Shown: in pieces, positions 1 through 38,872 of the stretch | Numbering within the stretch: the first letter of the stretch is position 1 | Layout of the letters: every line of letters begins with the position of its first letter | Assembly (NCBI GenBank): GCA_027341315.1 | Contig: DAIENA010000001.1 | Location: forward strand, 1 to 38,872 | Direction of reading: 5' to 3' | From: an archaeon | GTDB taxonomy: Archaea > Nanobdellota > Nanobdellia > Pacearchaeales > GW2011-AR1 | Length of the DNA stretch: 38,872 nt | Notes under the pieces: generated by a model | Database searches by the model: none | The model's input: only the letters and a program-made list of their open reading frames with translations | What the model was told of the DNA's origin: nothing | Position numbers and translations under genes: made by a program

Positions 1-975
1 TGTTCCGACTCCTATTTTTGGATAATAGTGAGTAACTTTTCCAATGAACTCTTTTTTAGTTGTTGCTGCGGAGTTTTCAACAGTTGAAAAGTCGTCGTTT
101 GTCGGCGTCCCCAAATAAAAACCTGACGAGAAACCCCTGTTGTAAACTTTTTTTAGTTCTTCCAAATAATTATCAATCTCTTTTTTTGTTAATTTTTTGT
201 CCAGCGCATTTCTGTAAATTCTCACGACGGTGTCGACGTATCTTGCGTCCCGGTTTCGCCCTTCAATTTTAAATGAAACAATTCCCGCTTCTTTTAATTT
301 TTCCATGAATGGCAGCGCACATAAATCTTTTGCGGACATAACTGTATTTCGATTTATTTTTAATTCTTTTCCCTCTTCGTCGGTGATTTTATAACTTCGT
401 CGGCAGACCTGCGTGCACATTCCGCGGTTTGCACTTCGTTTGAATAATTCCTGAGACATAAAACATCTTCCGGAAACTGCGACGCACATCGCTCCGTGAA
501 TGAAACATTCGACCGGAACGATTTTTGAAATTTTTTTTATCTGTTTAAGATTCAATTCTCTTGCGAGAACCACTCTTTGTGCGCCTAAAGATTTGTAAAA
601 TTTTGCAGCTTCGGCGTTTGAAACCGACGCTTGTGTTGAAACATGAAATGGAATTTTGAATTTTCGGCATAAATTTATTACAGACAAATCCCAGCAGATT
701 ATTGCATCAACCTTTCCCTTAATTTTTTTTAGAATACTCTCCACTTTTTTTATTTCTTCGTCGTAAATTATCACGTTTAAAGTTAGATACTTTTTAATTT
801 TTTTTCCGGTAATTTTGTTTATTTTGTCCAAATCCTGAATTGTAAAATTTTTAGCATTATCTCTCATAGAAAATTCTTTGAGCCCGAAGTAAACCGCGTC
901 GGCGCCGGCTTTAACCGCGGTTGCCAGCATTGAAAAATCTCCCGCCGGCGCTAAAAGTTCATATTTCTTTTTCAT
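1..975 (-). CDS. Peptidase U32 family protein (collagenase-like / RlhA-TrhP-type). Partial: the C-terminus runs off the window start.
   Basis: Open minus-strand frame from ATG (complement of 973-975) to the window edge. My translation starts MKKKYELLAPAGDFSMLATAVKAGADAVYFG. It contains ECFIHGAMCVAVSGRCFMS, which fits the U32 signature E-x-F-x2-G-[SA]-[LIVM]-C-x4-G-x-C-x-[LIVM]-S. Confidence 0.75.
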   Translation of the reverse strand, partial: MKKKYELLAPAGDFSMLATAVKAGADAVYFGLKEFSMRDNAKNFTIQDLDKINKITGKKIKKYLTLNVIIYDEEIKKVESILKKIKGKVDAIICWDLSVINLCRKFKIPFHVSTQASVSNAEAAKFYKSLGAQRVVLARELNLKQIKKISKIVPVECFIHGAMCVAVSGRCFMSQELFKRSANRGMCTQVCRRSYKITDEEGKELKINRNTVMSAKDLCALPFMEKLKEAGIVSFKIEGRNRDARYVDTVVRIYRNALDKKLTKKEIDNYLEELKKVYNRGFSSGFYLGTPTNDDFSTVENSAATTKKEFIGKVTHYYPKIGVGT

Positions 976-999
976 AATAAAAAAAGATTTTGAGAGTTT

Positions 1000-1401
1000 T
1001 TAAGATTTCTTGATTTTATAAAATGGAATTCCCGGCGCTCTTTCCGGTTTTGCAGGTTCAACTTCGATTTTCCCATGAAAAGATATTTCGATATAATCTC
1101 CATTTTTGTAATCTGCATTTGTGAGGACGGTGTATTCCTTTTCGTCCAACCTATACCTCAAACTAAAACCTTTTTTATTGTCATTGAAATTGTAAATTTT
1201 TTCTTTGTCGGCAAAAAATGAAAAACCTTCTTTTGTTTTTTTGAAGCTTAAAACTTTTCTTTCAAGTGATTCATCAACGATTGTAGGTCTTGATCCGTTT
1301 ATATTTCTGACATAAAATCTTTTAGGAGAAAAATTTTTAATTGCATACTTAAGGTTTTTGGAATCGTCTTCTTTTAGGAGCCAATAAACATTAAAATCCA
1401 T
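1000..1401 (-). CDS. Hypothetical protein (133 aa)
   Basis: Intact ORF on the same strand as its neighbours with short gaps. No motif recognised. Confidence 0.5.
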   Translation of the reverse strand: MDFNVYWLLKEDDSKNLKYAIKNFSPKRFYVRNINGSRPTIVDESLERKVLSFKKTKEGFSFFADKEKIYNFNDNKKGFSLRYRLDEKEYTVLTNADYKNGDYIEISFHGKIEVEPAKPERAPGIPFYKIKKS

Positions 1402-1431
1402 GAAAAAGTAAATAAGAAAGGGTTAATAAAA

Positions 1432-1737
1432 TTATTTTTTCTTTTGTTCCTTCTTATTTTTCTTGCCCCATTTCTCGAAGAGAACTTTATTGTCTTCGAT
1501 TTTGAATCTTGAAAGGACGAAGAAGTAAAGTATTGCGAGAAGTCCGAACGAGCCGATTATTGCAAGAACAATCGACAAATTGCCGACGAACCAAACCGCA
1601 AAAATTAAGATGAACCAAATCCAATGTTTTTTTACTGCGGACTTCCACATGGCAAGGAGCGTCCAGACAATCCCCCAAATTAAAATCGCGATGCTAATAA
1701 CCATTTGCGCAGTCGGCGTTGATAAAAATTCAAACAT
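1432..1737 (-). CDS. Small integral membrane protein (about 3 TM helices, Lys-rich C-terminal tail)
   Basis: Hydrophobic segments MVISIAILIWGIVWTLLA, WIWFILIFAVWFV and LAIIGSFGLLAILYFFVL, then a KKNKKEQKKK tail. Confidence 0.55.
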   Translation of the reverse strand: MFEFLSTPTAQMVISIAILIWGIVWTLLAMWKSAVKKHWIWFILIFAVWFVGNLSIVLAIIGSFGLLAILYFFVLSRFKIEDNKVLFEKWGKKNKKEQKKK

Positions 1738-1895
1738 ACCCAGATTAATGAAATTGGTTTTAAAAATGTTGTGAATTAGAAATACTTTTTTATTTTTTTA
1801 AAACTTATCATTCATAAATAGTTAAGAAAGTTTAAATATAAAAAACGTTTTTCCAGCCTTAGGTTGTACCGATTGTGGTAATAAAAAAAGAAATA

Positions 1896-1913
1896 GATAC
1901 AAATTATTGTATC
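1896..1913. promoter_or_regulatory. NrdR-box-like palindrome upstream of nrdR-nrdJ
   Basis: GATACAA-ATTA-TTGTATC is a perfect 7-bp inverted repeat. The inner 16-mer ATACAAATTATTGTAT matches about 12 of 16 positions of the bacterial NrdR-box consensus acaCwAtATaTwgtgt as I recall it. It ends 12 nt before the nrdR ATG. Confidence 0.4.
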
Positions 1914-1924
1914 AAACCAAAAAG

Positions 1925-2362
1925 ATGAACTGTCCATTTTGCAATAGTACAAGATTGAAAGTAACAAACAAAAGAACTTCCCCCGAAGGAATCAGAAGGA
2001 GAAGAGAATGTCTTGATTGTTCAAAAAGATTCACTACGTACGAAAAAATTGCGGAATCGGACATATATGTAGTCAAAAAAGACGGTTCAAGAGAAAAGTT
2101 TGACGGCACAAAATTGAAAAGAGGACTCGATAAGGCATTTGAAAAGAGGCCTGTTTCGCAGGACAAAATAAATCGAGTCGTTTTTGAAATTGAGGAACAA
2201 ATAAGAAAAAAAGGAAAAAAAGAAATAAAAAGTAAAATAATTGGAGAAATGATGATGAAAAAAATAAAAAAATTAGACAAGGTTGCGTATGTCCGATTCG
2301 CGTCGGTGTATAGAGACTTTAAAGATATTGATGACTTCAAGGAGGAGCTAAAAGAATTATAA
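1925..2362 (+). CDS. nrdR: NrdR transcriptional repressor (zinc ribbon plus ATP-cone)
   Basis: MNCPFCNS...ECLDCSKRFTTYE is a CxxC...CxxC ribbon. It is followed by an ATP-cone (VVKKDGSREKFDGTKLKRGL...AYVRFASVYRDF). I chose the ATG at 1925 over the TTG at 1907 because NrdR proteins begin MxCPxC. The stop overlaps the nrdJ start (TAATG). Confidence 0.85.
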   Translation: MNCPFCNSTRLKVTNKRTSPEGIRRRRECLDCSKRFTTYEKIAESDIYVVKKDGSREKFDGTKLKRGLDKAFEKRPVSQDKINRVVFEIEEQIRKKGKKEIKSKIIGEMMMKKIKKLDKVAYVRFASVYRDFKDIDDFKEELKEL

Positions 2363-4872
2363 TGGAAGATGAAAATTTAAACGAGCAGTTGAAAAAACTC
2401 ACCTCTCTGGATATGAGTATAAATCAATTAAAAGTTGTTAAAGATAAATATTTGAAAGATTCTGCGACGGTCGAAGAATGGTTAAGAACTGTTTGCCACA
2501 ACATCGCCCTTTCAGAAGTTTTACATTCCGGAAAAATCAGCGACGAAGAAATTTTTGAAGGAGTAAATCATGAGTTTAAGGAGTATGAGTTTAATGGCAA
2601 AAAAGGAAGGATAATTTTATTTCATAAAGAAGGCGATGACCACAACGGAAGACAACAGAATTTTAAGAAATTTGTGGATAACCTTGAGAGGGCGGCAAGG
2701 AAAAATCCTGAACTCATAAAAGATACTGAAGAAAAGTTTTACAGGCTTTTGTCCGCATTCGACTTTTTACCGAATTCTCCGACGCTGATGAACGCCGGCC
2801 GGGATTTACAGCAATTGAGCGCGTGCTACGTTTTACCCGTCGGTGATTCAATAGAGGAAATTTATGAGTCTGTAAAGAATATGGCGCTGATTCACAAGAG
2901 TGGCGGAGGAACTGGTTTTTCATTTTCAAAATTAAGGCCCGCTCACGACGCTGTTTTAACCACAAAAGGGATTTCGTCCGGCCCCCTTTCATTCATGCAA
3001 ATTTTTGATAAGTCCACCGAAGTTGTTAAACAGGGTGGAACAAGAAGGGGGGCAAATATGGGGATTTTGCATTACACCCATCCGGATATTTTGGATTTTA
3101 TAGATATGAAAAAAACTCCGGGAATTATGGAAAACTTTAACATTTCGGTTACGGTCGACGACAAATTCATGAATGCAGTCAAGAATAACGAGGAATATGA
3201 TTTAATTAATCCAAGGAATAATAAAGTCGCCGGAAAACTTAATGCAAGGGAAGTTTGGAAAAAACTTGTACGCGGAGCATGGGAGACGGGAGACCCCGGA
3301 ATAATTATAATCGACAGGATAAACAATACAGGAAGTAACGCAACGCCGCACCTTGGAATGATTGAATCGACAAATCCGTGCGGAGAGCAGCCGCTTCTTT
3401 CCTATGAACCATGCAATCTCGGGTCGATTAATTTATCCAACTTTGTCGACGAGGAAAAACAATCCTTTGATTATGAAAGACTTAAAGAGACCGTGAAAAT
3501 ATCGACAAGATTTTTGGATAATGTGATCGATATAAATTGTTATCCCATTCCAAAAATTGAGGAGACTGCAAAAAAGACGAGAAGAATCGGTTTAGGAATT
3601 ATGGGTTGGGCAGAGTCGCTTGTGAAATTAGGAATTCCATATAACTCTCCTGATGCTCTTAGAGAAGCAGAGAAGGTTATGAAAATAATTAATGAAACAT
3701 GCATGGATTATTCAAATGAACTTGCAAAAGAGAGAGGAGTTTTTCCGGCATATGAAGGAAGTGTCTTTGATAAGAACAGCAAGTATTTTAGAGGAGTTGA
3801 AAGTTACCCTCGGCATTCGGCAAGAACGACCATTGCACCGACGGGAACAATTGGAATCGCCGCCGGACTTCAGGGCGCGGGAATCGAACCGTTCTTTGCG
3901 ATAGTTTATGTTCGTTACAACGCCGCCGGAATTGATGCGTTAAAAAAAGGAGAAACTCCAAAGGAGAAAGATACTTTTTTTGAAGTGAATCCTTTGTTTG
4001 AAAAAATAGCCAAGCAAAATAATTATTTTGGTTTAAAAAAGGAAGAGTTGTTTTTAAAAATTAATAATAATCATAAGAGCCTCCTTGGAATAAAAGAGAT
4101 TCCGCAAAAAATTCAGAATTTATTTTTGACTTCTCATGATTTAAATCCACGAGAACATGTTTTAATGCAATGTGCTTTTCAGAGATATACAGACAACGCC
4201 GTTTCAAAAACAGTTAACCTTAGAAATGAAGCAACCGTCGAGGACGTTGATGCAGTTTACAAACTCGCATACGAAAACGGCGCCAAGGGTGTTACAATTT
4301 ACAGGGATGGTTCAAAGCAGTTTCAAATTTTAAATATTAATGAAACTAAAAAAGAAACAAAAAAAGAAGTTGACAAAGATTTGCCTGAGTTTGCCAATTA
4401 TTATGAAATTCAGACAGGTCAGGGGTCAATACATATTCACATAAATTATAATGAAGAAAGAATTTCAAAAATTTTTGCGAATCTCTCGCCGATAGGAACG
4501 GAAATTTCCGGAATGGCGACGTCGCTTGCTATTGTTCTTTCAAAATATTTTGAACTTGGCGGAGACCCGATTAGGATTTTAAAACATTTGAATTCTATAA
4601 AATCCGAGAAGCCGTACGGTTTTGGAAAAAATAAAGTTGATTCCATTCCGCACGCGTTTGCGATTGCCATACGAAGACATCTTGTTAAAGTCGGAAAAAT
4701 AAAACCATTGGAAAACGGAAACGGATTCAAAGACCAAAACGACAAAATTGTGGAAATCGACAGGGAAGTGAAAAATCTTCACTGTTCAAAATGTTTCTCG
4801 TCGAATGTCGGAATGGTTTCAGGATGCAGCGAACCGACGTGTTTTGACTGCGGATACAGTAAATGCAGTTAA
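2362..4872 (+). CDS. nrdJ: Class II (adenosylcobalamin-dependent) ribonucleotide reductase
   Basis: 836 aa with LPNSPTLMNAG, SACYVLP, GGGTGFSFSKLRP and the active-site region STNPCGEQPLLSYEPCNLGS. The C-terminal tail is Cys-rich. No intein-sized insertion. Confidence 0.9.
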   Translation: MEDENLNEQLKKLTSLDMSINQLKVVKDKYLKDSATVEEWLRTVCHNIALSEVLHSGKISDEEIFEGVNHEFKEYEFNGKKGRIILFHKEGDDHNGRQQNFKKFVDNLERAARKNPELIKDTEEKFYRLLSAFDFLPNSPTLMNAGRDLQQLSACYVLPVGDSIEEIYESVKNMALIHKSGGGTGFSFSKLRPAHDAVLTTKGISSGPLSFMQIFDKSTEVVKQGGTRRGANMGILHYTHPDILDFIDMKKTPGIMENFNISVTVDDKFMNAVKNNEEYDLINPRNNKVAGKLNAREVWKKLVRGAWETGDPGIIIIDRINNTGSNATPHLGMIESTNPCGEQPLLSYEPCNLGSINLSNFVDEEKQSFDYERLKETVKISTRFLDNVIDINCYPIPKIEETAKKTRRIGLGIMGWAESLVKLGIPYNSPDALREAEKVMKIINETCMDYSNELAKERGVFPAYEGSVFDKNSKYFRGVESYPRHSARTTIAPTGTIGIAAGLQGAGIEPFFAIVYVRYNAAGIDALKKGETPKEKDTFFEVNPLFEKIAKQNNYFGLKKEELFLKINNNHKSLLGIKEIPQKIQNLFLTSHDLNPREHVLMQCAFQRYTDNAVSKTVNLRNEATVEDVDAVYKLAYENGAKGVTIYRDGSKQFQILNINETKKETKKEVDKDLPEFANYYEIQTGQGSIHIHINYNEERISKIFANLSPIGTEISGMATSLAIVLSKYFELGGDPIRILKHLNSIKSEKPYGFGKNKVDSIPHAFAIAIRRHLVKVGKIKPLENGNGFKDQNDKIVEIDREVKNLHCSKCFSSNVGMVSGCSEPTCFDCGYSKCS

Positions 4873-5177
4873 TTTTAAAAATGTTAAGAGAATCTCTATA
4901 TATGCCTAATCAGACATTAGATAATTTTTTGATGGAAAATCAGACGACAATAGGTGTTCAATTTGGAATGGAACCTGAAAATAATATATGGGTTTCAGGA
5001 GTCTCATTTAGTAAAAAAAATTTTGTTTTGGTTAGTCATAAGGCAGAAATTCGCGAAAATAGATATATAACTTATTCCAAAGAATGCAAGAATATAGATG
5101 AAGTATTTGCAAGAGGAAAAGAAATTTTTGAAGAGGTTAAAAAAAATCCGAAAAAGTATTTATATGTTTCTGAGTAA
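4863..5177 (+). CDS. Hypothetical protein (start uncertain)
   Basis: ORF only; several in-frame ATGs within the first 25 codons. No motif recognised. Confidence 0.35.
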   Translation: MQLILKMLRESLYMPNQTLDNFLMENQTTIGVQFGMEPENNIWVSGVSFSKKNFVLVSHKAEIRENRYITYSKECKNIDEVFARGKEIFEEVKKNPKKYLYVSE

Positions 5178-5211
5178 CAAATAATAAAAACTTCTTTTAC
5201 ATTTATTGTTT

Positions 5212-6006
5212 ATGAAAAAACGTTTTATTGAATTATGGGAGAAGATGGGTGCTTCACAGAATCCAGAAGAAGAATTTGAAAGAGTAGTCAAATTATATAA
5301 GAACCCAAAAAGATTTTATCATACTCTGAATGGTCATATAAAAAATTGTCTAATTGAATTTGATTTTATAAAATCATCAATTAAAAATCCACTTCAGATT
5401 GAATTTTCAATTTGGTACCATGACGTAATCTACGACACTCATTCAAAAACTAACGAAGAAGATAGTTCAAATTTAGCTTATAAGGTTTGTATCGAGAATA
5501 ACTTAGCGAAGAATTTTTCTAAAAAAATATCTAAACTAATTTTGTTTACAAAACATAACCTTGAGCCTAAAGATGGAGACACAAAAATCCTTTTAGATAT
5601 AGATTTATCTCGCTTGGGAAAACCTTTTGAAGAATTTAACAAAGATAGTGAAAATATAAGAAAAGAATATTCTTGGGTTCTAGAAAAAGAATACAAGGAA
5701 GATAGAATTAAAGTTCTGAAAAGTTTTTTAGAAAGAAAAAATATTTATTATAATAATTTTTTTAGAGAAAAATATGAATCTCAAGCACGCCAAAACTTAG
5801 AAAAATCAATAGAAATCTTAAGCTCAAATTTAAAAGAGAATCCTCATTATGAGAATGAAGAAGATTTGCCCAAGAAAAAATATTTTGAAGCTCAAGAAAG
5901 AGATAATGGGTTGGAGGCAATGGGCTGGGGCAAACATTGGTTTGAACTTGATGAAGATGATGATTTTGATAGAGGAATAACTCCCTTTAGTCATTGGGAT
6001 GAATAA
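5212..6006 (+). CDS. HD-superfamily metal-dependent phosphohydrolase (COG4339-like) with an acidic C-terminal extension
   Basis: KRFYHTLNGHIKNCL and FSIWYHDVIYD match the H...HD arrangement of this family. ATG at 5212 preferred over TTG at 5206. Confidence 0.6.
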   Translation: MKKRFIELWEKMGASQNPEEEFERVVKLYKNPKRFYHTLNGHIKNCLIEFDFIKSSIKNPLQIEFSIWYHDVIYDTHSKTNEEDSSNLAYKVCIENNLAKNFSKKISKLILFTKHNLEPKDGDTKILLDIDLSRLGKPFEEFNKDSENIRKEYSWVLEKEYKEDRIKVLKSFLERKNIYYNNFFREKYESQARQNLEKSIEILSSNLKENPHYENEEDLPKKKYFEAQERDNGLEAMGWGKHWFELDEDDDFDRGITPFSHWDE

Positions 6007-6007
6007 A

Positions 6008-6538
6008 ATGGAAACAGATAAATCAAAACTCGGGCTTGTTCACGTTTACACCGGCGACGGCAAGGGAAAAACGTCGACGGGAATGGGGCTCGTCGTTCGG
6101 GCGCTTGGCCGCGGTCTGAAGGTGAAAATAATCCAGCTCTTCAAACGCGACACGGGGGAACAATTCTTTTTTGAAAATTCCGGAGTTCCATATTTACAAT
6201 TTAAACCGTTGCATCCATATTTCAAAAATTATGATTCGGCGCAACTTGAAAATATAAAAAAAGAATTTCTTGAATTTTGGAAGGCGGCACTTTTTGATAT
6301 AGACGAATATGACGTTTTACTCGTCGATGAAGTCGGGCCGGGATTAAACTGGGGAATTATTTCTGAAGAATTAATTTTTGATTTGATTGAAAAAAAACCG
6401 AAGCATCTGGAGTTAATAATGACGGGGCGCGACTTTTTGCCGTCAATTCTTGAAAAAGCCGACTACGTTTCCGAGATTAAAAAAATAAAACATCCGTACG
6501 ACGACGGAATTCTTGCGCGTGAAGGCGTGGAGTTTTAG
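6008..6538 (+). CDS. cobO: ATP:cob(I)alamin (corrinoid) adenosyltransferase, CobA/CobO/BtuR type
   Basis: GLVHVYTGDGKGKTSTGMGLVVRALGRGLKVKIIQLFK P-loop, DVLLVDEV, and VSEIKKIKHPYDDGILAREGVEF at the C-terminus. Start 6008 gives the TAA-A-ATG junction used elsewhere in the window; an in-frame ATG at 5999 is the alternative. Confidence 0.8.
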   Translation: METDKSKLGLVHVYTGDGKGKTSTGMGLVVRALGRGLKVKIIQLFKRDTGEQFFFENSGVPYLQFKPLHPYFKNYDSAQLENIKKEFLEFWKAALFDIDEYDVLLVDEVGPGLNWGIISEELIFDLIEKKPKHLELIMTGRDFLPSILEKADYVSEIKKIKHPYDDGILAREGVEF

Positions 6539-6829
6539 ATGATACCAATTCTTTTAATGATTCTTGACCTTCTGGCTTTGACGTCGCTCACGCTTGTTCA
6601 ATTCAAAATAAGTTTCGTCCCGCAACTTGCCATCCTTTCGTCGATTTATTTGATTGCAAAAGGATTTATGTTTAAGGATTTTATGAGCATTATTGATTCA
6701 ATGATTGGAGTTTATCTGATTCTCGCGTTTGCATTCGGCATTTCGTCTTTTTTATACTGGATAATTTTAATTTGGTTTATGTACAAATTATTTTTTGTGG
6801 TGTTATTTAACCTTTTCAACTTTTCATAA
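6539..6829 (+). CDS. Small integral membrane protein (about 3 TM)
   Basis: Its start abuts the cobO stop (TAGATG). Almost entirely hydrophobic. Confidence 0.5.
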   Translation: MIPILLMILDLLALTSLTLVQFKISFVPQLAILSSIYLIAKGFMFKDFMSIIDSMIGVYLILAFAFGISSFLYWIILIWFMYKLFFVVLFNLFNFS

Positions 6830-6863
6830 ATAAAATTAAAAAGGCTGTGTTTATATTAAAAGT

Positions 6864-7922
6864 ATGATTATCGGAATAACCGGAACTTTTGCGTCGGGGA
6901 AAGGGACAATTGTGGAATTTTTGAAAACGCAAGGATTCAAACATTATTCTGTTCGTGGTTTTCTTGCAGATGAACTTGAAAAAAGAGGAATTTCAATTAA
7001 CAGGGATTCTTTAATTGAAATTGGAAATGAACTTCGGGCAAAAAATTCTCCGAGTTACATTGTCGAGCAGATTTATAAAAATGCACAAAGTAACGGCGGA
7101 GACGCGGTCATTGAAAGTTTGAGAGCGGTGGGTGAAGTTGAGTCATTGAAAAATAAAAAAGATTTTTATTTATTCAGCGTCGATGCGCCGATTGAAATTC
7201 GTTACAAACGAGCCGTTCAAAGAAATAACGAAACAGACCACGTAAGTTTCGAAGAATTTTCTTCACGTGAAAAAAGGGAAATAAAAAATAGTGACCCATC
7301 AAAACAAAGTTTGATTGATTGTATGAATCTTGCAAATTTTAAATTTGAAAATAAGGGAACAACTAGAGAGCTTCATGAAAAAGTTGAAAAAGTTTTAGGT
7401 GAAATCAAAAGTAAAATTAAAACACAATGTGTCCGCCCGAATTGGGACGACTACTTCATGTCGATGGCTTACCTGGTTGCGATGAAAAGTAAAGATGAAA
7501 GTACACATATGGGTGCTGTTATCGTCGGTGAAAGTAATGAAATTAAATCCACCGGCTACAACAGTTTTGTCAGAGGATTGAATGATAACGTCGCCGAAAG
7601 ACAGGAAAAACCGGAAAAATATTTTTGGTTTGAACACGCAGAAAGAAATGCGGTTTATAACGCCACTTTAATCGGAACTTCTTTGAGGGGATGTAAAATT
7701 TATACAAACGGAGTTCCGTGTATGGATTGTGCGAGGGCAATAATTCAATCCGGAATATCTGAAGTTATAATTGATAAACAATGGGACGAAAAAAATCCCG
7801 GTCTTTGGTCGGAGCACGCAAAAAGAAGTCTTCAGATGTTCGAAGAAGTTGGAGTCAAGGTTCGATTCTGGACGGGAAATCTTCTTTCAGTCAAAAAATT
7901 CATGAGAGGAGAATTTATTTAA
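6864..7922 (+). CDS. Fusion protein: N-terminal P-loop nucleoside/nucleotide kinase-like domain plus C-terminal dCMP (deoxycytidylate) deaminase
   Basis: N-terminus IIGITGTFASGKGT (Walker A). C-terminal half has HAERNAV and PCMDCARAIIQSG, the zinc-binding HAE / PCxxC motifs of the cytidine/dCMP deaminase family. Confidence 0.75.
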   Translation: MIIGITGTFASGKGTIVEFLKTQGFKHYSVRGFLADELEKRGISINRDSLIEIGNELRAKNSPSYIVEQIYKNAQSNGGDAVIESLRAVGEVESLKNKKDFYLFSVDAPIEIRYKRAVQRNNETDHVSFEEFSSREKREIKNSDPSKQSLIDCMNLANFKFENKGTTRELHEKVEKVLGEIKSKIKTQCVRPNWDDYFMSMAYLVAMKSKDESTHMGAVIVGESNEIKSTGYNSFVRGLNDNVAERQEKPEKYFWFEHAERNAVYNATLIGTSLRGCKIYTNGVPCMDCARAIIQSGISEVIIDKQWDEKNPGLWSEHAKRSLQMFEEVGVKVRFWTGNLLSVKKFMRGEFI

Positions 7923-7925
7923 ATT

Positions 7926-8900
7926 TTATAATAATGAAGAAATTTTATTTGCCATTTGTTGGTTTATTTCTTCTCTCGATGCGTAAATATCAAACCGCGT
8001 AATTTCCGGAATTTCTGATCCATATTTTTTACATGCTTTTTTATATAAATTCTCAAGCCAATCAGTTGCGTATCTTTTATTTACCAAAAGCTGATACTGA
8101 GTTTTTTTCTCATGATCATCTAAATCTCTTCCGTTGCTTCGGCTTTTTCGAAATTCAAGATAATCTTTTTCCTTCCAATTTTCTGGTCCACAAACAACAA
8201 ATAAATTTGTCGGGGAATTTGCAAAAGCAATTTTATGCCCTTCAAGTTGAAGATAATATTCTTCCGATACCCCCTTGGATAAGTAATCTTTGTCATAAAC
8301 TTGATAACATGCTGATTCCTCACTTCGACTTCTCACAATTATTTTATTATTCTCTCGAAGAGGTTTTCTAAATCTTAAAAACTCGTCGGTTCGGTAAACA
8401 CTATGAGATTCTGCAGCCGCCTTTGGATTTAACTCATCTCCAAATTCCGAACGGTTTTGTTCGATTACTCTGTTAACTTGTCCCGAACCTCTTTTTGTTG
8501 GTTCTTCTAATATCCAAACGTCGGCCGAATTTGGGTCGATATACGTCGTTACTTTATTTTTCACCATCGACGCGACACGTAAATCTTGATTCGTTCCTCC
8601 TCCGCTCAATAATTTGTGGGCATACCAAAGAAAATTTTCAGGGGTAGTGGTGGTTGTGGAGGCACAATCTTTTACAGTGAATAAAAACTCACTTAAATTA
8701 ATAAAATCATTTCCCCAATGAGTTTTTATTTCATCTTGAAATTTTTCTGTATGAAAAAGAGCATCGATTTCGGTTCCTCTTAAATCTTTTACAGTTTTTC
8801 CGTCGTTCTGAAAAAAATTAATTATTCCTTCTATTTGCGTGCTTGTTCCGCTCATATCCGGACCACATACAACAATATCAAGAAATTTTCCCCTTCCCAT
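7926..8900 (-). CDS. Thymidylate-kinase-like protein with a degenerate P-loop
   Basis: VVCGPDMSGTST aligns to the Tmk P-loop GxDGxGKTT, with Thr in place of Lys. EEPTKRGSGQ resembles REPGGT, and RSRSEESACYQVY resembles DRYxxSxxAYQ. At 324 aa it is longer than a typical Tmk. Confidence 0.45.
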   Translation of the reverse strand: MGRGKFLDIVVCGPDMSGTSTQIEGIINFFQNDGKTVKDLRGTEIDALFHTEKFQDEIKTHWGNDFINLSEFLFTVKDCASTTTTTPENFLWYAHKLLSGGGTNQDLRVASMVKNKVTTYIDPNSADVWILEEPTKRGSGQVNRVIEQNRSEFGDELNPKAAAESHSVYRTDEFLRFRKPLRENNKIIVRSRSEESACYQVYDKDYLSKGVSEEYYLQLEGHKIAFANSPTNLFVVCGPENWKEKDYLEFRKSRSNGRDLDDHEKKTQYQLLVNKRYATDWLENLYKKACKKYGSEIPEITRFDIYASREEINQQMANKISSLL

Positions 8901-9004
8901 TTTATTATCACCTTTTTTTATTTTTTAAACTAAATCGTTTTTTATCATATACATAAGAGTTGTATATTTAATAAGAATTACCTGACAAATTTGCTACACA
9001 AATT

Positions 9005-9012
9005 TTTATAAA
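9005..9012 (+). promoter_or_regulatory. TATA box (TTTATAAA) for thyX
   Basis: The octamer centre lies about 26 nt upstream of the ATG at 9034, consistent with a leaderless archaeal transcript. Confidence 0.5.
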
Positions 9013-9033
9013 TAAAATTTTTTTAATTATAGA

Positions 9034-9921
9034 ATGGAAGAAAGAATTTTTGTTCCGGAAATGGATAAAATTTTGAATAAAGAGTTTAAAGTGTTGGATA
9101 AGGGATTTGTCAGAGTTGTTGATTATATGGGAGGAGATGAATCAATTGTTCAGGCCGCAAGAGTTTCATACGGAAAAGGAACAAAAAAAGTTAGCGAGAA
9201 CAAGGGATTGATAAGATATTTAATGAGACACCACCATACAAGTCCTTTTGAAATGGCTGAGATAAAATTGCATGTTAAAGTGCCAATGGATGCGTGGAGA
9301 CAATGGATAAGACACAGGACAGCAAATGTGAATGAATACTCAACAAGATATTCAATTGCAATTGACGAAATGCAGGAAACCTCCCCCGTTGAATGGAGGC
9401 TTCAATCCAAAGACAACAAACAGGGAAGTAAAGGTATGGTTTCCGAAGACATTGGGAGGCAATTAACAAATAAGGAAGAAAATCTTCAGAAATTCTCAAG
9501 AGAGATATACAATGAGCGAATTGATTTTGGGGTTGCAAAAGAACAAGCACGAAAAGACCTTCCATTGTCGACTTATACTGAAGCATACTGGAAAATTGAT
9601 TTACATAATTTATTGCATTTTCTTGGATTACGAATGGATGAACATGCACAACATGAAATAAGACAATATGCAAATGTAATTGGAAATGAGATTGTATCAA
9701 AATGGGTGCCAATGACCTGGGAAGCTTTTCAGGATTACAAATTGAATTCGATTAATTTTTCTTCTTTGGAATCGAAGACGTTAATAAAAATTATCAACAG
9801 CAAAGAGGGCTTGGAAAATATTGACAATTTTTTAAATTCGGAATTTTTCAAGTCAGATGGGAAGTTGAATGGAGAAGGACTTGAATTTAAAGAGAAGATA
9901 AAAAAGATGCTGAAGATGTAA
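9034..9921 (+). CDS. thyX: Flavin-dependent thymidylate synthase
   Basis: RHRTANVNEYSTRY matches the ThyX motif RHRxxSxxxxSxR. Overall ThyX-like N-terminus (FVRVVDYMGGDESIVQAARVSYG). Confidence 0.85.
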   Translation: MEERIFVPEMDKILNKEFKVLDKGFVRVVDYMGGDESIVQAARVSYGKGTKKVSENKGLIRYLMRHHHTSPFEMAEIKLHVKVPMDAWRQWIRHRTANVNEYSTRYSIAIDEMQETSPVEWRLQSKDNKQGSKGMVSEDIGRQLTNKEENLQKFSREIYNERIDFGVAKEQARKDLPLSTYTEAYWKIDLHNLLHFLGLRMDEHAQHEIRQYANVIGNEIVSKWVPMTWEAFQDYKLNSINFSSLESKTLIKIINSKEGLENIDNFLNSEFFKSDGKLNGEGLEFKEKIKKMLKM

Positions 9922-9943
9922 TTTTAATTTTCTTATCCAAAAT

Positions 9944-9951
9944 TTTATAAA
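9944..9951 (+). promoter_or_regulatory. TATA box (TTTATAAA) for the thioredoxin gene
   Basis: About 25 nt upstream of the ATG at 9973. Confidence 0.5.
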
Positions 9952-9972
9952 CAAAAATTTCTTAGGGGCTTG

Positions 9973-10299
9973 ATGGCAAATGGCGAGATTATTCCGGAAT
10001 TAACGAACGGCGAGTTTGAAGAGTTTGCAAAAGACGGGCTTGTGTTTATTGATTTTTTTGCGGAATGGTGCATGCCGTGCACGATGATGAGCCCGATAAT
10101 CGAAGACCTTTCGGAAGAGTTCGACGGAAAAATAAAGTTCGGGAAAATCGACGTCGACGACAACGCACGAATCGCCCAGAAGTTTGAAGTTTCATCGATT
10201 CCGACTTTCGTTTTGTTAAAAGACATGCAGATTGTCGAACGACTTTCCGGGACGATTTCTCAGGACGAACTCGAGGAAGTTTTAAGGAAACATTTGTAA
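9973..10299 (+). CDS. trxA: Thioredoxin
   Basis: FFAEWCMPC active site (WCxPC). Thioredoxin-sized with ...SSIPTFVLLKD. ATG at 9973 preferred over TTG at 9970. Confidence 0.8.
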   Translation: MANGEIIPELTNGEFEEFAKDGLVFIDFFAEWCMPCTMMSPIIEDLSEEFDGKIKFGKIDVDDNARIAQKFEVSSIPTFVLLKDMQIVERLSGTISQDELEEVLRKHL

Positions 10300-10316
10300 T
10301 TTAATCTCGAGAAACT

Positions 10317-10324
10317 TTTATAAA
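10317..10324 (+). promoter_or_regulatory. TATA box (TTTATAAA) upstream of the tRNA-Lys locus
   Basis: The octamer ends 30 nt before the first GGCTCCG copy (10355). It is 140 nt before the acceptor end of the complete tRNA (10465). Confidence 0.45.
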
Positions 10325-10345
10325 CTATTTTCCTAATTTACATCT

Positions 10346-10477
10346 ATTAATAACGGCTCCGTAGCTCGGCTCGCAAGCCCAGTTGCGGTTTCCATTTACG
10401 TTGCACAGATTTTGTGCAACTGAACATTGCTCGGCCTGGTCGACCAGTCTGAACAATTAATAACGGCTCCGTAGCTC
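10346..10477 (+). repeat. 22-bp perfect direct repeat (ATTAATAACGGCTCCGTAGCTC) at 10346-10367 and 10456-10477, duplicating the leader plus tRNA positions 1-13
   Basis: Read directly; the period is exactly 110 bp. The 88 bp between the copies contains a 7-bp/5-nt-loop hairpin (10401-10419), a 12-bp palindrome CTGGTCGACCAG (10436-10447), and a D-arm-like GCTCGGCCTGGTCGA. Confidence 0.9.
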
Positions 10478-10582
10478 AGCCTGGTCAGAGCACCGGACTT
10501 TTATGCACGACTTCGTCGTACGTTCTTCGCGAAGCGTCGCAAAGAAATCCGGGTGTCGAGGGTTCAAATCCCTTCGGGGCCA
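10465..10582 (+). tRNA. tRNA-Lys (anticodon TTT) with a 43-nt intron at the canonical 37/38 position
   Basis: Hand-folded. Acceptor GGCTCCG/CGGGGCC (one G-U pair), D-arm GCTC..GAGC, anticodon stem CCGGA/TCCGG, loop CTTTTA|intron|A, T-arm GAGGG-TTCAAAT-CCCTT, discriminator A, no encoded CCA. Intron 10504-10546: CTTT (10498-10501) pairs with AAAG (10541-10544), leaving 3-nt bulges TAT and AAA. This is a bulge-helix-bulge geometry. Confidence 0.85.
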
Positions 10583-10604
10583 TAATCTTCAATTACAAAA
10601 TAAA

Positions 10605-10931
10605 ATGAATTTGAAAAAACTGTTATCCACTTCTGCCGTTGAGAAAAAGTATTTGGAAGCAGGAAGAGTTTTTGGAGATAATTTGAGTTACATTTTTCTA
10701 GGAAAATGCGTCGAGTTTGAAAAAAATCTTGATAAATTAATTTCTTGGGAATTAGAATATGCAAAAAGAGGATTCAAAACCATCCCCCTTAATGAATTTG
10801 TAGAATTTGGCAGATATGGAAAGGACATAAAAAATATTTTAGGAAAAAAACGCGACGCCGGCGAAAAACCGTCATATCCCGCTCAAAATTACAAAGATAT
10901 TCTTTCATGGAAAGAAATTTTTTCGGATTAA
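10605..10931 (+). CDS. Hypothetical protein (108 aa)
   Basis: The ORF-track entry 10503-10931 overlaps the tRNA, so I trimmed it to the first ATG after the tRNA. Confidence 0.45.
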   Translation: MNLKKLLSTSAVEKKYLEAGRVFGDNLSYIFLGKCVEFEKNLDKLISWELEYAKRGFKTIPLNEFVEFGRYGKDIKNILGKKRDAGEKPSYPAQNYKDILSWKEIFSD

Positions 10932-11121
10932 ATTTTGAAATAGGACAAAATAATTTTCAAATTATAAATTTTTTGGTAAATAATTGTTGAAAATTCCAAG
11001 AAAATCTATTAACCACAACATTTTTAAACCATTTTTTAGTATCATTTATTATAGCACGTCTATCCATAAGTTACTCCTTAGGGGCGATTGTGTAAAATTA
11101 AAAATCACCGACGACAAAAAT

Positions 11122-11334
11122 ATGCATATTCTACAACCAAAGCACATTAAAATGAATGAAAAAGAAGTTGAAGAGCTTTTGGATAAATTAAATATCTCAA
11201 AAAGTCAGTTACCGAAAATTTTGGACGGTGATGTTGCGCTTCCGGAAGGTTGTGAAATCGGGGACGTCATAAAAATCGAGAGAAAAGATTCAGAGACCGG
11301 CGAATTAAATATTTATTTTAGGGTTGTTGTATAA
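11122..11334 (+). CDS. rpoH: DNA-directed RNA polymerase subunit H (Rpo5)
   Basis: MHILQPKHIKMNEKEVEELLDKLNISKSQLPKI...GDVIKIERKDSETGELNIYFRVVV has the RpoH pattern H-x-L-x-P-K-H...QLPKI...YR-V-V. Its stop overlaps the rpoB start (TAATG). The upstream part of the ORF-track frame has no plausible start codon. Confidence 0.8.
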   Translation: MHILQPKHIKMNEKEVEELLDKLNISKSQLPKILDGDVALPEGCEIGDVIKIERKDSETGELNIYFRVVV

Positions 11335-14300
11335 TGGTTGAGGGAAAAAATCATCTTGTTGTTAAGAAATATCTTGAGGACCACTCACTTGTTGAGTCTA
11401 ACATAATTTCTTATAATGAATTCATAAGTGAAAGAATGCAGGAAATTGTCGACGACATTTCTAATTCAATTGAACAGGACGAGGAAGAATTTAAAATTCA
11501 GCTTGGAAAAATTGAAGTCGGAAAGCCCGCGGTTATAGAGGCTGACGGAAGTACGTCGACGATTATGCCATACGAAGCAAGAATAAGAAATCTCACTTAC
11601 GCCGCGCCGATAAGTCTTGAACTTACTGTGAAAAAAGACGGACAGGTCGACTCCGAAGTTGTTGAGATTGGAAAAATTCCGGTGATGGTTAAAAGTAAAG
11701 CCTGCAACACATCAGGTTTTGACAGGGAAAAACTTATAGAAAATTATCATGACCCTCTTGATCCAGGAGGATATTTTATTATTAAGGGTAATGAAAGAGT
11801 TATGGTTATGGCCGAAGACCTTGCTGAAAATCAACCGTTCATAGAAGAAAATTCAAAGGGCCAGCTTGTTTTAAAATTATTTTCACTGAAAGGAACTTAC
11901 AGAATTCCGACGACGATAAAAGAGGCAAAAGACGGAATTTTTGAAACTTCATTTTCGAGATTTAAAGATATGCCGACGGTGATATTACTTAAGGCGTTGG
12001 GATTGACAAAAGAGTCGGATATTGCAAGATACATCGGAAAGGAAACTGACAGCGTTATTGTCAACCTTTATGAATTCGCAAACATTGCAACTGAAGAAGA
12101 CGCGATGATGTACATTGCCGAGAAAACAAATCTTCAGGGTACAAAAAAAGAAATTTTAGACAGAGTAAAGCAAAGAATTGATTCTTACCTTTTCCCCCAC
12201 ATCGGGCAGAACAAGGCGTCGCGAATGAAAAAAGCAGTCACGATTTGTAAACTTGTTAAACAATTTCTTTTGGCAAAAGAAGATACAACTCTTAGAACTG
12301 ATAAAGACCATTATGCAAATAAAAGAGTTCGACTTTCAGGAGATTTATTGACGACGCTTTTCAAAGTTAACCTTGGAATTTTAATACGAGACTTGCAATA
12401 TTCACTGCAGAAATCCCAGAAGAGAAAGAAATTTTTCTCAATTAAAGTTCTTGCAAAGTCAACTTTGTTTTCTCACAGAATTGAATCAGCGATTGCGACC
12501 GGTTCATGGACGGGGGAAAGAAGCGGGGTTACGCAGAACATGGATAAGACAAATTATCTTGCGACGATTTCACAGCTTCAAAGAGTGGCAAGCATGCTTG
12601 AGTCAGGCCAGGAAAATTTTAAAGCAAGAACTCTTCACCCGACGCACTTTGGAAGATTTTGCCCGATTGAAACTCCGGAAGGAACCGAAACGGGGCTCCG
12701 AAAAAATCTTGCGTTACTCAGTAAGGTGTCAACAAGAGTGGACCTTGACGAAGACAAATTTATAAAATATCTGGAGAAGTCCGGTCTTGACAAGGAATTG
12801 AATGAAGGTTCAGAAGTTTTTTTCAACGGAAACTATATTGGAAATGTTAAAGACTCTAAAGAGTTTTCAAATTTAATTAAAGAAAAAAGAAGAGGAGGAG
12901 AACTTCCGATAGAATTAAGCATTAACGAAAAGGAGGGTCTTCAGACTATTTTAATTTCAACTGAACCGGGAAGAGTTCTCAGGCCTTTAATTGTTATTGC
13001 CGACGGAGTTTCAAAATTAAAAAATGAACATCTTATCCAGCTTGAGCAGGGAAATTTAAAATGGATAGACCTCGTTAAATCCGGAATAATTGAATATATC
13101 GACGCTGCGGAGGAAGAAAGCGCGCTCGTTGCAATGAATTCGAACGAACTCACGACGGAACACACACATATGGAAGTAGATCCTGTTGCTTTTTTAGGGG
13201 TTGTTACAAGTATAACTCCGTATGTAAACCACAATTCATGTGCTAAATTAATTAAAGGAACAAAAAGTTTCAAGCAGTCACTTGGACTTTACGCGGCAAA
13301 TTATCTTTGTAGACTTGATACAGATGTTTCGGTATTACAGTATCCGCAAAAACCAATTGTAAGAAGTTTTGTTTATGACACTTTAAACACTTATCCTGCA
13401 GGTCAGAATCTCACCGTCGCTATTATGACGCACGAAGGGTATAACATGGAAGATGCTCTTGTTTTAAACAAGGGAAGTCTTCAGCGTGGCGTCGGAAGAA
13501 GCTTTTATTTTAGACCTTACTCTGCAATTGAAATGAATTACGCCGGAGGATTAAAAGACGAAATTGTAATTCCGGACAAAGACGTTTCGGGATACAAAAT
13601 GGAATCTCTTTACGGCTCTCTTGAAAACGACGGAATAATTTATCCGGAAGCAGATATTAACGAGGGGGAAGTTTTAATTGGTAAAACTTCGCCGCCGAAA
13701 TTTTTGAGTGAAGCAAGAGAAATTTCAGTCAGAACGAAAAAAGAGTCGAGCGTAACTTTAAGACAGGAAGAAAAAGGAATTGTGGAATCTGTTTTTGTAA
13801 CAATCGACGACGAGGGAAACAAAATCGTTCAGGTAAAAACAAGAGATTTAAGAATTCCGGAACTCGGAGATAAATATGCAACTCCGTACGGGCAGAAGGG
13901 AGTTATAGGCGCAATTATCGACGAGGAAGACGTTCCGTTCACGCAAAGCGGAGTAAGACCCGACGTTTTATTTAATCCGCACGGACTTCCGAGCCGTATG
14001 AGTGTAGGTTATTTACTTGAACTCTTGGCAGGAAAAGTCGGATGTCTTCGAGGAGAAACTGTCGACGGAACTGCCTTTGGCGGGGAAACAAAAAAAGATC
14101 TTGAAGAACAGCTTCAGAATTTAGGATTCAGATACGACGGAAAAGAAACAATGAGAAGCGGAGTTACAGGGAAGAAAATTGAATCCAAAATATTTTTAGG
14201 AAATCTTTATTATTTGAAACTTAAATATATGGTTGCAAATAAAATGCACGGAAGAGCGTCGGGAAAGATTGCTCTTTTGACAAGACAGCCAATTGAAGGT

Positions 14301-14597
14301 CGTTCACGTGGCGGTGCCTTAAGACTTGGTGAAATGGAGCAACAGGCGCTTGTCGCCCACGGTGCGTCGCTGTTATTAAAAGAAAGATACGATTCAGACA
14401 AGGTCGTTCTTCCGATTTGTTCAAAGTGCGGTTCGATAGGTATCGAGGACAAAATAAGAAAAAAGACGGTTTGTCCGGAATGTCATTCGGAAGAAATTGA
14501 ACCAATCGAAGTTTCGTACGCTTTCAAACTTTTGATTGAAGAACTTCAGGGACTTCACGTTCACACTAAATTTGAATTAAAAAATAAATACGAATAA
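11334..14597 (+). CDS. rpoB: DNA-directed RNA polymerase subunit B, unsplit (B'' and B' in one gene)
   Basis: 1087 aa in the canonical position after rpoH, with GYFIIKGNERV, MTHEGYNMEDA, GEMEQQALVAHGAS and a C-terminal zinc ribbon CSKCGS...CPEC. Confidence 0.95.
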   Translation: MVEGKNHLVVKKYLEDHSLVESNIISYNEFISERMQEIVDDISNSIEQDEEEFKIQLGKIEVGKPAVIEADGSTSTIMPYEARIRNLTYAAPISLELTVKKDGQVDSEVVEIGKIPVMVKSKACNTSGFDREKLIENYHDPLDPGGYFIIKGNERVMVMAEDLAENQPFIEENSKGQLVLKLFSLKGTYRIPTTIKEAKDGIFETSFSRFKDMPTVILLKALGLTKESDIARYIGKETDSVIVNLYEFANIATEEDAMMYIAEKTNLQGTKKEILDRVKQRIDSYLFPHIGQNKASRMKKAVTICKLVKQFLLAKEDTTLRTDKDHYANKRVRLSGDLLTTLFKVNLGILIRDLQYSLQKSQKRKKFFSIKVLAKSTLFSHRIESAIATGSWTGERSGVTQNMDKTNYLATISQLQRVASMLESGQENFKARTLHPTHFGRFCPIETPEGTETGLRKNLALLSKVSTRVDLDEDKFIKYLEKSGLDKELNEGSEVFFNGNYIGNVKDSKEFSNLIKEKRRGGELPIELSINEKEGLQTILISTEPGRVLRPLIVIADGVSKLKNEHLIQLEQGNLKWIDLVKSGIIEYIDAAEEESALVAMNSNELTTEHTHMEVDPVAFLGVVTSITPYVNHNSCAKLIKGTKSFKQSLGLYAANYLCRLDTDVSVLQYPQKPIVRSFVYDTLNTYPAGQNLTVAIMTHEGYNMEDALVLNKGSLQRGVGRSFYFRPYSAIEMNYAGGLKDEIVIPDKDVSGYKMESLYGSLENDGIIYPEADINEGEVLIGKTSPPKFLSEAREISVRTKKESSVTLRQEEKGIVESVFVTIDDEGNKIVQVKTRDLRIPELGDKYATPYGQKGVIGAIIDEEDVPFTQSGVRPDVLFNPHGLPSRMSVGYLLELLAGKVGCLRGETVDGTAFGGETKKDLEEQLQNLGFRYDGKETMRSGVTGKKIESKIFLGNLYYLKLKYMVANKMHGRASGKIALLTRQPIEGRSRGGALRLGEMEQQALVAHGASLLLKERYDSDKVVLPICSKCGSIGIEDKIRKKTVCPECHSEEIEPIEVSYAFKLLIEELQGLHVHTKFELKNKYE

Positions 14598-14598
14598 A

Positions 14599-14913
14599 AT
14601 GACAGTAAAATTAATCCAGTTCGAAAAACCAGAAGAGTATGATTTAATTAAAAATTACCTTCTGGAAAAATATAAAGATGAAAAAGATTTGGTTTCACAT
14701 GTGAATGATTCAAGAGCTTATTTTGGTCTCAAGGAATATGAAGTTTCTGCCAACCGTGAAGAAAAGAGAGTAATTCTTTTCGAATTTAAAAAAGGTGGAG
14801 AAAAAATTAATAATTTAGAAAAAGAATTAAAAGGGATACTTGGTAAAAATGAATTAAGTGAGAAAACGAGGGAAGATTTTCAGAAAGTTCTGGGGGAAAC
14901 AATTAAAAATTAA
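14599..14913 (+). CDS. Small hypothetical protein sORF-1 (104 aa), paralogue of sORF-3
   Basis: Starts 1 nt after the rpoB stop (TAA-A-ATG). Shares YFG.KEYEVSAN..KRVI and GEKINNLEKEL with 15171-15473. Confidence 0.65.
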   Translation: MTVKLIQFEKPEEYDLIKNYLLEKYKDEKDLVSHVNDSRAYFGLKEYEVSANREEKRVILFEFKKGGEKINNLEKELKGILGKNELSEKTREDFQKVLGETIKN

Positions 14914-14914
14914 A

Positions 14915-15169
14915 ATGAAAACAGAAATAAAATTTAAAGATGAAAATGAGTTTGAAATAATGGGAATGCAAATAGCAAATTATTTTGAAAAGGTGCTGGG
15001 AGTTTACACTCCGGGAGAATTAAAAAGTCATTACAGTATTAAAAATGAAAATCCTGTTGAAATAGAGATCTATCACAAGGAAAGAACTATTTTTATCGAC
15101 GGGAAAACAAATCATAAGAAAAGCTTTCTTGAAAAAATTGCAAAAGAACCATCGGAGGTTTTAGTTTAA
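14915..15169 (+). CDS. Small hypothetical protein sORF-2 (84 aa)
   Basis: ATG 1 nt after the sORF-1 stop; the ORF-track start at 14858 would overlap sORF-1. The N-terminus EIKFKDENEFEIMGMQIANYFEK resembles the N-termini of the other small ORFs. Confidence 0.55.
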   Translation: MKTEIKFKDENEFEIMGMQIANYFEKVLGVYTPGELKSHYSIKNENPVEIEIYHKERTIFIDGKTNHKKSFLEKIAKEPSEVLV

Positions 15170-15170
15170 A

Positions 15171-15473
15171 ATGAACACTATAACAAATTTAGAGAAATTA
15201 AATATGACGGAAATAAAAATAATTCCCATAGAAACATACAGCCAATACGAGGCAGTCAGAGATTATCTTTTAAAACTGCATTTAGATGAAAAAAACGGAA
15301 CTTTGTTTAGAGGTAGAAATAAAACTTATTTTGGAAATGAAAAATATGAAATCTCTGCAAACATGGATAAAAAAAGAGTAATTATAATCCAAGAAAACGA
15401 GGATGGAGAAAAGATTAATAATTTAGAAAAAGAATTAAACAATGTAGTTGGAGGTTTGAATAATACAAAATGA
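15171..15473 (+). CDS. Small hypothetical protein sORF-3 (100 aa), paralogue of sORF-1
   Basis: Starts 1 nt after the sORF-2 stop. The alignment to sORF-1 is obvious by eye. An internal ATG (MTEIKII) aligns with the sORF-1 start and is an alternative start. Confidence 0.65.
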   Translation: MNTITNLEKLNMTEIKIIPIETYSQYEAVRDYLLKLHLDEKNGTLFRGRNKTYFGNEKYEISANMDKKRVIIIQENEDGEKINNLEKELNNVVGGLNNTK

Positions 15474-15733
15474 CAACAGTAGAACAATATGTCGCGTATG
15501 GAAAAATAAAGTTGAGAGAATTGGAAACAGAATTATTATTTGAATTTTCCCAAGTTAAGGCAAATTTAAAACAGTTGGAAGAAGGAAACGAAAATAGTGA
15601 ATTAGGAATTCATTGTCTTAGATTTCGAAGGATGTCTTTAGAGTTGGGATATTATGACGTGGATACTTCAAAGCTGGATAGGGAATATAAATCACTTTTG
15701 CCTCAAATAAATAAATACATTAAAGCAAGTTAA
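15470..15733 (+). CDS. Small hypothetical protein sORF-4 (87 aa, probably helical)
   Basis: ATGA overlap with the sORF-3 stop. Its own stop lies 1 nt before the rpoA ATG. No similarity seen to sORF-1, -2 or -3. Confidence 0.55.
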   Translation: MTTVEQYVAYGKIKLRELETELLFEFSQVKANLKQLEEGNENSELGIHCLRFRRMSLELGYYDVDTSKLDREYKSLLPQINKYIKAS

Positions 15734-15734
15734 A

Positions 15735-18700
15735 ATGAAAAAAACAATATCAAAAAAAATCGGAGAAATTAAGTTTTCACTTCTTAGCCCTGAAGAAATC
15801 AAGAAAATTTCAGTTGCGAAAATTGTGACGCCGGAACTTTACGATATTGACGGCTATCCCGTCGACGGTGGATTAATGGATTTAAGACTCGGAGCAATTG
15901 ACCCGGGAGTCAGATGCCGAACCTGCGGAGGGAAAATAAAAGAATGTCTTGGACACCCCGGAAGTATAGACCTTGCTAAACCAATAATTCATTTAAAATA
16001 TGTTCCGGTTATAGAACTTGGACTTAGATGCTTCTGTCAGGAATGCGGGAAACTTATGCTTGACGACAAAGACCTGAAAAAATATACTCCAAGCCAGAGA
16101 GCAAAAAAAGCAAAAGATGCAAAAAAATGCCCTCATTGTCAGGCGACTCAGGAAAAAGTAAAACTTGACAAACCAACGAGTTTTTACCGGGGGAAAACGA
16201 GAATTTTCCCGACGGAAATACGTGAGAGTCTTGTTAGAATCCCGGACGAGGAACTTAAAAAAATTGCAATCGACCCGACGACATGCAGAGTTGAATGGTC
16301 TGTTTTGAATTCATTGATTGTCCCCCCCGTAACCGTGAGACCGTCTATAATTCTTGAAACAGGGGAAAGAAGTGAAGATGACCTTACTCATAAATTGTCC
16401 GATATAATCAGAGCAAATCAAAGACTTTGGGAAAACCTAAACGCCGGAGCCCCTGAAGTTATTATTGAAGACCTTTGGGATTTATTACAATACCACGTCA
16501 CGACATTTTTTGACAACACCGTCGCCAGAGTTCCGCCAGCAAGACACAGAAGCGGTCAGCCGTTAAAAACAATTGAAGAAAGAATAAAAGGAAAAGAAGG
16601 AAGAATAAGAAAAAATATTGCAGGTAAAAGAGTTAATTATTCGGGTAGAACAGTTATTAGCCCCGACCCAAATATTAATATAAATGAAGTTGGAGTTCCT
16701 TATGAAATCGCAAAAGTTGTGACTGTTGCCGAGACTGTTAATGATTTTAATAAAGAAAAACTTTCAGAATTAATTAAAAGCGGGGAAAACTGGCCTGGAG
16801 CAAATTATGTAATAAGACCCGACGGACGAAAGAAAAAAATTACTCCGGAACTTCAGGAAGAAATTATTGAAGAATTAAAACCCGGTTACCAAGTTGAGAG
16901 ACATTTACAAAACGGGGATATCGTTTTATTCAACAGACACCCCTCACTTCACAGGGCAAGTTTAATGGCGCATTATGTTCGGGTTTTACCGGGAAGAACT
17001 TTTCGGGTTCACCCTGCTGCCGCTAATCCGTATAACGCCGACTTCGACGGTGACGAGATGAATATTCACTCTCCGCAGACTGAAGAAGCAAGAGCGGAAG
17101 CAAAAATACTTCTTGACGTTAAACAAAATTTAATTTCTCCGAAAAACAATACTAACTTAATCGGTTGTATTGTCGACGCTGTAACCGGAAATTATATGCT
17201 TGGTAAAAGAGATTTCACAAGAGAGGATGCAAATCAACTTTTGTATAAATCAGGAATTGAAGCTGAATTCAGTGGAAAGACAGTTTCAGGAAAAGAGATT
17301 TTTTCAATGGTGCTTCCTGAAATTGATTTCTCAAATAATTCTCTTGACATAAAGAAAGGAAAAGTCACTAAAGGTGAAATTGATAAATCAACTTTTGGAG
17401 ATGAAGAAGGAGAACTTGTAAAAATAATTGACGCAAAATACGGACGAAGCGCCGCTTTTGAAACTATAAGAAAGGCATTTAACCTTGGAAAAAATTATCT
17501 TTCTGAAACAGGAATCACTATTTCCGTCGAGGATTTTGATTTGGATGAAGAAACTATTGAAGAAAGTGAAAAAATAATTAAGGCGACGGAAAAGAAGGCT
17601 GAGGAAATAATCAAATCTTACGAGGACGGAACACTTGAACTTATTCCGAGTAAATCTCTTGAAGAATCACGGGAGATTCACTTATTGAAGGTTCTTAATG
17701 AAGCGAGAACAAAAATCGGTGCGATGGTTAAAGAAAGATTCCCTGAAACAAATCCGGTTGACCACATGATAAAGTCCGGTGGCGGGGGAAACATTTTGAA
17801 TATTACACAAATGGCGTCGAGTGTTGGTCAGCAGGCTTTTGCCGGCGGAAGAATCGACATCGGGTACACTCAAAGAACTCTTCCATTTTTCAAGAGAGGA
17901 GATTTGTCGCCGCGTTCGAGAGGATTTATCAGAAATGGTTTTATAAGAGGGCTTAAACCCGACGAATTTTTCTTCCAGTCAATTACAGGAAGAGATTCAA
18001 TTATGGACACTGGTTTACGAACTCCTAAGTCGGGATATTTGTATAGACGTCTAGCTAACGCGCTTCAGGACATGAGAGTCGAATACGACGGAACAATAAG
18101 AGATTCAGGAAACAATATAATTCAATTCCAGTACGGCGTCGACGGATATGACGTTTCGAAAATCCACCTGAAAGAAAAAATTTCTCCGGGTGAAGCGGTC
18201 GGACTCGTGACGGCGCAGTCTTTCGGTGAAGCTTCGACGCAGATGGTCCTTAACACGTTCCACATGGCCGGTGTTGCTGAAATGCAGGTTACAACCGGTT
18301 TACCCAGAATAATCGAAATTTTTGATGCAAGGAAAAAACCTTCTTCTCCGAAAATGGAAATTTATCTTGAGAAAGATTATGACAATGAAGAAGAAGCAAA
18401 ATCTTTTGCAGAGAGAATAAAAGAAGTTACATTAAAGGAAGTCTCTACGGAAATTAATCTTGACTTTGGAGAAAAAGTAATTACAATTAATCTAGACAAA
18501 GATGAACTTAAAAAAACTCATGCAACTCCAAATAAGGTTGCCGAGAGACTTAATGAATTAGGATTTAAAGTTGAAAATAAAGGAAACTCGATTGTCCTTA
18601 ACGCTTCGGATTATCAATTTAAAGAAATTTATCAACTTAAAGAAAAATTAAAGAAATCAATTATTTCAGGAATTAAGGGAATTGAACAGATTTTAATTTC

Positions 18701-19223
18701 TAAGAGAGGAAAAGATTTTATTGTAATCACCCTTGGAACAAATTTGGAAGAAATGATGAAGATGAAAGAGGTTGACAAAAAAAGAATTATATCAAATGAT
18801 TTACATGAAGTTGCACGGGTTCTTGGAATTGAAGTTGCAAGACAATTAATAATAAATGAAATTAAGGAAGTTCTTGATTCCCAGGGTCTTGACATTCATG
18901 TTAAACATCTTGAGTTAATTGCCGACGCTATGACAAACACCGGAGAAGTTAAGGGAGTTACGAGAATGGGAATTATCGCCCAGAAGGCGTCTATACTTGC
19001 AAGAGCAACTTTTGAAACCCCTGTAAGGCAGTTTGTGAATGCAATTATTAAAGGCTCGTCAGATAAACTTGAAAGTGTTATTGAAAACGTCATACTTAAT
19101 CAGCCGGTTCCCGTCGGTACAGGGCTTCCCGGTCTTCTCGTGAACGTTATCGGTTCTTTGGCCGGAGATGACAAACACAAAAAAACTGCCGAGTCGAAAA
19201 TTGTCGAAGAAGCAAATAAATAA
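15735..19223 (+). CDS. rpoA: DNA-directed RNA polymerase subunit A, single unsplit gene (A' and A'' equivalents fused)
   Basis: One 1162-aa ORF carries the zinc-binding N-terminus, NADFDGDEMN (catalytic Mg site), the bridge helix GRDSIMDTGLRTPKSGYLYRRL, and the A''-type trigger-loop region PGEAVGLVTAQSFGEASTQMVLNTFHMAGV. There is no stop or frame change between them. Confidence 0.9.
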   Translation: MKKTISKKIGEIKFSLLSPEEIKKISVAKIVTPELYDIDGYPVDGGLMDLRLGAIDPGVRCRTCGGKIKECLGHPGSIDLAKPIIHLKYVPVIELGLRCFCQECGKLMLDDKDLKKYTPSQRAKKAKDAKKCPHCQATQEKVKLDKPTSFYRGKTRIFPTEIRESLVRIPDEELKKIAIDPTTCRVEWSVLNSLIVPPVTVRPSIILETGERSEDDLTHKLSDIIRANQRLWENLNAGAPEVIIEDLWDLLQYHVTTFFDNTVARVPPARHRSGQPLKTIEERIKGKEGRIRKNIAGKRVNYSGRTVISPDPNININEVGVPYEIAKVVTVAETVNDFNKEKLSELIKSGENWPGANYVIRPDGRKKKITPELQEEIIEELKPGYQVERHLQNGDIVLFNRHPSLHRASLMAHYVRVLPGRTFRVHPAAANPYNADFDGDEMNIHSPQTEEARAEAKILLDVKQNLISPKNNTNLIGCIVDAVTGNYMLGKRDFTREDANQLLYKSGIEAEFSGKTVSGKEIFSMVLPEIDFSNNSLDIKKGKVTKGEIDKSTFGDEEGELVKIIDAKYGRSAAFETIRKAFNLGKNYLSETGITISVEDFDLDEETIEESEKIIKATEKKAEEIIKSYEDGTLELIPSKSLEESREIHLLKVLNEARTKIGAMVKERFPETNPVDHMIKSGGGGNILNITQMASSVGQQAFAGGRIDIGYTQRTLPFFKRGDLSPRSRGFIRNGFIRGLKPDEFFFQSITGRDSIMDTGLRTPKSGYLYRRLANALQDMRVEYDGTIRDSGNNIIQFQYGVDGYDVSKIHLKEKISPGEAVGLVTAQSFGEASTQMVLNTFHMAGVAEMQVTTGLPRIIEIFDARKKPSSPKMEIYLEKDYDNEEEAKSFAERIKEVTLKEVSTEINLDFGEKVITINLDKDELKKTHATPNKVAERLNELGFKVENKGNSIVLNASDYQFKEIYQLKEKLKKSIISGIKGIEQILISKRGKDFIVITLGTNLEEMMKMKEVDKKRIISNDLHEVARVLGIEVARQLIINEIKEVLDSQGLDIHVKHLELIADAMTNTGEVKGVTRMGIIAQKASILARATFETPVRQFVNAIIKGSSDKLESVIENVILNQPVPVGTGLPGLLVNVIGSLAGDDKHKKTAESKIVEEANK

Positions 19224-19299
19224 TATTTTTAATTTTGTATTAATTATTTAGAGGTTACATATTCGAAAAGTTTAAAAGTCATCGTCCTTATCCTTTGAT

Positions 19300-20550
19300 A
19301 TGAAAAACTTAGTGTGTGATAATTCAAGAGAAGACTTTCCTGTAGATTATATCGGTGGAAAAGGAAAAGGATTACTAAAATTAAAAAATCTGGAAAAAGA
19401 ACTTAGACAGGAATATTTTTGGAGAATAAAAAAAGTGGAAATTCCAAATTTTTTTATAATTCCTGTGGGTTATGATTTAAATTTTAAAGAAAATTTATTT
19501 AAGTTGGCCGATTCCTTAGGACCTAAAAAACTTGCTGTGCGTTCGTCGTCTCCATATGAAGACGCGGAAAATAATTCTTTTGACGGCATTTTTGAAAGCC
19601 ATCTTGATGTTTCAAGAGACGACCTTCTTGAAGCAATTAATAGTGTAAAAAATTCAGCATTGGGGAAAAAAGCTGTGGAATATTCAAAAGAATTCAATGT
19701 TCCTATTGACAACAAAATGGCAGTTATTGTGCAAAAAATGGTGTCGAGGGAAAATACAGGAATAATTTACTCAAAGTTTCCGGCTATTTCTGATGTAACA
19801 AGAATTATTTCAAATTTTGGAAATAAAACTGAAAATATTCTTTTTGAAAGAAAAACTTTAGATTATTATGATGAAAGTGGCAATGAAATCAAAGAGAAGA
19901 AAATTGTTTCTGGCAGGAGAATAATCCAAGACGGGAATTTGGGCCATATTGATTTTTTTAGTGGATTTTCTGAACTTTCTCATTTTGTTGAAAAAAAATT
20001 TGGTTACCCTGTGAGAATTGAATATTCTTATGACGGAGAAAAAGAGGAATTAAATTTATTGCAAGCACGTTCTATAGAGAAGGGAAAAAGTTTGGAAAAA
20101 ATTATAATGCCCGAACTTGAAGCTGGAAATTTAATTGCCGGAACTTATGGAGTAAATGGAATTGGAGACGTCACACTTCCGTTAGTTAATATAATTAATT
20201 CTAAAGAAGATGGAAAAGAACATCATATCTCAGAAAATGAAATTGAAAAGTTAGACAAGAAATATAAAAATGGTTATATTCTTCTTGCACAATATTTAAA
20301 ATTTGATGATAATTATATTGATCCTATAACCCCCCATAAAAAAGCCGCCATAATTGGGAGTCAATTTTTGGGAGGAGATGATAGCCCCGACCATGATTGG
20401 GATATAGCAAGAAAAAAAGGATTGCTTTATCTTTTAATTCCGGATTTTTATTTTGAATTTTCCGGAGACAGGAAATCACCATTGAAAACTGGAGATATGG
20501 TGAGAATTATCAGCGACGGGGTTAAAGGAATGGTTTACAAAGTTGATTAA
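19300..20550 (+). CDS. PEP/pyruvate-binding (PPDK_N, ATP-grasp) domain protein with a C-terminal PEP-utilising-enzyme mobile (swivel) domain; no third domain
   Basis: IGGKGKGLLKL, LAVRSSSPYEDAENNSFDGIFES and MAVIVQKMV are typical of the PEP synthase/PPDK N-terminal domain. The C-terminus LGGDDSPDHDWDIARKKG...GDMVRIISDGVKGMVYKV resembles the phospho-His swivel domain (GGxxSHxAIxAR...G..V.VDG..G.V). Confidence 0.6.
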   Translation: MKNLVCDNSREDFPVDYIGGKGKGLLKLKNLEKELRQEYFWRIKKVEIPNFFIIPVGYDLNFKENLFKLADSLGPKKLAVRSSSPYEDAENNSFDGIFESHLDVSRDDLLEAINSVKNSALGKKAVEYSKEFNVPIDNKMAVIVQKMVSRENTGIIYSKFPAISDVTRIISNFGNKTENILFERKTLDYYDESGNEIKEKKIVSGRRIIQDGNLGHIDFFSGFSELSHFVEKKFGYPVRIEYSYDGEKEELNLLQARSIEKGKSLEKIIMPELEAGNLIAGTYGVNGIGDVTLPLVNIINSKEDGKEHHISENEIEKLDKKYKNGYILLAQYLKFDDNYIDPITPHKKAAIIGSQFLGGDDSPDHDWDIARKKGLLYLLIPDFYFEFSGDRKSPLKTGDMVRIISDGVKGMVYKVD

Positions 20551-20586
20551 GTAAAAATAAATATTAAAAATTCTTAAAACAACAAT

Positions 20587-20594
20587 TTTATAAA
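20587..20594 (+). promoter_or_regulatory. TATA box (TTTATAAA) for nusA
   Basis: Centre about 30 nt upstream of the ATG at 20620. Confidence 0.45.
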
Positions 20595-20619
20595 GCGATT
20601 TGGTATAAAGAAATTATAT

Positions 20620-21036
20620 ATGGTCAACACAATTGATATGCAGGACTTAAGAAGACTCGCTCTCTTTAGAAAAATTACAAGACTTGAAACAAGATATTGT
20701 TTTAGTTATAATGAGATATTAATGTTTTGTGTTCCAAAAAGAGAAGTTTCAATCGCTCTTGGAAGAAACGGAGAAAATCTTAAAAGAATGTCGGATATAT
20801 TAAAAAAAAGAGTTAGAATTATTCCGCTTCCAAACGGAATTAACGACGCGAAATCGTTTATACAAGCCGTTATTGCTCCAGTCGGATTTACCGGAATCGA
20901 AATCACGCCTGATGAAATCGTCGTCAACGCCGGCTCCGAAAATAAGGCGGCGCTTCTTGGACGAAACAAACGGCGATTCCTTGAAATGAAAAAAATCGTT
21001 AAAGATTTTTTTAGACTTGAATACAGAATTATTTAA
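20620..21036 (+). CDS. nusA: Archaeal NusA-like transcription termination/antitermination factor (two KH domains)
   Basis: 138 aa in the typical position between rpoA and rps12, with KH-like GRNGENLKRMSDIL and LLGRNKRRFLEMKKIV. Confidence 0.8.
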   Translation: MVNTIDMQDLRRLALFRKITRLETRYCFSYNEILMFCVPKREVSIALGRNGENLKRMSDILKKRVRIIPLPNGINDAKSFIQAVIAPVGFTGIEITPDEIVVNAGSENKAALLGRNKRRFLEMKKIVKDFFRLEYRII

Positions 21037-21361
21037 CTTTTTTTTCGAGAACCGAATTAATTACGTCTGAATATTCTTTATAAGATTCTTTTATACAATT
21101 TTTTACAGATTCTGGATTGTGAGGAAATTCTTGAATAAATTCTGATTCGGTAATAAATCCGTAATATTTTTTATTTTTGTTTCTATCGCTTACGTCTATG
21201 ACGTCGACGTAACACTCGTCTACATTAACATTTTTTACAATGGCGGGATGATAATCAAACTCAATTTCTCTCGCAACAACTTCCCAAACCAAATCTCCGG
21301 GCTTTATACCTTCAAACCTTGCTTTTTGCTTTTGATAATTGTTTTTGGTTAATAGTTCCAT
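21029..21361 (-). CDS. Hypothetical protein (110 aa), opposite strand, convergent with nusA (8-nt overlap)
   Basis: Intact ORF. PGDLVWEVVAREIEFDYHPAIV resembles the first strands of Tudor/PWWP-type SH3-like barrels (weak, by eye). Confidence 0.45.
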   Translation of the reverse strand: MELLTKNNYQKQKARFEGIKPGDLVWEVVAREIEFDYHPAIVKNVNVDECYVDVIDVSDRNKNKKYYGFITESEFIQEFPHNPESVKNCIKESYKEYSDVINSVLEKKVK

Positions 21362-21470
21362 AAATATAATTTTCGATTAAATTATTAAATATTTTTACAA
21401 AGAAAAGTATATTTCAAAAAACGAAATTTATTAAAACTCTTTAGTTCTTTAGTCTTTATATGGGTTTTAA

Positions 21471-21782
21471 ATGAAAAAAATTATCAACAATTATTCTTCA
21501 CAGGTAATTTACCGCGGAGAAAAAAAGGAACTTGAAAATATTTTGAAGATTCTCTGCCAAAATTTAGGCACTGGTTTTGAAGAGCAAATATCAGTTTTTT
21601 CAAAGGAAGATAAAAAAATAGAAAGTCCAGACCAAAGAATATATTACAATCTTGAAAGAATTCTTTATATTTCAAACTCATCGAAGCCGAAATTTTTATT
21701 TCCGATAATTCTAAAAATTTCCAAAAAGGCCGATGAGAAATTTTCTGAAAAATACGGGAAAATTGACATGATTGAGAAATAA
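21471..21782 (+). CDS. Hypothetical protein (103 aa)
   Basis: ORF only; no motif recognised. Confidence 0.4.
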   Translation: MKKIINNYSSQVIYRGEKKELENILKILCQNLGTGFEEQISVFSKEDKKIESPDQRIYYNLERILYISNSSKPKFLFPIILKISKKADEKFSEKYGKIDMIEK

Positions 21783-21838
21783 TTTATTTTTTGATTGCAA
21801 AAAATGTCCTCGCGATTTTTAAAAATATACCCAATAAA

Positions 21839-21846
21839 TTTATAAA
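21839..21846 (+). promoter_or_regulatory. TATA box (TTTATAAA) for rps12
   Basis: Centre about 31 nt upstream of the ATG at 21874. Confidence 0.45.
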
Positions 21847-21873
21847 CCAATTTTATTAAGAATATCTATCAAG

Positions 21874-22296
21874 ATGGGATTGAAAAGTGCATTCAAAAAA
21901 GTGAAAGACCGGAAGAAATTCCGATGGAAAGACAGAGCTTACAAAGTTCACACTCTTGACCTTTTTGCTAAGTCTGACCCACTTGGCGGAGCCAATCAGG
22001 CAAAGGGAATTGTTCTTTCAAAATTTCAAAAAGAAGCAAGACAGCCAAACTCCGCGATGAGAAAATGCTGCAGAGTTCAGCTGACAAAAAATGGAAAGAC
22101 CGTCGGTGTTTTTATTCCCGGAAACCTCGCGCAGAAATTTATCGACGAGCACGACGAAGTTATGATTGAAAGAATCGGCGGGAAACAGGGAAAAAGTAAA
22201 GGCGACATGCCCGGAATTCGATATCAAATTATAAAAGTAAATGATCAACCATTGCAAAGACTTGTAAGAGGGAAGATACAAAAAGGTAGAAGATAA
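21874..22296 (+). CDS. rps12: 30S ribosomal protein uS12
   Basis: [27 protein letters not shown] and [15 protein letters not shown] are hallmark archaeal S12 segments. Confidence 0.95.
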
Positions 22297-22297
22297 A

Positions 22298-22597
22298 ATG
22301 GAAAAAACTTTTGAATTCAGTGATGAAAAATATTATGGACAGGTTATTCCTTATATGGAAAAAAAATTTCCCGGCTTAACAGGGAGTAAACTGGAAGATT
22401 TTTATTATGTTCCTGCTGGAGCCAGTGTGGGTCACGATTTAAAAGACGGAACTAAGGCTCTTATTGGTAAAGCAATACATTCCCGCGTTCAGGTAAAAGT
22501 TTTCTCCGACGACGAAGAGTTATTTAAAGAGTTAGGGGAATTAGAAAAACTTACGTCGACGACCGGACGAAACGGCGGGACGGGGACGGGAAATTAA
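22298..22597 (+). CDS. Small hypothetical protein sORF-A (99 aa), paralogue of sORF-B
   Basis: Starts 1 nt after the rps12 stop. The N-terminus TFEFSDEKYYGQVIPYMEKKF matches sORF-B EFQFLREAYYRQVIPLLEEYF. Gly/Thr-rich C-terminal tail. Confidence 0.6.
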   Translation: MEKTFEFSDEKYYGQVIPYMEKKFPGLTGSKLEDFYYVPAGASVGHDLKDGTKALIGKAIHSRVQVKVFSDDEELFKELGELEKLTSTTGRNGGTGTGN

Positions 22598-22907
22598 AAT
22601 GACAGAAGAGTTTCAATTTTTAAGAGAAGCGTATTATAGGCAAGTTATTCCTTTATTGGAAGAATATTTTTCTGATAAAGAACTTGGAAAGAAAATTTTA
22701 GCAGATAAGTCTTTACACAATTTAGATAATCTTGCAATGATTTATAATGATTTTTTTAATGAAAATAAGGGAGAAATATTAATAATTACTCCTTCAAAAA
22801 TATCTCCTGAAAAATTTGTTTTGGTGGTTACCTCGAAAGATGAAAAATTAATGAAAGGATTAGAAAAATTATCAATGGGGGAAGTAGGAAATTAAAATGA
22901 CAGAAGA
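22589..22907 (+). repeat. Perfect 21-bp direct repeat GGAAATTAAAATGACAGAAGA at 22589-22609 and 22887-22907, bracketing sORF-B
   Basis: Read directly. The copies are exactly 298 bp apart. Each spans a stop codon, the 1-nt spacer and the first four codons (MTEE) of the next gene. Confidence 0.9.
22599..22895 (+). CDS. Small hypothetical protein sORF-B (98 aa), paralogue of sORF-A
   Basis: Starts 1 nt after the sORF-A stop and ends 1 nt before the rps7 ATG. Begins MTEE, as rps7 does. Confidence 0.6.
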   Translation: MTEEFQFLREAYYRQVIPLLEEYFSDKELGKKILADKSLHNLDNLAMIYNDFFNENKGEILIITPSKISPEKFVLVVTSKDEKLMKGLEKLSMGEVGN

Positions 22908-23529
22908 ACAAGAAATAAAAACTGAAGGTAAAAAATTGAATTTCAAGATTTTTGATATGTGGGACATTTCAGAAATAAAAGTTGAAGATCCTGGATTAAG
23001 AGGGATTATTAACCTTGAACCAAAATTAATTTTGAAATCCGAAGGAAGAAACGTCGTTAAACACGGACAGACGCGGGTGAATATCGTTGAGAGACTTATG
23101 AATAAAATCGCGCTTACCGGACACCGAGGGAAAAAACACAAAATTGAAGTTGGAAGAGCGACCGGAAAATATTCACGAAATATGAAAATTGTTATCGAGG
23201 CTCTTCAGGCCGTCGAGAAAAAAACCGGAAAAAATCCGGTCGAAGTTTTGGTTCGTGCGATTGAAAAAATTTCTCCAAGGGACGAAACAACAATAATTGA
23301 ATACGGCGGTGCAAGATATCCTCAAGCAGTCGACGTTTCGCCAATACGACGTGTTAACCTTGCTTTAAGAAATCTTGTTCACGGCGCAAGCGACAAATCG
23401 TTCGGGAAAAAGAAAAAACTTTCGCAGTCACTTGCTGACGAAATAATTCTCGCCTACGAAGAAAACGGGGAAAGTTCTGCCCTGAAAAAGAAAAAAGAAG
23501 CCGAGGCGCAGGCAGACAGCGCAAGATAA
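22897..23529 (+). CDS. rps7: 30S ribosomal protein uS7
   Basis: IVERLMNKIALTGH, NPVEVLVRAIEKISPRDETTIIEYGGARYPQAVDVSPIRRVNLALRNL is the archaeal S7 pattern. Confidence 0.95.
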   Translation: MTEEQEIKTEGKKLNFKIFDMWDISEIKVEDPGLRGIINLEPKLILKSEGRNVVKHGQTRVNIVERLMNKIALTGHRGKKHKIEVGRATGKYSRNMKIVIEALQAVEKKTGKNPVEVLVRAIEKISPRDETTIIEYGGARYPQAVDVSPIRRVNLALRNLVHGASDKSFGKKKKLSQSLADEIILAYEENGESSALKKKKEAEAQADSAR

Positions 23530-23558
23530 AATTTTAGTAAATTATTTATCACAATAAA

Positions 23559-23566
23559 TTTATAAA
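23559..23566 (+). promoter_or_regulatory. TATA box (TTTATAAA) for the 23589 ORF
   Basis: Centre about 26 nt upstream of the ATG at 23589. Confidence 0.45.
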
Positions 23567-23588
23567 TAGAAACTTTCTAAATTCCCTC

Positions 23589-24059
23589 ATGACAGATTTT
23601 GATGAACTCAAAGAAAGTTTAGAAAGAGATTACTCGACGGGCGACGCGGTGCATAAAATGATTACCGACGAATTGTTTGAGGATATCAGAGTAAAAGAGA
23701 AGAAACTTGAAAATATAGTTTCTAATGAGTTCAAGAGATTAATAGAAATTCCAAACATGATAATTCCTCCCCGTAAAAATAAAGGCGAAATGCCTCAAAT
23801 ATTGGAATACAAGGTTTCTTACAATAAAGAATTAAAAGATTTTGAAATAAAAATAACAAAAATGAAACTTCCAAACGGAAAAGTAATGGACGACAATAAA
23901 TACGCGTCGAGAACTTACGGATGTCCGCACGATTATACGTTTCCGATTTGCGGAATAAACGGAGAAGTCAGCAACATTGTAAAAGAATTCAAAATAAAGT
24001 ACAACGTCCGGGGAATAAAAAATGTCAACCACAACTGTTTTCACGAGATAAAGAAATAA
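23589..24059 (+). CDS. Hypothetical protein (156 aa) with a Cys/His-containing C-terminal region
   Basis: ORF with its own TATA box. The C-terminus YGCPHDYTFPICG...HNCFHE could bind metal (speculative). Confidence 0.5.
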   Translation: MTDFDELKESLERDYSTGDAVHKMITDELFEDIRVKEKKLENIVSNEFKRLIEIPNMIIPPRKNKGEMPQILEYKVSYNKELKDFEIKITKMKLPNGKVMDDNKYASRTYGCPHDYTFPICGINGEVSNIVKEFKIKYNVRGIKNVNHNCFHEIKK

Positions 24060-24107
24060 TTCTGGTTTTTTCGAAAAATATATATAGAAAAATAACTTGC
24101 TTTCACC

Positions 24108-24395
24108 ATGTATGATGAATTGGTAAAAGAAATGCTGAACAAGGGAAAGAAACAGTCTCTTGAAACAATTGATGGGATAGAAAGAATTCTTAAAAGTCAA
24201 TATGGAAGTATTGAGGGAAATGGGGTTCTAAAACCGGACAAGAACTTAAATGAGAATTATAATCTTTTAATAAATGCCCTCGGAAATTATAAAAAATCAA
24301 TAATTAATTTTTGGAATTCGCAAAAGAAAAAAATATCAGGACTTGGCATTCTTGAAACCGTCGTTTCAGAAAATTCCAAAAAAAGAAAAAAATAA
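24108..24395 (+). CDS. Hypothetical protein (95 aa)
   Basis: ORF only. Confidence 0.4.
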   Translation: MYDELVKEMLNKGKKQSLETIDGIERILKSQYGSIEGNGVLKPDKNLNENYNLLINALGNYKKSIINFWNSQKKKISGLGILETVVSENSKKRKK

Positions 24396-24415
24396 AACCA
24401 ATTCACTGTGTTAAT

Positions 24416-24940
24416 CTAAAATTTAAATTCCTCGCCACCTTGTTCCCATTCTTTCCTTATCTTTTCAGTTAAAAAATCCTTTGAAACTCTTCCGCTCCAC
24501 TCGTCGCTTCCTTTTTTTCTGTATGGAATGTAAAAATCCGGATCGTTATAAAAATTATAAGATTTTAAAACAGGATATTTTGTGTCTGTATTTTTTCTGA
24601 AAAATTTTGGTTCGCCAACTAATCCTTTTTGAATAAATACGTTAAGATAATAATTATAAGACTTTGTTGCCATTTCATCGACAAACGGATTAACCACCTC
24701 TTCTATCCATAATTTTTTATTTTTGTCCAAGAAATCAATTGACTTGTAAGTTTGCTCCCCATAAGTTTTTGTGATTATTTCTTGGTAAATATCTTTCCAA
24801 AATTCATGACGGCATCCCCCAAACATAATTAATCCATCGTTCGCGTCTGCGGATTCAACAAAATTTACATAAGCGTCAATTTCAAATTTATTCTCAAGAC
24901 CCGTTCTTTCGCTGATCCTTTTTTTTATTTTTTCATCCAT
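24416..24940 (-). CDS. Hypothetical protein (174 aa)
   Basis: Intact minus-strand ORF between rps7 and the EF-2 gene. No motif recognised. Confidence 0.5.
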   Translation of the reverse strand: MDEKIKKRISERTGLENKFEIDAYVNFVESADANDGLIMFGGCRHEFWKDIYQEIITKTYGEQTYKSIDFLDKNKKLWIEEVVNPFVDEMATKSYNYYLNVFIQKGLVGEPKFFRKNTDTKYPVLKSYNFYNDPDFYIPYRKKGSDEWSGRVSKDFLTEKIRKEWEQGGEEFKF

Positions 24941-24997
24941 ATCGCATAAGCGGGTTCATTATTATTAAATATTATTGTCCTCAAAACTACAAAAAGT

Positions 24998-25005
24998 TTT
25001 ATAAA
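24998..25005 (+). promoter_or_regulatory. TATA box (TTTATAAA) for the EF-2 gene
   Basis: Centre about 25 nt upstream of the ATG at 25027. Confidence 0.5.
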
Positions 25006-25026
25006 CTAATTTTTGTAAAACTAATT

Positions 25027-27222
25027 ATGGCAGAAAAAGAAACAAGTTTGGAGAAAATCAACAGATTGACTTCTAATCAGGAGACGATTCGTAATATCGC
25101 GACGTCCGCACACATTCACCACGGGAAAACGGCTTTTACGGACAATCTTTTGGCGGCGTCCGGAATGATGGCGGCAAAAAACGCGGGCGACCTTGAGGAA
25201 GGAATGGCGACGTGGCAGCACGCCGACGAACAGGAACGACTTATGACAGTCGACGCTGCGAACGTTTCGATGGCGCACTCTTATCAGGGAACAGAATATT
25301 TAATTAATTTAATTGACACCCCCGGCCACGTCGATTTCGGAGGAAATGTTACGAGGGCGATGCGTGCTATCGACGGAACTTTTGTTTTAATCTGCGCCGT
25401 TGAAGGAATAATGCCCCAGACTGAAACTGTTTTAAGACAGGCTTTGAAAGAAAGAGTAAAACCCGTTCTTTTTATTAACAAAGTCGACCGATTGATCAAC
25501 GAACTTAAATTTACGCCCGAACAAATGCAGGAGAGATTTATGAAATTAATTCAGGAATTTAATCATTTAATCGAGCAAATTGCAGAAAAAGAATTTGCGC
25601 AAAAGTGGAGAGTTAACGTTAACGACGGAAGCGTTGCTTTTGGTTCAGCGAGGGAAAACTGGGCGCTTTCAATTCCATTTATGAAAAAGAAAAATGTAAG
25701 TTTCAAAGATATTTACAAAATTTACGACGAGACAATTCCAAAAGAAGAAAGACAAAAGTGGGTTTGGGAAAACGCCGCGCTCTATGAAGTGGTTCTTGAT
25801 ATGGCAGTAAAACATTTGCCTAATCCATTAGAAGCACAAAAATATAGAATTCCAAAAATCTGGCACGGGGACGAGAATTCAGAATTTGGAAAAGCTTTGA
25901 TGACATGTGACCGAAAAGGAGAGGTTGGTTTTGTTGTAACAAGAATTGTTATCGACCCACGTAGCGGAAAAGAAGTTTGCGCCGGAAGACTTTATTCGGG
26001 AACGATAAAAAGCGGAATGGACGTTTATTGCAACAATGCAGCCAAATCCGGAAAAATTCAGCAGGTTCTTGTTTATAACGGAATTAAACCCGAGCAACTT
26101 CTTGAGGTCCCGGCGGGAAACGTTCTTGCGATAAGCGGTGTCGACGTCGATGTCGGTGAAACAATAACGGAAAAAGAACAAACTCCTTTTGAAGAGATTA
26201 AACACATTTTTCAGCCGGTTATTACCAAGTCAATTGAAGTTGTTAAAACGCAGGATTTACCAAAGCTTATTGAAATATTAAGAAAAGTTGCAAAGGAAGA
26301 CCCGTCGATAAAAATCGCGATTAACGAGGAAACGGGCGAGTCTTTACTTTCCGGAATGGGAGAACTTCATCTTGAAATTGTCGAGAACAGAATAAAAACC
26401 GAAAAAGGCCTTGAGGTTAAAACTTCTCCGCCGATTGTGGTTTACAGAGAGAGTGTTTCGAAAATTTCAGCTCCGAGTGAAGGGAGAAGTCCAAACAAAC
26501 ATAATAGCTTTTTTATTAAAGTCGAACCCTTGCCTGCAGAACTTGCTGAGCTTATTGATAAAGGAGAAATTTCTGAGGGAAGGATCAAGAAAAAATCAGA
26601 GCAGATTACAAAAGTGCTTTCGGGTATCGGGTGGGGCTCTGACGAAATAAGAAATGTTAAAGATGTTTACAAAGGAAATATTCTTTTCGACGAGACGCGT
26701 GGAGAAGTTCACATCGGAGAAGTAATTGAAATGGTAATGGACGCTTTCGAGATGGTGATGGACCAGGGGCCTCTTGCAAGAGAACCGTGTATGAATCTTA
26801 AAGTTACGTTAACAGATATAAAACTTCACGAGGACGCGATTCACCGTGGACCGGCGCAAGTTTATCCTGCTGTAAGAGACGCGATTAAAGAAGCGTTTAA
26901 GAGCGCCGGGCCGACTCTTTTGGAGCCGTTACAAGTTCACCTGATTGAAGTCCCTGAAAATCTTATGGGCTCAGCGTCGAAATTAGTCGGAAGTAAAAGA
27001 GGACAACTTCTCGGAATGAAACAGGAAGGCGGAGCGATGAGCCTTGAAGCAAAGATTCCCGTCGCTGAAATGATTGGATGGGCGAGCGATTTGAGAAGTG
27101 CAACTGAAGGCCGTGGAATTTCGTCGCTTCGAGACCAGAGTTTTGAAAAGGTTCCGCAGTCGCTACAACCCGACGTAATCAGAAAAATCAGAGACAGAAA
27201 AGGACTTGCGGAAAATCAGTAA
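25027..27222 (+). CDS. fusA: Translation elongation factor 2 (aEF-2)
   Basis: GTPase motifs AHIHHGKT, DTPGHVDF and NKVDR. The diphthamide-site region is HEDAIHRGPAQV. 731 aa. Confidence 0.95.
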   Translation: MAEKETSLEKINRLTSNQETIRNIATSAHIHHGKTAFTDNLLAASGMMAAKNAGDLEEGMATWQHADEQERLMTVDAANVSMAHSYQGTEYLINLIDTPGHVDFGGNVTRAMRAIDGTFVLICAVEGIMPQTETVLRQALKERVKPVLFINKVDRLINELKFTPEQMQERFMKLIQEFNHLIEQIAEKEFAQKWRVNVNDGSVAFGSARENWALSIPFMKKKNVSFKDIYKIYDETIPKEERQKWVWENAALYEVVLDMAVKHLPNPLEAQKYRIPKIWHGDENSEFGKALMTCDRKGEVGFVVTRIVIDPRSGKEVCAGRLYSGTIKSGMDVYCNNAAKSGKIQQVLVYNGIKPEQLLEVPAGNVLAISGVDVDVGETITEKEQTPFEEIKHIFQPVITKSIEVVKTQDLPKLIEILRKVAKEDPSIKIAINEETGESLLSGMGELHLEIVENRIKTEKGLEVKTSPPIVVYRESVSKISAPSEGRSPNKHNSFFIKVEPLPAELAELIDKGEISEGRIKKKSEQITKVLSGIGWGSDEIRNVKDVYKGNILFDETRGEVHIGEVIEMVMDAFEMVMDQGPLAREPCMNLKVTLTDIKLHEDAIHRGPAQVYPAVRDAIKEAFKSAGPTLLEPLQVHLIEVPENLMGSASKLVGSKRGQLLGMKQEGGAMSLEAKIPVAEMIGWASDLRSATEGRGISSLRDQSFEKVPQSLQPDVIRKIRDRKGLAENQ

Positions 27223-27267
27223 TTATATTATATAAATATTTTTAAATAAAATTTGTTTTTTATTTTT

Positions 27268-27660
27268 ATGAATAAACAAATAGCATATCAAACTCTGGTA
27301 ACCAATTATTTGACTCACAGGAAAGTCCCTGAAGAAAAACAAAAAGGTTTAGCTAAAAGAATTTTAAATGAAATAAATAATATGAGGGGATCGAGTCTAA
27401 CCGACGGATTTAGACATTTCCTTTTAGAAAAGAGCATTGCAAAAAACGCAGTAACAGCATACCTTGATGCAAATTCTTTGAGTGTTATTTCGTATAAAAT
27501 AAACAAAACCCAGAGTGAAAATTTGTCTAAAAGATTATGCAAATTCAAATTAAACAAAGAAGAAAGGAAAGATATCTTGGACAATTGGGCAATGTTCAAA
27601 GCTGAAAATGAAACCGAGGCAGGAATTTACGGAAATTGTCTTTATGTTTCAAATAATTAA
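27268..27660 (+). CDS. Hypothetical protein (130 aa)
   Basis: ORF trimmed to its first ATG. No motif recognised. Confidence 0.4.
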   Translation: MNKQIAYQTLVTNYLTHRKVPEEKQKGLAKRILNEINNMRGSSLTDGFRHFLLEKSIAKNAVTAYLDANSLSVISYKINKTQSENLSKRLCKFKLNKEERKDILDNWAMFKAENETEAGIYGNCLYVSNN

Positions 27661-27709
27661 TATTATAAATCTCAATTAATTTTAAATATTCACCGATTCA
27701 ATTCTTTCC

Positions 27710-28531
27710 ATGAATAATTCAAAAAATCCGGTTAAGGAGACTCTAAAGAAGAGATATCCAAACATGAATGAATTTCTTTTTGAAACTTCATATTTTTTAT
27801 TGAAGCATATAATAAATGAAAAAGGGTTAAATGAAATTCTTTTGAAAAATGGAAAATTTTACGGGATTGATTTTGCAAATGCTATACTTAATTATCTAAA
27901 CATTAATTATAATCTGCATGGAAAAATTCCGGATGAAGGGAGGTATATATTCACTTCTAATCATCCATCAAATGGAATTGATGGAAATATACTTATGAGT
28001 GCGGTCGGAGGTAAAAACAAAAACATCAAATTTTTTGTCGCAGATTTTATTTCTGAATATGAAAATTATAAAGATATTTTTTTACCAACTGACTTTTCAG
28101 GAAAAAAAGGAAGAGAAAACACAAAAAAAGTCATAAATGCCTTAGAATCAAATTCACAAATTATAATATTTCCTGCCGGAGATATTTCAGTAAAAATTAA
28201 AGATAAAATAAGAGACATTCCTTGAAATTCAAGTGTAGTGAATTGGTCCAAAAAGTATGAACGGGATATTGTCCCAGTTTATTTTAATGGGAAAAATTCA
28301 AATTTATTTTACTTAGTTTCAAGGCTGAGACTGTTTTTTAAAATAAAAGGAAATCTTGAAAAACTATTTATGGTCAGAGAAATAACATCTCAGCGTGGAA
28401 AAACATTTGATATTGTTTTTGGAGAACCTATTCCTTATCAAAATTTTACAAATGAAAAAACTTCAAAAGAATGGGCTGACCAAATTTATAATAAAGTTTA
28501 TTCGCTTGAGGAAAAATTAATAAGAATATAA
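27710..28531 (+). pseudogene. PlsC/'putative hemolysin'-type acyltransferase interrupted by one in-frame TGA (28223-28225)
   Basis: The two ORF-track pieces (27710-28225 and 28238-28531) are in the same frame. The N-terminal piece has the HX4D motif (NHPSNGID) and IIIFPAGD. The C-terminal piece continues the same domain (RDIVPVYFNGKNSNLFY). Only the TGA and four sense codons separate them. Confidence 0.6.
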
Positions 28532-28563
28532 GAATTTTTAAACCCCTTCGTCGTTAATTTTGG

Positions 28564-29421
28564 ATGTCACTAAAATCGTTTTGGAAAAGTTCGTCGGCAA
28601 ATAAGCTAATCGTCGTCGTGGCTTTAATCTGGGCCGCTTTGGCGGTTGTTTTTGGAATTTACGATTTGGAAATTTCAAAATTCCTTTTCAATGCGTCGAA
28701 CCCCGTCGGAAAATTAGTCGGGGCGTTCGGTGAAATTCCCGGAATACTTTTCGGGTTATTTGCCTTGTTCACGTTTTGGGCAGGCTCAAATTTTAAAAGT
28801 AAAAGCAATAGAGCATTTGTTTTCCTTGGAGAAGTTGTCGTTTCGACTTTTTTGTTTTATTACATTTTAAAATTGATTTTTAATTATACAAATTTTGATT
28901 TTAAATTTAATTCTCTTTTAGGAATTACCCTGGGATTTGGATTAGTTTTACTCTCTTTAATCTGCCTGTACACATTTAAATTAAAATATGCAAAATTTTC
29001 CAAAAAAAATTATTTATTTGCAAAGTTGAGTGTAATTCTTTTTGTCGTTGCCGGCGCAATTGTTGAAATCTTAAAAGTTCTCTGGGGAAGAATGCGTTAT
29101 GAAGACGTCGTTCTTGGCGTCGGAAAATTTACCGCCTGGTATTTGCCGCAGGGAATCACCGGAAACTCTTCTTTTCCGTCGGGACACGCCTACCTTGGGT
29201 GGATTTTAATTCCGTTATTTTTAATATTCTTAAATAAAAACAAAATTTGGAAATGGATTTTGATAATTTTGACTTCAATTTTCGGGTTGTTTATTTCCTT
29301 GGAAAGAATTGTCACCGGAGCGCATTACGCTTCGGACGTTTTATTTTCCGGAGGAATTGTAATTATATTATTTTTAATTTTATACCATAAATATTTTTTG
29401 AAGAGTTCCGGGAAGAAATGA
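28564..29421 (+). CDS. PAP2-family (type 2 phosphatidic acid / undecaprenyl-PP-type) membrane phosphatase
   Basis: KVLWGRMRY, FPSGHA and SLERIVTGAHYASDV fit the tripartite PAP2 motif (KxxxxxxRP / PSGH / SRxxxxxHxxxD). Multiple TM helices. Confidence 0.75.
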   Translation: MSLKSFWKSSSANKLIVVVALIWAALAVVFGIYDLEISKFLFNASNPVGKLVGAFGEIPGILFGLFALFTFWAGSNFKSKSNRAFVFLGEVVVSTFLFYYILKLIFNYTNFDFKFNSLLGITLGFGLVLLSLICLYTFKLKYAKFSKKNYLFAKLSVILFVVAGAIVEILKVLWGRMRYEDVVLGVGKFTAWYLPQGITGNSSFPSGHAYLGWILIPLFLIFLNKNKIWKWILIILTSIFGLFISLERIVTGAHYASDVLFSGGIVIILFLILYHKYFLKSSGKK

Positions 29422-29432
29422 GAATCACAAGT

Positions 29433-29440
29433 TTTATAAA
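29433..29440 (+). promoter_or_regulatory. TATA box (TTTATAAA) for rpoL
   Basis: Centre about 25 nt upstream of the ATG at 29462. Confidence 0.5.
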
Positions 29441-29461
29441 TAAAGTTTTTGATTTTAAAAT

Positions 29462-29725
29462 ATGGAAGTTAAAGTTTTAAGAAAAGAAAAAAACGAAATT
29501 GAAATTGAGTTTGACGATTTGACATTTCCTGAAATTTTAAGGGTTTACTTGAATAAAGATTCTGCTGTGACTTTTGCAGCCTGGAAGAAGGAACACTCAA
29601 CGTTGAATCCGGTTCTCCTTGTTAAAACGAAAGGAAAAGAAGCTAAAGCGGCCGTTGACAAGGCAATTCAGGAAATTACAAAAGACCTTGAGAAAGTTGA
29701 AGAAGACTTTAAGAAATTGAAATAA
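29462..29725 (+). CDS. rpoL: DNA-directed RNA polymerase subunit L (Rpo11)
   Basis: MEVKVLRKEKNEIEIEF...VTFAAWKKEHSTLNPVLLVKTKG aligns by eye with Sulfolobus-type RpoL (MEIKIL...VSFASYYQPHPL...). 87 aa. Confidence 0.7.
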   Translation: MEVKVLRKEKNEIEIEFDDLTFPEILRVYLNKDSAVTFAAWKKEHSTLNPVLLVKTKGKEAKAAVDKAIQEITKDLEKVEEDFKKLK

Positions 29726-29798
29726 ATCTAGTTTTGTAATCTATAAAAATTGGCTGCATAATATAAATACTTATTAATCCAAAATTATTTTATTTTTA

Positions 29799-30533
29799 AT
29801 GGAAAATTCAGACGAAAGAATTTCGACCGGAAGTTTTGATTTGAATGATTGGCTCGGCGGCGGTTACGAAAAAGGAATCGTTACGATGATTGTCGGACCG
29901 CCAGGTTCGGGAAAGAGCAATATGTCGATTCTTGCGGCGTGTTCGCGGGCCCGCGATGAAAAAGTTATTTTCGTTGATACGGAAGGGGGTTTCTCCGTCG
30001 AGAGAGTTAAACAAATTGTCGGCGAAGAAAATTCCGAAAGAATTTTAAAAAATATTTTAATTTTAAACCCCACAAATTTCCAGGAACAAAAAAAACATTT
30101 TTCAAAACTTCTTGATAATGTAAAAAAAGAGGAAATTGGTTTAATTATTGTTGATTCAATTGCAATGCTTTACCGGCTCGAACTTGGCGACGCTGTTCAA
30201 AGTGACAACGAAGAAAAAATAAGAGAAGTCAACCGCGACGTTGCAAGACAGATGAGAACTTTGGTAGAAATTTCAAGGAAACAGAATATTCCTATTTTAA
30301 TAACCAACCAAGTTTATGCAAATTTTTTACCTTTTGATGAAATGCAGAAAGGAGCCGAAAAAGAAATGAATATCGTCGGAGGAGATTTGTTTAAATATTG
30401 GAGTAAGTGTATTATAGAATTAAAATCGGACCGGACAAGGAAAGCCGTTCTATTAAAACACCGAAGTCTTGACAAAAGGGATTTTAATTTCGAGATAAGA
30501 AACGAAGGCATTTTTAAACGCGGGCTTTTTTAA
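29799..30533 (+). CDS. radB: RadB-type RecA-family recombinase paralogue (no N-terminal HhH domain)
   Basis: Walker A IVGPPGSGKSN, VIFVDTEGGFSVERVKQI and Walker B LIIVDSI. The 244-aa size fits RadB. Confidence 0.75.
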   Translation: MENSDERISTGSFDLNDWLGGGYEKGIVTMIVGPPGSGKSNMSILAACSRARDEKVIFVDTEGGFSVERVKQIVGEENSERILKNILILNPTNFQEQKKHFSKLLDNVKKEEIGLIIVDSIAMLYRLELGDAVQSDNEEKIREVNRDVARQMRTLVEISRKQNIPILITNQVYANFLPFDEMQKGAEKEMNIVGGDLFKYWSKCIIELKSDRTRKAVLLKHRSLDKRDFNFEIRNEGIFKRGLF

Positions 30534-30558
30534 AAATTCTGGGGGAATAAACCCCAAA

Positions 30559-30582
30559 CGAAGTTTTGTAAACAAAACTTCG
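30559..30582 (+). other. Perfect 10-bp stem / 4-nt loop hairpin (CGAAGTTTTG-TAAA-CAAAACTTCG) followed by a T5 run
   Basis: Read directly. It lies 26 nt downstream of the radB stop, and TTTTT lies at 30589-30593. It could be a terminator or a small structured RNA element. Confidence 0.4.
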
Positions 30583-30700
30583 GAGGCATTTTTAAGAAGG
30601 ATTATTTTAAAATTTTAAATAAATTTTCTGGATGGAATTGTTTTGTTGCCCCTCTCCAAAACTCATTAATAATTTTAAACCTCATTTCCCTTGAAAAATT

Positions 30701-31903
30701 ATGGAAGAGGTGAAATTTGGAATTGTAGAAAAATTGTCTAAATTAAATTTTAAAGTAAAAGATTTTTCAAATATTTCAAAATTCGAGGGCGCGAGTCCGC
30801 CAAGTGTTTTTATCGGCTCCGGTTTAAAGTATCCTCTTGTTAACGTCGGAATTCTTTCCCCCGTCGGAAAGGTCGAAGACGCAGAAATTTTTGACGCCCC
30901 GAAAAGCTGGGCAAAAGAAGATTTTTCAATCCGTGATATTTTGTCGTTAAGAGAAAATCTTCTAAATTCGAGATTTTCCTCCCAGGTTACGGATTCGAGA
31001 TTAAATAAAAAATTCACCCAAATTGCAAAAGAGATTGCAATTTCCGGAAAGTCCGTCGACGTCGAGATTGAGCTAAAATCGCGGATTAATTTTGGAAAAA
31101 ACACCGACAAAATTCTGACGCCAAACGGCATGAAAGCAGAATTAAAAAATGCAAGAGTCACTGAAAACATAAAAATTAATGAAAAAGTCGACCGAGCGAT
31201 GAACGATGAAATAAAAGCCGGAGAAGGAATAAGTTATCTTTATTCTTCCGGAATAAATGAGTATTCCCTTTCAAAAATTTTGTCTGTCGGAGTTCTCGGA
31301 TTAAAAAAAGATAAAAAGATGGTTCCGACAAGATGGAGTATAACCGCGACCGACGACATAATTTCAAAAGAAATTTTAAAAAAAGTCAAAGAATATAAAT
31401 GGATTGAAAATTATGAATTGTTGACCGGAGAATTTTTAGGAAATCAATATTTAATTTTACTTTTTCCAAATGTCTGGAGCTTCGAACTTTTCGAACTTTA
31501 TTATCCCGGCTCGAGTTGGAATCCTGGAACCGACCTTAAAGCCTCGACGGATTCGGAAGGTTACAACGGAAGAACAACTTATGCTTCTAACTGCGGCGGG
31601 GGATATTACGCAACGAGACTTCCTGTTCTTGAATATTTAAACTCAATAGGAAGGCAGGCGGGAGTTCTCGCAATCCGACTTGAAACTCCGAGTTATTGGG
31701 CCGCTCTTGGCGTGTGGGTTGTGAGAGAAAGCGTCCGAAAGTCTTTAACAAATTCGCTGAGTTTTTCGTCGCGTGAAGAATTAATTAAAAACTCAAAAGA
31801 AATTTCAATCCAAAAATTTAATTTTGATCCTGAAATAATTTACAAAAAAAGTAATCTATTAAGAATTTACGGGACACAAAAAAATTTAAGAGATTGGTTT
31901 TAA
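30701..31903 (+). CDS. nreA: NreA-family DNA repair protein (DUF650/DUF651, 'neighbour of RadB') with a C-terminal PIP box
   Basis: SPPSVFIGSGLKYPLVNVG and MVPTRWSITATDD match what I recall of the Nre family. It sits immediately downstream of radB. The last eight residues QKNLRDWF fit Qxx[LIM]xx[FWY][FWY]. Confidence 0.65.
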   Translation: MEEVKFGIVEKLSKLNFKVKDFSNISKFEGASPPSVFIGSGLKYPLVNVGILSPVGKVEDAEIFDAPKSWAKEDFSIRDILSLRENLLNSRFSSQVTDSRLNKKFTQIAKEIAISGKSVDVEIELKSRINFGKNTDKILTPNGMKAELKNARVTENIKINEKVDRAMNDEIKAGEGISYLYSSGINEYSLSKILSVGVLGLKKDKKMVPTRWSITATDDIISKEILKKVKEYKWIENYELLTGEFLGNQYLILLFPNVWSFELFELYYPGSSWNPGTDLKASTDSEGYNGRTTYASNCGGGYYATRLPVLEYLNSIGRQAGVLAIRLETPSYWAALGVWVVRESVRKSLTNSLSFSSREELIKNSKEISIQKFNFDPEIIYKKSNLLRIYGTQKNLRDWF

Positions 31904-31964
31904 TTTTCCCCTAAAGAAACCTTTTTAACCTAAATAAACCTTTTTCAAGTAAAGGAGGTGAAAA

Positions 31965-32177
31965 ATGGGAGGTCATTTTGCAGACGGATTTTTGGCGCTT
32001 GTTGCGTTGGTATTCGCTCTTTTAGAATTTAGTTACTCAAATATTGTAGTAATTATAGCAGTAGCGTTGATTTTGATTCACGCACTCTCGCACGCATTAG
32101 GATTATGCAGGTGCGGTTGTGAATGCAATCACGAACCAATGAAAAACATGCCAAAGAAACCTATGAAGAAAAAATAG
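31965..32177 (+). CDS. Small membrane protein (70 aa) with a Cys-rich segment and a basic tail
   Basis: A strong Shine-Dalgarno GGAGGTG (31954-31960) lies 4 nt before the ATG. Two hydrophobic helices are followed by CRCGCECNHEP and KKPMKKK. Confidence 0.5.
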   Translation: MGGHFADGFLALVALVFALLEFSYSNIVVIIAVALILIHALSHALGLCRCGCECNHEPMKNMPKKPMKKK

Positions 32178-32207
32178 GTTTGTGTTTTATTTTTTATTTT
32201 GTTTTAA

Positions 32208-34649
32208 TTAATTAGTTTGAGACGAGTTTTCTTTTTCTTCCAATTTTTTTCTATATTCTTCAACCCTTTTTTTATTTGTTTCACATTCAGTATTAAAACA
32301 AAAAATCCATGGTTTTTTTCCCTTTTGCAATGCCATCAGCAACGGGAAACCACATTTTTCACAGTTTTTTCCGACTTGCTTAATCGTTCCGTACGGCGGA
32401 AGGGAATAAGTATTCTTACATTCAGGATAACCAGAACAGGATATGAAAAATTTTCTGTTTTTTGGAGAGTAAGTTATTCTTAAATGATTCTTTTTACATT
32501 TTGGACAGAGGTTGAGTTTATTTTCTTCTCTTTCTATTTTTCTCAGGCTTTCCTGCGCGTGGACAAGGTCATTTCCAATAAACTTTCCTTTTTCTTCAAA
32601 TTCTTTTGCAATTTCCACGATTTGTTCTTTTGCCTCGTCGAGGATTTTCTTTTCTTTTTCTTTTAAATCAGCGATTTCGACGTAATCATGCTCGACAATT
32701 TCGTCCATTTCATTCTGAAGTTTCCCGGTCAACTTTTCATCAATGATTATCGGCGAATAATTTTCCAAGGTTTTTATTAAGGACATTCCAATTGGTGTTG
32801 CTTCAATTGATTTTTCGCGAATATACCCTCTGTCATAAAGTGTTTCGATAATTGCGGCGCGCGTCGCCTTTGTTCCGAGATTTCTTTTTTCGAGTTCTGA
32901 AATTATCGAAGCGGGGGAGTATCTTCTTGGCGGCTGGGTGACTTTTTCGTCAACTCTTGTGTCTTTTATGATTTTCTCGCCATCAGCGTCGGGAATTTCA
33001 CTTTCGCTTGTTTTCACCGGATAAAATTCCATCCACGATTTTTTTCTAATGTGGTAACCCGAAGTTGAAAAAGTATAATCCTTAATTTTTCCGGAAATTC
33101 TTTTTCGATCTATCACCGCATCGTCACAAAAAAGAGCAAGAAATCTTTTTACAATTAAATCATAAATTTTCTCTTCGGCGCCGGATAAAATTTGTTTTGC
33201 CCCCGTCGGGTAAATTGAAGGATGGGCCGGGTCGGTTTTATTTCCTTCAACGGGTTTATCGCGCGTGATTAATTTTGAAACCTTATATCTTATTTTAAGA
33301 ATTTCCAGAATTGATTTGTAATCAATCGACGACGGAAGTTTTTGCGATGAAGTTCTTGGGTAAGAAATTAAACCCGCGAGATAAAGCGACTGCGCTGCTT
33401 TAAGAGAATTTGTCGGAGTAATTCCATAAAGTTTGTATGCTTCCGTTTGAAGGCTTGTTAAATCAAACGGAGGATTCGGCGGAACTCTTTGTTCTAACTT
33501 TTTTGTTTCAAGATTTATTTTTTTCCTGATTATTCCTTCAAAATTTTTTAATTCTTTTTTGTCAAAAAACTGTTTTGTACATTTTAATTCCAATTCAGGA
33601 TTGTCAATTGTTAAGAAAAATTCCCAATAAGGTTCCTGTTTAAAATTCATGATTTCTCTTTCTTTATCGACGATAAGTTTTAGCGCCGGTCCCTGAACTC
33701 TTCCGATTGACATAATCTTAAACTTCCCGGTTAATTTTATTGCATTCATAAGCGCACGCGAGAGGTTTATTCCGTAAAACCAATCAAGAAAATGTCTCGA
33801 TTCGCCCGCGACAGCCTGCCCCCAGTTAATTTTATTAGATTTTTCTTCATATGCTTTATTTAATTCAGCTGAGGTTAATGTTGAAAATTTCATTCTATTT
33901 GCATCGCTTTGATTGCATATCAATTTAACAACATTTTTTCCTATGACTTCTCCCTCGACGTCAAAATCCGTCGCGACGGTTATAGAGCCTGCATTTTTTG
34001 CGAGTTTGAGTAAAGTGTCGTAATATTTTTTTGTGAAGTCTCCTTTTTTTACAAGATAATTTGGCACCCATGAAATATCAAAAACCGGAATACCCGAACC
34101 GGGTGTGTTTTGCTTTAAAGTAAACAAATGACCGACGGCGCATGCGACAATTATTTTTTTTCCGTTTCGGTCGACTTCATAATAAGGGACTCCGCGAATA
34201 ATTTCTCTTTTTGTTGAGACGCCCAGAGCACTCGAAATTTTAAGCGCTGCCTGCGGTTTTTCCGTGATTATTAATTCATATCCGTTCGATTTTAAGAGTA
34301 TTTTTGGAATTTCATAAATTTCTTCTTTTATGGTTGTTGTTTTTTCCTTTTTTCCGACGGTTTTTTTTCTGGACTTTTGCGCCCTTGATTTTTTTCTTTT
34401 TTTTATGTTCCCTTCTTTTTCAATGACAATTAATTCTTCTCGCTCGGGTTTGTTTGAAATTTTTTCGACTACCATTGATTTTTCTATAACAGGGCTGTAT
34501 GACTTCACTTCTTTTTCTGTTGCACTTCTTAAAAATTCTTCACGCGAAGGCTCGGGCTTCACTTCTTTTTCGGTTGTTTTTTTCAGGTCCAGACCAGGTC
34601 TGAAAAAAGATTCCGTTGCGCTTTCTTCACGTGACTTTCGTTTCGCCAT
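32208..34649 (-). CDS. topA: Type IA DNA topoisomerase (TopA / topoisomerase III-like) with an N-terminal Lys/Glu-rich extension and C-terminal zinc ribbons
   Basis: Toprim motifs ELIITEKP and ATDFDVEGEVIG. Active-site tyrosine region GLISYPRTSSQKLP. C-terminal CPKC...CSGYPEC and CEKCG zinc fingers. Confidence 0.9.
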   Translation of the reverse strand: MAKRKSREESATESFFRPGLDLKKTTEKEVKPEPSREEFLRSATEKEVKSYSPVIEKSMVVEKISNKPEREELIVIEKEGNIKKRKKSRAQKSRKKTVGKKEKTTTIKEEIYEIPKILLKSNGYELIITEKPQAALKISSALGVSTKREIIRGVPYYEVDRNGKKIIVACAVGHLFTLKQNTPGSGIPVFDISWVPNYLVKKGDFTKKYYDTLLKLAKNAGSITVATDFDVEGEVIGKNVVKLICNQSDANRMKFSTLTSAELNKAYEEKSNKINWGQAVAGESRHFLDWFYGINLSRALMNAIKLTGKFKIMSIGRVQGPALKLIVDKEREIMNFKQEPYWEFFLTIDNPELELKCTKQFFDKKELKNFEGIIRKKINLETKKLEQRVPPNPPFDLTSLQTEAYKLYGITPTNSLKAAQSLYLAGLISYPRTSSQKLPSSIDYKSILEILKIRYKVSKLITRDKPVEGNKTDPAHPSIYPTGAKQILSGAEEKIYDLIVKRFLALFCDDAVIDRKRISGKIKDYTFSTSGYHIRKKSWMEFYPVKTSESEIPDADGEKIIKDTRVDEKVTQPPRRYSPASIISELEKRNLGTKATRAAIIETLYDRGYIREKSIEATPIGMSLIKTLENYSPIIIDEKLTGKLQNEMDEIVEHDYVEIADLKEKEKKILDEAKEQIVEIAKEFEEKGKFIGNDLVHAQESLRKIEREENKLNLCPKCKKNHLRITYSPKNRKFFISCSGYPECKNTYSLPPYGTIKQVGKNCEKCGFPLLMALQKGKKPWIFCFNTECETNKKRVEEYRKKLEEKENSSQTN

Positions 34650-34670
34650 GCAATTTTTATAAGGGTCTCT

Positions 34671-34679
34671 TTTATATAA
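34671..34679 (-). promoter_or_regulatory. TATA box (TTATATAAA on the minus strand) for topA
   Basis: Centre about 26 nt upstream of the minus-strand ATG at 34649. Confidence 0.4.
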
Positions 34680-34757
34680 GTTTTTGTTTTGAAAACAATA
34701 TGAATGAGGACGTTTTAGAAATCTTTAAAAGCGGGCGACGCCCTCTAATTTTATAAC

Positions 34758-34833
34758 AGCGAGGTAGAGCAGTCTGGAGTGCTCGTCGGGCCCATAACCC
34801 GGAGGTCGTGTGGTTCAAATCCCACCCTCGCTA
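34758..34833 (+). tRNA. Initiator-type tRNA-Met (anticodon CAT)
   Basis: Hand-folded. Acceptor AGCGAGG/CCTCGCT (A1:U72), D-arm GAGC..GCTC, anticodon stem TCGGG/CCCGG with three G-C pairs next to the loop CCCATAA, T-loop TTCAAAT, discriminator A. The T-stem GTG(T)GG/CCCAC needs one bulged T. Confidence 0.75.
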
Positions 34834-34842
34834 TCTTTTAAA

Positions 34843-35244
34843 ATGCAAACATTTCTTCCGTATCCAAATTTTGAAAAATCGCTTCGGACTCTTGACAGCC
34901 GCAGGCTTGGAAAACAAAGGGTTGAAGCTTTTCAAATTCTGAATATAATTCTGAAGAGAACAAAAACAAAAGGATGGGTGAATCATCCCGCTGTCAAAAT
35001 GTGGAAAAATTATCCTAATGCCTTAAAAATTTATTTTAATTTTTCTCTTCGTGAATGGAAAAAAAGAGGTTACATTAACAACATGAAATCTGAAAGAGTT
35101 GCCGGAAAAATTGTTATGCCAAGATGGGTTGGAGACAAAAAATTCCACGCTTCACACAGGAGTAACCTCTTAAGAAAAAATGAAGAATATTATTCACGTT
35201 TTAAATGGAAGGAGTCAAAAAATCTCGATTACATCTGGCCTTGA
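34843..35244 (+). CDS. MSMEG_6728-family / T4 endonuclease V-like (pyrimidine-dimer DNA glycosylase family) protein
   Basis: MQTFLPYPNFEKSLRTLDSRRLGKQRVEAFQIL...GWVNHPAVKMW...YIWP resembles this family as I recall it. The ORF-track start at 34810 overlaps the tRNA, so I trimmed it to the ATG at 34843. Confidence 0.5.
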   Translation: MQTFLPYPNFEKSLRTLDSRRLGKQRVEAFQILNIILKRTKTKGWVNHPAVKMWKNYPNALKIYFNFSLREWKKRGYINNMKSERVAGKIVMPRWVGDKKFHASHRSNLLRKNEEYYSRFKWKESKNLDYIWP

Positions 35245-35255
35245 GTAACTTTTAT

Positions 35256-35693
35256 TCACAATTTTTCTTCAAACTTTTCACGTTCTCTGTGAATCTTGAC
35301 GAGGACGTTAAAGTCTTCCTCGCTTATAGAACTTGAATTTAAATCGTTGCCGGCGACGGCGTTTCTCCACTTTTTGTAGTCACCCCGTTTAATTCCCTCG
35401 GCAAGTTTTTTTTCATTAAATTTGTAAAACCCGGAACCGTTCGTCGAATTAAAAGTTTTGTTTGTGAACTCTTTATTCATCTCTTTGAAAAAATCGAAAT
35501 TTTTACTTAGAGGTAAATTGTTGGTCTTAAGAAAATCCTCCGGATTATTTTTAATCATTTTGAATGTATCCGCGTGAGGCAAAAGACTTGAGTCCGCAAC
35601 GGGTATCGCGACGGCGCTTCCACCGATAAGAATCATCCCGAGAGCAATTGCAGAAAACAATTTTCTCTTTTTGGATCTTTTACTTTTTTTCAT
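35256..35693 (-). CDS. Hypothetical secreted or membrane-anchored protein (145 aa)
   Basis: Basic N-terminus MKKSKRSKKRK followed by the hydrophobic helix LFSAIALGMILIGGSAVAIPVA. Confidence 0.5.
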   Translation of the reverse strand: MKKSKRSKKRKLFSAIALGMILIGGSAVAIPVADSSLLPHADTFKMIKNNPEDFLKTNNLPLSKNFDFFKEMNKEFTNKTFNSTNGSGFYKFNEKKLAEGIKRGDYKKWRNAVAGNDLNSSSISEEDFNVLVKIHREREKFEEKL

Positions 35694-35792
35694 TTTATCT
35701 AAGACCTTAAGAAAAATAATTGATTCCCTTTTAAAACAAAAGTGGAACTAAAATCCATATAGATATTTAAATAACAAAATATTGTTTTTATT

Positions 35793-36485
35793 ATGCTCGT
35801 GAATGTAATTGAAAGAGTCCTGTTTCCCAACACGTTTGGAATGGAATTGATTTATTCATTTGTAATTATTTTTTGTAGTCTCTTAATTTATTTTAGCACA
35901 AAAAAAATGTACGAAGTCAGTAAATACGAAGGGATAAAATATTTCAGAATATCTTTTATATTTTTTGCAATAGCTTATTTTTTTAAATCATTCATTAGTT
36001 TTTCGCTGGTGTTTTTTGGATTTCACGAAGCCATGGAATTTTTGTCGGTTCTTCTCGGAGTCGTGACGTTATTCTTGTTTATGTATGCGAGTACGATGGC
36101 GATATTTTATTTGTTGTACAGCGTCGTCTGGAAGCATGTTGAAAACAAGAAATTCATAATTCCCCTCGCTCACGTCCTTGTTTTAGTCATCTCGGCGGCG
36201 AGTATTTTGTACATGTCCGCGTGGGCTCTGATTGTAATACAAGTTGGGCTGTTTGGATTTATCGCAGTTTCAAATTATCTTTCATACAATAAACTTAACA
36301 GAAAGAAAAAATCCGGTTCCATTCATGTGATTTATTTTTTCCTGTTTATATTCTGGATGTTAAACCTGTCGGACATTTTGGTTTCCGGGTTTGACCCTAT
36401 TTTTGAAATTTTAGTTTCTTTTGTTTCAATAGGAATATTTCTAACAATTCTCTACAAAGTTACAAAAAACGTGGGACTAAACTAA
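35793..36485 (+). CDS. Polytopic integral membrane protein (about 6-7 TM)
   Basis: Repeated hydrophobic segments throughout. Coupled to the next gene by TAA-A-ATG. Confidence 0.55.
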   Translation: MLVNVIERVLFPNTFGMELIYSFVIIFCSLLIYFSTKKMYEVSKYEGIKYFRISFIFFAIAYFFKSFISFSLVFFGFHEAMEFLSVLLGVVTLFLFMYASTMAIFYLLYSVVWKHVENKKFIIPLAHVLVLVISAASILYMSAWALIVIQVGLFGFIAVSNYLSYNKLNRKKKSGSIHVIYFFLFIFWMLNLSDILVSGFDPIFEILVSFVSIGIFLTILYKVTKNVGLN

Positions 36486-36486
36486 A

Positions 36487-36759
36487 ATGGTAAAACGTGA
36501 CAAACTTGAAATAATAAAAGATATTTTGAAAATTATAAAAGATAATCACGGGCATATTAAGATGACTCCCCTCTTAAGGAAATCCAATTTATCTTCAAAA
36601 CGTTTTGCCGACTATAAATCCGAACTTCTTGGAAGGGAATTAATTTCTGAAGTGGAGGAAAAAAAATTAGGAAGACAAATACTTATCACCATGAAAGGGA
36701 TGGAATTTTTAGAAAAATACCGCGCGATTGTTAATTTTGTTAATGAGTTTGATTTGTAA
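36487..36759 (+). CDS. Small winged-helix DNA-binding protein (archaeal wHTH family)
   Basis: 90 aa; KLEIIKDILKII...MTPLLRKSNLSSKRFADYKSELLGRELI...ITMKGMEFLEKY has a wHTH-like pattern. Confidence 0.5.
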   Translation: MVKRDKLEIIKDILKIIKDNHGHIKMTPLLRKSNLSSKRFADYKSELLGRELISEVEEKKLGRQILITMKGMEFLEKYRAIVNFVNEFDL

Positions 36760-37240
36760 GTTTGGAATTTTTTCTTAATCGGATAGAAAAAACTTCGAAT
36801 CCAAATTTGCCCGCAAGATTTAATGAACCTTTATTTACAGAATAAACTCTCCACTCAAAAAAATCAACTTTTTTATTTTTCATCTCTTTCATTAAAAATT
36901 TTACAAGCTTAGCCCCAAATCCCTTTCTTCTTGAAGTCTTGTTTAGATATATTTTGTCAATTAAACCCATTCTTCCGCCATAAGAAGTCTCAACAATTCC
37001 TTCTCCAAAACCAATTATTTGGTCATTGACCTGTAAAACAATAAATGTTATATTTTTTGCATTTATTTCTTTAATGAATAATTTCCTCCTAGAACTTTTT
37101 TTATTTTTGAATTCGTTATAAATTGATTTGTAAGTCCTTTTTGGGAATCTCTCTTTTATTTCTTCAATTCCTCCTTCTGAATAAATTGCATCTATCTCCT
37201 CAAAATCTTTTTTTACTGCTTTTCTTATTTGTATTTTCAT
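36740..37240 (-). CDS. GNAT-family N-acetyltransferase
   Basis: IIGFGEG...IYLNKTSRRKGFGAKLVKFLMKE contains acetyl-CoA-binding motif A (R-x-x-G-x-G/A). Confidence 0.7.
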   Translation of the reverse strand: MKIQIRKAVKKDFEEIDAIYSEGGIEEIKERFPKRTYKSIYNEFKNKKSSRRKLFIKEINAKNITFIVLQVNDQIIGFGEGIVETSYGGRMGLIDKIYLNKTSRRKGFGAKLVKFLMKEMKNKKVDFFEWRVYSVNKGSLNLAGKFGFEVFSIRLRKNSKLTNQTH

Positions 37241-37241
37241 T

Positions 37242-38117
37242 TTACATTCTTCTTAAAACTTCGATTCGTTTTTCTAATGGCGGATGCGTCGACGTTAAAT
37301 TTCCGAACGGATTTGAGAAAAACATCGGCGCGAGAGCCTTTGAAACTTTTTTTTCCGGCGAATTTTCTTTTTTTATTTTTTCAAGGGCTCTAATTAAACC
37401 TTCGGGATTTCTTGTAAATTTTACGGCGGTCGCGTCGGCGGTGTATTCTCTTTTTCTTGAAATTGAAAGTTGTACAAGACCAACGACGATTGGCGCGACG
37501 ATTGCAAGAACAATTCCGATTATAACAAAAATTCCGGAATCTTTATTATCGTTTCCTCCGCTCCTAAACCAAAGACTTCTTAAGAAAATTTGCGAAATTA
37601 TTGAAATCATTCCGACCATGACTGTTACAAGAGTGATGAACCGAATATCGTAATTTGCGACGTGACCCATCTCATGTGCAAGCACTCCTTCAAGTTCACG
37701 TCTTTCGAGTTTTTCCAGAGCCCCGGTTGTTACACAAACGACGGCGTGCTTTGGGTCTCTACCGCTCGCAAAAGCATTTATCGACGGCGATTCCATAATA
37801 TAAAGCCTAGGCATCGGAAGCGACGACGCAACGGTCAATCCTTCGACGAGACGATAAAAATCCCGGTACTTGATTTTATCCGCCGGCTTTGCACGAACTG
37901 ACGAAATTGCAATTTTATCAGAATTGTAAAAATTAATCCAGGTGTAAGTTAAAGAAAAAATTACCGCGATAATCATAATAAAGAAAAAATAACTTGGATC
38001 AAAAGCAAGGGAGATTACATAACCTAAAAGCACAATTACAACCGCAACCGATATCATTAAGAAAAATGAATTTCTTTTATTTCTTGAAATCTGGTCGCGA
38101 AAGTCAATGTATTCCAT
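37242..38117 (-). CDS. htpX: HtpX-type M48 zinc metalloprotease (membrane)
   Basis: HEMGHV zinc motif, flanking TM helices, and a C-terminal FSTHPPLEKRI-like motif (LTSTHPPLEKRIEVL). Confidence 0.85.
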   Translation of the reverse strand: MEYIDFRDQISRNKRNSFFLMISVAVVIVLLGYVISLAFDPSYFFFIMIIAVIFSLTYTWINFYNSDKIAISSVRAKPADKIKYRDFYRLVEGLTVASSLPMPRLYIMESPSINAFASGRDPKHAVVCVTTGALEKLERRELEGVLAHEMGHVANYDIRFITLVTVMVGMISIISQIFLRSLWFRSGGNDNKDSGIFVIIGIVLAIVAPIVVGLVQLSISRKREYTADATAVKFTRNPEGLIRALEKIKKENSPEKKVSKALAPMFFSNPFGNLTSTHPPLEKRIEVLRRM

Positions 38118-38169
38118 GAAAAAAATAAAGGGGAGGGAGTTTTTAAGGATTTTTAATTATCCCCAAAAA

Positions 38170-38508
38170 TTAATTTTTATTATAATCTCCAAAAGTGCGC
38201 TTTGACATTTGGTCTTGAAATTTTTTGAATTCTGTTTCTTCGGGATTTTTTCTCGGAAACATTTCGGGATGAGATTTACACTGCGCCTCAAATTGATCGA
38301 AATTTGGTCTAACATCTCCTCCAAGAAGGTAATATGATTTAGGCATTAAATTTTTTGATGAAATAAGAATTTCAACTTCGTCCGGTTCATATCCAAAAAA
38401 TTCTATGTAATTTATATTTTTTTCTTTCATAAGATTAGAAATCCTTTCACATTCATTTGAGGAATTTCTGAAGAAAGTTATTTTACCTGGGGAATCTAAT
38501 GATGGCAT
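38170..38508 (-). CDS. Hypothetical protein (112 aa)
   Basis: ORF between lemA and htpX on the same strand. There is a faint glutaredoxin/ArsC-like beginning (KITFFRNSSNECERISNLMKEKNINYIEF), but with only one Cys. Confidence 0.4.
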   Translation of the reverse strand: MPSLDSPGKITFFRNSSNECERISNLMKEKNINYIEFFGYEPDEVEILISSKNLMPKSYYLLGGDVRPNFDQFEAQCKSHPEMFPRKNPEETEFKKFQDQMSKRTFGDYNKN

Positions 38509-38547
38509 GACCTAAACAGAGATTAATCATTTAAAAATATTATTGTT

Positions 38548-38872
38548 TTAGAAACTAACTTTTGGAGCTTTCTTTTCAGCATCGGCAATCTGTAAATATT
38601 CTTTTGCTTTTCTGTTGTAAATTCCCGCAAAAACTGCTCCCGGAAATTTCTGAGTCATGTTATTGTAGCTAAGGATTGAGTCATTGTAATTTTGCCTTGC
38701 ATATGCAACTCTGTCTTCAGTTGAGGACAATTCTCTTTGAAGCTCGACGAAGTTTGTGTTTGCTTTCAAATCCGGATAATTTTCGGCGACGGCAAAAAGT
38801 CTTCCAAGAGCGCTTTCCAAAACGCCGTTCGCTTTGACTTTTCCGACGAGGTCTTTAGCCGACATCATCGCC
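38548..38872 (-). CDS. lemA: LemA family protein. Partial: the N-terminus lies beyond the window end.
   Basis: LGRLFAVAENYPDLKANTNFVELQRELSSTEDRVAYARQNYNDSILSYNN is the conserved LemA core. The frame stays open to the window edge. Confidence 0.8.
   Translation of the reverse strand, partial: AMMSAKDLVGKVKANGVLESALGRLFAVAENYPDLKANTNFVELQRELSSTEDRVAYARQNYNDSILSYNNMTQKFPGAVFAGIYNRKAKEYLQIADAEKKAPKVSF

Follow-up and report, generated by a model that had tools for sequence, protein, structure and literature searches.

The tRNA-Lys(UUU) gene in the window, the 38,872-nt stretch of archaeal DNA analyzed here, is preceded by an insert of 88 nt and by a second, truncated copy of its own 5′ end. The insert and the duplicated sequence belong to one lineage-wide family of small, structured, non-coding elements located at the ends of tRNA genes, and the tRNA in the window is probably made with a long leader that is removed by RNase P. 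A search of the literature found no description of structured non-coding inserts of 60-240 nt that occur at either end of tRNA genes and carry direct and inverted copies derived from the target, and the family is apparently undescribed.

The duplicated sequence is the 22-mer ATTAATAACGGCTCCGTAGCTC, present in two copies that are 110 nt apart and show no mismatches (Table 1). No third copy is found in the window even with three mismatches allowed, and none of 100 shuffles gave a match, in agreement with the sequence-only reading of this DNA that had reported the repeat. The insert between the copies (10368-10455) has a G+C content of 52%, compared with 34% for the genome and 20% for the flank before the insert. 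The lowest-energy fold of the 110-nt leader has an energy of -42.1 kcal/mol, with a z score of -4.4 relative to shuffled sequences. The insert is both structured and richer in G+C than its surroundings, as had been noted from the letters alone.

The complete tRNA-Lys carries an insertion of 43/44 nt at the canonical 37/38 position, and its anticodon was read as UUU by inspection. The gene was missed by ARAGORN in a default run. A search of the region 10200-10700 against Rfam 15, with E values up to 10, matched only the tRNA itself and gave no described RNA family for the insert.

Table 1. Features of the tRNA-Lys locus, with positions in the window
Feature	Position	Strand	Basis
TATA box TTTATAAA from the original promoter of tRNA-Lys; it now precedes the truncated outer copy	10317-10324	+	Read from the sequence
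Outer direct repeat: 9 nt of leader and nt 1-13 of tRNA-Lys (10355-10367), truncated and promoter-adjacent	10346-10367	+	Exact 22-mer
Conserved structured module, ending in conserved ATTGCTCGG	10368-10434	+	RNAalifold consensus; model R1, 100.4 bits
Helix Px	10373-10376 : 10427-10430	+	RNAalifold consensus
Helix P2	10380-10387 : 10415-10422	+	RNAalifold consensus
Tip hairpin, competing with the 3′ strand of P2	10401-10407 : 10413-10419	+	Base pairs in the window
Hairpin P3	10431-10452	+	Folding and covariation
Inner direct repeat: 9-nt spacer, equal to the native leader, and nt 1-13 of the functional tRNA	10456-10477	+	Exact 22-mer
Complete tRNA-Lys(UUU) with canonical 37/38 intron (about 10504-10546), no CCA encoded	10465-10582	+	Rfam RF00005, 57 bits, E 9.5e-12

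The TATA box TTTATAAA is located 30 nt upstream of G1 (10355) of the outer copy. Insert-free tRNA-Lys genes in four relatives (L004, L009, L018 and L029) have a AACTTTTATAAAC box with the same spacing. Within 10368-10464, inspection of the sequence shows no TATA-like box at a distance suitable for the gene start at 10465. The promoter thus fits the outer copy and not the complete tRNA, which confirms the earlier assignment. The tRNA-Lys(UUU) is predicted to be transcribed through the element, since the promoter is located before the outer copy, none is found between, and the spacer in front of the functional gene is only 9 nt long, equal to the native leader.

The element would have arrived, or been rebuilt, recently in the window; the copy appears to be young because the 22-nt repeat is perfect, including the 9 unconstrained bases of the leader. 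The old promoter would now start transcription at the outer copy, and RNA polymerase would read through the element into the tRNA-Lys. Cleavage by RNase P at 10464/10465 would separate a structured leader RNA, about 118 nt in length, from a normal pre-tRNA, and the splicing endonuclease would then take out the canonical intron of this pre-tRNA. The leader, once released, may be retained as a small RNA.

The source assembly (G000), from a DPANN archaeon, has a size of 583 kb and is 82% complete. The RNase P RNA is located at G000:C9:6632-6956 (131.9 bits), and it is found in all 23 of the 23 genomes of the genus. The splicing endonuclease EndA (PF01974; G000:C63:2823-3083, 86 bits) is needed anyway for the canonical intron. 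The sequence-only reading had offered four explanations for the locus: a non-canonical intron in the D-arm, a long 5′ leader, an att-type scar, and a small embedded non-coding RNA. Judging from the sequence, the long structured leader removed by RNase P is the most likely consequence in the window. The embedded non-coding RNA appears plausible, considering the covarying fold and the intact state of both promoters in four relatives.

The motifs described earlier for the insert are present in the sequence, including the hairpin TTGCACA-GATTT-TGTGCAA (10401-10419), the palindrome CTGGTCGACCAG (10436-10447), and the D-arm-like GCTCGGCCTGGTCGA (10429-10443). The sequence GGCT-CGCA-AGCC is also present (10368-10379), but its proposed local GGCT/AGCC hairpin is not supported by the relatives. 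RNAalifold was run on ten copies of the family, and the local hairpins of the earlier reading are absent from the consensus. This consensus consists of the long-range helix P2 (RATTGCG with TGCAATY), the 4-bp helix Px (GCAA with TTGC), and the 3′ hairpin P3. In the window, the pairing of GCAA with TTGC replaces the GGCT/AGCC hairpin, and P2 is formed by CAGTTGCG and TGCAACTG.

The covariation was assessed with 38 distinct copies, in an alignment that is fitted to the covariance model R1 (see below). In this alignment 89% of the cells are paired, and 13 of the 19 pairs change on both sides (54 cells). None of 500 shuffles attains any of the observed covariation measures, and the controls with slid partners have 24-42% of the cells paired. 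Compensatory variants are nevertheless evident by eye; they include CAGTTGC/GCAACTG, TGATTGC/GCAATCA, CAATTGC/GCAATTG, and GTTTGC/GCAAAC, and in Px GCAA:TTGC, GACA:TGTC, GAGA:TCTC, and ACGAT:ATCGT. A pairing of nt 5-10 of the outer copy with ATTGCGR looks compensatory in three loci but fails by eye in most others, and was rejected. A K-turn or C/D-box reading of the internal loop is likewise unsupported by the sequence.

The lowest-energy fold in the window contains three local hairpins and differs from the comparative fold, which has an energy of -24.2 kcal/mol. Alternative conformers of the leader are possible in these folding models, as the two folds differ and the tip hairpin (10401-10419) competes with P2.

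The elements share a common order of segments. The outer tRNA copy runs to nt 12-14 and is followed by the module, a resumed tRNA copy (nt 15 to about 20), an inverted copy that produces the hairpin, a spacer, and the intact gene. The module is located after nt 14 of the outer copy, in the D-loop, and inside the T-loop for elements at 3′ ends. It has the consensus AACTCGCAAGC ... AACATTGCTCG and the conserved ends AACTCGCAAGC ... ATTGCTCGG. The resumed tRNA copy is specific to the target, with GGATA at tRNA-Arg, GGCTAG at one tRNA-Lys, and GGTC in the window.

Hairpin P3 is related to the target on both sides. Its 5′ arm (TCGGCCTGG, then TC) resembles nt 12-20 of the tRNA, its 3′ arm CCAGTCTGA is antisense to the D-arm of the tRNA, and its apex GGTCGACC (10438-10445) is a perfect palindrome. 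The apex corresponds to the end of the target's own D-loop, being GGTC/GACC in the window and GGTT/AACC, GGCT/AGCC, and GGAT/ATCC at other tRNAs. The first half of the palindrome is the D-loop end itself. A loop in which the last two bases are complementary to the first two, as seen here in four sequence versions, is the expected product of an inverted DNA duplication, whereas an RNA hairpin needs no such loop. The palindromic tip therefore points to an event at the DNA level and not to RNA splicing. Skeletons that have no module are found in L017/L019 and in genome G024, with nt 1-21 of the tRNA, a loop, the inverted nt 8-20, a spacer, and the tRNA. In copies with a module, covariation links the inverted arm to GCAAT, the end of the module; in those without one, the arm covaries with GTAG.

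BLAST searches with the region 10300-10590 against 60 relatives gave matches that extend into the insert in several genomes of the same genus. Homologous inserts of 90-150 nt precede genes for Lys-UUU, Lys-CUU, Ile-GAU, Ile-UAU, and Arg-UCU, each after a copy of nt 1-12/14 of that tRNA itself. The covariance model R1 was built from the ten aligned copies. It has matches in 10 of 23 genomes of the same genus and in 12 of 150 other genera of the taxonomic family, as well as in 14 metagenome contigs. A further 9 matching contigs come from GTDB and bear the labels Woesearchaeota, Nanoarchaeota or archaeon. IMG/VR yielded no copy of the family in two exact-pattern scans, which gave three chance hits (rejected by R1) and no hits, respectively, and an origin from a virus or plasmid was rejected on these scans.

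A comparison of the locus across relatives reveals filled, empty, and shortened orthologous sites. Behind the thioredoxin gene, the window and L012 have a filled site, L017 and L019 have a shorter derivative, and L004, L009, L018, and L029 have an empty site, with the promoter directly before the tRNA. In G007, which has the closest orthologue of the tRNA-Lys (98% identical), there is no insert before the gene. The sequence-only reading had allowed for a duplication remnant, with relatives lacking the upstream copy and nothing matching the insert; homologous inserts in the relatives clearly show otherwise.

A BLAST search of G000 for the 88-bp insert found no second copy, and the other 16 duplications in this genome (see below) are diverged subfamilies undetected by R1. 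No near-identical copies that would show recent transposition were found at different loci, and a 28-mer spanning the junction had no match among the metagenome contigs for an empty/filled allele. Across genera, elements that have the same tRNA as their target are similar.

The family is found at both ends of tRNA genes. Antisense matches of R1 adjoin the 3′ ends of tRNA-Phe, tRNA-Ser, tRNA-Asn, and one further tRNA. In these elements the last 10-18 nt of the tRNA recur in the outer copy as the reverse complement, and the segment following the module mimics the T-loop. At either end, P3 always points toward the body of the tRNA gene. No consistent promoter was found before the 3′-end copies. 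Tests of their strand gave divided results: the lowest folding energies of the two strands are mixed, and a count of G·U versus A·C pairs on 11 aligned 3′-end modules has conflicting cases.

G000 was scanned for repeats of the 12 nt that begin or end each tRNA, with at most one mismatch and within 350 nt outside the gene. Duplications are present at 6 5′ ends and 11 3′ ends, for a total of 17 ends in 15 of the 35 tRNA genes (about 4 in 10). All 17 are within 250 nt of the gene, and there are no distant copies in this genome. By eye, 11 of the 17 show a module signature of CTCG-stem-CTCG, and at least three subfamilies are common to different tRNAs. In the control genome G024, which is near-complete and from another genus of the taxonomic family, only 3 such ends are found among 38 genes, with no hits on the wrong side. 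This low count indicates that the scan does not produce noise, and that the load differs between lineages. Across the family, the duplications are 12-27 bp and the inserts are 60-240 nt in length, and tandem arrays are found at L041, L063, L088, C5 Asp, and C13 Leu.

The two copies of the tRNA end have different fates. The inner copy is intact in every locus, while the outer copy has decayed in L113, L121, L125, and L039. In about 28 of 32 members of the family, at least 11 of 12 nt in the outer copy agree with the tRNA of the same locus. The shared sequence starts exactly at the mature end of the tRNA in most loci, with a shared flank of 0-3 nt. The exceptions are the window, with 9 nt, and the tandem copies, with 15 nt or more. 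Moreover, perfect outer copies are more frequent than would be predicted from module divergence, and the outer copies follow lineage-specific changes in the acceptor. A plain target-site duplication does not explain the exact start at the mature end and the excess conservation. Either the outer copy is under selection, or the turnover of insertions is fast, or the copies are made from the tRNA and not from the flanking DNA. The outer copy, or the whole leader RNA, may have a function. In L038, L044, L045, and L121, a second TATA box is located in a small hairpin between the element and the tRNA, and both promoters are intact.

A tentative suggestion, which we consider rather unlikely, is that these sequences are non-coding elements of a new class, with no enzyme of their own, that home to tRNA gene termini. 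Such homing could follow a guide-like logic, with the left side of the target copied at the 5′ end of the element and the right side of the target present as antisense in P3. The target-derived palindrome would be built upon insertion, and the copies at 5′ ends would capture the promoter of the tRNA. G000 contains a reverse transcriptase of the DGR type, split into two frames. As the duplications start exactly at the mature tRNA termini and this enzyme is present, an insertion route templated by RNA or by tRNA fragments is possible.

Searches of G000 (82% complete) identified no candidate for a mobilizing enzyme, with no matches for Y1 transposase (PF01797), TnpB (PF07282), IS110 transposase or a LAGLIDADG protein. 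Its single tyrosine recombinase, on C13, is Xer-like. An origin as a palindromic element derived from IS200/IS605 was rejected given the lack of a Y1 transposase or TnpB in G000 and the presence of the target duplication, and IS110 or a homing endonuclease was rejected as neither had matches in this genome. Casposons are Cas1 transposons with target duplications of 14-15 bp, some of them at the 3′ ends of tRNA genes. They share with the elements described here the end of a tRNA gene as the target, a duplication of more than 10 bp (often about 14 bp) that covers the terminal part of the gene, and tandem arrays. In comparison, the elements here are non-coding, have duplications of 12-27 bp, and lack terminal inverted repeats, as the ends GGCTCGCAAG... 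and ...CAGTCTGAACA are not inverted repeats of each other. Cas1 (PF01867) is not found in G000 (82% complete), and the 10 of 201 genomes of the taxonomic family that have it do not track the elements. A casposon or mini-casposon was rejected on these grounds.

Of the explanations considered, a small insertion element with an RNA that would be co-transcribed with the tRNA and removed by RNase P is the best. It is followed by a leader or small RNA that serves the host, and then by a signature of repair with a secondary module. An intron and the scar of a large element are both well behind.

A domesticated RNA that serves the host is an unlikely explanation, though the strongest of the alternatives. 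The leader would be a functional small RNA, or a cis-regulator of tRNA maturation, made from the tRNA promoter, and the tRNA-like 5′ end and the arm antisense to the D-arm would both be needed. The covariation shows selection on the fold, and the outer copies are mostly perfect and track the acceptor changes of each lineage, with the leader before them not shared. In addition, the promoter-proximal copy is the best preserved one in tandem arrays (C5 Asp), elements at the same tRNA are alike in different genera, and the element would be its own transcription unit in the four relatives with two intact promoters. However, the element is absent at the orthologous site in at least four genomes of the same genus and from most genera, and is therefore dispensable. 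It also persists in L113, L121, and L125 with a decayed outer copy, and the copies at 3′ ends are antisense to the tRNA and have no consistent promoter.

Co-transcripts of a C/D-box sRNA and a tRNA have reportedly been observed in Nanoarchaeum equitans, with the small RNAs released by RNase P or tRNase Z. The arrangement in the window is similar in that a structured RNA and a tRNA are under one promoter and the 5′ processing of the tRNA would set the 3′ end of the RNA. In contrast to these co-transcripts, the insert has no C/D boxes and no Rfam match, its 5′ end copies the start of the tRNA itself, and its presence varies among close relatives.

The duplications could also be a mutational signature, with no mobile element involved, although this is rather improbable. 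Breaks near the ends of highly transcribed tRNA genes, followed by fold-back priming and template switching, would leave a direct and an inverted partial copy, and the module would settle later in the dispensable outer copy. The perfect palindrome at the tip of P3, taken from the D-loop end of each target, and the module-less skeletons in G024 and L017/L019 are in keeping with such events, as is the failure to find a transposase in G000. The same geometry at many tRNAs and a module with conserved ends and a covarying fold speak against such events. The covariation of the inverted arm with the end of the module (GCAAT versus GTAG) further indicates a constrained hairpin and not a random scar.

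The att-type scar proposed in the sequence-only reading stands in part, as there is a target duplication around inserted DNA, but what lies between the repeats is a conserved structured element and not a remnant, and it is accompanied by no integrase. That the locus is what remains of a larger integrated virus or plasmid, mostly deleted since, is very improbable. It is well established for archaea that integrated elements can be flanked by partial copies of a tRNA (PMC9897764, PMC3293823). Examples are the 44-bp repeats around the 21-kb island PYG1 of Pyrococcus yayanosii (PMC9897764) and, in Caldiarchaeum, a 5′ fragment of tRNA-Thr that lies 1.8 kb upstream of its gene and is separated from it by a recombinase (PMC3293823). 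As in those cases, the insert is located between a truncated and a complete tRNA end, the repeats are direct, and the native flank remains with the truncated copy. However, the inserts here are 60-240 nt and not kilobases, encode no recombinase, and contain a conserved folded module within a pseudo-copy of roughly 20-35 nt of the tRNA end, followed by an inverted copy. They are found at about 4 in 10 tRNA genes of one genome (15/35), at both gene ends. All 17 duplications in G000 are within 250 nt of the gene, with none at a distance; the inserts are homologous and structurally conserved across genera; and no copy was found in IMG/VR by the exact-pattern scans.

A 110-nt non-canonical intron in the D-arm, with the outer copy as the true 5′ exon and removal by the splicing endonuclease up to the inner copy, is scarcely credible. 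By the logic of the sequence, removal of 110 nt at any equivalent position of the repeat yields the same mature tRNA; the promoter precedes the outer copy and EndA is present. Non-canonical introns in archaeal tRNAs are recognized through bulge-helix-bulge motifs (PMC4090602, PMC5829648), and in DPANN archaea, endonucleases bearing extra loops have been connected with incomplete tRNA sets and with unusual disruption of tRNA genes (PMC5829648). All 23 equivalent splice pairs were scored for this motif, using the central and flanking helices, with a maximum of 10. The position 13/14 named in the sequence-only reading scores 0/10, those in the tRNA score at most 6/10, and 7/10 is reached only at a position in the leader, compared with 9/10 for the canonical 37/38 intron of the same gene as the control. 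This scripted scoring agrees with the failure to build a convincing motif by hand.

The identity of the repeats imposes a further restriction. Both strands of the central helix are the same 4-mer, which must therefore be self-complementary, and the only candidates are AGCU and GGCU (and UUAA in the leader), none of which has supporting flanking helices. The only central helix with 4/4 pairs, AGCU after position 14, is supported by just 1/3 pairs in either flanking helix and would place a G at the invariant A14. The family as a whole also argues against an intron: inner copies are preserved even where the outer copy has decayed, a second promoter precedes the inner copy in four relatives, and an uninterrupted tRNA is found beside the interrupted copy throughout. 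The structured sequence that interrupts a tRNA-like D-loop or T-loop, in a lineage known for disrupted tRNA genes, is shared with the non-canonical introns, but the elements here have no bulge-helix-bulge, are next to an uninterrupted gene, and are found in both orientations relative to the tRNA, being antisense at the 3′ ends.

If the reading as an insertion element holds, about 4 in 10 of the tRNA genes in this archaeon (15/35) are flanked by partial copies of themselves that hold a conserved folded module. The annotation of tRNAs in DPANN archaea would then need to be adjusted for truncated copies, long leaders, and promoters assigned to the wrong copy. The family, with about 50 sequences and clear covariation, is ready for an RNA-family model. 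Links that have been proposed among mobile elements, split tRNAs, and introns are still under debate, and the family offers a concrete system for testing how tRNA genes in archaea come to be disrupted and rearranged. Insertions accompanied by duplication are known at tRNA genes, and there is a real chance that the mechanism here is new. If the movement uses a hitherto unrecognized route, possibly guide-like or templated by RNA, its interest would extend to mobile-element biology in general.

The genome has 16 more duplicated tRNA-gene ends beyond the window. An end was counted as duplicated when the 12 nt with which the tRNA begins or finishes recurred within 350 nt. The genes with duplicated ends include those for Arg-CCU, Arg-UCU, Ala, Val, Gly-CCC, Tyr and Leu-CAA, and for Ser-UGA and Leu-UAA the duplication is found at both ends of the gene. 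A diverged version of the stem module in the window insert is present in most of these 16 duplications. Behind tRNA-Leu(CAA), the element forms a tandem repeat, and the 27-nt duplication that goes with it is identical. The contig terminates within this repeat, and the array is probably the point where the assembly broke.

There is a strong difference in element load between genera. In G024, a genome from another genus of the same family, the whole 511-kb contig (38 tRNA genes) has duplications at only 3 tRNA-gene ends, and both of its 5′-end duplications are without the module.

In four loci of relatives (L038, L044, L045 and L121), the element is separated from the tRNA by a spacer containing a hairpin, ATGCATTAA...TTAATGCAT, around a TATA-like AACTTTTAAAC box, which would supply the displaced tRNA with its own putative promoter. 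A plain spacer hairpin (ATAGTGTC...GACACTAT) is found in other subfamilies.

In L048, a locus of a relative, an element similar to R1, the covariance model built from the family of the window insert, is located between 24-nt duplicates (one mismatch) with a spacer of 125 nt. ARAGORN called no tRNA in the sequence duplicated around this element, whose target may be a non-tRNA sequence.

Duplication of the tRNA start is also observed in other, unrelated insert families, both in relatives (L007, L022 and L063) and on contig C5 of the window's own genome. Examples are GTAGCTTCCCACAGGGATGAC... and a CAAGCCCAATTTCATTGGCA unit, doubled, in front of tRNA-Asp. In L063, one tRNA start is present in three successive copies. 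Separately, two adjoining ORFs of 192 and 159 residues in the window's own genome together encode a split reverse transcriptase of the DGR type, with the motifs LGNLTSQ and YVDD.

Coordinates of the features discussed (C numbers are contigs of the window's own genome unless stated)
Feature	Location	Strand
Further duplicated tRNA ends (16), outside the window	C3, C4, C5, C9, C13, C16, C25, C27, C34, C44, C55, C63, C64	
Tandem element	C13:10088-10334 (contig end)	
Unrelated insert	C5:13348-13448	
L048 element	genome G130, C27:7612-7696	
Reverse transcriptase	C1 (L321 1285-2356)	minus
Intron-containing tRNA	window 10465-10582	
Listed 142-aa ORF	window 10503-10931	

The listed ORF next to the window tRNA-Lys begins within the tRNA intron, and the true start of this gene is more likely the internal ATG near 10606 (MNLKKLL...). 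The tRNA itself was overlooked by ARAGORN at default settings. With introns enabled, it was named 'tRNA-Stop(tta)', because the intron was placed off by one base. Mislabelling of such intron-containing tRNA genes is to be expected from automated annotation in this lineage.

Follow-up and report, generated by a model that had tools for sequence, protein, structure and literature searches.

A strain-variable array of small genes between rpoB and rpoA in a Pacearchaeota (DPANN) archaeon

Few gene junctions are as well conserved in archaea as the rpoB-rpoA' adjacency, and the question raised by the DNA analyzed here (38,872 nucleotides, referred to as the window) is what four small genes are doing inside that junction. 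The upstream anchor of the slot is rpoB (11334-14597, + strand), which is unsplit and encodes 1087 aa with Rpb2 domains 1-7. The downstream anchor is rpoA (15735-19223, + strand), in which A' and A'' are carried by a single 1162-aa ORF. Between them lie sORF1 (14599-14913, 104 aa), sORF2 (14915-15169, 84 aa counted from the ATG), sORF3 (15171-15473, 100 aa) and sORF4 (15470-15733, 87 aa), all on the + strand. These coordinates and junctions agree with a first-pass annotation that had listed four same-strand ORFs of 104, 84, 100, and 87 aa in 14599-15733. The rpoB/sORF1, sORF1/sORF2, sORF2/sORF3, and sORF4/rpoA junctions are of the TAA-A-ATG type, and sORF3 and sORF4 overlap by ATGA. The rpoB/sORF1 stop-start junction, TAA-A-ATG(A) at 14595-14601 (+ strand), contains the first copy of an AAAATGA motif, and further copies are found at 14912, 15168, 15467, and 15732. 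The GAATAA-A-ATG stop context of rpoB is kept across the order, whether rpoA or a small ORF comes next. The annotation had held that the four genes must be co-transcribed, and are probably co-translated, with rpoB and rpoA. Spacings of 1 nt and -4 nt are most naturally read in this way, and from them we infer both co-transcription and translational coupling with rpoB and rpoA.

The four sORFs look like genuine protein genes. ORFs of ≥80 aa span 99.7% of the 1137-nt rpoB-rpoA gap. In 5000 shuffles of the gap, the maximum ORF coverage was 27%, and any single ORF of ≥80 aa was present in 0.9%. At the base composition of the array, a run of 375 sense codons would arise by chance with a probability of ∼1e-17. 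In each of sORF1-4, GC1 is higher than GC2 and GC3. The GC content is 28.5% in the array vs. 38-39% in the flanks, and the array is AT-rich and accessory-like by composition. The pN/pS of sORF1 between strains was ∼0.23, a value derived from tiny SNP counts (4 synonymous and 4 non-synonymous changes).

We found no family to which sORF1-4 could be assigned in PDB or in Pfam, NCBIfam, PADLOC, and PHROG, the last four giving only sub-threshold noise; the earlier statement that they contain no known domain was confirmed in every library searched. Toxin, antitoxin, and defense domains were not found in Pfam, NCBIfam, or PADLOC, save for a partial match of sORF2 to PADLOC PDC-S35 (14.8 bits, E=0.0039, 43/245 positions). 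The PDC-S35 match was judged unsupported, and a toxin-antitoxin or known defense identity was rejected since no other recognizable domain was present. Strain copies were all that came back when 5.8 billion proteins were searched by word index and 1.84 billion representatives exhaustively by HMM, apart from two long proteins with repeats that were hit in 7-13 stretches and taken as compositional. A metagenome scan with a 2-sequence family alignment gave only one new locus, likewise at rpoB/rpoA. No relatives of sORF1/3, sORF2, or sORF4 were detected on viral contigs, and no description of such a small-gene arrangement between rpoB and rpoA was found in the literature.

Sequence comparison of sORF1 and sORF3 gave 43% identity over 80 aa (E=2e-21). 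The two had been called paralogs in the first-pass annotation, which was right about this pair and overlooked that sORF2 belongs to the same family. We named it family A and defined it by a profile match over ∼75 columns with the pattern beta1 - helix (xxYxxxxxYLxxY) - beta-meander - C-terminal helix (LNxLEKxL). sORF2 was matched by the family A profile with a probability of 88-90% (E ∼1e-6). Its closest relative is an ORF of another species, L020 (15287-15517), which is located between S12 and S7 and ATGA-coupled to S12 (33% identity over 75 aa, E=4e-8). sORF1 matched an ORF of L016 (E=5e-4). The profile matched sORF1, sORF2, sORF3, and the L016, L017, and L020 ORFs; ORFx of strain L004 gave at most a weak match and sORF4 gave none. 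No similarity was found between sORF2 and sORF4, or between sORF4 and ORFa of strain L001. Judged by these alignments, sORF1, sORF2, and sORF3 are diverged paralogs of one lineage-restricted family, and sORF4 is an ORFan unrelated to it. The fold pattern of family A is kept at 15-40% identity across species and junctions. The pI ranges from 5.3 to 9.5 within the family with variable net charge, the four window proteins are all mildly acidic, and no polar or catalytic motif is conserved in the family. The family A profile found nothing below E=0.1 among PDB sequences.

AF2 models of family A and sORF4 were confident and well packed (pLDDT 80 and 91, respectively; the family A model was made from an MSA of 4 sequences only). 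The family A model is a single ∼80-aa alpha/beta domain in the order beta-alpha-beta4-alpha; the sORF1 model has the order beta1-alpha1-beta2-5-alpha2 and a low-confidence C-terminal helix. The top Foldseek matches of the family A model, with its 4-sequence MSA, were TBP-like-fold domains (TM 0.44-0.52, E 0.01-0.5), and neither model had a match at E≤1e-3 in PDB or BFVD. The fold predicted for family A may belong to the TBP-like class. The matches that came up consistently, stand-alone or accessory domains (phosphoglucomutase C-terminal domain, RNase HIII N-domain, AlkA N-domain, and KA1 domain), share the beta-alpha-beta4-alpha order with family A but show no sequence similarity to it. The TBP saddle consists of two beta-alpha-beta4-alpha repeats, whereas the family A model has one; a two-repeat saddle was rejected for this reason. 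Membership in the TBP family was also rejected (no match to Pfam TBP; no TBP among PDB sequence matches at E≤10). For sORF4, which is unrelated to family A, a three-helix protein is predicted. The sORF proteins look like small binding modules, not enzymes.

We compared the slot among strains that are ∼98-99.9% identical in the flanks and found four configurations: 1-2-3-4 (window, L006, L009, and L010), x-1-2-3-4 (L004 and L005), a-1'-b (L001-3 and L099), and a-1'-2 (L098). Two configurations are present together in sample ERZ27237587, and some strain complements are without sORF2-4 or without sORF3-4. Every configuration breakpoint falls in a shared AAAATGA or TTAAAATGAA motif, and a single longer array could have given rise to all four by deletion. 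L011, the nearest species, carries no insert and has a 1-nt rpoB-rpoA gap. Its RpoB and RpoA are nearly identical in length to those of the window and align over the full length with few gaps, and the idea that the sORFs are split-off pieces of RpoA or RpoB was rejected on this ground. L006 vs. the window showed 0 synonymous SNPs in the array and 20-28 in each flanking gene. We considered whether the array had recently swept through the strains or been transferred, and dropped the idea because SNPs between strains form dense clusters throughout, as in a recombination mosaic, and the tract poor in SNPs runs on into rpoB and rpoA.

Diverse small ORFans occupy, to a variable extent, each of the junctions in the rpoH-rpoB-rpoA-nusA-S12-S7-EF2 cluster across ∼80 Pacearchaeota-like species. 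The rpoB-rpoA adjacency is interrupted in about half of these species, a point missed when rpoB directly before rpoA' was taken as the archaeal norm in the first-pass annotation. The junction ORFs, surveyed around this one gene cluster, were co-oriented in 175 cases and not in 23, and 129 of the 198 were singletons. At least 25 gain/loss changes were counted on a 77-taxon tree. The same small-ORF families are found at different junctions. At S12/S7 the window itself contains an analogous coupled pair of paralogous small ORFans, one of 99 aa and one of 98 aa (22298-22895, + strand); both of its junctions carry the identical 21 nt GGAAATTAAAATGACAGAAGA, and the pair shows weak similarity to family A. 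Unrelated ORFans occupy the rpoB/rpoA slot in other species. At least four lineages (window, L016/L092, L017/L091) have family A itself at this slot; this recurrence could reflect a functional tie to RNAP and counts against the reading preferred below.

We concluded that the sORFs are probably dispensable accessory small-protein genes that ride core operons, in a strain-variable array, and not dedicated RNAP subunits. The best reading of the wider pattern is that it is not RNAP-specific and reflects an order-wide, fast-turnover pool of co-oriented small ORFans at core-operon junctions. The array would then be a strain-variable tandem set of accessory genes inside the rpoH-rpoB-rpoA operon of this archaeon. 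There is no space for promoters of their own, and the genes would be expressed by riding on the operon. Since each gene appears to re-use the ancestral rpoB-stop/rpoA-start signal (TAA-A-ATG or ATGA), ribosomes terminating on one gene could reinitiate on the next and ultimately on rpoA. The array may have grown by tandem duplication followed by divergence, and may be remodeled when entire genes are inserted or deleted between the repeated (T)TAAAATGA junctions. Indels would survive only if they stay in register, since the translation of rpoA would rely on the coupling. Translational coupling requires overlaps or very short spacers (PMC6728339, PMC10666635), and the single ATGA and the short spacers of the array are like those of known termination-reinitiation systems. 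The array differs in that the +1 spacing (TAA-A-ATG) is dominant, vs. the usual -4 or -1, and in its serial use through five junctions; the spacing tested experimentally in PMC10666635 is not the +1 spacing.

On this interpretation as accessory cargo, the rpoB-rpoA' junction is a permissive and fast-evolving slot in one DPANN order. It offers a natural system for ORFan birth, duplication, and loss under the constraint of keeping a downstream essential gene coupled. It also adds a new small-protein family with a predicted TBP-like fold that adjoins RNAP and ribosomal genes, and is a candidate modulator of transcription or translation in reduced symbionts. The pattern calls for caution in synteny-based annotation and marker-gene binning of DPANN genomes. 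Even if the proteins were inert passengers, core operons would still be shown to carry strain-variable cargo.

The sORFs could instead be lineage-specific RNAP-associated factors (accessory subunits, assembly chaperones, or regulators), made through the coupling at a constant ratio to RpoB and RpoA. Their genes lie at coupling distances between the two catalytic subunit genes, and subunits of one heteromeric complex are enriched among such tightly coupled, closely spaced gene pairs (PMC10666635). L016, L017, and L092 have family A members at exactly the same slot, and the TBP-like fold class includes nucleic-acid-binding domains. We nevertheless consider this explanation rather unlikely, because the complements vary among near-identical strains, L011 lacks the insert, a family A member is located at S12/S7 in L020, and the junctions are filled order-wide, the slot itself in other species by unrelated ORFans. 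Presence is not conserved with the cognate RNAP (the insert is absent in L011 and about half of the ∼80 species, and the complements differ by strain), and the L020 member shows that linkage is not restricted to transcription genes. The wide pI range of the family and its lack of a conserved polar or catalytic motif also weigh against RNAP factors. Among the roles proposed earlier, that of passenger or accessory genes in an essential operon is favored, and that of new RNAP subunits or assembly factors is disfavored. Rpo13 (Sulfolobales) and Rpo8/RpoG (Crenarchaeota) are likewise small, clade-restricted, and tied to the archaeal transcription machinery (the distributions of Rpo13 and RpoG among archaea are mentioned in PMC9258230). 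However, Rpo13 and Rpo8 are conserved clade-wide and physically present in the enzyme, whereas the sORFs vary among strains of one species, are missing from its sister species, and are related to genes at a junction of ribosomal-protein genes.

A further possibility is a recombinase-independent cassette system in Pacearchaeales, which we regard as unlikely. The conserved (T)TAAAATGA stop-start junction would serve both as coupling signal and as recombination microhomology, and a diverse pool of small proteins, including the TBP-like-fold family, would be duplicated, deleted, and moved among the joints of essential transcription and translation operons and between strains. In conflicts between symbiont and host or with viruses, the proteins might modulate RNAP or the ribosome in a dosage-locked manner.

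Mobile or selfish cassettes (addiction, homing, or integron-like) that target stop-start junctions of essential operons, where they would be expressed and hard to lose, are still harder to credit. The patchy distribution with at least 25 gains or losses, the modular shuffling with breakpoints in a shared junction motif, the GC content below that of the flanks, and the occurrence of the same families at different junctions all fit such elements. But searches of the cassettes and their neighbors gave no domain of an integrase, nuclease, toxin, or antitoxin, viral contigs had no relatives, and 1-nt junctions are too small for attC-like sites. Deletions from one longer array already yield all four configurations, and selection for intact rpoA coupling would give precise junctions without dedicated machinery. 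Integron cassette arrays resemble the sORF array in their co-oriented, small, promoterless ORFan cassettes, upstream-driven expression, and strain-variable content. The sORF array is unlike integrons in its 1-nt or 4-nt-overlap junctions, into which no attC fits, in the absence of an integrase among the window genes, and in its position inside an essential operon, where the downstream gene depends on read-through and reinitiation; an integron array was rejected. Phage 'morons' and free-standing homing-endonuclease genes are inserted between conserved co-transcribed genes, e.g., T4 mobE between nrdA and nrdB. Like the sORFs, they are extra, dispensable, and patchy in close relatives. The sORFs differ in residing on a cellular (DPANN) chromosome and in having no promoter or terminator of their own and no detected viral relatives. 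No HNH, GIY-YIG, LAGLIDADG, or similar nuclease domain was found with Pfam or PHROG in sORF1-4 or in the junction ORFs of other species, and homing endonuclease or mobile intron/intein ORFs were rejected.

It is very improbable that the ORFs are translated spacers, kept open only since a premature stop would uncouple rpoA, with functionless products. Their ORFan and dispensable nature and an AT-rich composition consistent with relaxed constraint would agree with this. The confident, well-packed AF2 models, the fold pattern maintained across species and junctions, and a pN/pS below 1 (small counts) speak against it. A simple deletion, such as that in L011, removes the 'spacer' without visible harm and would leave nothing that needs maintaining. 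An artifact, i.e., a chimeric contig (raised in the first-pass annotation as a possible refutation) or chance ORFs in non-coding sequence, is already refuted by the shuffle test and by the identical array in at least 4 independent assemblies (the 4-ORF array also in GCA_027332365.1, GCA_021825165.1, and ERZ27237538, and partly in ERZ27237563), and no Rfam RNA family matched the array region.

Oligo-T tracts were discarded as indicators of archaeal terminators, as T5+ runs are equally common inside rpoB/rpoA and in the array. In the sORF2 frame, a longer ORF call reaches a GTG at 14858. sORF3 has an in-frame ATG at 15204 as an alternative start, which would give 89 aa; its leader is the first 11 codons (15171-15203), and the segment 15180-15206 in its 5' part is common to sORF3 and the unrelated ORFa of strain L001.

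The rpoB gene ends at 14597 and rpoA starts at 15735, and the interval holds four small ORFs, sORF1 (14599-14913, 104 aa), sORF2 (14915-15169, 84 aa counted from ATG), sORF3 (15171-15473, 100 aa) and sORF4 (15470-15733, 87 aa), all on the plus strand, as are rpoB and rpoA. The ORF listing and the raw sequence gave TAA-A-ATG at four junctions and an ATGA overlap at sORF3/sORF4, exactly as described in the first-pass annotation. The ORFs cover 99.7% of the 1137-nt rpoB-rpoA gap. In shuffled sequence (n = 5000) the top coverage was 27%, and at least one ORF of at least 80 aa appeared in 0.9% of cases; at the base composition of the array, ∼10% of random codons are expected to be stops. The ORF packing in the gap far exceeds chance. 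The array is markedly AT-rich (28.5% GC and GC3 of 21-25%, vs. 38-39% GC and GC3 of 31-34% in the flanks), GC1 is higher than GC2 and GC3 in every sORF, and an Rfam search of the array region gave no match. The four-gene array was also found, 99.4-99.95% identical, in the independent assemblies GCA_027332365.1, GCA_021825165.1 and ERZ27237538, and partly in ERZ27237563. Because of this recurrence the contig is not chimeric at 14.6-15.7 kb, a concern raised earlier. We concluded that the sORFs are real, compact, co-oriented genes without intergenic space.

When public assemblies were queried for the exact proteins, this slot proved to exist in four configurations among strains whose flanking rpoB and rpoA are ∼98-99.9% identical (digits denote sORFs; x, a and b denote the extra ORFs ORFx, ORFa and ORFb). 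The order rpoB-1-2-3-4-rpoA is present in the window and in strain loci L006, L009 and L010, rpoB-x-1-2-3-4-rpoA in L004 and L005, rpoB-a-1'-b-rpoA in L001-L003 and L099, and rpoB-a-1'-2-rpoA in L098. ORFa (83 aa, probably helical) and ORFb (118 aa, hydrophobic C-terminus) are ORFans. Since x-1-2-3-4 (L005) and a-1'-b (L099) occur together in sample ERZ27237587, the slot polymorphism segregates within a single community. All breakpoints coincide with the repeated junction motif, falling within the AAAATGA common to all junctions, which is lengthened to TTAAAATGAA at sORF2/sORF3 and sORF4/rpoA. Whole-gene deletions from a hypothetical x/a-1-2-3-4-b array would suffice to yield all four. The strain comparison shows the sORFs to be dispensable modules that are shuffled from strain to strain. 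Compared with L001, sORF1 of the window differs by 4 synonymous and 4 non-synonymous changes (pN/pS ∼0.23, vs. 0.04 for rpoB), small counts that fit constraint at the protein level.

The 5' leader of sORF3 (15180-15206, ATAACAAATTTAGAGAAATTAAATATG) and the 5' end of L001 ORFa (1081-1107) share ∼85% identity. Beyond the leader the two ORFs are unrelated, and each has another in-frame ATG where the leader ends; the common leader may be a functional element or mark a mosaic junction. SNPs between window positions 11142-21044 and L006, L009 and L010 are strongly clustered (e.g., 13316-13614, 16763-16796, and 18728-19091) and separated by long SNP-free tracts, a pattern that we read as a homologous-recombination mosaic.

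No known domain had been recognized in the sORFs, and the profile libraries and protein searches agreed with this. Pfam, NCBIfam, PADLOC and PHROGs gave nothing above noise for sORF1-4, the matches among 5.8 billion clustered proteins were the sORFs themselves and near-identical strain copies, and an sORF1/sORF3 profile HMM run exhaustively against 1.84 billion representatives likewise recovered only self and strain copies. None of the sources checked attaches a name to the four proteins. The paralogy of sORF1 and sORF3 proposed in the first-pass annotation was confirmed (43% identity over 80 residues, E = 2e-21). More distant relatives surfaced only after the rpoB-rpoA junctions of 80 related species had been gathered. 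In an iterative HMM search of all ORFs of those loci, seven ORFs merged into one group, here named family A: sORF1, sORF2, sORF3, the junction ORFs of L016 and L017, an ORF of L020 and, more weakly, ORFx of L004 (59%, E = 9e-5 vs. the family profile; suggestive only). sORF2 matched a leave-one-out family A profile with 88-90% probability (E ∼1e-6, 74-75 columns), the L020 protein matched sORF2 (33% identity, E = 4e-8), and the L016 protein matched sORF1 (E = 5e-4). By these profile comparisons three of the four sORFs are paralogues; sORF4 is not a member of family A. The 25 nt encoding GEKINNLEKE are identical at 24 of 25 positions in sORF1 (14802-14826) and sORF3 (15410-15434), and the paralogous DNA around them is ∼76% identical; gene conversion or strong constraint may account for this. 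In the close relative L012 the 137-nt rpoB/rpoA gap (6672-6808) has only a 19-codon ORF, MEEVESKYKKFNKWAEDYP*. This ORF looks like the strand and helix at the family A N-terminus and is possibly a decayed member.

The AlphaFold2 model of sORF1 (4-sequence alignment, mean pLDDT 80, pTM 0.70) is predicted as beta1-alpha1-beta2-beta3-beta4-beta5-alpha2 followed by a low-confidence tail helix. Foldseek gave no significant match to this model (best E = 0.011). Its top matches were concordant, namely the phosphoglucomutase C-terminal domain, the RNase HIII N-domain, KA1 domains and the AlkA N-domain (TM 0.44-0.52), all of which we take to belong to the TBP-like fold class. The resemblance of the model is one of fold class, not evidence of homology: Pfam and PDB sequence searches found no similarity of the sORFs or family A to TBP or any solved structure, and TBP has a duplicated domain whereas the sORF1 model has a single one. 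sORF4 is confidently predicted to be a three-helix protein (pLDDT 91), for which Foldseek found no structural neighbors. The four proteins are mildly acidic (pI ∼5.9). Net charge varies among family A members and no conserved polar motif is visible, which suggests binding modules rather than enzymes.

A one-genome-per-species scan with the RpoB C-terminus yielded 80 related loci and placed the organism among the Pacearchaeota/Nanoarchaeota (DPANN). The distance between rpoB and rpoA has a bimodal distribution. In about half of the species it is between -4 and about 30 nt, and in 38 of the 80 loci, a set that includes three strain variants of the window's own species, it is 150-1367 nt. The largest gap outside that species is about 800 nt. 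The closest species (L011, RpoB 94% identical) belongs to the short-gap group, with a 1-nt gap and no insert. On a rough NJ tree of 77 taxa, insert presence/absence requires at least 25 changes. The inserts are co-oriented ORFs, most of which begin 1 nt past the rpoB stop, and the GAATAA-A-ATG context is kept whether a small ORF or rpoA comes next. Family A occupies the slot in L016, L017 and L092, one insert type is common to L014 and L015, a 'KRTIEL' type shows borderline similarity to family A (55%, E = 1.2e-4), and many other inserts are singletons. A Cys-rich type (roughly C[PE]x4-6C ... Cx5-7CxY) recurs in many of the other species (L026, L029, L046, L048, L067, L068, L070, L076, L081, and L086) and may be a metal-binding mini-protein. 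A Pfam search of the insert ORFs, Cys-rich type included, gave no match.

The rpoA/nusA, nusA/S12, S12/S7 and S7/EF2 junctions are likewise variably expanded, so the phenomenon is not specific to rpoB/rpoA. Junction ORFs were co-oriented in 175 cases and not in 23, and 129 of the 198 were BLAST singletons. Analogous ORFs, even of the same family, occur at other core-operon junctions of the order: in L020 the family A gene is flanked by S12 and S7 and has an ATGA overlap with the S12 stop. In the window, the S12-S7 interval contains a coupled pair of paralogous ORFans on the plus strand (22298-22597, 99 aa; 22599-22895, 98 aa). Of the ORFs outside family A, these two match its profile best, over the N-terminal 32 columns only. 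The junctions downstream of both are identical over 21 nt, GGAAATTAAAATGACAGAAGA, and the second ORFan opens with MTEE as S7 does, which suggests an origin by offset tandem duplication. Strains do not differ in this pair except in the length of the first ORF (99-104 aa).

The recurrence of family A at the rpoB/rpoA slot in several lineages lends some weight to the sORFs being RNAP factors, as does the enrichment of subunits of one complex among tightly coupled gene pairs (PMC10666635). However, their dispensability and the S12/S7 location of a family member make this unlikely, and the evidence points away from new RNAP subunits. An actively mobile or selfish element is quite improbable, as no nuclease, integrase or toxin was found, the junctions have no space for recombination sites, and a search of viral contigs gave no relatives. 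'Translated spacers' fit poorly with the confident predicted folds and the cross-species conservation, and are very improbable. An artefact (chimera or chance ORFs) is excluded.

Small binding modules, accessory and possibly conflict-related, are favored over dedicated RNAP subunits. They would be transcribed within the rpoH-rpoB-rpoA operon and translated by termination-reinitiation, which works only with overlaps or very short spacers and fails once the spacing reaches about 20 nt (PMC6728339, PMC10666635); for this reason ATG 15171 is favored over 15204 as the sORF3 start. The array would grow by tandem duplication and shrink by recombination or slippage between junction repeats, and selection for unbroken coupling to rpoA would remove all but in-register events. 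Because this selection filters events, a dedicated recombinase would not be required. No description of small ORFs in the rpoB-rpoA slot was found in the literature searched, and the arrangement is best grouped with the known cases of accessory ORFan genes that occupy flexible spots in genomes. It is unusual in its position within the archaeal operon junction that is conserved most, in its serial +1 stop-start architecture, in the way small genes are shuffled as modules between strains, and in comprising a new small-protein family with a predicted TBP-like fold. This should surprise specialists in archaeal transcription and genome evolution, and is easily tested.

In archaea RpoA is usually split into A' and A''. 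The window's RpoA (15735-19223) has Rpb1 domains 1-5 together in one ORF of 1162 aa, and the RpoA of relatives is likewise unsplit (e.g., L092, 6239-9727). Between rpoA and a KH-domain nusA-like gene (20620-21036) lies a 416-aa gene with a PPDK_N (PEP-utilizing enzyme, N-terminal) domain (19300-20550), which is missing at that position in L011 and has a GC3 of 0.22, low like that of the small ORFs. Other small-ORF strain indels are sited at nusA/S12 and before EF2. A minus-strand 110-aa ORFan (21029-21361) has a BLAST relative at L072 (13839-14129, plus strand), at a different junction (S7/EF2) and in operon orientation. The 103-aa ORFan at 21471-21782, without a Pfam match, is one of a family of nine that takes this nusA/S12 position in other species too. 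Relative to window positions 21045-21762, L006 (GCA_027332365.1) lacks the 110-aa ORF and most of the 103-aa ORF; since the last 16 nt of the latter remain, L006 carries a deletion there. At 24064-24958, L006 has 17 nt in place of 895 nt that contain a 95-aa ORF and, on the minus strand, a 174-aa ORF. Consecutive ORFs at 27710-28225 and 28238-28531 match consecutive parts of the PF19576 acyltransferase (3-163 and 177-262 of 266), so this gene is split or frameshifted. Just upstream of the rpoH operon, at 10465-10582, a 118-nt tRNA was detected by Rfam (57 bits) and not reported by ARAGORN; presumably this archaeal tRNA contains an intron.

Follow-up and report, generated by a model that had tools for sequence, protein, structure and literature searches.

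Small proteins of a putative divergent superfamily occupy the rpoB/rpoA and S12/S7 junctions of a Pacearchaeota-type archaeon

Do the small open reading frames (ORFs) that sit between rpoB and rpoA, and between the genes for ribosomal proteins S12 and S7, belong to one family in this archaeon, and how did they come to lie there? We analysed both sites in the window, the whole 38.9-kb (38,872-nt) stretch of DNA, which comes from a DPANN archaeon of Pacearchaeota/Woesearchaeota-like type. The six predicted small ORFs, here called cassettes, are present at both sites, all on the + strand. The first junction is anchored upstream by rpoB (fused B, 1087 aa; 11334–14597, +) and downstream by rpoA (fused A'+A'', 1162 aa; 15735–19223, +), which were identified by Pfam RNA_pol_Rpb2_1-7 and RNA_pol_Rpb1_1-5 on the identical genes in L004. 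Between them lie s1 (104 aa; 14599–14913), s2 (84 aa, ATG start; 14915–15169), s3 (100 aa; 15171–15473) and s4 (87 aa; 15470–15733). The second junction holds sA (99 aa; 22298–22597) and its tandem paralog sB (98 aa; 22599–22895), between S12 (21874–22296, +; Pfam Ribosom_S12_S23) and S7 (22897–23529, +; Pfam Ribosomal_S7).

Each small ORF leads into the next gene through TAAaATG (stop, 1 nt, ATG) or an ATGA overlap (n = 7 and n = 1 of the window junctions, respectively). At its 3' end rpoB reads ...TAC GAA TAA A ATG, S12 ends AGA TAA A ATG, and 1 nt separates the stop of s4 from the start of rpoA. A repeat search placed several direct repeats at these sites. The 21-nt sequence GGAAATTAAAATGACAGAAGA occurs as two perfect copies (family D2, 100% identity, spacing 298 nt), at 22589–22609 (+) and at the sB/S7 junction (22887–22907, +). 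It covers an SD-like GGA, spacer, stop, start and the first 4 codons, and its two copies bracket sB exactly. The N-terminus MTEE is common to sB and S7. A 23-nt imperfect direct repeat (family D4, 83%) has one arm at the s1/s2 junction (14907–14929, +) and the other at the s4/rpoA junction (15727–15749); it encloses the s2-s3-s4 block, in place of which sister strain L001 has another ORF. A 115-nt direct repeat (76%) links 14717–14831 with 15325–15439 in the s1/s3 region.

We assessed whether known families account for the small ORFs. The best matches were at E 0.03–0.2 in Pfam, far under gathering scores, at E 0.029 in NCBIfam and at E 0.15 in a PDB sequence profile search. Every PHROGs match was at E ≥0.011, and every PADLOC match at E ≥0.0039 and <15 bits. 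Searches for viral or phage relatives of the small ORFs found none, and no mobility gene was found alongside the cassettes. Among 1.84 billion representatives, searched exhaustively, just 18 homologous proteins were found, so family-level inference is shallow. We observed dN/dS of 0.09–0.53 across 11 orthologous pairs (0.22 for s1 and its L001 ortholog). These values are well below 1 and show that the amino-acid sequence is constrained, beyond the mere keeping of an open frame. The small ORFs are real proteins under purifying selection.

Several known kinds of element were considered and rejected. A core archaeal RNA-polymerase or ribosomal small subunit (Rpo13, RpoG, L30e) gave no HMM match, and the cassettes are patchy in presence and strain-variable. 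Inteins do not fit separate ORFs shifted by +1 from the preceding gene (TAA-A-ATG). Free-standing homing endonucleases were set aside on finding no nuclease family match in Pfam, NCBIfam or PHROGs.

The original prediction held that all the small ORFs except s4 share an N-terminal pattern and an LEK-type C-terminal helix, and that they form a single expanding family. Pairwise BLASTP among the six ORFs linked s1 with its paralog s3 (42.5% identity over 80 aa, E 2e-20), and sA with sB in a match confined to the first 24 residues (50%, E 3e-5); it found nothing else, and no match across loci. The pattern seen by eye was therefore insufficient by itself. We built profiles with homologues from 160 related loci. 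One subfamily (L021/L034) matched s1/s3 (hhalign P 3.7e-6, 77 columns) and also s2 over its full length (P 1e-4, 73 columns). Through this intermediate, s2, a divergent B-type member, is joined to s1 (subfamily B1) and s3. An s2 ortholog (L090:4385, BLAST cluster f22) is the sole cassette at the rpoB/rpoA junction of its contig.

We also compared profiles separated by junction. The S12/S7-only and rpoB/rpoA-only profiles aligned end to end over 78 columns (hhalign probability 84.5%, P 6.9e-6; some S12/S7 members were first recruited by a mixed profile, a circularity in this comparison), and reversed-sequence controls scored ~10 (P 0.35–0.41). Iteration seeded with sA and sB alone (subfamily A; sB scores 94–100 bits against its HMM) is free of this circularity. 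At E ≤1e-3 it recruited an rpoB/rpoA ORF (L091:10455-10706) and 0 of 4343 reversed decoys; the next match was L021:5353 (E 0.0014). Direct comparison of A with B was only marginal (P 1.2e-3, probability 20%), and the link between the two loci is indirect, its significance depending on the bridging subfamilies. The further copies whose search had been proposed were found. In a database of 8686 sequences, a mixed A+B HMM grew from 15 to 34 members; junction ORFs made up 18 of the 19 recruits, and no decoy was among them. One extra cassette (n76, in strain L171) is member-like by eye, yet it scored only E 2.2. From these comparisons, s1, s2, s3, sA and sB appear to be one very divergent, lineage-restricted and undescribed superfamily. 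Profile and predicted-fold comparisons had been named as a possible refutation of the family, and neither refuted it: the profile comparison was significant against the reversed controls, and the two predicted folds agree in element order and have overlapping weak PDB neighbours.

HMM-detectable members lie at rpoB/rpoA (9), at S12/S7 (23) and after EF-1alpha (1), a broader range of junctions than proposed, and account for ~18% of junction ORFs. They are about 70–105 aa long and cytoplasmic. Their pI ranges from 4.4 to 9.6, a spread that gives no pointer to a common ligand. In a 33-member alignment, E..Y....V..YL and LEK.L were the sole well-conserved columns. No BLAST-level subfamily spans both junction types; the spread between loci is therefore old. 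More recently the family has expanded by duplicating in tandem at each locus (s1/s3, sA/sB). A single family at both loci thus stands from the prediction, but its recent growth is local to each junction, and unrelated families share the slots.

We modelled s1 and sA with AF2, from alignments of 7 and 8 sequences, respectively. The s1 model (pLDDT 82.6, pTM 0.71) has the predicted topology β1-α1-β2-β3-β4-β5-α2 and an extra low-confidence C-terminal helix (E2-7, H11-24, E32-35, E39-43, E47-52, E57-62, H68-80). The sA model (pLDDT 84.9, pTM 0.75) is predicted as β1-α1-(two short helices)-β-β-β-α2 with a disordered Gly/Thr tail (E2-8, H9-23, the two short helices, E43-47, E53-59, E63-69, H73-84). 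Both models run through their strands and helices in the same order and have weak Foldseek neighbours in common, which suggests a shared β-α-β(3-4)-α layout. The conserved motifs fall on the helices, Y....YL on α1 and LEK.L on α2, in agreement with the predicted N-terminal pattern and C-terminal helix. The two helices appear to form a conserved scaffold, and the β-sheet region between them is hypervariable.

Foldseek against the PDB gave no match at E<1e-3 for either model. The best matches were 2jpi (E 0.016, TMq 0.43), 2f7l PMM/PGM (E 0.045, TMq 0.52) and AlkA 3ogd (E 0.16) for s1, and the spermine synthase N-domain 3c6m (E 0.026) and PGM-family 9ix8 and 4hjh (E about 0.05) for sA. Weak neighbours common to both were the PGM C-terminal domain, AdoMetDC-like, KA1 and Roadblock. 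The PGM C-terminal, AlkA and RNase HIII N-terminal, and kinase KA1 domains are what we take to be one fold class (SCOP). TBP-like and KA1-like β-α-β4-α two-layer domains recur among the top weak neighbours of both models, and s1 has their element order (β-α-β-β-β-β-α). However, the four strands of s1 are replaced in sA by three strands and two short helices; query-normalised TM was 0.36–0.52, and there was no sequence similarity.

As predicted, s4 lies outside the pattern. It had no hhalign match to the A and B profiles and instead matched another rpoB/rpoA-junction family (L017:5358/L034:5186; P 2.9e-5, 72 columns). All 6 members of its BLAST cluster (f1) are at rpoB/rpoA, and the family is confined to such junctions (the window, L017/L089, L034 and others). 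Further small-ORF families unrelated to the superfamily use the same slots, including the c83 family and a Cys4 class found among 35/95 rpoB/rpoA ORFs vs 2/89 S12/S7 ORFs. Upon BLAST clustering, 84 of 184 junction ORFs were singletons. Five junction families (s4, c83, L077/81, L022/74 and L010/13) gave no score against the A or B profile. Homology to s1 within s3 starts at 15204 (MTEIK), the first 11 codons of s3 resemble the start of cassette c83 of L001, and L001:1081-1114 matches window 15180-15213 at 85% (blastn). On this sequence comparison, the 5' end of s3 looks like a recombination scar.

We then compared junction sequences across loci. Empty (native) junctions read GAA/AGA-TAA-A-ATG. 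TAAAATG was found at 53% of 183 junction-ORF ends vs 13% of control genes, and ATGA-type junctions made up 19% across loci. The last residue was Asn in 32% of junction ORFs vs 3.4% of controls, and an SD-like 5-mer lay in the last 22-6 nt in 40%, vs 8% in ORF interiors. At its 3' end a cassette usually carries a small module of GGAG-like motif, A-rich spacer (frequently an AAT codon for Asn) and TAA-A-ATG; native rpoB 3' ends are without the SD-like motif. GC was below that of core genes in 93% of cases. Termination-reinitiation requires overlaps or very short stop-start distances (PMC10666635), and the window junctions are spaced at such distances. The cassettes are apparently promoter-less and sit exactly in the native TAA-A-ATG of the essential pairs rpoB/rpoA and S12/S7. 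Because each starts 1 nt past the preceding stop, the cassettes are probably translated by termination-reinitiation. The 3' module would then pass the ribosome on, either to the following cassette or to the essential gene that has been displaced.

Cassette content varies among strains. Across about 130 related contigs, both junctions were either empty (TAA-A-ATG) or held 1-5 small ORFs. The rpoB/rpoA gap was ≤60 nt in 54 and ≥150 nt in 75 of 136 contigs; the S12/S7 gap was ≤60 nt in 44 and ≥150 nt in 65 of 116 contigs. Occupancy of the two junctions was roughly independent (both, 23; rpoB/rpoA only, 22; S12/S7 only, 30; neither, 17). Near-identical strains carried three versions of the rpoB/rpoA array: s1-s2-s3-s4 in the window, n76-s1-s2-s3-s4 in L171 (flanks 99.95-100% identical, insert bracketed by AAAATGA) and c83-s1-c118 in L001. 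These are whole-cassette differences with breakpoints at the junction. Flanking-repeat or target-duplication signatures were rare overall across loci. Arrays may grow through tandem duplication, and whole cassettes may be gained or lost at short direct repeats (7 to 21 nt) made by the junctions themselves. The flanks are core genes of high conservation, so homologous recombination within them probably also exchanges cassettes between strains; each subfamily would thereby remain confined to one type of junction. Slotting strain-variable small genes into stop/start junctions of essential operons is a wider habit of the lineage.

On the evidence of homology, of the layout of the predicted folds, of junction architecture, of polymorphism between strains and of purifying selection, the explanation that we favour, and consider reasonably probable, is a divergent superfamily of accessory proteins carried as junction cassettes, with coupled expression and arrays that change by recombination. 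The proteins would be accessory rather than core subunits. As for what they do, our best inference is a putative binding module, small and dimerising, whose sheet face varies and whose production keeps pace with that of RNA polymerase and ribosomes.

Several other explanations were weighed against this one. That the ORFs are non-genic, being either frames left open by chance where AT-rich spacers have expanded or artefacts of assembly, would suit their shortness, AT-richness, want of a database family and handful of homologues among billions of proteins, but it is effectively refuted by gaps that are filled completely with 1-nt spacing and fixed orientation, by recurrence in independent assemblies (NCBI, ENA, Logan, JGI), by dN/dS <1 and by high-confidence AF2 models. 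The likeness between the two loci could instead be convergent or compositional, with Lys/Glu-rich, amphipathic-helix proteins of at least two unrelated families selected for the slot. BLASTP silence between loci, the modest direct A-to-B hhalign P and A-only and B-only HMM iterations that stayed separate in the first 80 loci all point that way, and shared C-terminal tails (…GE.N*) are explained by an RNA-level signal without protein homology. We nevertheless consider convergence improbable: the reversed controls retain composition and helix periodicity, yet fall to background, the alignment is collinear along its full length, the HMM seeded with sA and sB crosses loci free of decoys, unrelated junction families fail against both profiles, and the predicted element order is the same in both models.

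The proteins might be lineage-specific accessory subunits or assembly factors, of RNA polymerase at rpoB/rpoA and of the small ribosomal subunit at S12/S7. Their position at the junctions would then reflect a need to be co-translated with their partners in stoichiometric amounts. Subunits of heteromeric complexes are over-represented among tightly coupled gene pairs (PMC10666635), and the strictly junction-specific BLAST-level subfamilies, the skew of the Cys4 class and purifying selection fit this role. Such dedicated partners are unlikely, however, given junctions that are empty in about 40% of related genomes, whole-cassette differences between near-identical strains, a copy number of 0 to 5, independent occupancy of the two junctions, and one superfamily at the junctions of both machines and after EF-1alpha; exchange through flanking homology explains junction specificity equally well. 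Alternatively, the cassettes may be selfish passengers that persist and duplicate without benefit to the cell, because a premature stop or imprecise deletion would uncouple the essential downstream gene. Exact placement in essential coupled junctions, a 3' restart module on each cassette, many unrelated or singleton families in the same slots, rapid turnover, low GC and no functional domain detected in Pfam, NCBIfam, PHROGs or PADLOC are all in keeping with this. We are doubtful of it: amino-acid constraint, confident compact folds predicted despite very shallow alignments, and scaffold motifs kept across deep divergence argue against it, and neither a mobility gene nor a viral relative was found.

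The favoured superfamily of accessory junction proteins can be extended into a speculative reading, which we put forward tentatively. Pacearchaeota-type DPANN archaea might have an integrase-free cassette system in which the stop-start junction of essential coupled operons is the attachment site and each cassette consists of an ORF with nothing but a 3' restart module attached. Excision and integration would proceed via the short junction repeats that the cassettes create, and cassettes would escape decay, since the essential gene downstream would need them to be translated. The founding, self-duplicating cargo would be the TBP-like superfamily, its variable sheet face serving strain-level conflict or host interaction. 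If so, the operon junctions with the strongest conservation and the highest expression in these minimal-genome archaea would be landing pads for fast-evolving small genes, giving a cheap route to express novelty in a promoter-poor genome, and the 'universal' adjacencies rpoB-rpoA and S12-S7 would not be fixed in DPANN. The loci yield undescribed small proteins that can be tested (the fold-level superfamily, the Cys4 class specific to the RNA-polymerase junction and several further groups). They also offer a defined RNA-level module on which archaeal termination-reinitiation could be tested, and strains that are nearly identical yet differ naturally in which cassettes are present, a polymorphism traceable in population metagenomes.

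These arrays resemble integrons in their same-orientation, mostly promoter-less single-ORF cassettes that would be expressed from upstream signals, in a short conserved sequence at each cassette boundary (here TAAAATG), and in strain-variable content drawn from many unrelated families without annotated function. Pfam detected no integrase, recombinase or transposase in the main ORFs (about 40) of the window, and no attC-type inverted repeat was found at cassette ends (14400–15900, 22200–23000), where inverted repeats were short (12-18 nt), scattered and away from those ends. Unlike in integrons, the role of the 'site' falls to the stop-start junction between essential genes, the cassettes are without any non-coding DNA, at least 2-3 sites per genome lie inside core operons, and the host is archaeal. 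Phage 'morons' and chromosomal integration hotspots likewise place strain-variable accessory genes of lower GC between conserved genes, with probable exchange by recombination in the flanks. However, a moron normally comes with a promoter and terminator of its own, the cassettes here have no phage or viral relatives that we could find, and hotspots usually lie between operons rather than within the coupled junction of an essential gene pair. Archaeal coupled gene pairs (Huber et al., PMC6728339, PMC10666635) share the stop/start overlap or few-nt gap, and native rpoB/rpoA and S12/S7 likewise encode subunits of heteromeric machines. Those pairs have -4 or -1 overlaps, whereas here stop and start mostly stand +1 nt apart (TAA-A-ATG), and unlike them the putatively coupled chain here is extended by up to five non-core ORFs.

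The window derives from a Pacearchaeota/Woesearchaeota-type DPANN archaeon (GTDB Nanoarchaeota), and its S12 was 79-94% identical to S12 of MAGs named Pacearchaeota/Woesearchaeota. Window genes were also present in two assemblies from NCBI (GCA_027332365.1, GCA_021825165.1) and several from ENA and Logan. ORF calling confirmed the positions originally predicted for six small ORFs in the junctions of two essential gene pairs. Four of these, s1 to s4 (14599-14913, 14915-15169, 15171-15473 and 15470-15733), lay between rpoB (11334-14597, preceded by rpoH at 10984-11334) and a fused rpoA (15735-19223). The other two, sA and sB (22298-22597 and 22599-22895), lay between S12 (21874-22296) and S7 (22897-23529). 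Every boundary consisted of a stop codon, one nucleotide and ATG (rpoB-TAAaATG-s1-TAAaATG-s2-TAAaATG-s3; s4-TAAaATG-rpoA; S12-TAAaATG-sA-TAAaATG-sB-TAAaATG-S7), with an ATGA overlap at s3/s4 as the sole exception. Stop-codon read-through fusing these cassettes to RpoB or RpoA was ruled out by a +1 frame shift at each junction.

We also observed other ORFs around these junctions. In archaea, the slot between rpoA and nusA is normally occupied by L30e. Here it held a PPDK_N-like gene (19300-20550) encoding a 416-aa PPDK_N-domain protein, and in another strain a 275-aa Aminotran_4 protein (L006:690-1517). Two small ORFs without a family (21029-21361, minus strand; 21471-21782, plus strand) separated nusA (20620-21036) from S12. 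They were present in the window and L005-L008 and absent from L004, L169 and L170, where S12 lay ~115 nt after nusA. Three ORFs without a family match (23589-24059, 24108-24395 and, on the minus strand, 24416-24940) lay between S7 and EF-2 (25027-27222); EF-2 directly followed S7 in L018, and the 95-aa and 174-aa ORFs of this interval were missing from L004. An Acyltransf_2 domain was divided between adjacent ORFs 27710-28225 and 28238-28531 (profile positions 3-163 and 177-262), which is a split gene, a frameshift or a pseudogene. Two small ORFs without a family, 4863-5177 and 6539-6829, were tightly packed against conserved genes: one overlapped the end of the ribonucleotide reductase gene and the other started right after the BtuR/CobO stop. 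Neither scored with the superfamily HMM described below; they could represent other families of junction cassettes.

The six small ORFs had no significant match in Pfam, NCBIfam, PHROGs, PADLOC or PDB sequences. Pairwise BLASTP of these and four neighbouring small ORFs supported only s1 with s3 (42.5% over 80 residues, E 2e-20) and the N-terminus of sA with that of sB (first 24 residues). Testing the wider claim of the original prediction, that five of the six small ORFs at both loci form one family, therefore required profiles, for which homologues had to be found. Queries with s1, an rpoB|rpoA-type alignment (B, s1 and s3 kin) and an S12|S7-type alignment (A, sA and sB kin) against a word index of 5.8 billion proteins returned only the seeds and near-identical strain variants. 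When 1.84 billion representatives were searched exhaustively by profile, 18 matches emerged, five of them new small members. Two repeat proteins among the 18 were regarded as spurious. P0018, a lipoprotein-like protein of 481 aa from the same search, had ~8 tandem repeats of ~45-55 residues (…IKIK.YL..KYPNA…DGTYSV.VK.KDGK.VVVTFDKNGNF.KE); five of its stretches resembled the superfamily profile weakly (E 1.4e-4), a match regarded as spurious or analogous. Viral contigs contained no relatives of either family. The A and B families are extremely rare, so we fetched gene neighbourhoods instead: 80 loci from genomes, anchored on S12, and 80 from metagenomes, anchored on the RpoB C-terminus, each with 10-kb flanks so that both junctions were covered.

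We compared profiles by hhalign on a restricted set. s1/s3 aligned over their full length with an rpoB|rpoA subfamily from other genomes (L021:5353 and L034:5478; P 3.7e-6), as did s2 with lower significance (P 1e-4); reversed decoys scored ≤17. sA and sB belonged to an S12|S7 family of ~10 members, one of which, in L018, was positioned after EF-1alpha instead of at S12|S7. Direct comparison of A with B was collinear over 75 columns and marginal (P 1.2e-3). HMM iterations with A only and B only stayed separate on the first 80 loci and merged only with the larger locus set. A mixed A+B HMM iterated on 4343 ORFs and 4343 reversed decoys grew from 15 to 34 members with 0 decoys and a clean score gap (at least 36 bits vs 14). 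Eighteen of its 19 recruits were rpoB|rpoA or S12|S7 ORFs, which made up ~2% of the database. The recruit L034:20035, a membrane protein whose match was confined to the LEK helix, is likely a false positive.

When profiles were split by junction, the S12|S7-only and rpoB|rpoA-only profiles aligned end-to-end (78 columns, probability 84.5%, P 6.9e-6; reversed controls, P 0.35-0.41), and the best outside match of the S12|S7-only HMM was s1 of the window (E 4.8e-4). To remove circularity, we seeded an iteration with sA and sB alone (E ≤ 1e-3). Three S12|S7 ORFs entered first, followed by L091:10455-10706, which lies at rpoB|rpoA and belongs to the bridging subfamily; 0 decoys entered, and the next match was L021:5353 (E 0.0014). 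The rival reading is that the likeness between the two junctions arose by convergence. At the BLAST level, the 184 junction ORFs formed 34 small clusters and 84 singletons, and 0 of the 34 clusters contained ORFs from both junction types. From the profile comparisons, we consider it probable that s1, s2, s3, sA and sB are homologous. As predicted, s4 fell outside this group, in another family found at rpoB|rpoA junctions only (P 2.9e-5). The cassettes would carry a new protein superfamily.

AlphaFold2 models from 7- and 8-sequence alignments were obtained for s1 (pLDDT 82.6, pTM 0.71) and sA (pLDDT 84.9, pTM 0.75). The predicted s1 fold was β-α-β-β-β-β-α with a weak extra helix, and that of sA was β-α-(two short helices)-β-β-β-α. 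In these models the previously noticed N-terminal motif corresponded to strand β1 and helix α1 and the LEK motif to helix α2; these motifs were nearly the only conserved columns of a 33-sequence alignment, in which the sheet region between α1 and α2 had abundant substitutions and indels. Foldseek searches of PDB and BFVD gave nothing below E 1e-3. Weak neighbours common to s1 and sA were the phosphoglucomutase-family C-terminal domain, AdoMetDC-like, KA1 and Roadblock/Ragulator, and those of s1 alone were AlkA, the RNase HIII N-terminal domain and Pcc1. Several of these are TBP-like β-α-β4-α domains (SCOP), and we take a TBP-like fold assignment as no more than a lead.

Both junctions varied across the lineage. 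The rpoB|rpoA gap was ≤60 nt in 54 and at least 150 nt in 75 of 136 contigs, and the S12|S7 gap was ≤60 nt in 44 and at least 150 nt in 65 of 116 contigs. Empty junctions read GAA-TAA-A-ATG and AGA-TAA-A-ATG, which points to TAAAATG as the native coupled junction. Filled junctions held one to four plus-strand ORFs of ~55-165 aa packed end-to-end, and five in the separately retrieved strain variant L171. A second class of junction ORF, with at least 4 Cys, accounted for 35 of 95 rpoB|rpoA ORFs vs 2 of 89 S12|S7 ORFs. These ORFs (~60-90 aa; C-P-x(4-7)-C … [FY]-C-x(5-9)-C) occurred at rpoB|rpoA in L018, L020, L025, L031, L044, L052, L082, L088, L092, L101, L102, L116, L125, L136, L139 and others, and may encode a small protein that binds metal and is specific to the RNA-polymerase junction.

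Strains with near-identical backgrounds carried three forms of the rpoB|rpoA array. In the window and L004 it was s1-s2-s3-s4. L171 and L172 had an additional ORF before s1 (n76, L171:138-368; 76 aa, MKKEYTKVVEM…KVNKLESQLNAF), with flanks 100% and 99.95% identical to the window and a 7-nt repeat, AAAATGA, bracketing the insert. n76 was not accepted as a superfamily member (E 2.2 vs the superfamily HMM); it shows the β-α…α pattern by eye only, so HMMs may not capture the whole superfamily. L001 and L002 had c83-s1-c118, with flanks 98.5-99.2% identical and breakpoints at the junctions. The first 34 nt of c83 matched an odd 5' extension of s3 that resembles a scar left by recombination. A perfect 21-nt direct repeat flanked sB (22589-22609 and 22887-22907), and a 23-nt repeat (83% identity) flanked the s2-s3-s4 block; such repeats were not general among junction ORFs. 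Cassettes had lower GC than core genes in 93% of cases. The same subfamilies recurred at the same junction in genomes with ~80-90% RpoB identity, in differing positions and combinations. This recurrence fits a model in which cassettes are exchanged when the conserved flanks recombine, and are also duplicated in tandem and lost through microhomology. Alternatively, the varied content may have arisen by decay of a larger ancestral array. Target-site duplication, in which a cassette start copies the downstream start, was rejected as a general process (mean shared prefix 0.94 nt vs 0.84 nt in controls), sB/S7 being an exception.

Cassette 3' ends were distinctive. TAAAATG ended 53% of junction ORFs vs 13% of control genes, and a further 19% had an ATGA-type overlap. 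The last residue was Asn in 32% vs 3.4% of controls, and among TAAAATG endings the last codon was AAT/AAC in 50% vs 1.3%. SD-like motifs lay 6-22 nt before the next ATG, and an SD-like 5-mer occurred at 40% of cassette ends vs 8% of ORF interiors and 12% of sites upstream of other long genes. Across the cassette ends of L009-L168, and in the window at 14907-14917, 22589-22601 and 22887-22899, an SD-like GGAG stood just upstream. The tails …KGEEN*, …GEVGN* and …VGGKN* recur because GGAG, an A-rich spacer, the stop and the next start are encoded there. Part of the C-terminal similarity that had been predicted among the ORFs is therefore this RNA-level signal, which also explains the terminal Asn better than an intein-like feature, rejected since the ORFs are separate. 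Archaeal termination-reinitiation requires overlap or a very short distance (PMC10666635). Together with the architecture of the cassette ends, this suggests that cassettes would be translated in relay, handing ribosomes to rpoA or S7.

Chance ORFs were ruled out because dN/dS was 0.09-0.53 in 11 orthologous junction-ORF pairs, predicted folds were confident and the ORFs recurred in independent assemblies. Superfamily members had pI values of 4.4-9.6 and no signal peptides or transmembrane segments, and tandem paralog pairs were common (s1/s3, sA/sB, L014, L034, L039, L041). As a working inference, we propose that the protein is a dimerising binding module whose helical scaffold is conserved and whose sheet face varies; it would be made in step with the transcription/translation machinery and would be dispensable. 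Two rivals place these proteins differently, as accessory subunits of RNA polymerase or the ribosome, or the cassettes as purely selfish passengers. Occupancy of the two junctions was roughly independent, with 23 contigs filled at both, 22 at rpoB|rpoA only, 30 at S12|S7 only and 17 at neither.

The arrangement somewhat resembles integron arrays and phage morons in its working. It fails the defining tests of an integron, as no attC-like hairpins, integrase or transposase were found in the window, and the junction cassettes appear to employ the logic of termination-reinitiation coupling. Our literature search found no description of this arrangement, only papers on translational coupling. We rate it as akin to accessory-gene hotspots and cassette arrays of known kinds.

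Follow-up and report, generated by a model that had tools for sequence, protein, structure and literature searches.

Two small open reading frames, ORF1 and ORF2, lie between the genes for ribosomal proteins S12 and S7 in a 38,872-nt contig of a nanobdellotan archaeon of the order Pacearchaeales (DAIENA010000001.1; this whole stretch is referred to below as the window). Few gene pairs in prokaryotes are as consistently adjacent as S12 and S7. We find by sequence analysis that ORF1 and ORF2 are genuine protein-coding genes under purifying selection, and that they are full-length paralogues of one previously uncharacterised protein family, here called family A. This new, fast-evolving family has no detectable sequence or fold relatives among known families and occupies an unusually precise genomic address. 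It is reasonably likely that ORF1 and ORF2 encode dispensable, operon-resident accessory proteins that are translationally coupled to their neighbours, are not core ribosomal proteins, and probably bind proteins near the transcription and translation machinery.

Gene order, coding status, and junctions

The backbone of the window comprises, in order, genes for RpoH, RpoB, RpoA, a NusA-like KH protein, S12, S7, and EF-2. An earlier reading made from the sequence alone (the sequence-only reading) had placed two ORFs between rps12 and rps7 with 1-nt junctions, and both the coordinates and the junction sequences proved exact when re-read (Table 1). All three junctions (S12-ORF1, ORF1-ORF2, and ORF2-S7) have the sequence TAA-A-ATG. 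An identical ORF2 protein is present on six contigs from several independent assemblies, and the order S12-ORF1-ORF2-S7 is found on all four ORF2 contigs that span both flanks.

Table 1. Coordinates of the genes and sequence elements discussed (positions in the window)
Feature	Position	Strand	Description
rps12 (uS12)	21874..22296	+	140 aa, pI 10.5; Pfam PF00164, E 2e-37
ORF1	22298..22597	+	99 aa, acidic, pI 5.4; family A
ORF2	22599..22895	+	98 aa, acidic, pI 5.0; family A; tandem paralogue of ORF1
rps7 (uS7)	22897..23529	+	210 aa, pI 9.7; Pfam PF00177, E 1.7e-33
rpoB-rpoA gap ORF, 104 aa	14599..14913	+	c7 HMM E 4.9e-4; putative remote relative of ORF1 and ORF2
rpoB-rpoA gap ORF, 84 aa	14915..15169	+	member of family c7
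rpoB-rpoA gap ORF, 100 aa	15171..15473	+	c7 HMM E 4e-6; same proposed superfamily
Junction repeat, copy 1, GGAAATTAAAATGACAGAAGA	22589..22609	+	G-rich SD-like tail, TAA, A, ATG, first ORF2 codons
Junction repeat, copy 2	22887..22907	+	ORF2-S7 boundary
Promoter-like element CAATAAATTTATAAA	21832..21846	+	BRE/TATA-like; 28 nt before S12 ATG
Promoter-like element, second copy	23552..23566	+	23 nt before next gene (23589)

The sequence-only reading would have been refuted by a lack of coding signal, but such a signal is present. At the base composition of this region, an open frame of 99 codons arises by chance with p of about 1e-4 per ORF, and the other frames across ORF1 and ORF2 contain 6 to 18 stops; a chance origin is thus unlikely. 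Both frames are intact in a strain with 98% DNA identity, which differs only by a 12-nt and a 3-nt indel that preserve the frame, and across the population ORF1 is 99, 103, or 104 aa long, again without a frame change. Orthologue pairs of the ORFs have dN/dS values of 0.18 to 0.33, well below 1, compared with 0.02 to 0.03 for S12 and S7, with dS near saturation in several pairs. ORF1 and ORF2 evolve at roughly ten times the rate of S12 and S7.

ORF2 is flanked by a perfect 21-nt direct repeat with a spacing of 298 nt. Its two copies span the starts of ORF2 and S7, which have their first 11 coding nucleotides in common (both proteins start MTEE). G-rich motifs precede the internal starts. The sequence-only reading had also pointed to shared C-terminal ends in ORF1 and ORF2. 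Family alignments uphold one half of that observation, LEKL being a true family feature. The Gly-containing tails are better explained by the downstream Shine-Dalgarno (SD) sequence and the junction repeat, and are probably ribosome-binding sequence for the next cistron, not a feature of the protein. At another locus (L023), a 37-nt repeat flanks tandem paralogues in the same pattern as in the window. Junction repeats were rejected as a general insertion scar: those of at least 20 nt occur only at the tandem pairs of the window/L001 and L023 and at one rpoB-rpoA locus (L109).

The promoter-like element before S12 is an exact 15-nt repeat of the copy after S7. The motif AATAAATTTATAAA has only two occurrences in the window, where 0.32 would be expected, and the TTTAWAWA motif is absent within 21874-23529; the promoter-like motif is found only before S12 and after S7. 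From sequence alone, we infer that the upstream copy marks the start and the downstream copy the end of an S12-ORF1-ORF2-S7 transcription unit with coupled cistrons, the promoter function being putative. Two other candidate signals were discarded. A sigma-70 promoter and terminator scan is inapplicable to an archaeon, and its counts were not above those of shuffled sequence. The S12-S7 gap shows no sign of a structured RNA or of a regulatory leader: Rfam gave no relevant match, and junction folds had z-scores of -0.3 to -1.0.

Family A and its proposed remote relatives

ORF1 and ORF2 had been called paralogues, and two lines of evidence agree. BLASTP aligns their N-terminal 24 residues with 50% identity (E 2e-6 for the pair), and the global alignment has 33-35% identity. 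An HMM built without the window, from 15 homologues of other genomes, was searched against 6117 ORFs and matches both proteins over their full length (ORF1, E 1.7e-8; ORF2, E 5.2e-7). Family A proteins are about 80-105 aa long, with an N-terminal strand and helix motif, [FILV]x[FILV]xxxxY[YFNT]xx[VI]xxY[LMFI], and a C-terminal helix motif, LxxLE[KE][LI]; ORF1 and ORF2 have this length and these motifs.

Queried in word-indexed homology searches, ORF1 and ORF2 return only strain variants of 97-98% identity, and a search with an 11-sequence profile gained few extra proteins. Scanning 1.84 billion protein representatives with family A gave 12 matches, 11 of which are small proteins. An 853-aa repeat protein (P0012) was rejected as a family member, its match to a short helical motif being spurious. 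Nearly all members whose position can be read lie at the S12-S7 junction, including P0009, P0010, P0013, and P0015, all located between S12 and S7. The family A HMM matched 25 of 656 junction ORFs, every one of them at S12-S7. Its only match outside this junction among the 6117 ORFs (1.74 Mb) is P0014 on L083, which follows EF-1alpha. Family A is position-specific across genomes with S7 identities of 65-100%. Its copy number ranges from 0 to 3, and members are single in some other genomes. Within a limited literature search, we found no description of family A or of an S12-S7 interruption in DPANN archaea.

ORF1 and ORF2 are predicted to form a small acidic alpha/beta sandwich. The AlphaFold2 model of ORF1 (pLDDT 80, pTM 0.72) has the order b1-a1-a2-b2-b3-b4-a3 and ends in a Gly-rich tail, residues 89-99, that is disordered. 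The predicted folds of the two proteins are consistent with each other, from an input alignment of only 10 sequences and with the middle of ORF2 poorly modelled. Family A has no catalytic motif, and its conserved positions are confined to the fold core.

The absence of an evident known domain, also part of the sequence-only reading, holds in profile and structure searches, which yielded nothing significant and no strong match to an unrelated known family. In Pfam, the best match for ORF1 and ORF2 is DUF4754 (E 0.05); in NCBIfam, there is no match below E 0.03. The best PHROGs match (E 0.008) involves one single family member, and PADLOC has no match below E 0.01 for any of 16 members. A sequence-profile search of the PDB returned only adenylosuccinate synthetase (E 0.004), rejected as a spurious match to a short helical motif, and mS76 (E 0.49). 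Foldseek searches gave a best E of 0.045 among BFVD folds, and of 0.025 (ORF1) and 0.14 (ORF2) among PDB folds, with TMq values of at most 0.47. There is no significant Pfam, NCBIfam, or solved-chain match to a ribosomal-protein or RNA-polymerase-subunit family.

The sequence-only reading had likened this insertion to another between rpoB and rpoA, and a moderate profile-profile signal of putative remote homology supports the likeness. Two of the ORFs in the rpoB-rpoA gap (14599-14913 and 15171-15473) are paralogues that are 42% identical. The 84-aa ORF belongs to family c7, which also has one member in an S12-S7 gap (L012, 5741-5971; phmmer E 8e-7). Using hhalign, family A aligns with c7 over its full length (75 columns) at a probability of 79-94% (E 1.6e-5 to 1.1e-7), and c7 aligns with c26, a second rpoB-rpoA family, also over its full length, at 59-85%. 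Family A (A6) and c26 align over only the N-terminal 27 columns (14-62%), and controls reach at most 14%. Profile-profile comparison thus links three of the four rpoB-rpoA ORFs in the window to family A, at a moderate signal (59-94%) drawn from thin alignments.

A merged superfamily profile recognises 31 of 110 S12-S7 ORFs and 7 of 76 rpoB-rpoA ORFs, with no match at a probability of 50% or more among about 424 other-junction or reverse-strand ORFs. Superfamily members tend to co-occur at both junctions (3/13 vs 2/61 loci; Fisher p = 0.035). We rejected a single family comprising every gap ORF of the clade, since the merged profile covers just these fractions and 434 of 510 clusters are singletons.

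Turnover in the clade and possible roles

The split of the rps12-rps7 pair is real in this genome but is not peculiar to it. The sequence-only reading had proposed a survey of intergenic lengths across DPANN and other archaea; in the Pacearchaeota and Nanoarchaeota loci examined here, the split proves to be the commoner state: the S12-S7 gap exceeds 150 bp in 78 of 120 loci. These 78 gaps measure 150-960 bp and hold tightly packed ORFs on the same strand. The rpoB-rpoA gap exceeds 150 bp in 58 of 114 loci, and all super-operon junctions except rpoH-rpoB are often interrupted in the clade (including nusA-S12 and S7-EF-2). Unrelated ORFs often fill the S12-S7 slot, among them small membrane proteins and an MNT-like nucleotidyltransferase. 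A type II restriction-modification system and MNT/HepT modules (L146, L166) occupy equivalent junctions elsewhere; the presence of such selfish cargo keeps a conflict role for ORF1 and ORF2 under consideration.

S12 and S7 are directly adjacent in 37 of 104 distinct relatives. Absence from close relatives, which the sequence-only reading had held would count against it, is seen in part: L003 (S7 90% identical) and L004 have no insert between S12 and S7. It follows that the genes are dispensable, and this speaks against a role at the core of the ribosome. Turnover is very high: we count at least 28 gap/no-gap changes on 104 taxa, using a rough NJ tree. At neighbouring junctions, gene-sized insertions and deletions separate strains of 98% DNA identity.

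If ORF1 and ORF2 are operon-resident accessory proteins, they would belong to a superfamily of acidic alpha/beta proteins of about 80-105 aa that is restricted to Pacearchaeota and Nanoarchaeota. Its genes would be “resident passenger” cistrons at set super-operon junctions, with family A at S12-S7 and remote relatives at rpoB-rpoA. A single leaderless transcript would start at the TATA-like element before S12, and the internal cistrons would be translated by termination-reinitiation across the 1-nt TAA-A-ATG junctions. Such coupling depends on genes that overlap or lie very few nucleotides apart (PMC10666635, PMC6728339). The 3' codons of an ORF, which encode the Gly-rich tail, might double as the ribosome-binding site for the next gene. 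Copy number would shift through local birth and death, with frequent loss, and unequal recombination or gene conversion at the identical junction repeats bounding tandem units could cause these changes. The weakest step concerns function: ORF1 and ORF2 may be binding proteins, probably working as homo- or heterodimers, whose partner belongs to the transcription and translation machinery or its surroundings. Position and fold features suggest this role, because conservation is limited to the fold core, there is no catalytic motif, and the paralogues are arranged in tandem.

A bolder proposal, which we regard as unlikely, is that the S12-S7 and rpoB-rpoA ORFs are one ancient Pacearchaeota-specific family whose members dock as homo- or heterodimers on the small ribosomal subunit and RNA polymerase and are delivered co-translationally. 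They would then serve as rapidly evolving accessory subunits, or as factors encoded in cis that assist assembly or give protection, with their gene slot between the partner subunits. If so, the core transcription and translation machines of ultra-small symbionts bear lineage-variable add-ons. It is not very likely that the proteins are lineage-specific components or cis-encoded assembly chaperones, with family A on the 30S subunit (S12 and S7) and its relatives on RNA polymerase, in fixed stoichiometry and supplied co-translationally. Such a role would fit the strict position maintained over the whole range of S7 identities, the tendency to co-occur at both junctions, and the placing of one superfamily between two subunit pairs, each of which ends up in the same complex. 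It would also fit acidic proteins beside very basic neighbours and 1-nt coupled junctions, which are typical for heteromeric-complex genes (PMC10666635). However, S12 and S7 adjoin each other in many relatives, close ones included, and their slot is often taken by unrelated ORFs. The proteins evolve about ten times faster than S12 and S7, vary in copy number from 0 to 3, are acidic and not RNA-binding in character, and match no family of ribosomal proteins or RNA polymerase subunits.

Rapid evolution, divergent tandem paralogues, and patchy presence could also reflect conflict-driven or selfish cargo (immunity proteins, antitoxin-like proteins, or decoys that counter viral or host factors) that hitch-hikes in an essential and highly expressed operon where deletion is risky. 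The gene-sized indels at neighbouring junctions, the restriction-modification and MNT/HepT genes at equivalent junctions, the MNT-like gene in an S12-S7 gap, and the presence of one family (c7) at two different junctions point the same way. We give this explanation little credence: PADLOC, Pfam, and PHROGs yield no match, the families stay put at one junction, and the genes, set 1 nt apart, are accompanied by neither an integrase nor a transposase nor any att-like element. Nor is there a partner toxin; ORF1 and ORF2 do not form a two-component module, because they are paralogues of each other and their relatives occur singly. It is very improbable that the frames stay open only so that ribosomes reach S7 by reinitiation, the peptides themselves being functionless. 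The spacing at all junctions is short enough for coupling, and nonsense mutations should then be polar on S7 (judging from PMC10666635); the very AT-rich ORF2 (GC about 0.25) fits weakly constrained sequence. The low dN/dS speaks against this idea, as do the motifs and the confident shared fold kept across genomes with S7 just 65-75% identical. Moreover, direct coupling of S12 to S7 is regained by plain deletion (compare L003 and L004), so a useless spacer should not persist.

About two thirds of the sampled Pacearchaeota and Nanoarchaeota break the S12-S7 adjacency, with gaps filled by putatively coupled ORFan genes. The precise address of family A makes it a concrete target for proteomics and complex structure prediction. 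The super-operon is a natural system for the birth, duplication, and loss of small proteins inside essential operons. It raises the questions of whether regulator-poor genomes get new genes expressed by placing them within transcripts they already make, and whether ultra-small symbiotic archaea add variable accessory proteins to their core machines. Pipelines will mishandle this clade if they depend on synteny of S12-S7 or rpoB-rpoA, or if they call the ORFs in between mis-assemblies.

Comparison with known systems

The weak top Foldseek matches of both models include PGM-family C-terminal domains (9ix8, 4il8, 4hjh, and 6gyz). The predicted b-a-(a)-b-b-b-a order resembles the TBP-like b-a-b4-a topology. 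Neither model reaches a Foldseek E below 1e-3 or a TM above 0.5 on the b-a-b4-a domain, our threshold for a TBP-like fold. The likeness to TBP-like domains and to the C-terminal domains of PGM and phosphopentomutase is thus a resemblance only (E 0.02-0.5, TM 0.3-0.47): the ORFs have one strand fewer, and no sequence similarity to these domains was found.

Type II toxin-antitoxin MNT/HepT modules resemble ORF1 and ORF2 in being small, tightly coupled pairs between core genes. A toxin-antitoxin or defence pair was nevertheless rejected, as no toxin-antitoxin or defence model matches and the ORFs are paralogous and found singly elsewhere. Phage or mobile-element proteins were rejected on the PHROGs and BFVD results given above, on the 1-nt spacers, and on the lack of a recombinase in the operon. 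Integron arrays of promoterless cassettes are also made up of small, mostly ORFan genes in the same orientation; genes come and go quickly, copy number varies, and units are bounded by direct repeats. The window differs in its junction-bound families, in the absence of an integrase, and in repeats that consist of start, stop, and SD sequences. Integron gene cassettes (attC of about 57-141 bp plus an integrase) were rejected because spacers of 1 nt are far too short for an attC site and the junctions have structure z-scores of only -0.3 to -1.0.

In the str operon of E. coli, the region between the S12 and S7 cistrons is the site of S7 autoregulation, coupled to S12 translation. That element is a non-coding RNA of about 100 nt; the window instead has 600 nt of coding sequence there, with no significant RNA structure. 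In the canonical archaeal cluster, DPANN representatives included, S12 and S7 are adjacent (PMC10833476). The window shares the backbone and gene order of this cluster from RpoH to EF-2 but has two ORFs between S12 and S7. Gene pairs coupled by termination-reinitiation, as described by Huber et al., often encode subunits of one complex (PMC6728339, PMC10666635). The chain in the window differs in that it includes ORFan passengers without a known complex, and its coupling is putative; it is like these pairs in its +1 nt spacers, its co-directional genes, and the G-rich 3' ends of its upstream genes.

Two paralogous genes inside the super-operon

The window is AT-rich (GC 0.35) and contains the archaeal RNA-polymerase/ribosomal super-operon in the order RpoH-RpoB-RpoA-NusA-like KH-S12-S7-EF-2. 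Two small ORFs, ORF1 and ORF2, separate S12 from S7, and the sequence-only reading was right that all three S12/ORF1/ORF2/S7 boundaries are 1-nt TAA-A-ATG junctions. RpoA, which is split into A' and A'' in most archaea, is a single 1162-aa ORF with Rpb1 domains 1-5, as also in locus L087. In the window we saw no L30e gene in the rpoA-nusA interval, which is its place in the canonical cluster.

Features of the super-operon in the window
Feature	Coordinates	Size	Location
RpoH	10984-11334
RpoB	11334-14597
Small ORF	14599-14913	104 aa	rpoB-rpoA
Small ORF	14915-15169	84 aa	rpoB-rpoA
Small ORF	15171-15473	100 aa	rpoB-rpoA
Small ORF	15470-15733	87 aa	rpoB-rpoA
RpoA	15735-19223	1162 aa
PEP-synthase-like ORF	19300-20550	416 aa	rpoA-nusA
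NusA-like KH protein	20620-21036
Reverse-strand ORF	21029-21361	110 aa	nusA-S12
Resident ORF	21471-21782	103 aa	nusA-S12
CAATAAATTTATAAA, copy 1	21832-21846	15 nt	28 nt upstream of S12 ATG
S12	21874-22296
ORF1	22298-22597	99 aa	between S12 and S7
ORF2	22599-22895	98 aa	between S12 and S7
S7	22897-23529
CAATAAATTTATAAA, copy 2	23552-23566	15 nt	23 nt upstream of gene after S7
Resident ORF	23589-24059	156 aa	S7-EF-2
EF-2	25027-27222

We show that ORF1 and ORF2 are real paralogous genes. The chance of a 99-codon open frame is ~1e-4 at the local composition, and alternative frames hold 6-18 stops. A coding signal, which the sequence-only reading had left to be checked, is present as in-frame indels and as dN/dS: orthologue pairs of ORF1/ORF2 give 0.18-0.33 at dS ~0.7-1.4, versus 0.02-0.03 for S12 and S7 (Nei-Gojobori). 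The two genes are under purifying selection, yet evolve ~10 times faster than their neighbors. Their proposed paralogy is borne out by BLASTP (residues 1-24, 50% identical; pairwise E 2e-6), with 33-35% identity in global alignment, and by an HMM built solely from 15 homologues of other genomes, which found both at full length among 6117 ORFs (ORF1, E 1.7e-8; ORF2, E 5.2e-7). In L001, a strain with 98% DNA identity to the window, the S12 and S7 proteins are identical to those of the window, while a few substitutions are found in ORF1 and ORF2, plus two in-frame indels (12 and 3 nt) in ORF1; in-frame length variants of ORF1 measure 99, 103, and 104 aa. ORF2 is found unchanged on six contigs, drawn from several independent assemblies (among them GCA_027332365.1), and the order S12-ORF1-ORF2-S7 holds on all four that extend to both flanks.

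A position-bound and dispensable family

Our set of 168 related loci, all from MAGs labeled Pacearchaeota, Nanoarchaeota, or Woesearchaeota, combines 80 found in GTDB genomes via S7, 80 found in metagenomes via the RpoA N-terminus, and others from exact-protein look-ups. The survey of S12-S7 intergenic length that had been proposed for DPANN and other archaea was run on these loci. Gaps >150 bp occur at S12-S7 in 78/120 loci, showing that the split characterizes the clade and is not peculiar to the window's genome. They occur in 1/50 loci at rpoH-rpoB, 58/114 at rpoB-rpoA, 31/110 at rpoA-nusA, 50/109 at nusA-S12, and 73/89 at S7-EF-2. The S12-S7 gaps fall into size classes of one, two, or three ORFs of ~70-110 aa, which are closely packed and in nearly all cases co-directional. 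Junction ORFs are extremely diverse, with singletons making up 434 of 510 phmmer clusters.

Family A, to which ORF1 and ORF2 belong, is a new, fast-evolving family that is dispensable and position-bound. When its profile was run with HMMER over all 1.84 billion cluster representatives, 12 proteins scored E≤1e-3, 11 of them small (82-104 aa); the twelfth, a repeat protein, was judged spurious. Among those with readable context, P0009, P0010, P0013, and P0015 are encoded between S12 and S7. All 25 family HMM matches among the 656 ORFs of six operon junctions likewise lie at S12-S7, and the sole match elsewhere among all 6117 ORFs (1.74 Mb) is P0014 on L083. This family-A-like gene (255-554) lies directly 3' of the EF-1alpha gene and is followed by a 119-aa and another ORFan gene. 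In the papers searched, we found no description of the family or of an S12-S7 interruption in DPANN.

A rough NJ tree of S12+S7 with 104 distinct taxa requires at least 28 changes in gap presence at S12-S7 and at least 12 in family presence. Absence from close relatives, which the sequence-only reading held to count against the ORFs, is found in part. In the subclade that contains the window, the window itself, L089, L006, and L014 have the family, but it is missing from L003 (S7 90% identical), where S12 and S7 are adjacent, and from L005, whose sole gap ORF is unrelated; S12 also adjoins S7 in L004, just beyond the subclade. The genes are therefore dispensable.

Some S12-S7 slots (L022, 5775-5987; L060, 5796-5972; L075, 4656-4853; and L080, 5817-6017) are occupied by ORFs of 58-70 aa that have a single predicted transmembrane helix and LEKEVKQ- or LETEVKQ-like tails. 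These tails suggest constraint on the 3' codons by the downstream initiation signal.

Cargo and probable kin at other junctions

Four gene-sized indels elsewhere in the operon distinguish strains with 98% DNA identity, and the S12-ORF1-ORF2-S7 block is intact. Two further junctions have resident families of their own, both represented in the window: one specific to nusA-S12 (12 loci) and one specific to S7-EF-2 (10 loci; the window's 156-aa ORF is common to L001). Other cargo is found at more than one junction. The window's 416-aa protein resembles the N-terminal ATP-grasp part of PEP synthase/rifampicin-phosphotransferase-type enzymes (NCBIfam E 2e-18); its gene is not in L001 and has a homologue at S7-EF-2 of L096 (E 1e-101). 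The 110-aa reverse-strand ORF has homologues at S7-EF-2 in L063, L111, and L162.

A 718-bp block with both nusA-S12 ORFs (window 21029-21782) is wholly missing in L001. In GCA_027332365.1, a 138-aa nusA-like ORF stands directly upstream of S12 instead of the 103-aa ORF, so the block appears to be absent there too and polymorphic within the species. The S7-EF-2 interval (window 23534-24958; L001 4248-5905) also differs: of the two, only L001 has a reverse-strand Q_salvage (PF10343) gene, and only the window has a 95-aa ORF and a 174-aa ORF on the reverse strand. At rpoB-rpoA, L163 (1951-3436) carries a type II restriction-modification pair (N6_N4 methylase and BsaWI-like endonuclease), and L146 (8238-8875) and L166 (8972-9569) carry MNT/HepT toxin-antitoxin pairs; thus, selfish modules have inserted between the genes for the two largest RNA-polymerase subunits. 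L089 has a HIT protein at nusA-S12. Several unrelated small Cys-rich (zinc-ribbon-like) ORF families recur at rpoB-rpoA (e.g., L103, L128, L137, L139, and L154); MNKM or MSKM is a common predicted start among them, suggesting that translation truly begins at the second Met, directly past the rpoB stop.

The window's own rpoB-rpoA insert (14599-15733) consists of four tightly coupled small ORFs, three of them interrelated and probably remote relatives of ORF1/ORF2. The ORF at 14915-15169 belongs to a small family, c7, whose other members (phmmer E 1e-7 to 1e-9) lie in the rpoB-rpoA gaps of L009, L089, and L107, with one in the S12-S7 gap of L012. The c7 HMM also matches 15171-15473 (E 4e-6) and 14599-14913 (E 4.9e-4). 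By hhalign, family A aligns with c7 at 79-94% probability (E 1.6e-5 to 1.1e-7) across 75 columns that are collinear from residue 1, and c7 with the 14599/15171 pair at 59-85%; unrelated control clusters reach ≤14%. A merged profile recognizes 31/110 S12-S7 ORFs and 7/76 rpoB-rpoA ORFs, and none of the ~424 ORFs taken from other junctions or from the reverse strand. From these profile links, five window ORFs (ORF1, ORF2, and the first three at rpoB-rpoA) probably form one superfamily. A superfamily member at one of the two junctions tends to go with a member at the other (3/13 versus 2/61; Fisher p = 0.035). The claim of a same-kind insertion at rpoB-rpoA holds, with probable kinship for three ORFs; for the fourth (15470-15733), neither relatives nor a Pfam match was detected.

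Proposed expression chain and possible role

The window has just two exact copies of the 15-nt element CAATAAATTTATAAA, against an expectation of 0.32 for the 14-nt core. We take it to resemble archaeal BRE/TATA at a position suited to leaderless transcripts, and it is likely the promoter consensus for leaderless mRNAs in the source organism. No TTTAWAWA motif occurs within 21874-23529; we infer a single S12-to-S7 transcript. The junction RNA has no significant structure or Rfam match. Termination-reinitiation coupling works at spacings including +1 nt, and ~20 nt already abolishes it (PMC10666635); such coupling may run along S12-ORF1-ORF2-S7.

Against the AT-rich background, G-rich stretches precede internal cistrons: GGGACGGGGACGGGAAATTAAAATG (ORF2), GGGGGAAGTAGGAAATTAAAATG (S7), and GGAGGT (two rpoB-rpoA ORFs); elsewhere, family genes finish with AAAGGAGAGGAAAATTAAAATG or a similar sequence. 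The Gly-containing tails noted by the sequence-only reading do exist, but are thus best read as codons that would double as the next gene's ribosome-binding site; the ORF1 tail is disordered in AlphaFold.

A perfect 21-nt repeat, GGAAATTAAAATGACAGAAGA, spans the ORF1-ORF2 and ORF2-S7 boundaries at 298-nt spacing, and the first 11 coding nucleotides are therefore common to ORF2 and S7. The repeat is perfect although the ORF1 and ORF2 proteins are only ~33% identical. Tandem paralogues in L023 likewise share a 37-nt junction repeat, and among the remaining multi-ORF gaps L109 (rpoB-rpoA) alone has a repeat ≥20 nt. Cistrons are probably born and lost by unequal recombination, or gene conversion, at junction sequences, with uniform junctions maintained by selection for initiation signals.

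Both products are acidic (pI 5.4 for ORF1 and 5.0 for ORF2, versus 10.5 for S12 and 9.7 for S7). Conserved family positions are those of the hydrophobic/aromatic core of b1/a1 (FxF....YYxxVxPYL) and of the final helix (LxxLEKL), with no catalytic-looking motif among them. We lean toward ORF1 and ORF2 being resident accessory cistrons for small acidic binding proteins, not core ribosomal proteins, which exploit the coupled expression chain and are obliged to preserve it. True machinery subunits or cis-encoded chaperones, a role to be set beside both the fixed genomic address and the losses in close relatives, seem unlikely. Conflict or selfish cargo is improbable, although one S12-S7 gap does hold an MNT-like gene. 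That the frames stay open solely for coupling, given the uniform junctions on one side and the selection on the proteins on the other, is very improbable.

The two products have no known domain, as first proposed: Pfam, NCBIfam, PHROGs, PADLOC, a PDB sequence profile, and Foldseek searches of PDB (both models) and of BFVD gave no known match. AlphaFold2 models ORF1 (10-sequence alignment; pLDDT 80, pTM 0.72) as b1(2-8), a1(9-23), a2(29-37), b2(43-49), b3(52-59), b4(63-69), a3(73-84), and a tail (89-99). The ORF2 model (pLDDT 74) has its N- and C-terminal elements in common with ORF1, and its central part is poorly modeled. The weak best fold matches of both are repeatedly phosphoglucomutase-family C-terminal domains (E 0.02-0.5, TM ≤0.47). 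Those domains belong to the TBP-like type of two-layer alpha/beta sandwich, which the ORF1 and ORF2 models weakly resemble.

Follow-up and report, generated by a model that had tools for sequence, protein, structure and literature searches.

A perfectly repeated stop/start joint between rps12 and rps7 of a Pacearchaeota-type archaeon, the probable footprint of a small-gene duplication

Two small genes, sORF-A and sORF-B, lie between rps12 and rps7 in the archaeal genome analyzed here, and a 21-bp sequence is repeated on both sides of the second of them. What produced this repeat, and why are its two copies still identical? The locus belongs to a genome bin of 582,626 bp (0.58 Mb) in 65 contigs from a DPANN-type, Pacearchaeota-type archaeon, and the NCBI labels on the relatives of the small proteins of the bin are Pacearchaeota/Nanoarchaeota. 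The window, which is the whole 38,872-nucleotide stretch of DNA that was analyzed, contains the archaeal rpo/str cluster in the order rpoH, rpoB, four small ORFs, an unsplit rpoA, a PEP-utilising-type gene and nusA, followed by rps12, sORF-A, sORF-B, rps7 and, further on, EF-2. The features of the locus are the following:

21874..22296, + strand: rps12 (ribosomal protein S12, 140 aa; Pfam PF00164, E 2e-37)
22298..22597, + strand: sORF-A, 99 aa, the first-position member of the small-protein family (from the family alignment)
22331..22369, + strand: diverged in-register repeat in sORF-A (YYGQVIPY motif region), with its partner at 22632-22670 in sORF-B
22550..22594, + strand: G+C-rich, slippage-prone tail of sORF-A, TSTTGRNGGTGTGN (GC 0.60)
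22589..22609, + strand: copy 1 of the 21-mer, the sORF-A/sORF-B joint (exact repeat)
22599..22895, + strand: sORF-B, 98 aa, the probable duplicated family member (homology to sORF-A from codon 5)
22887..22907, + strand: copy 2 of the 21-mer, the sORF-B/rps7 joint (exact repeat)
22897..23529, + strand: rps7 (ribosomal protein S7, 210 aa, starting MTEEQE; Pfam PF00177, E 2e-33)

The 3′ end of rps12 reads ...GGTAGAAGATAA and is followed by a 1-nt spacer and the start of sORF-A, so that this joint is AGAAGATAAAATGG; the S12/A, A/B and B/S7 joints all consist of a stop, one base and ATG. As the preliminary description of this DNA had stated, the 21-mer GGAAATTAAAATGACAGAAGA is present exactly twice in the window, on the + strand and with 0 mismatches, and its spacing of 298 bp corresponds to sORF-B (297 nt including the stop) plus the 1-nt spacer. 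No further site with 3 or fewer mismatches was found in the window (0.02 expected from shuffles), and the search of the whole genome that had been proposed there returned the two copies only, with the next nearest site differing at 4 positions. The 21-mer can be parsed as GGA AAT TAA, then A, then ATG ACA GAA GA, and thus takes in the last two codons (Gly-Asn) of the upstream gene with its stop, then the spacer, and finally the ATG and the following two and two-thirds codons of the downstream gene. Both the sORF-B and the rps7 proteins start with MTEE, codon 4 being GAG in sORF-B and GAA in rps7. The rpoB/sORF-1 joint does carry the shared sequence TAAAATGACAG that had been pointed out, and this 11-mer has 6 occurrences in the genome. 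The left edge of the repeat is explained by the sORF-A tail, which is G+C-rich (60% GC inside a 34% GC region) and slippage-prone, with a CAG/CGG indel and substitutions between strains that are 99% identical. In the homolog P0018 the tail is GHGDGTGTGGEVN followed by the stop, which merges the GGTGTGN-stop of sORF-A with the GEVGN-stop of sORF-B.

An error of assembly, by which a single small gene had been multiplied or the sequences of two strains wrongly joined, could be suspected from the fragmentation of the bin and from contig L058, which ends exactly at the first 21-mer. However, five contigs from different samples and assemblers that are ~99% identical to the window (Logan SRR22746128, ERZ27237183, GCA_027332305.1, ERZ27236928 and SRR33468571) all have the order S12-A-B-S7, and four of the five span both copies with both 21-mers unchanged. 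In addition, a nucleotide identity of ~51% is too low for sORF-A and sORF-B to be one sequence that was collapsed or expanded. Because the independent assemblies agree and the two genes share only 51% of their nucleotides, an assembly artefact is effectively excluded.

A stop/start joint could also recur with no copying at all, if both joints had converged on an optimal re-initiation sequence made up of an SD-like GGA, TAAAATG, ACA and A-rich codons. The joints of the genome were surveyed as all sites where an ORF of 50 codons or more is followed by the start of another. The ATGA overlap was the commonest arrangement (88 cases) and the 1-nt spacer the second (67 cases); in the latter group the stop was TAA in 64 of the 67 and the spacer was A in 60. 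In 58 cases a TAAAATG joint was flanked on each side by an ORF of 50 codons or more, and TAAAATG, which accounts for 7 of the 21 repeat bases, is the standard stop/1-nt/start joint of this genome, found at ~60 junctions. The remaining 14 positions are close to the consensus of the TAAAATG joints as well, with A-rich flanks and ACx as a frequent second codon, so that the 21-mer is near this consensus at almost all of its positions, and starts of the type MT(N/E/K) are common after TAAA (15 of the 58 joints). A metagenome scan for the 21-mer returned 22 unrelated contigs, in which it served as a stop/start joint or as RBS plus start; approximately 15 of these loci represent one unrelated conserved gene pair (...YNRGN-stop/MTEEIKDV...), for which PHROGs gave no clear identity, the rest are RBS-plus-start contexts, and none of the 22 is located at rps12/rps7. 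This shows that the 21-mer works well as a context for initiation in AT-rich genomes generally, but its recurrence in metagenomes is no proof that both local copies are independent.

The numbers nevertheless speak against convergence. With position-specific base frequencies taken from the 58 TAAAATG joints, the probability that two joints are identical over 21 nt is 4e-6, the number of identical joint pairs expected genome-wide is 0.007, and the probability that a second joint equals this particular 21-mer is ~1e-5. A more conservative, empirical estimate comes from the non-adjacent joint pairs, of which 1 in 1636 is identical, corresponding to ~0.01 expected among the 17 adjacent pairs. The preliminary description had named commonness of the 21-mer at unrelated junctions as the finding that would reduce it to a coupling signal; in this genome only the 7-nt core is generic. 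Furthermore, the identity between the two copies ends exactly where the homology of sORF-B to sORF-A starts, and neither the joints of a tandem family pair in a related genome (G011) nor the orthologous joints of relatives are identical. Independent convergence of both joints is therefore considered very improbable.

In a phmmer search against the ORF set of the genome, sORF-A matched sORF-B with E 1e-3; the protein alignment contains 29 identical residues out of 89 (amino-acid identity 30-34%). Alignment of the DNA bodies outside the repeat gave z = 7.4, with none of 300 shuffles reaching the same score, and a repeat search found a 39-nt block of 77% identity at a spacing of 301. The register begins at codon 5, where sORF-A reads TTT GAA TTC and sORF-B reads TTT CAA TTT. 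Ahead of it, codons 1-4 encode MEKT in sORF-A (ATG GAA AAA ACT), and in sORF-B they match the first 11 nt of rps7 (ATGACAGAAGA). These alignments indicate an in-register homology of sORF-A and sORF-B that begins at codon 5 and holds for protein and DNA alike. In line with the earlier observation that the rest of the two genes has diverged strongly, their synonymous sites are saturated: nucleotide identity is ~51%, third-position identity is 0.45, and the same codon is used at 63% of the identical residues, compared to 47-73% for orthologs in other species. The composition of the two genes also differs, sORF-B being very AT-rich (GC 0.26, GC3 0.17) and sORF-A having a GC3 of 0.33. Degraded partial duplicates of the flanking core genes were considered as a source of the sORFs and rejected, as neither sORF-A nor sORF-B has DNA similarity to rps12 or rps7.

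Both proteins belong to a small, lineage-specific family with 11 matches among 1.84 billion (1.84e9) representative proteins. The members from relatives (G007, G011, L070, L073, L076 and P0016 to P0020) start with MEK(T/N)F and end with ...LEK(I/L)S(K/M)GE..N, and those with readable context, a set that leaves out P0016, P0017, P0018 and P0020, are all located in the rps12/rps7 slot. By this alignment sORF-A retains the ancestral N-terminus of the family (MEKTF), and sORF-B its C-terminus (..LEKISKGE..N). The nearest relative of sORF-A is P0017, with 45% identity. Searches with sORF-A and sORF-B returned nothing significant from Pfam (best E 0.05), NCBIfam (best E 0.03) or the PDB sequence profiles (best E 0.18), and zero matches from PHROGs. 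The AlphaFold model of sORF-A (pLDDT 78) is a small alpha/beta domain with the order beta-alpha-alpha-beta-beta-beta-alpha, for which a Foldseek search of the PDB gave nothing significant (best E 0.02, TM of 0.5 or less). Between the L070 and L073 orthologs, identity by codon position is 0.87/0.87/0.66; because third codon positions change fastest, the family is regarded as protein-coding and constrained. An ORF on contig C64 has the N-terminal motif alone in common with the family. In a tree of 8 family sequences sORF-A and sORF-B were sisters (74/81); in a tree of 12 sequences sORF-A grouped with P0017 (74/76) and not with sORF-B, which has a long branch, and the sister arrangement of A and B was not rejected (AU p = 0.33), the sequences being too short and fast-evolving for these trees to order the duplication against speciation.

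The state of the slot in relatives was determined at 30 loci, which cover the genus, the family and the order. Of these, 15 have an empty slot, 2 have only a 57-bp hairpin insert, 8 have one small ORF and 3 have two small ORFs (the studied genome, G007 and G011), with 2 loci not assigned to any state. The comparison with related genomes that had been suggested therefore does reveal none, one or two small genes, and among these states is a single copy of the sORF-A/B family: L076 has the order rps12/family/rps7, and G007 and L070/L073 also have one family copy each. The ORFs at the one-ORF loci come from several unrelated sORF families. The 57-bp hairpin insert, seen in G022, G011 and G004, was tried as a multi-copy MITE with target-site duplication and rejected, being single-copy in each genome.

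The empty slots also reveal which of the sequences at the joint is the older. In G005, G009 and G022 the empty-slot joint is AGAAGATAAAATGACAGAAGAA, with similar sequences in G021 and G012, and set beside copy 2 the joint of these three genomes reads GATAAAATGACAGAAGAA; the last 15 nt of copy 2, TAAAATGACAGAAGA, are the ancestral rps12/rps7 joint of the genus. Since the first 11 nt of rps7 are present at the empty slots of relatives, they are the old rps7 start and were not imported with sORF-B. In the S12+S7 tree the three genus genomes that have the family are found in one eight-species clade (96/85), alongside species without it, and this mixture of presence and absence indicates that gains and losses are frequent. 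Slot genes may also move between lineages, as the Q-sORF is 92-96% identical between L070 and L073 and the flanks are only 65-80% identical, which suggests that slot genes were exchanged laterally between these two.

Taken together, these data indicate that the 21-mer is probably the stop/start joint between a family gene and rps7, and that it was probably copied in a tandem-type duplication, an unequal and illegitimate recombination by which sORF-A and rps7 came to have a second family member between them. The ancestor would have had the order rps12/family/rps7, as found on L076 today. In an unequal exchange with breakpoints after nt 11 of rps7 and before codon 5 of the sORF, the duplicated unit would extend from codon 5 of sORF-A to nt 11 (codon 4) of rps7. 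The resulting sORF-B would consist of rps7 codons 1-4 (ATG ACA GAA GA), a body like that of sORF-A, and the family tail (..GGA AAT TAA), and the A/B joint would be a copy of the old sORF/rps7 joint. One such exchange accounts for the period, the chimeric start, the right edge of the repeat and the A/B homology; the right edge falls where it does because sORF-B and rps7 were never homologous beyond it. The suggestion in the preliminary description that unequal recombination or tandem duplication left the repeat behind is thus supported by the A/B homology, by the ancestral rps7 start in sORF-B and by the 0/1/2 states of the slot, with the mechanism of recombination itself being the part that we infer.

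Tandem duplication by unequal or illegitimate recombination, yielding a chimeric junction, is an established mechanism. The present locus has what is seen in the classic cases, namely adjacent homologous units in register, a one-unit period with a chimeric junction at which the second copy starts with the sequence of the downstream neighbor, and a single-copy state in relatives. It differs from them in that the copies look ancient (30-34% amino-acid identity) and yet the 21-nt joint is perfect. This is also an argument against the duplication, as sORF-A and sORF-B are as diverged as species-level orthologs and an old duplication alone gives no account of 21/21 identity; the placement of sORF-A with P0017 in the 12-sequence tree, the GC3 of sORF-B far below that of sORF-A, and the drift of orthologous joints between species of the genus count against it as well.

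Alternatively, sORF-B could be a mobile cassette from elsewhere that was inserted at the sORF-A/rps7 joint, either with a 21-bp target-site duplication or as a joint-bearing small circle that recombined in. Direct repeats do bracket exactly one gene unit, the slot content turns over between species and includes several unrelated sORF families, the Q-sORF is more alike between L070 and L073 than its flanks are, and the GC3 of sORF-B is unusually low. Moreover, one 21-mer is common to the unrelated joints of C5 and C22, which lie around non-homologous sORFs. However, the homology of sORF-B to the neighboring sORF-A in register is predicted by duplication and not by the arrival of a random cassette, and the family, with its 11 members and no PHROGs matches, is confined to the rps12/rps7 slot in the contexts that were read. 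At sORF-B, terminal inverted repeats were absent, as were any transposase or integrase domain and any structured attC-like site, and the joints fold no better than shuffles. The target-site-duplicating insertion that the preliminary description had offered as one source of the repeat is accordingly not supported, there being neither terminal inverted repeats nor a transposase and the family being confined to the slot wherever its context was read, and the entry of sORF-B as a cassette in either form is judged quite unlikely.

A different history would separate the gene from its joint. A whole-gene tandem duplication could have taken place through generic TAAAATG joints, with both copies starting MEKT, and a later short-patch conversion or a template switch in replication could have copied the B/rps7 joint onto the A/B joint. 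The first codons of sORF-B would then have been overwritten with MTEE, and the 21 nt would still be perfect for that reason. Such a course of events fits a perfect joint next to synonymously saturated bodies. It also fits the other diverged tandem paralogs of this 0.58-Mb genome, which hold short islands of perfect or near-perfect identity: 26 nt exact in S1/S3, 41 nt with 1 mismatch in C22 X1/X2, and 93 nt exact in C33. The drift of orthologous joints between species, by which selection alone seems insufficient, points in the same direction. On the other hand, two events are required where one suffices, there is no B/rps7 homology to the right of GAAGA that could anchor a conversion, and the joints of the G011 tandem family pair were not homogenised. 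A 21-nt patch with a 13-nt anchor is also short for homologous recombination. We therefore regard this two-event history as unlikely, and the single unequal exchange remains the preferred reading.

Under the single exchange, the perfect joint needs an additional cause because synonymous sites have reached saturation in both gene bodies. The claim that an identical joint must be either recent, through conversion, or selected was right in this respect. The identity would be due to purifying selection and/or short-patch conversion, or to a recent exchange with an already diverged allele. Several observations argue for selection. Three species with a third-position identity of only ~50% elsewhere share 18 nt of the rps12/rps7 joint without a difference, and the sORF/Rrp41 joint TTAAATTAAAATGACA is common to G000 and G009. 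Folding predicts no structure in the joint RNAs (MFE 0 kcal/mol with z +1.6, and z -0.17), and SD-like GGAG/AGGA is over-represented at -20 to -13. Other observations speak against selection as a sufficient cause: the Rrp41/Rrp42 joint varies in spacing and flanks between species, the family/rps7 joints differ among L070, L073, L076 and G011, and the two tandem family genes of G011 have dissimilar joints. The low GC3 of sORF-B would be in keeping with the last of these causes, a recent unequal exchange.

The position of the repeat suggests what selection could act on. Each copy would function as a termination-reinitiation joint made up of TAA, one spacer base and ATG, with G-rich, SD-like codons ahead of it and A-rich, unstructured ones behind, and the joints would keep rps12, sORF-A, sORF-B and rps7 translationally chained. 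Stop-start distances of -8 to +10 nt predict termination-reinitiation (PMC10666635, 2023), and the 1-nt spacers at S12/A, A/B and B/S7 are within the coupling distance of that study (~10 nt, PMC10666635); the upstream gene's last 15 nt are enough for coupling (Huber et al. 2019, PMC6728339). By these distances, translational coupling across the joints is predicted. The evidence for a putative SD-like role of GGA and the G-runs is the positional enrichment of GGAG/AGGA at -20 to -13; when the 3′ end of the 16S rRNA was sought to define the anti-SD, no rRNA genes were found in the bin. The arrangement resembles the coupled pairs of Huber and colleagues (PMC6728339, PMC10666635) in that the genes are co-directional with stop and start a few nt apart, the putative signal is located in the final codons of the gene upstream, and the motif occurs genome-wide. 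In contrast to these pairs, in which spacings of -4 and -1 dominate, the +1 spacing (TAAAATG) is almost as common here as -4, the joint itself is duplicated, and the coupling is predicted from sequence.

The setting of the duplication is the near-universal rps12-rps7 pair, in which the 1-nt stop/start spacing has been preserved on both sides of the new gene. In the E. coli str operon, S7 autoregulates at the rpsL-rpsG intercistronic region, a structured RNA of ~100 nt. The gene pair is the same in the present locus, and the region just 5′ of the rps7 start is likewise functionally important, but here the spacer is 1 nt, the joint is predicted to be unstructured, and S7 binding is not indicated. 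In E. coli operons, ORFans are for the most part additions downstream of the native genes (Price, Arkin & Alm 2006, PMC1480536). As with those genes, the sORFs are lineage-restricted small genes without homologs that use native promoters, and their content varies between close relatives (PMC1480536). Unlike them, sORF-B stands between two essential ribosomal protein genes that are putatively chained, and the reading preferred here derives the new copy from a local duplication.

The locus is of value as a clean, datable case in which an extra cistron was gained inside the highly conserved rps12-rps7 pair without disturbing it. Because the duplication carried the joint and the first codons of rps7 along, every cistron kept a working initiation context. 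The mechanism is known, however, and the repeat alone is an ordinary duplication footprint, in a neat setting that will not surprise a specialist. For annotation, it is a warning that mini-genes of this kind are genuine and that repeated joints should not be taken for errors of assembly.

The borrowing of a downstream start is not limited to sORF-B. In G013 the slot sORF begins ATGACAGAA, which is the old rps7 start, and rps7 now begins ATGGCAGAA. In the exosome operon of the studied genome two sORFs are located between Rrp4 and Rrp41, and the first of these starts with the Rrp41 start that is ancestral by comparison with relatives, MTEK plus the ATGA overlap. The start of a downstream gene has therefore been borrowed repeatedly. 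Across the genome, the two TAAAATG joints that bracket one gene match on average at 7.41 of the 14 non-generic positions, compared to 5.71 for random joint pairs (permutation p = 0.0007), and at least 9 of the 14 positions match in 35% of the bracketing pairs compared to 9% of the random ones. The most alike of the bracketing joints enclose sORFs of 87-98 aa, and this likeness also counts in favor of the duplication at sORF-B. The exosome-operon sORFs on C5 were considered as partial copies of their neighbors, and this was rejected, as they have no DNA similarity to Rrp4 or Rrp41. The coupling joints of this lineage are hot spots of small-gene turnover, and the data suggest that the joints of core operons serve these reduced archaea as nurseries of small genes that evolve fast.

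A more far-reaching proposal is that the joint module (...AAT TAA A ATG ACA...) is a portable docking site at which mini-cistrons could be excised, re-inserted and exchanged between strains and core-operon junctions. If true, it would represent an enzyme-free, integron-like cassette system in DPANN archaea that leaves translational chaining unbroken, but this proposal is highly doubtful. Four features speak for it, namely the likeness of adjacent joints, the identical 21-mer of C5 and C22, the rapid turnover of the slot and the apparent lateral exchange between L070 and L073. The C5 and C22 sORFs were also compared as possible homologs, and this was rejected, as they are not homologous.

The small gene sORF-A was compared between the window and the strains L053-L058, which are about 99% identical to it, and was found to differ at two places. 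The first is a 12-nt tandem insertion directly 3′ of the ATG, with GAAAAAATTATT preceding GAAAAAACTTTT (window 22300-22312), and the second is an indel of 3 nt within the G-rich tail of the gene (window 22572); both ends of sORF-A are slippage-prone. In L053, just 117 nt separate rps12 from nusA upstream of it, and downstream of rps7 there is a Q_salvage gene. Compared with this strain, the window carries additional hypothetical ORFs at 21029-21782, in the nusA-rps12 gap, and at 23589-24395, downstream of rps7. Accessory content around the conserved core varies between strains.

The 21-mer that joins sORF-A to sORF-B was also present outside this locus, and a second 21-mer joint pair was present within the window's own genome bin (G000), as were other genes with related features:

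L032-L052 (metagenome contigs): conserved gene pair (...SQYNRGN* followed by MTEEIKDVN...) shared by about 15 unrelated contigs.
G000:C5:4707-4727 and G000:C22:11136-11156 (minus strand): two joints with one and the same 21-mer, TTAAATTAAAATGACAAATAA.
G000:C22:10730-11712 (minus strand): tandem paralogues X1 and X2, with 41 nt from the ATG in common (1 mismatch).
G000:C33:21640-21732 and 22268-22360: exact 93-nt repeat spanning a TAAAATG joint and 25 codons.
G000:C64:22618-22833: ORF with an N-terminus like those of sORF-A and sORF-B.

The metagenomic gene pair, which gave only weak PHROG matches (head-protein), has the same 21-mer as its stop/start joint; this joint is conserved across the contigs and the flanks are variable. 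The TTAAATTAAAATGACAAATAA joints lie on different contigs, each after an sORF, and the two sORFs are non-homologous; the chance expectation for such an identical pair is far below one. The tandem paralogues of C22 and C33 are diverged genes whose 5′ ends contain islands of near-perfect identity; these may reflect short-patch conversion in this genome. The N-terminal motif of the C64 ORF, FSLEENKYYGQVIPLI, is nearly identical to those of sORF-A and sORF-B and the remainder differs; this ORF may be a third, partial paralogue.

Insertions were observed at joints of the exosome operon:

G000:C5:4154-4715 (locus L077/L080): two sORFs, 93 and 92 aa, between Rrp4 and Rrp41.
L082 (G012), L084 (G009), L090 (G008) and L096 (G014): inserts at the Rrp41|Rrp42 joint.

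The Rrp4|Rrp41 slot is empty in 15 of the 19 relatives. The first sORF begins with the ancestral Rrp41 start (MTEK, with an ATGA overlap with Rrp4), and the second has a 16-bp exact repeat, AAATTAAAATGACAAA, on both sides. The Rrp41|Rrp42 joint, with inserts of 237-362 bp in 4 of 20 genomes of the genus, is a further hot-spot.

Two other kinds of insert follow rps12 in relatives:

L070:2197-2499 and L073:2197-2499 (two Pacearchaeota contigs): unrelated 100-aa sORF (MAQTID...) between rps12 and the family gene.
L002:1419-1500 (G022), also L006 (G011) and L021 (G004): about 57 bp of conserved inserted sequence separating rps12 from the gene that follows.

The DNA of the MAQTID... sORF is 92-96% identical between the two contigs, whereas the flanking genes are 65-80% identical, and this suggests that the slot gene was recently exchanged between species by recombination. 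Within the shorter insert is an 8-10-bp hairpin (CGAAGATT...AATCTTCG), and on either side of the insert lies a 13-bp direct repeat, AAGGGTAGAAGAT, which corresponds to the 3′ end of rps12. Identity as a MITE was ruled out because each of the three genomes has a single copy. In front of the gene downstream of the insert, the former upstream context has been retained as a copy.
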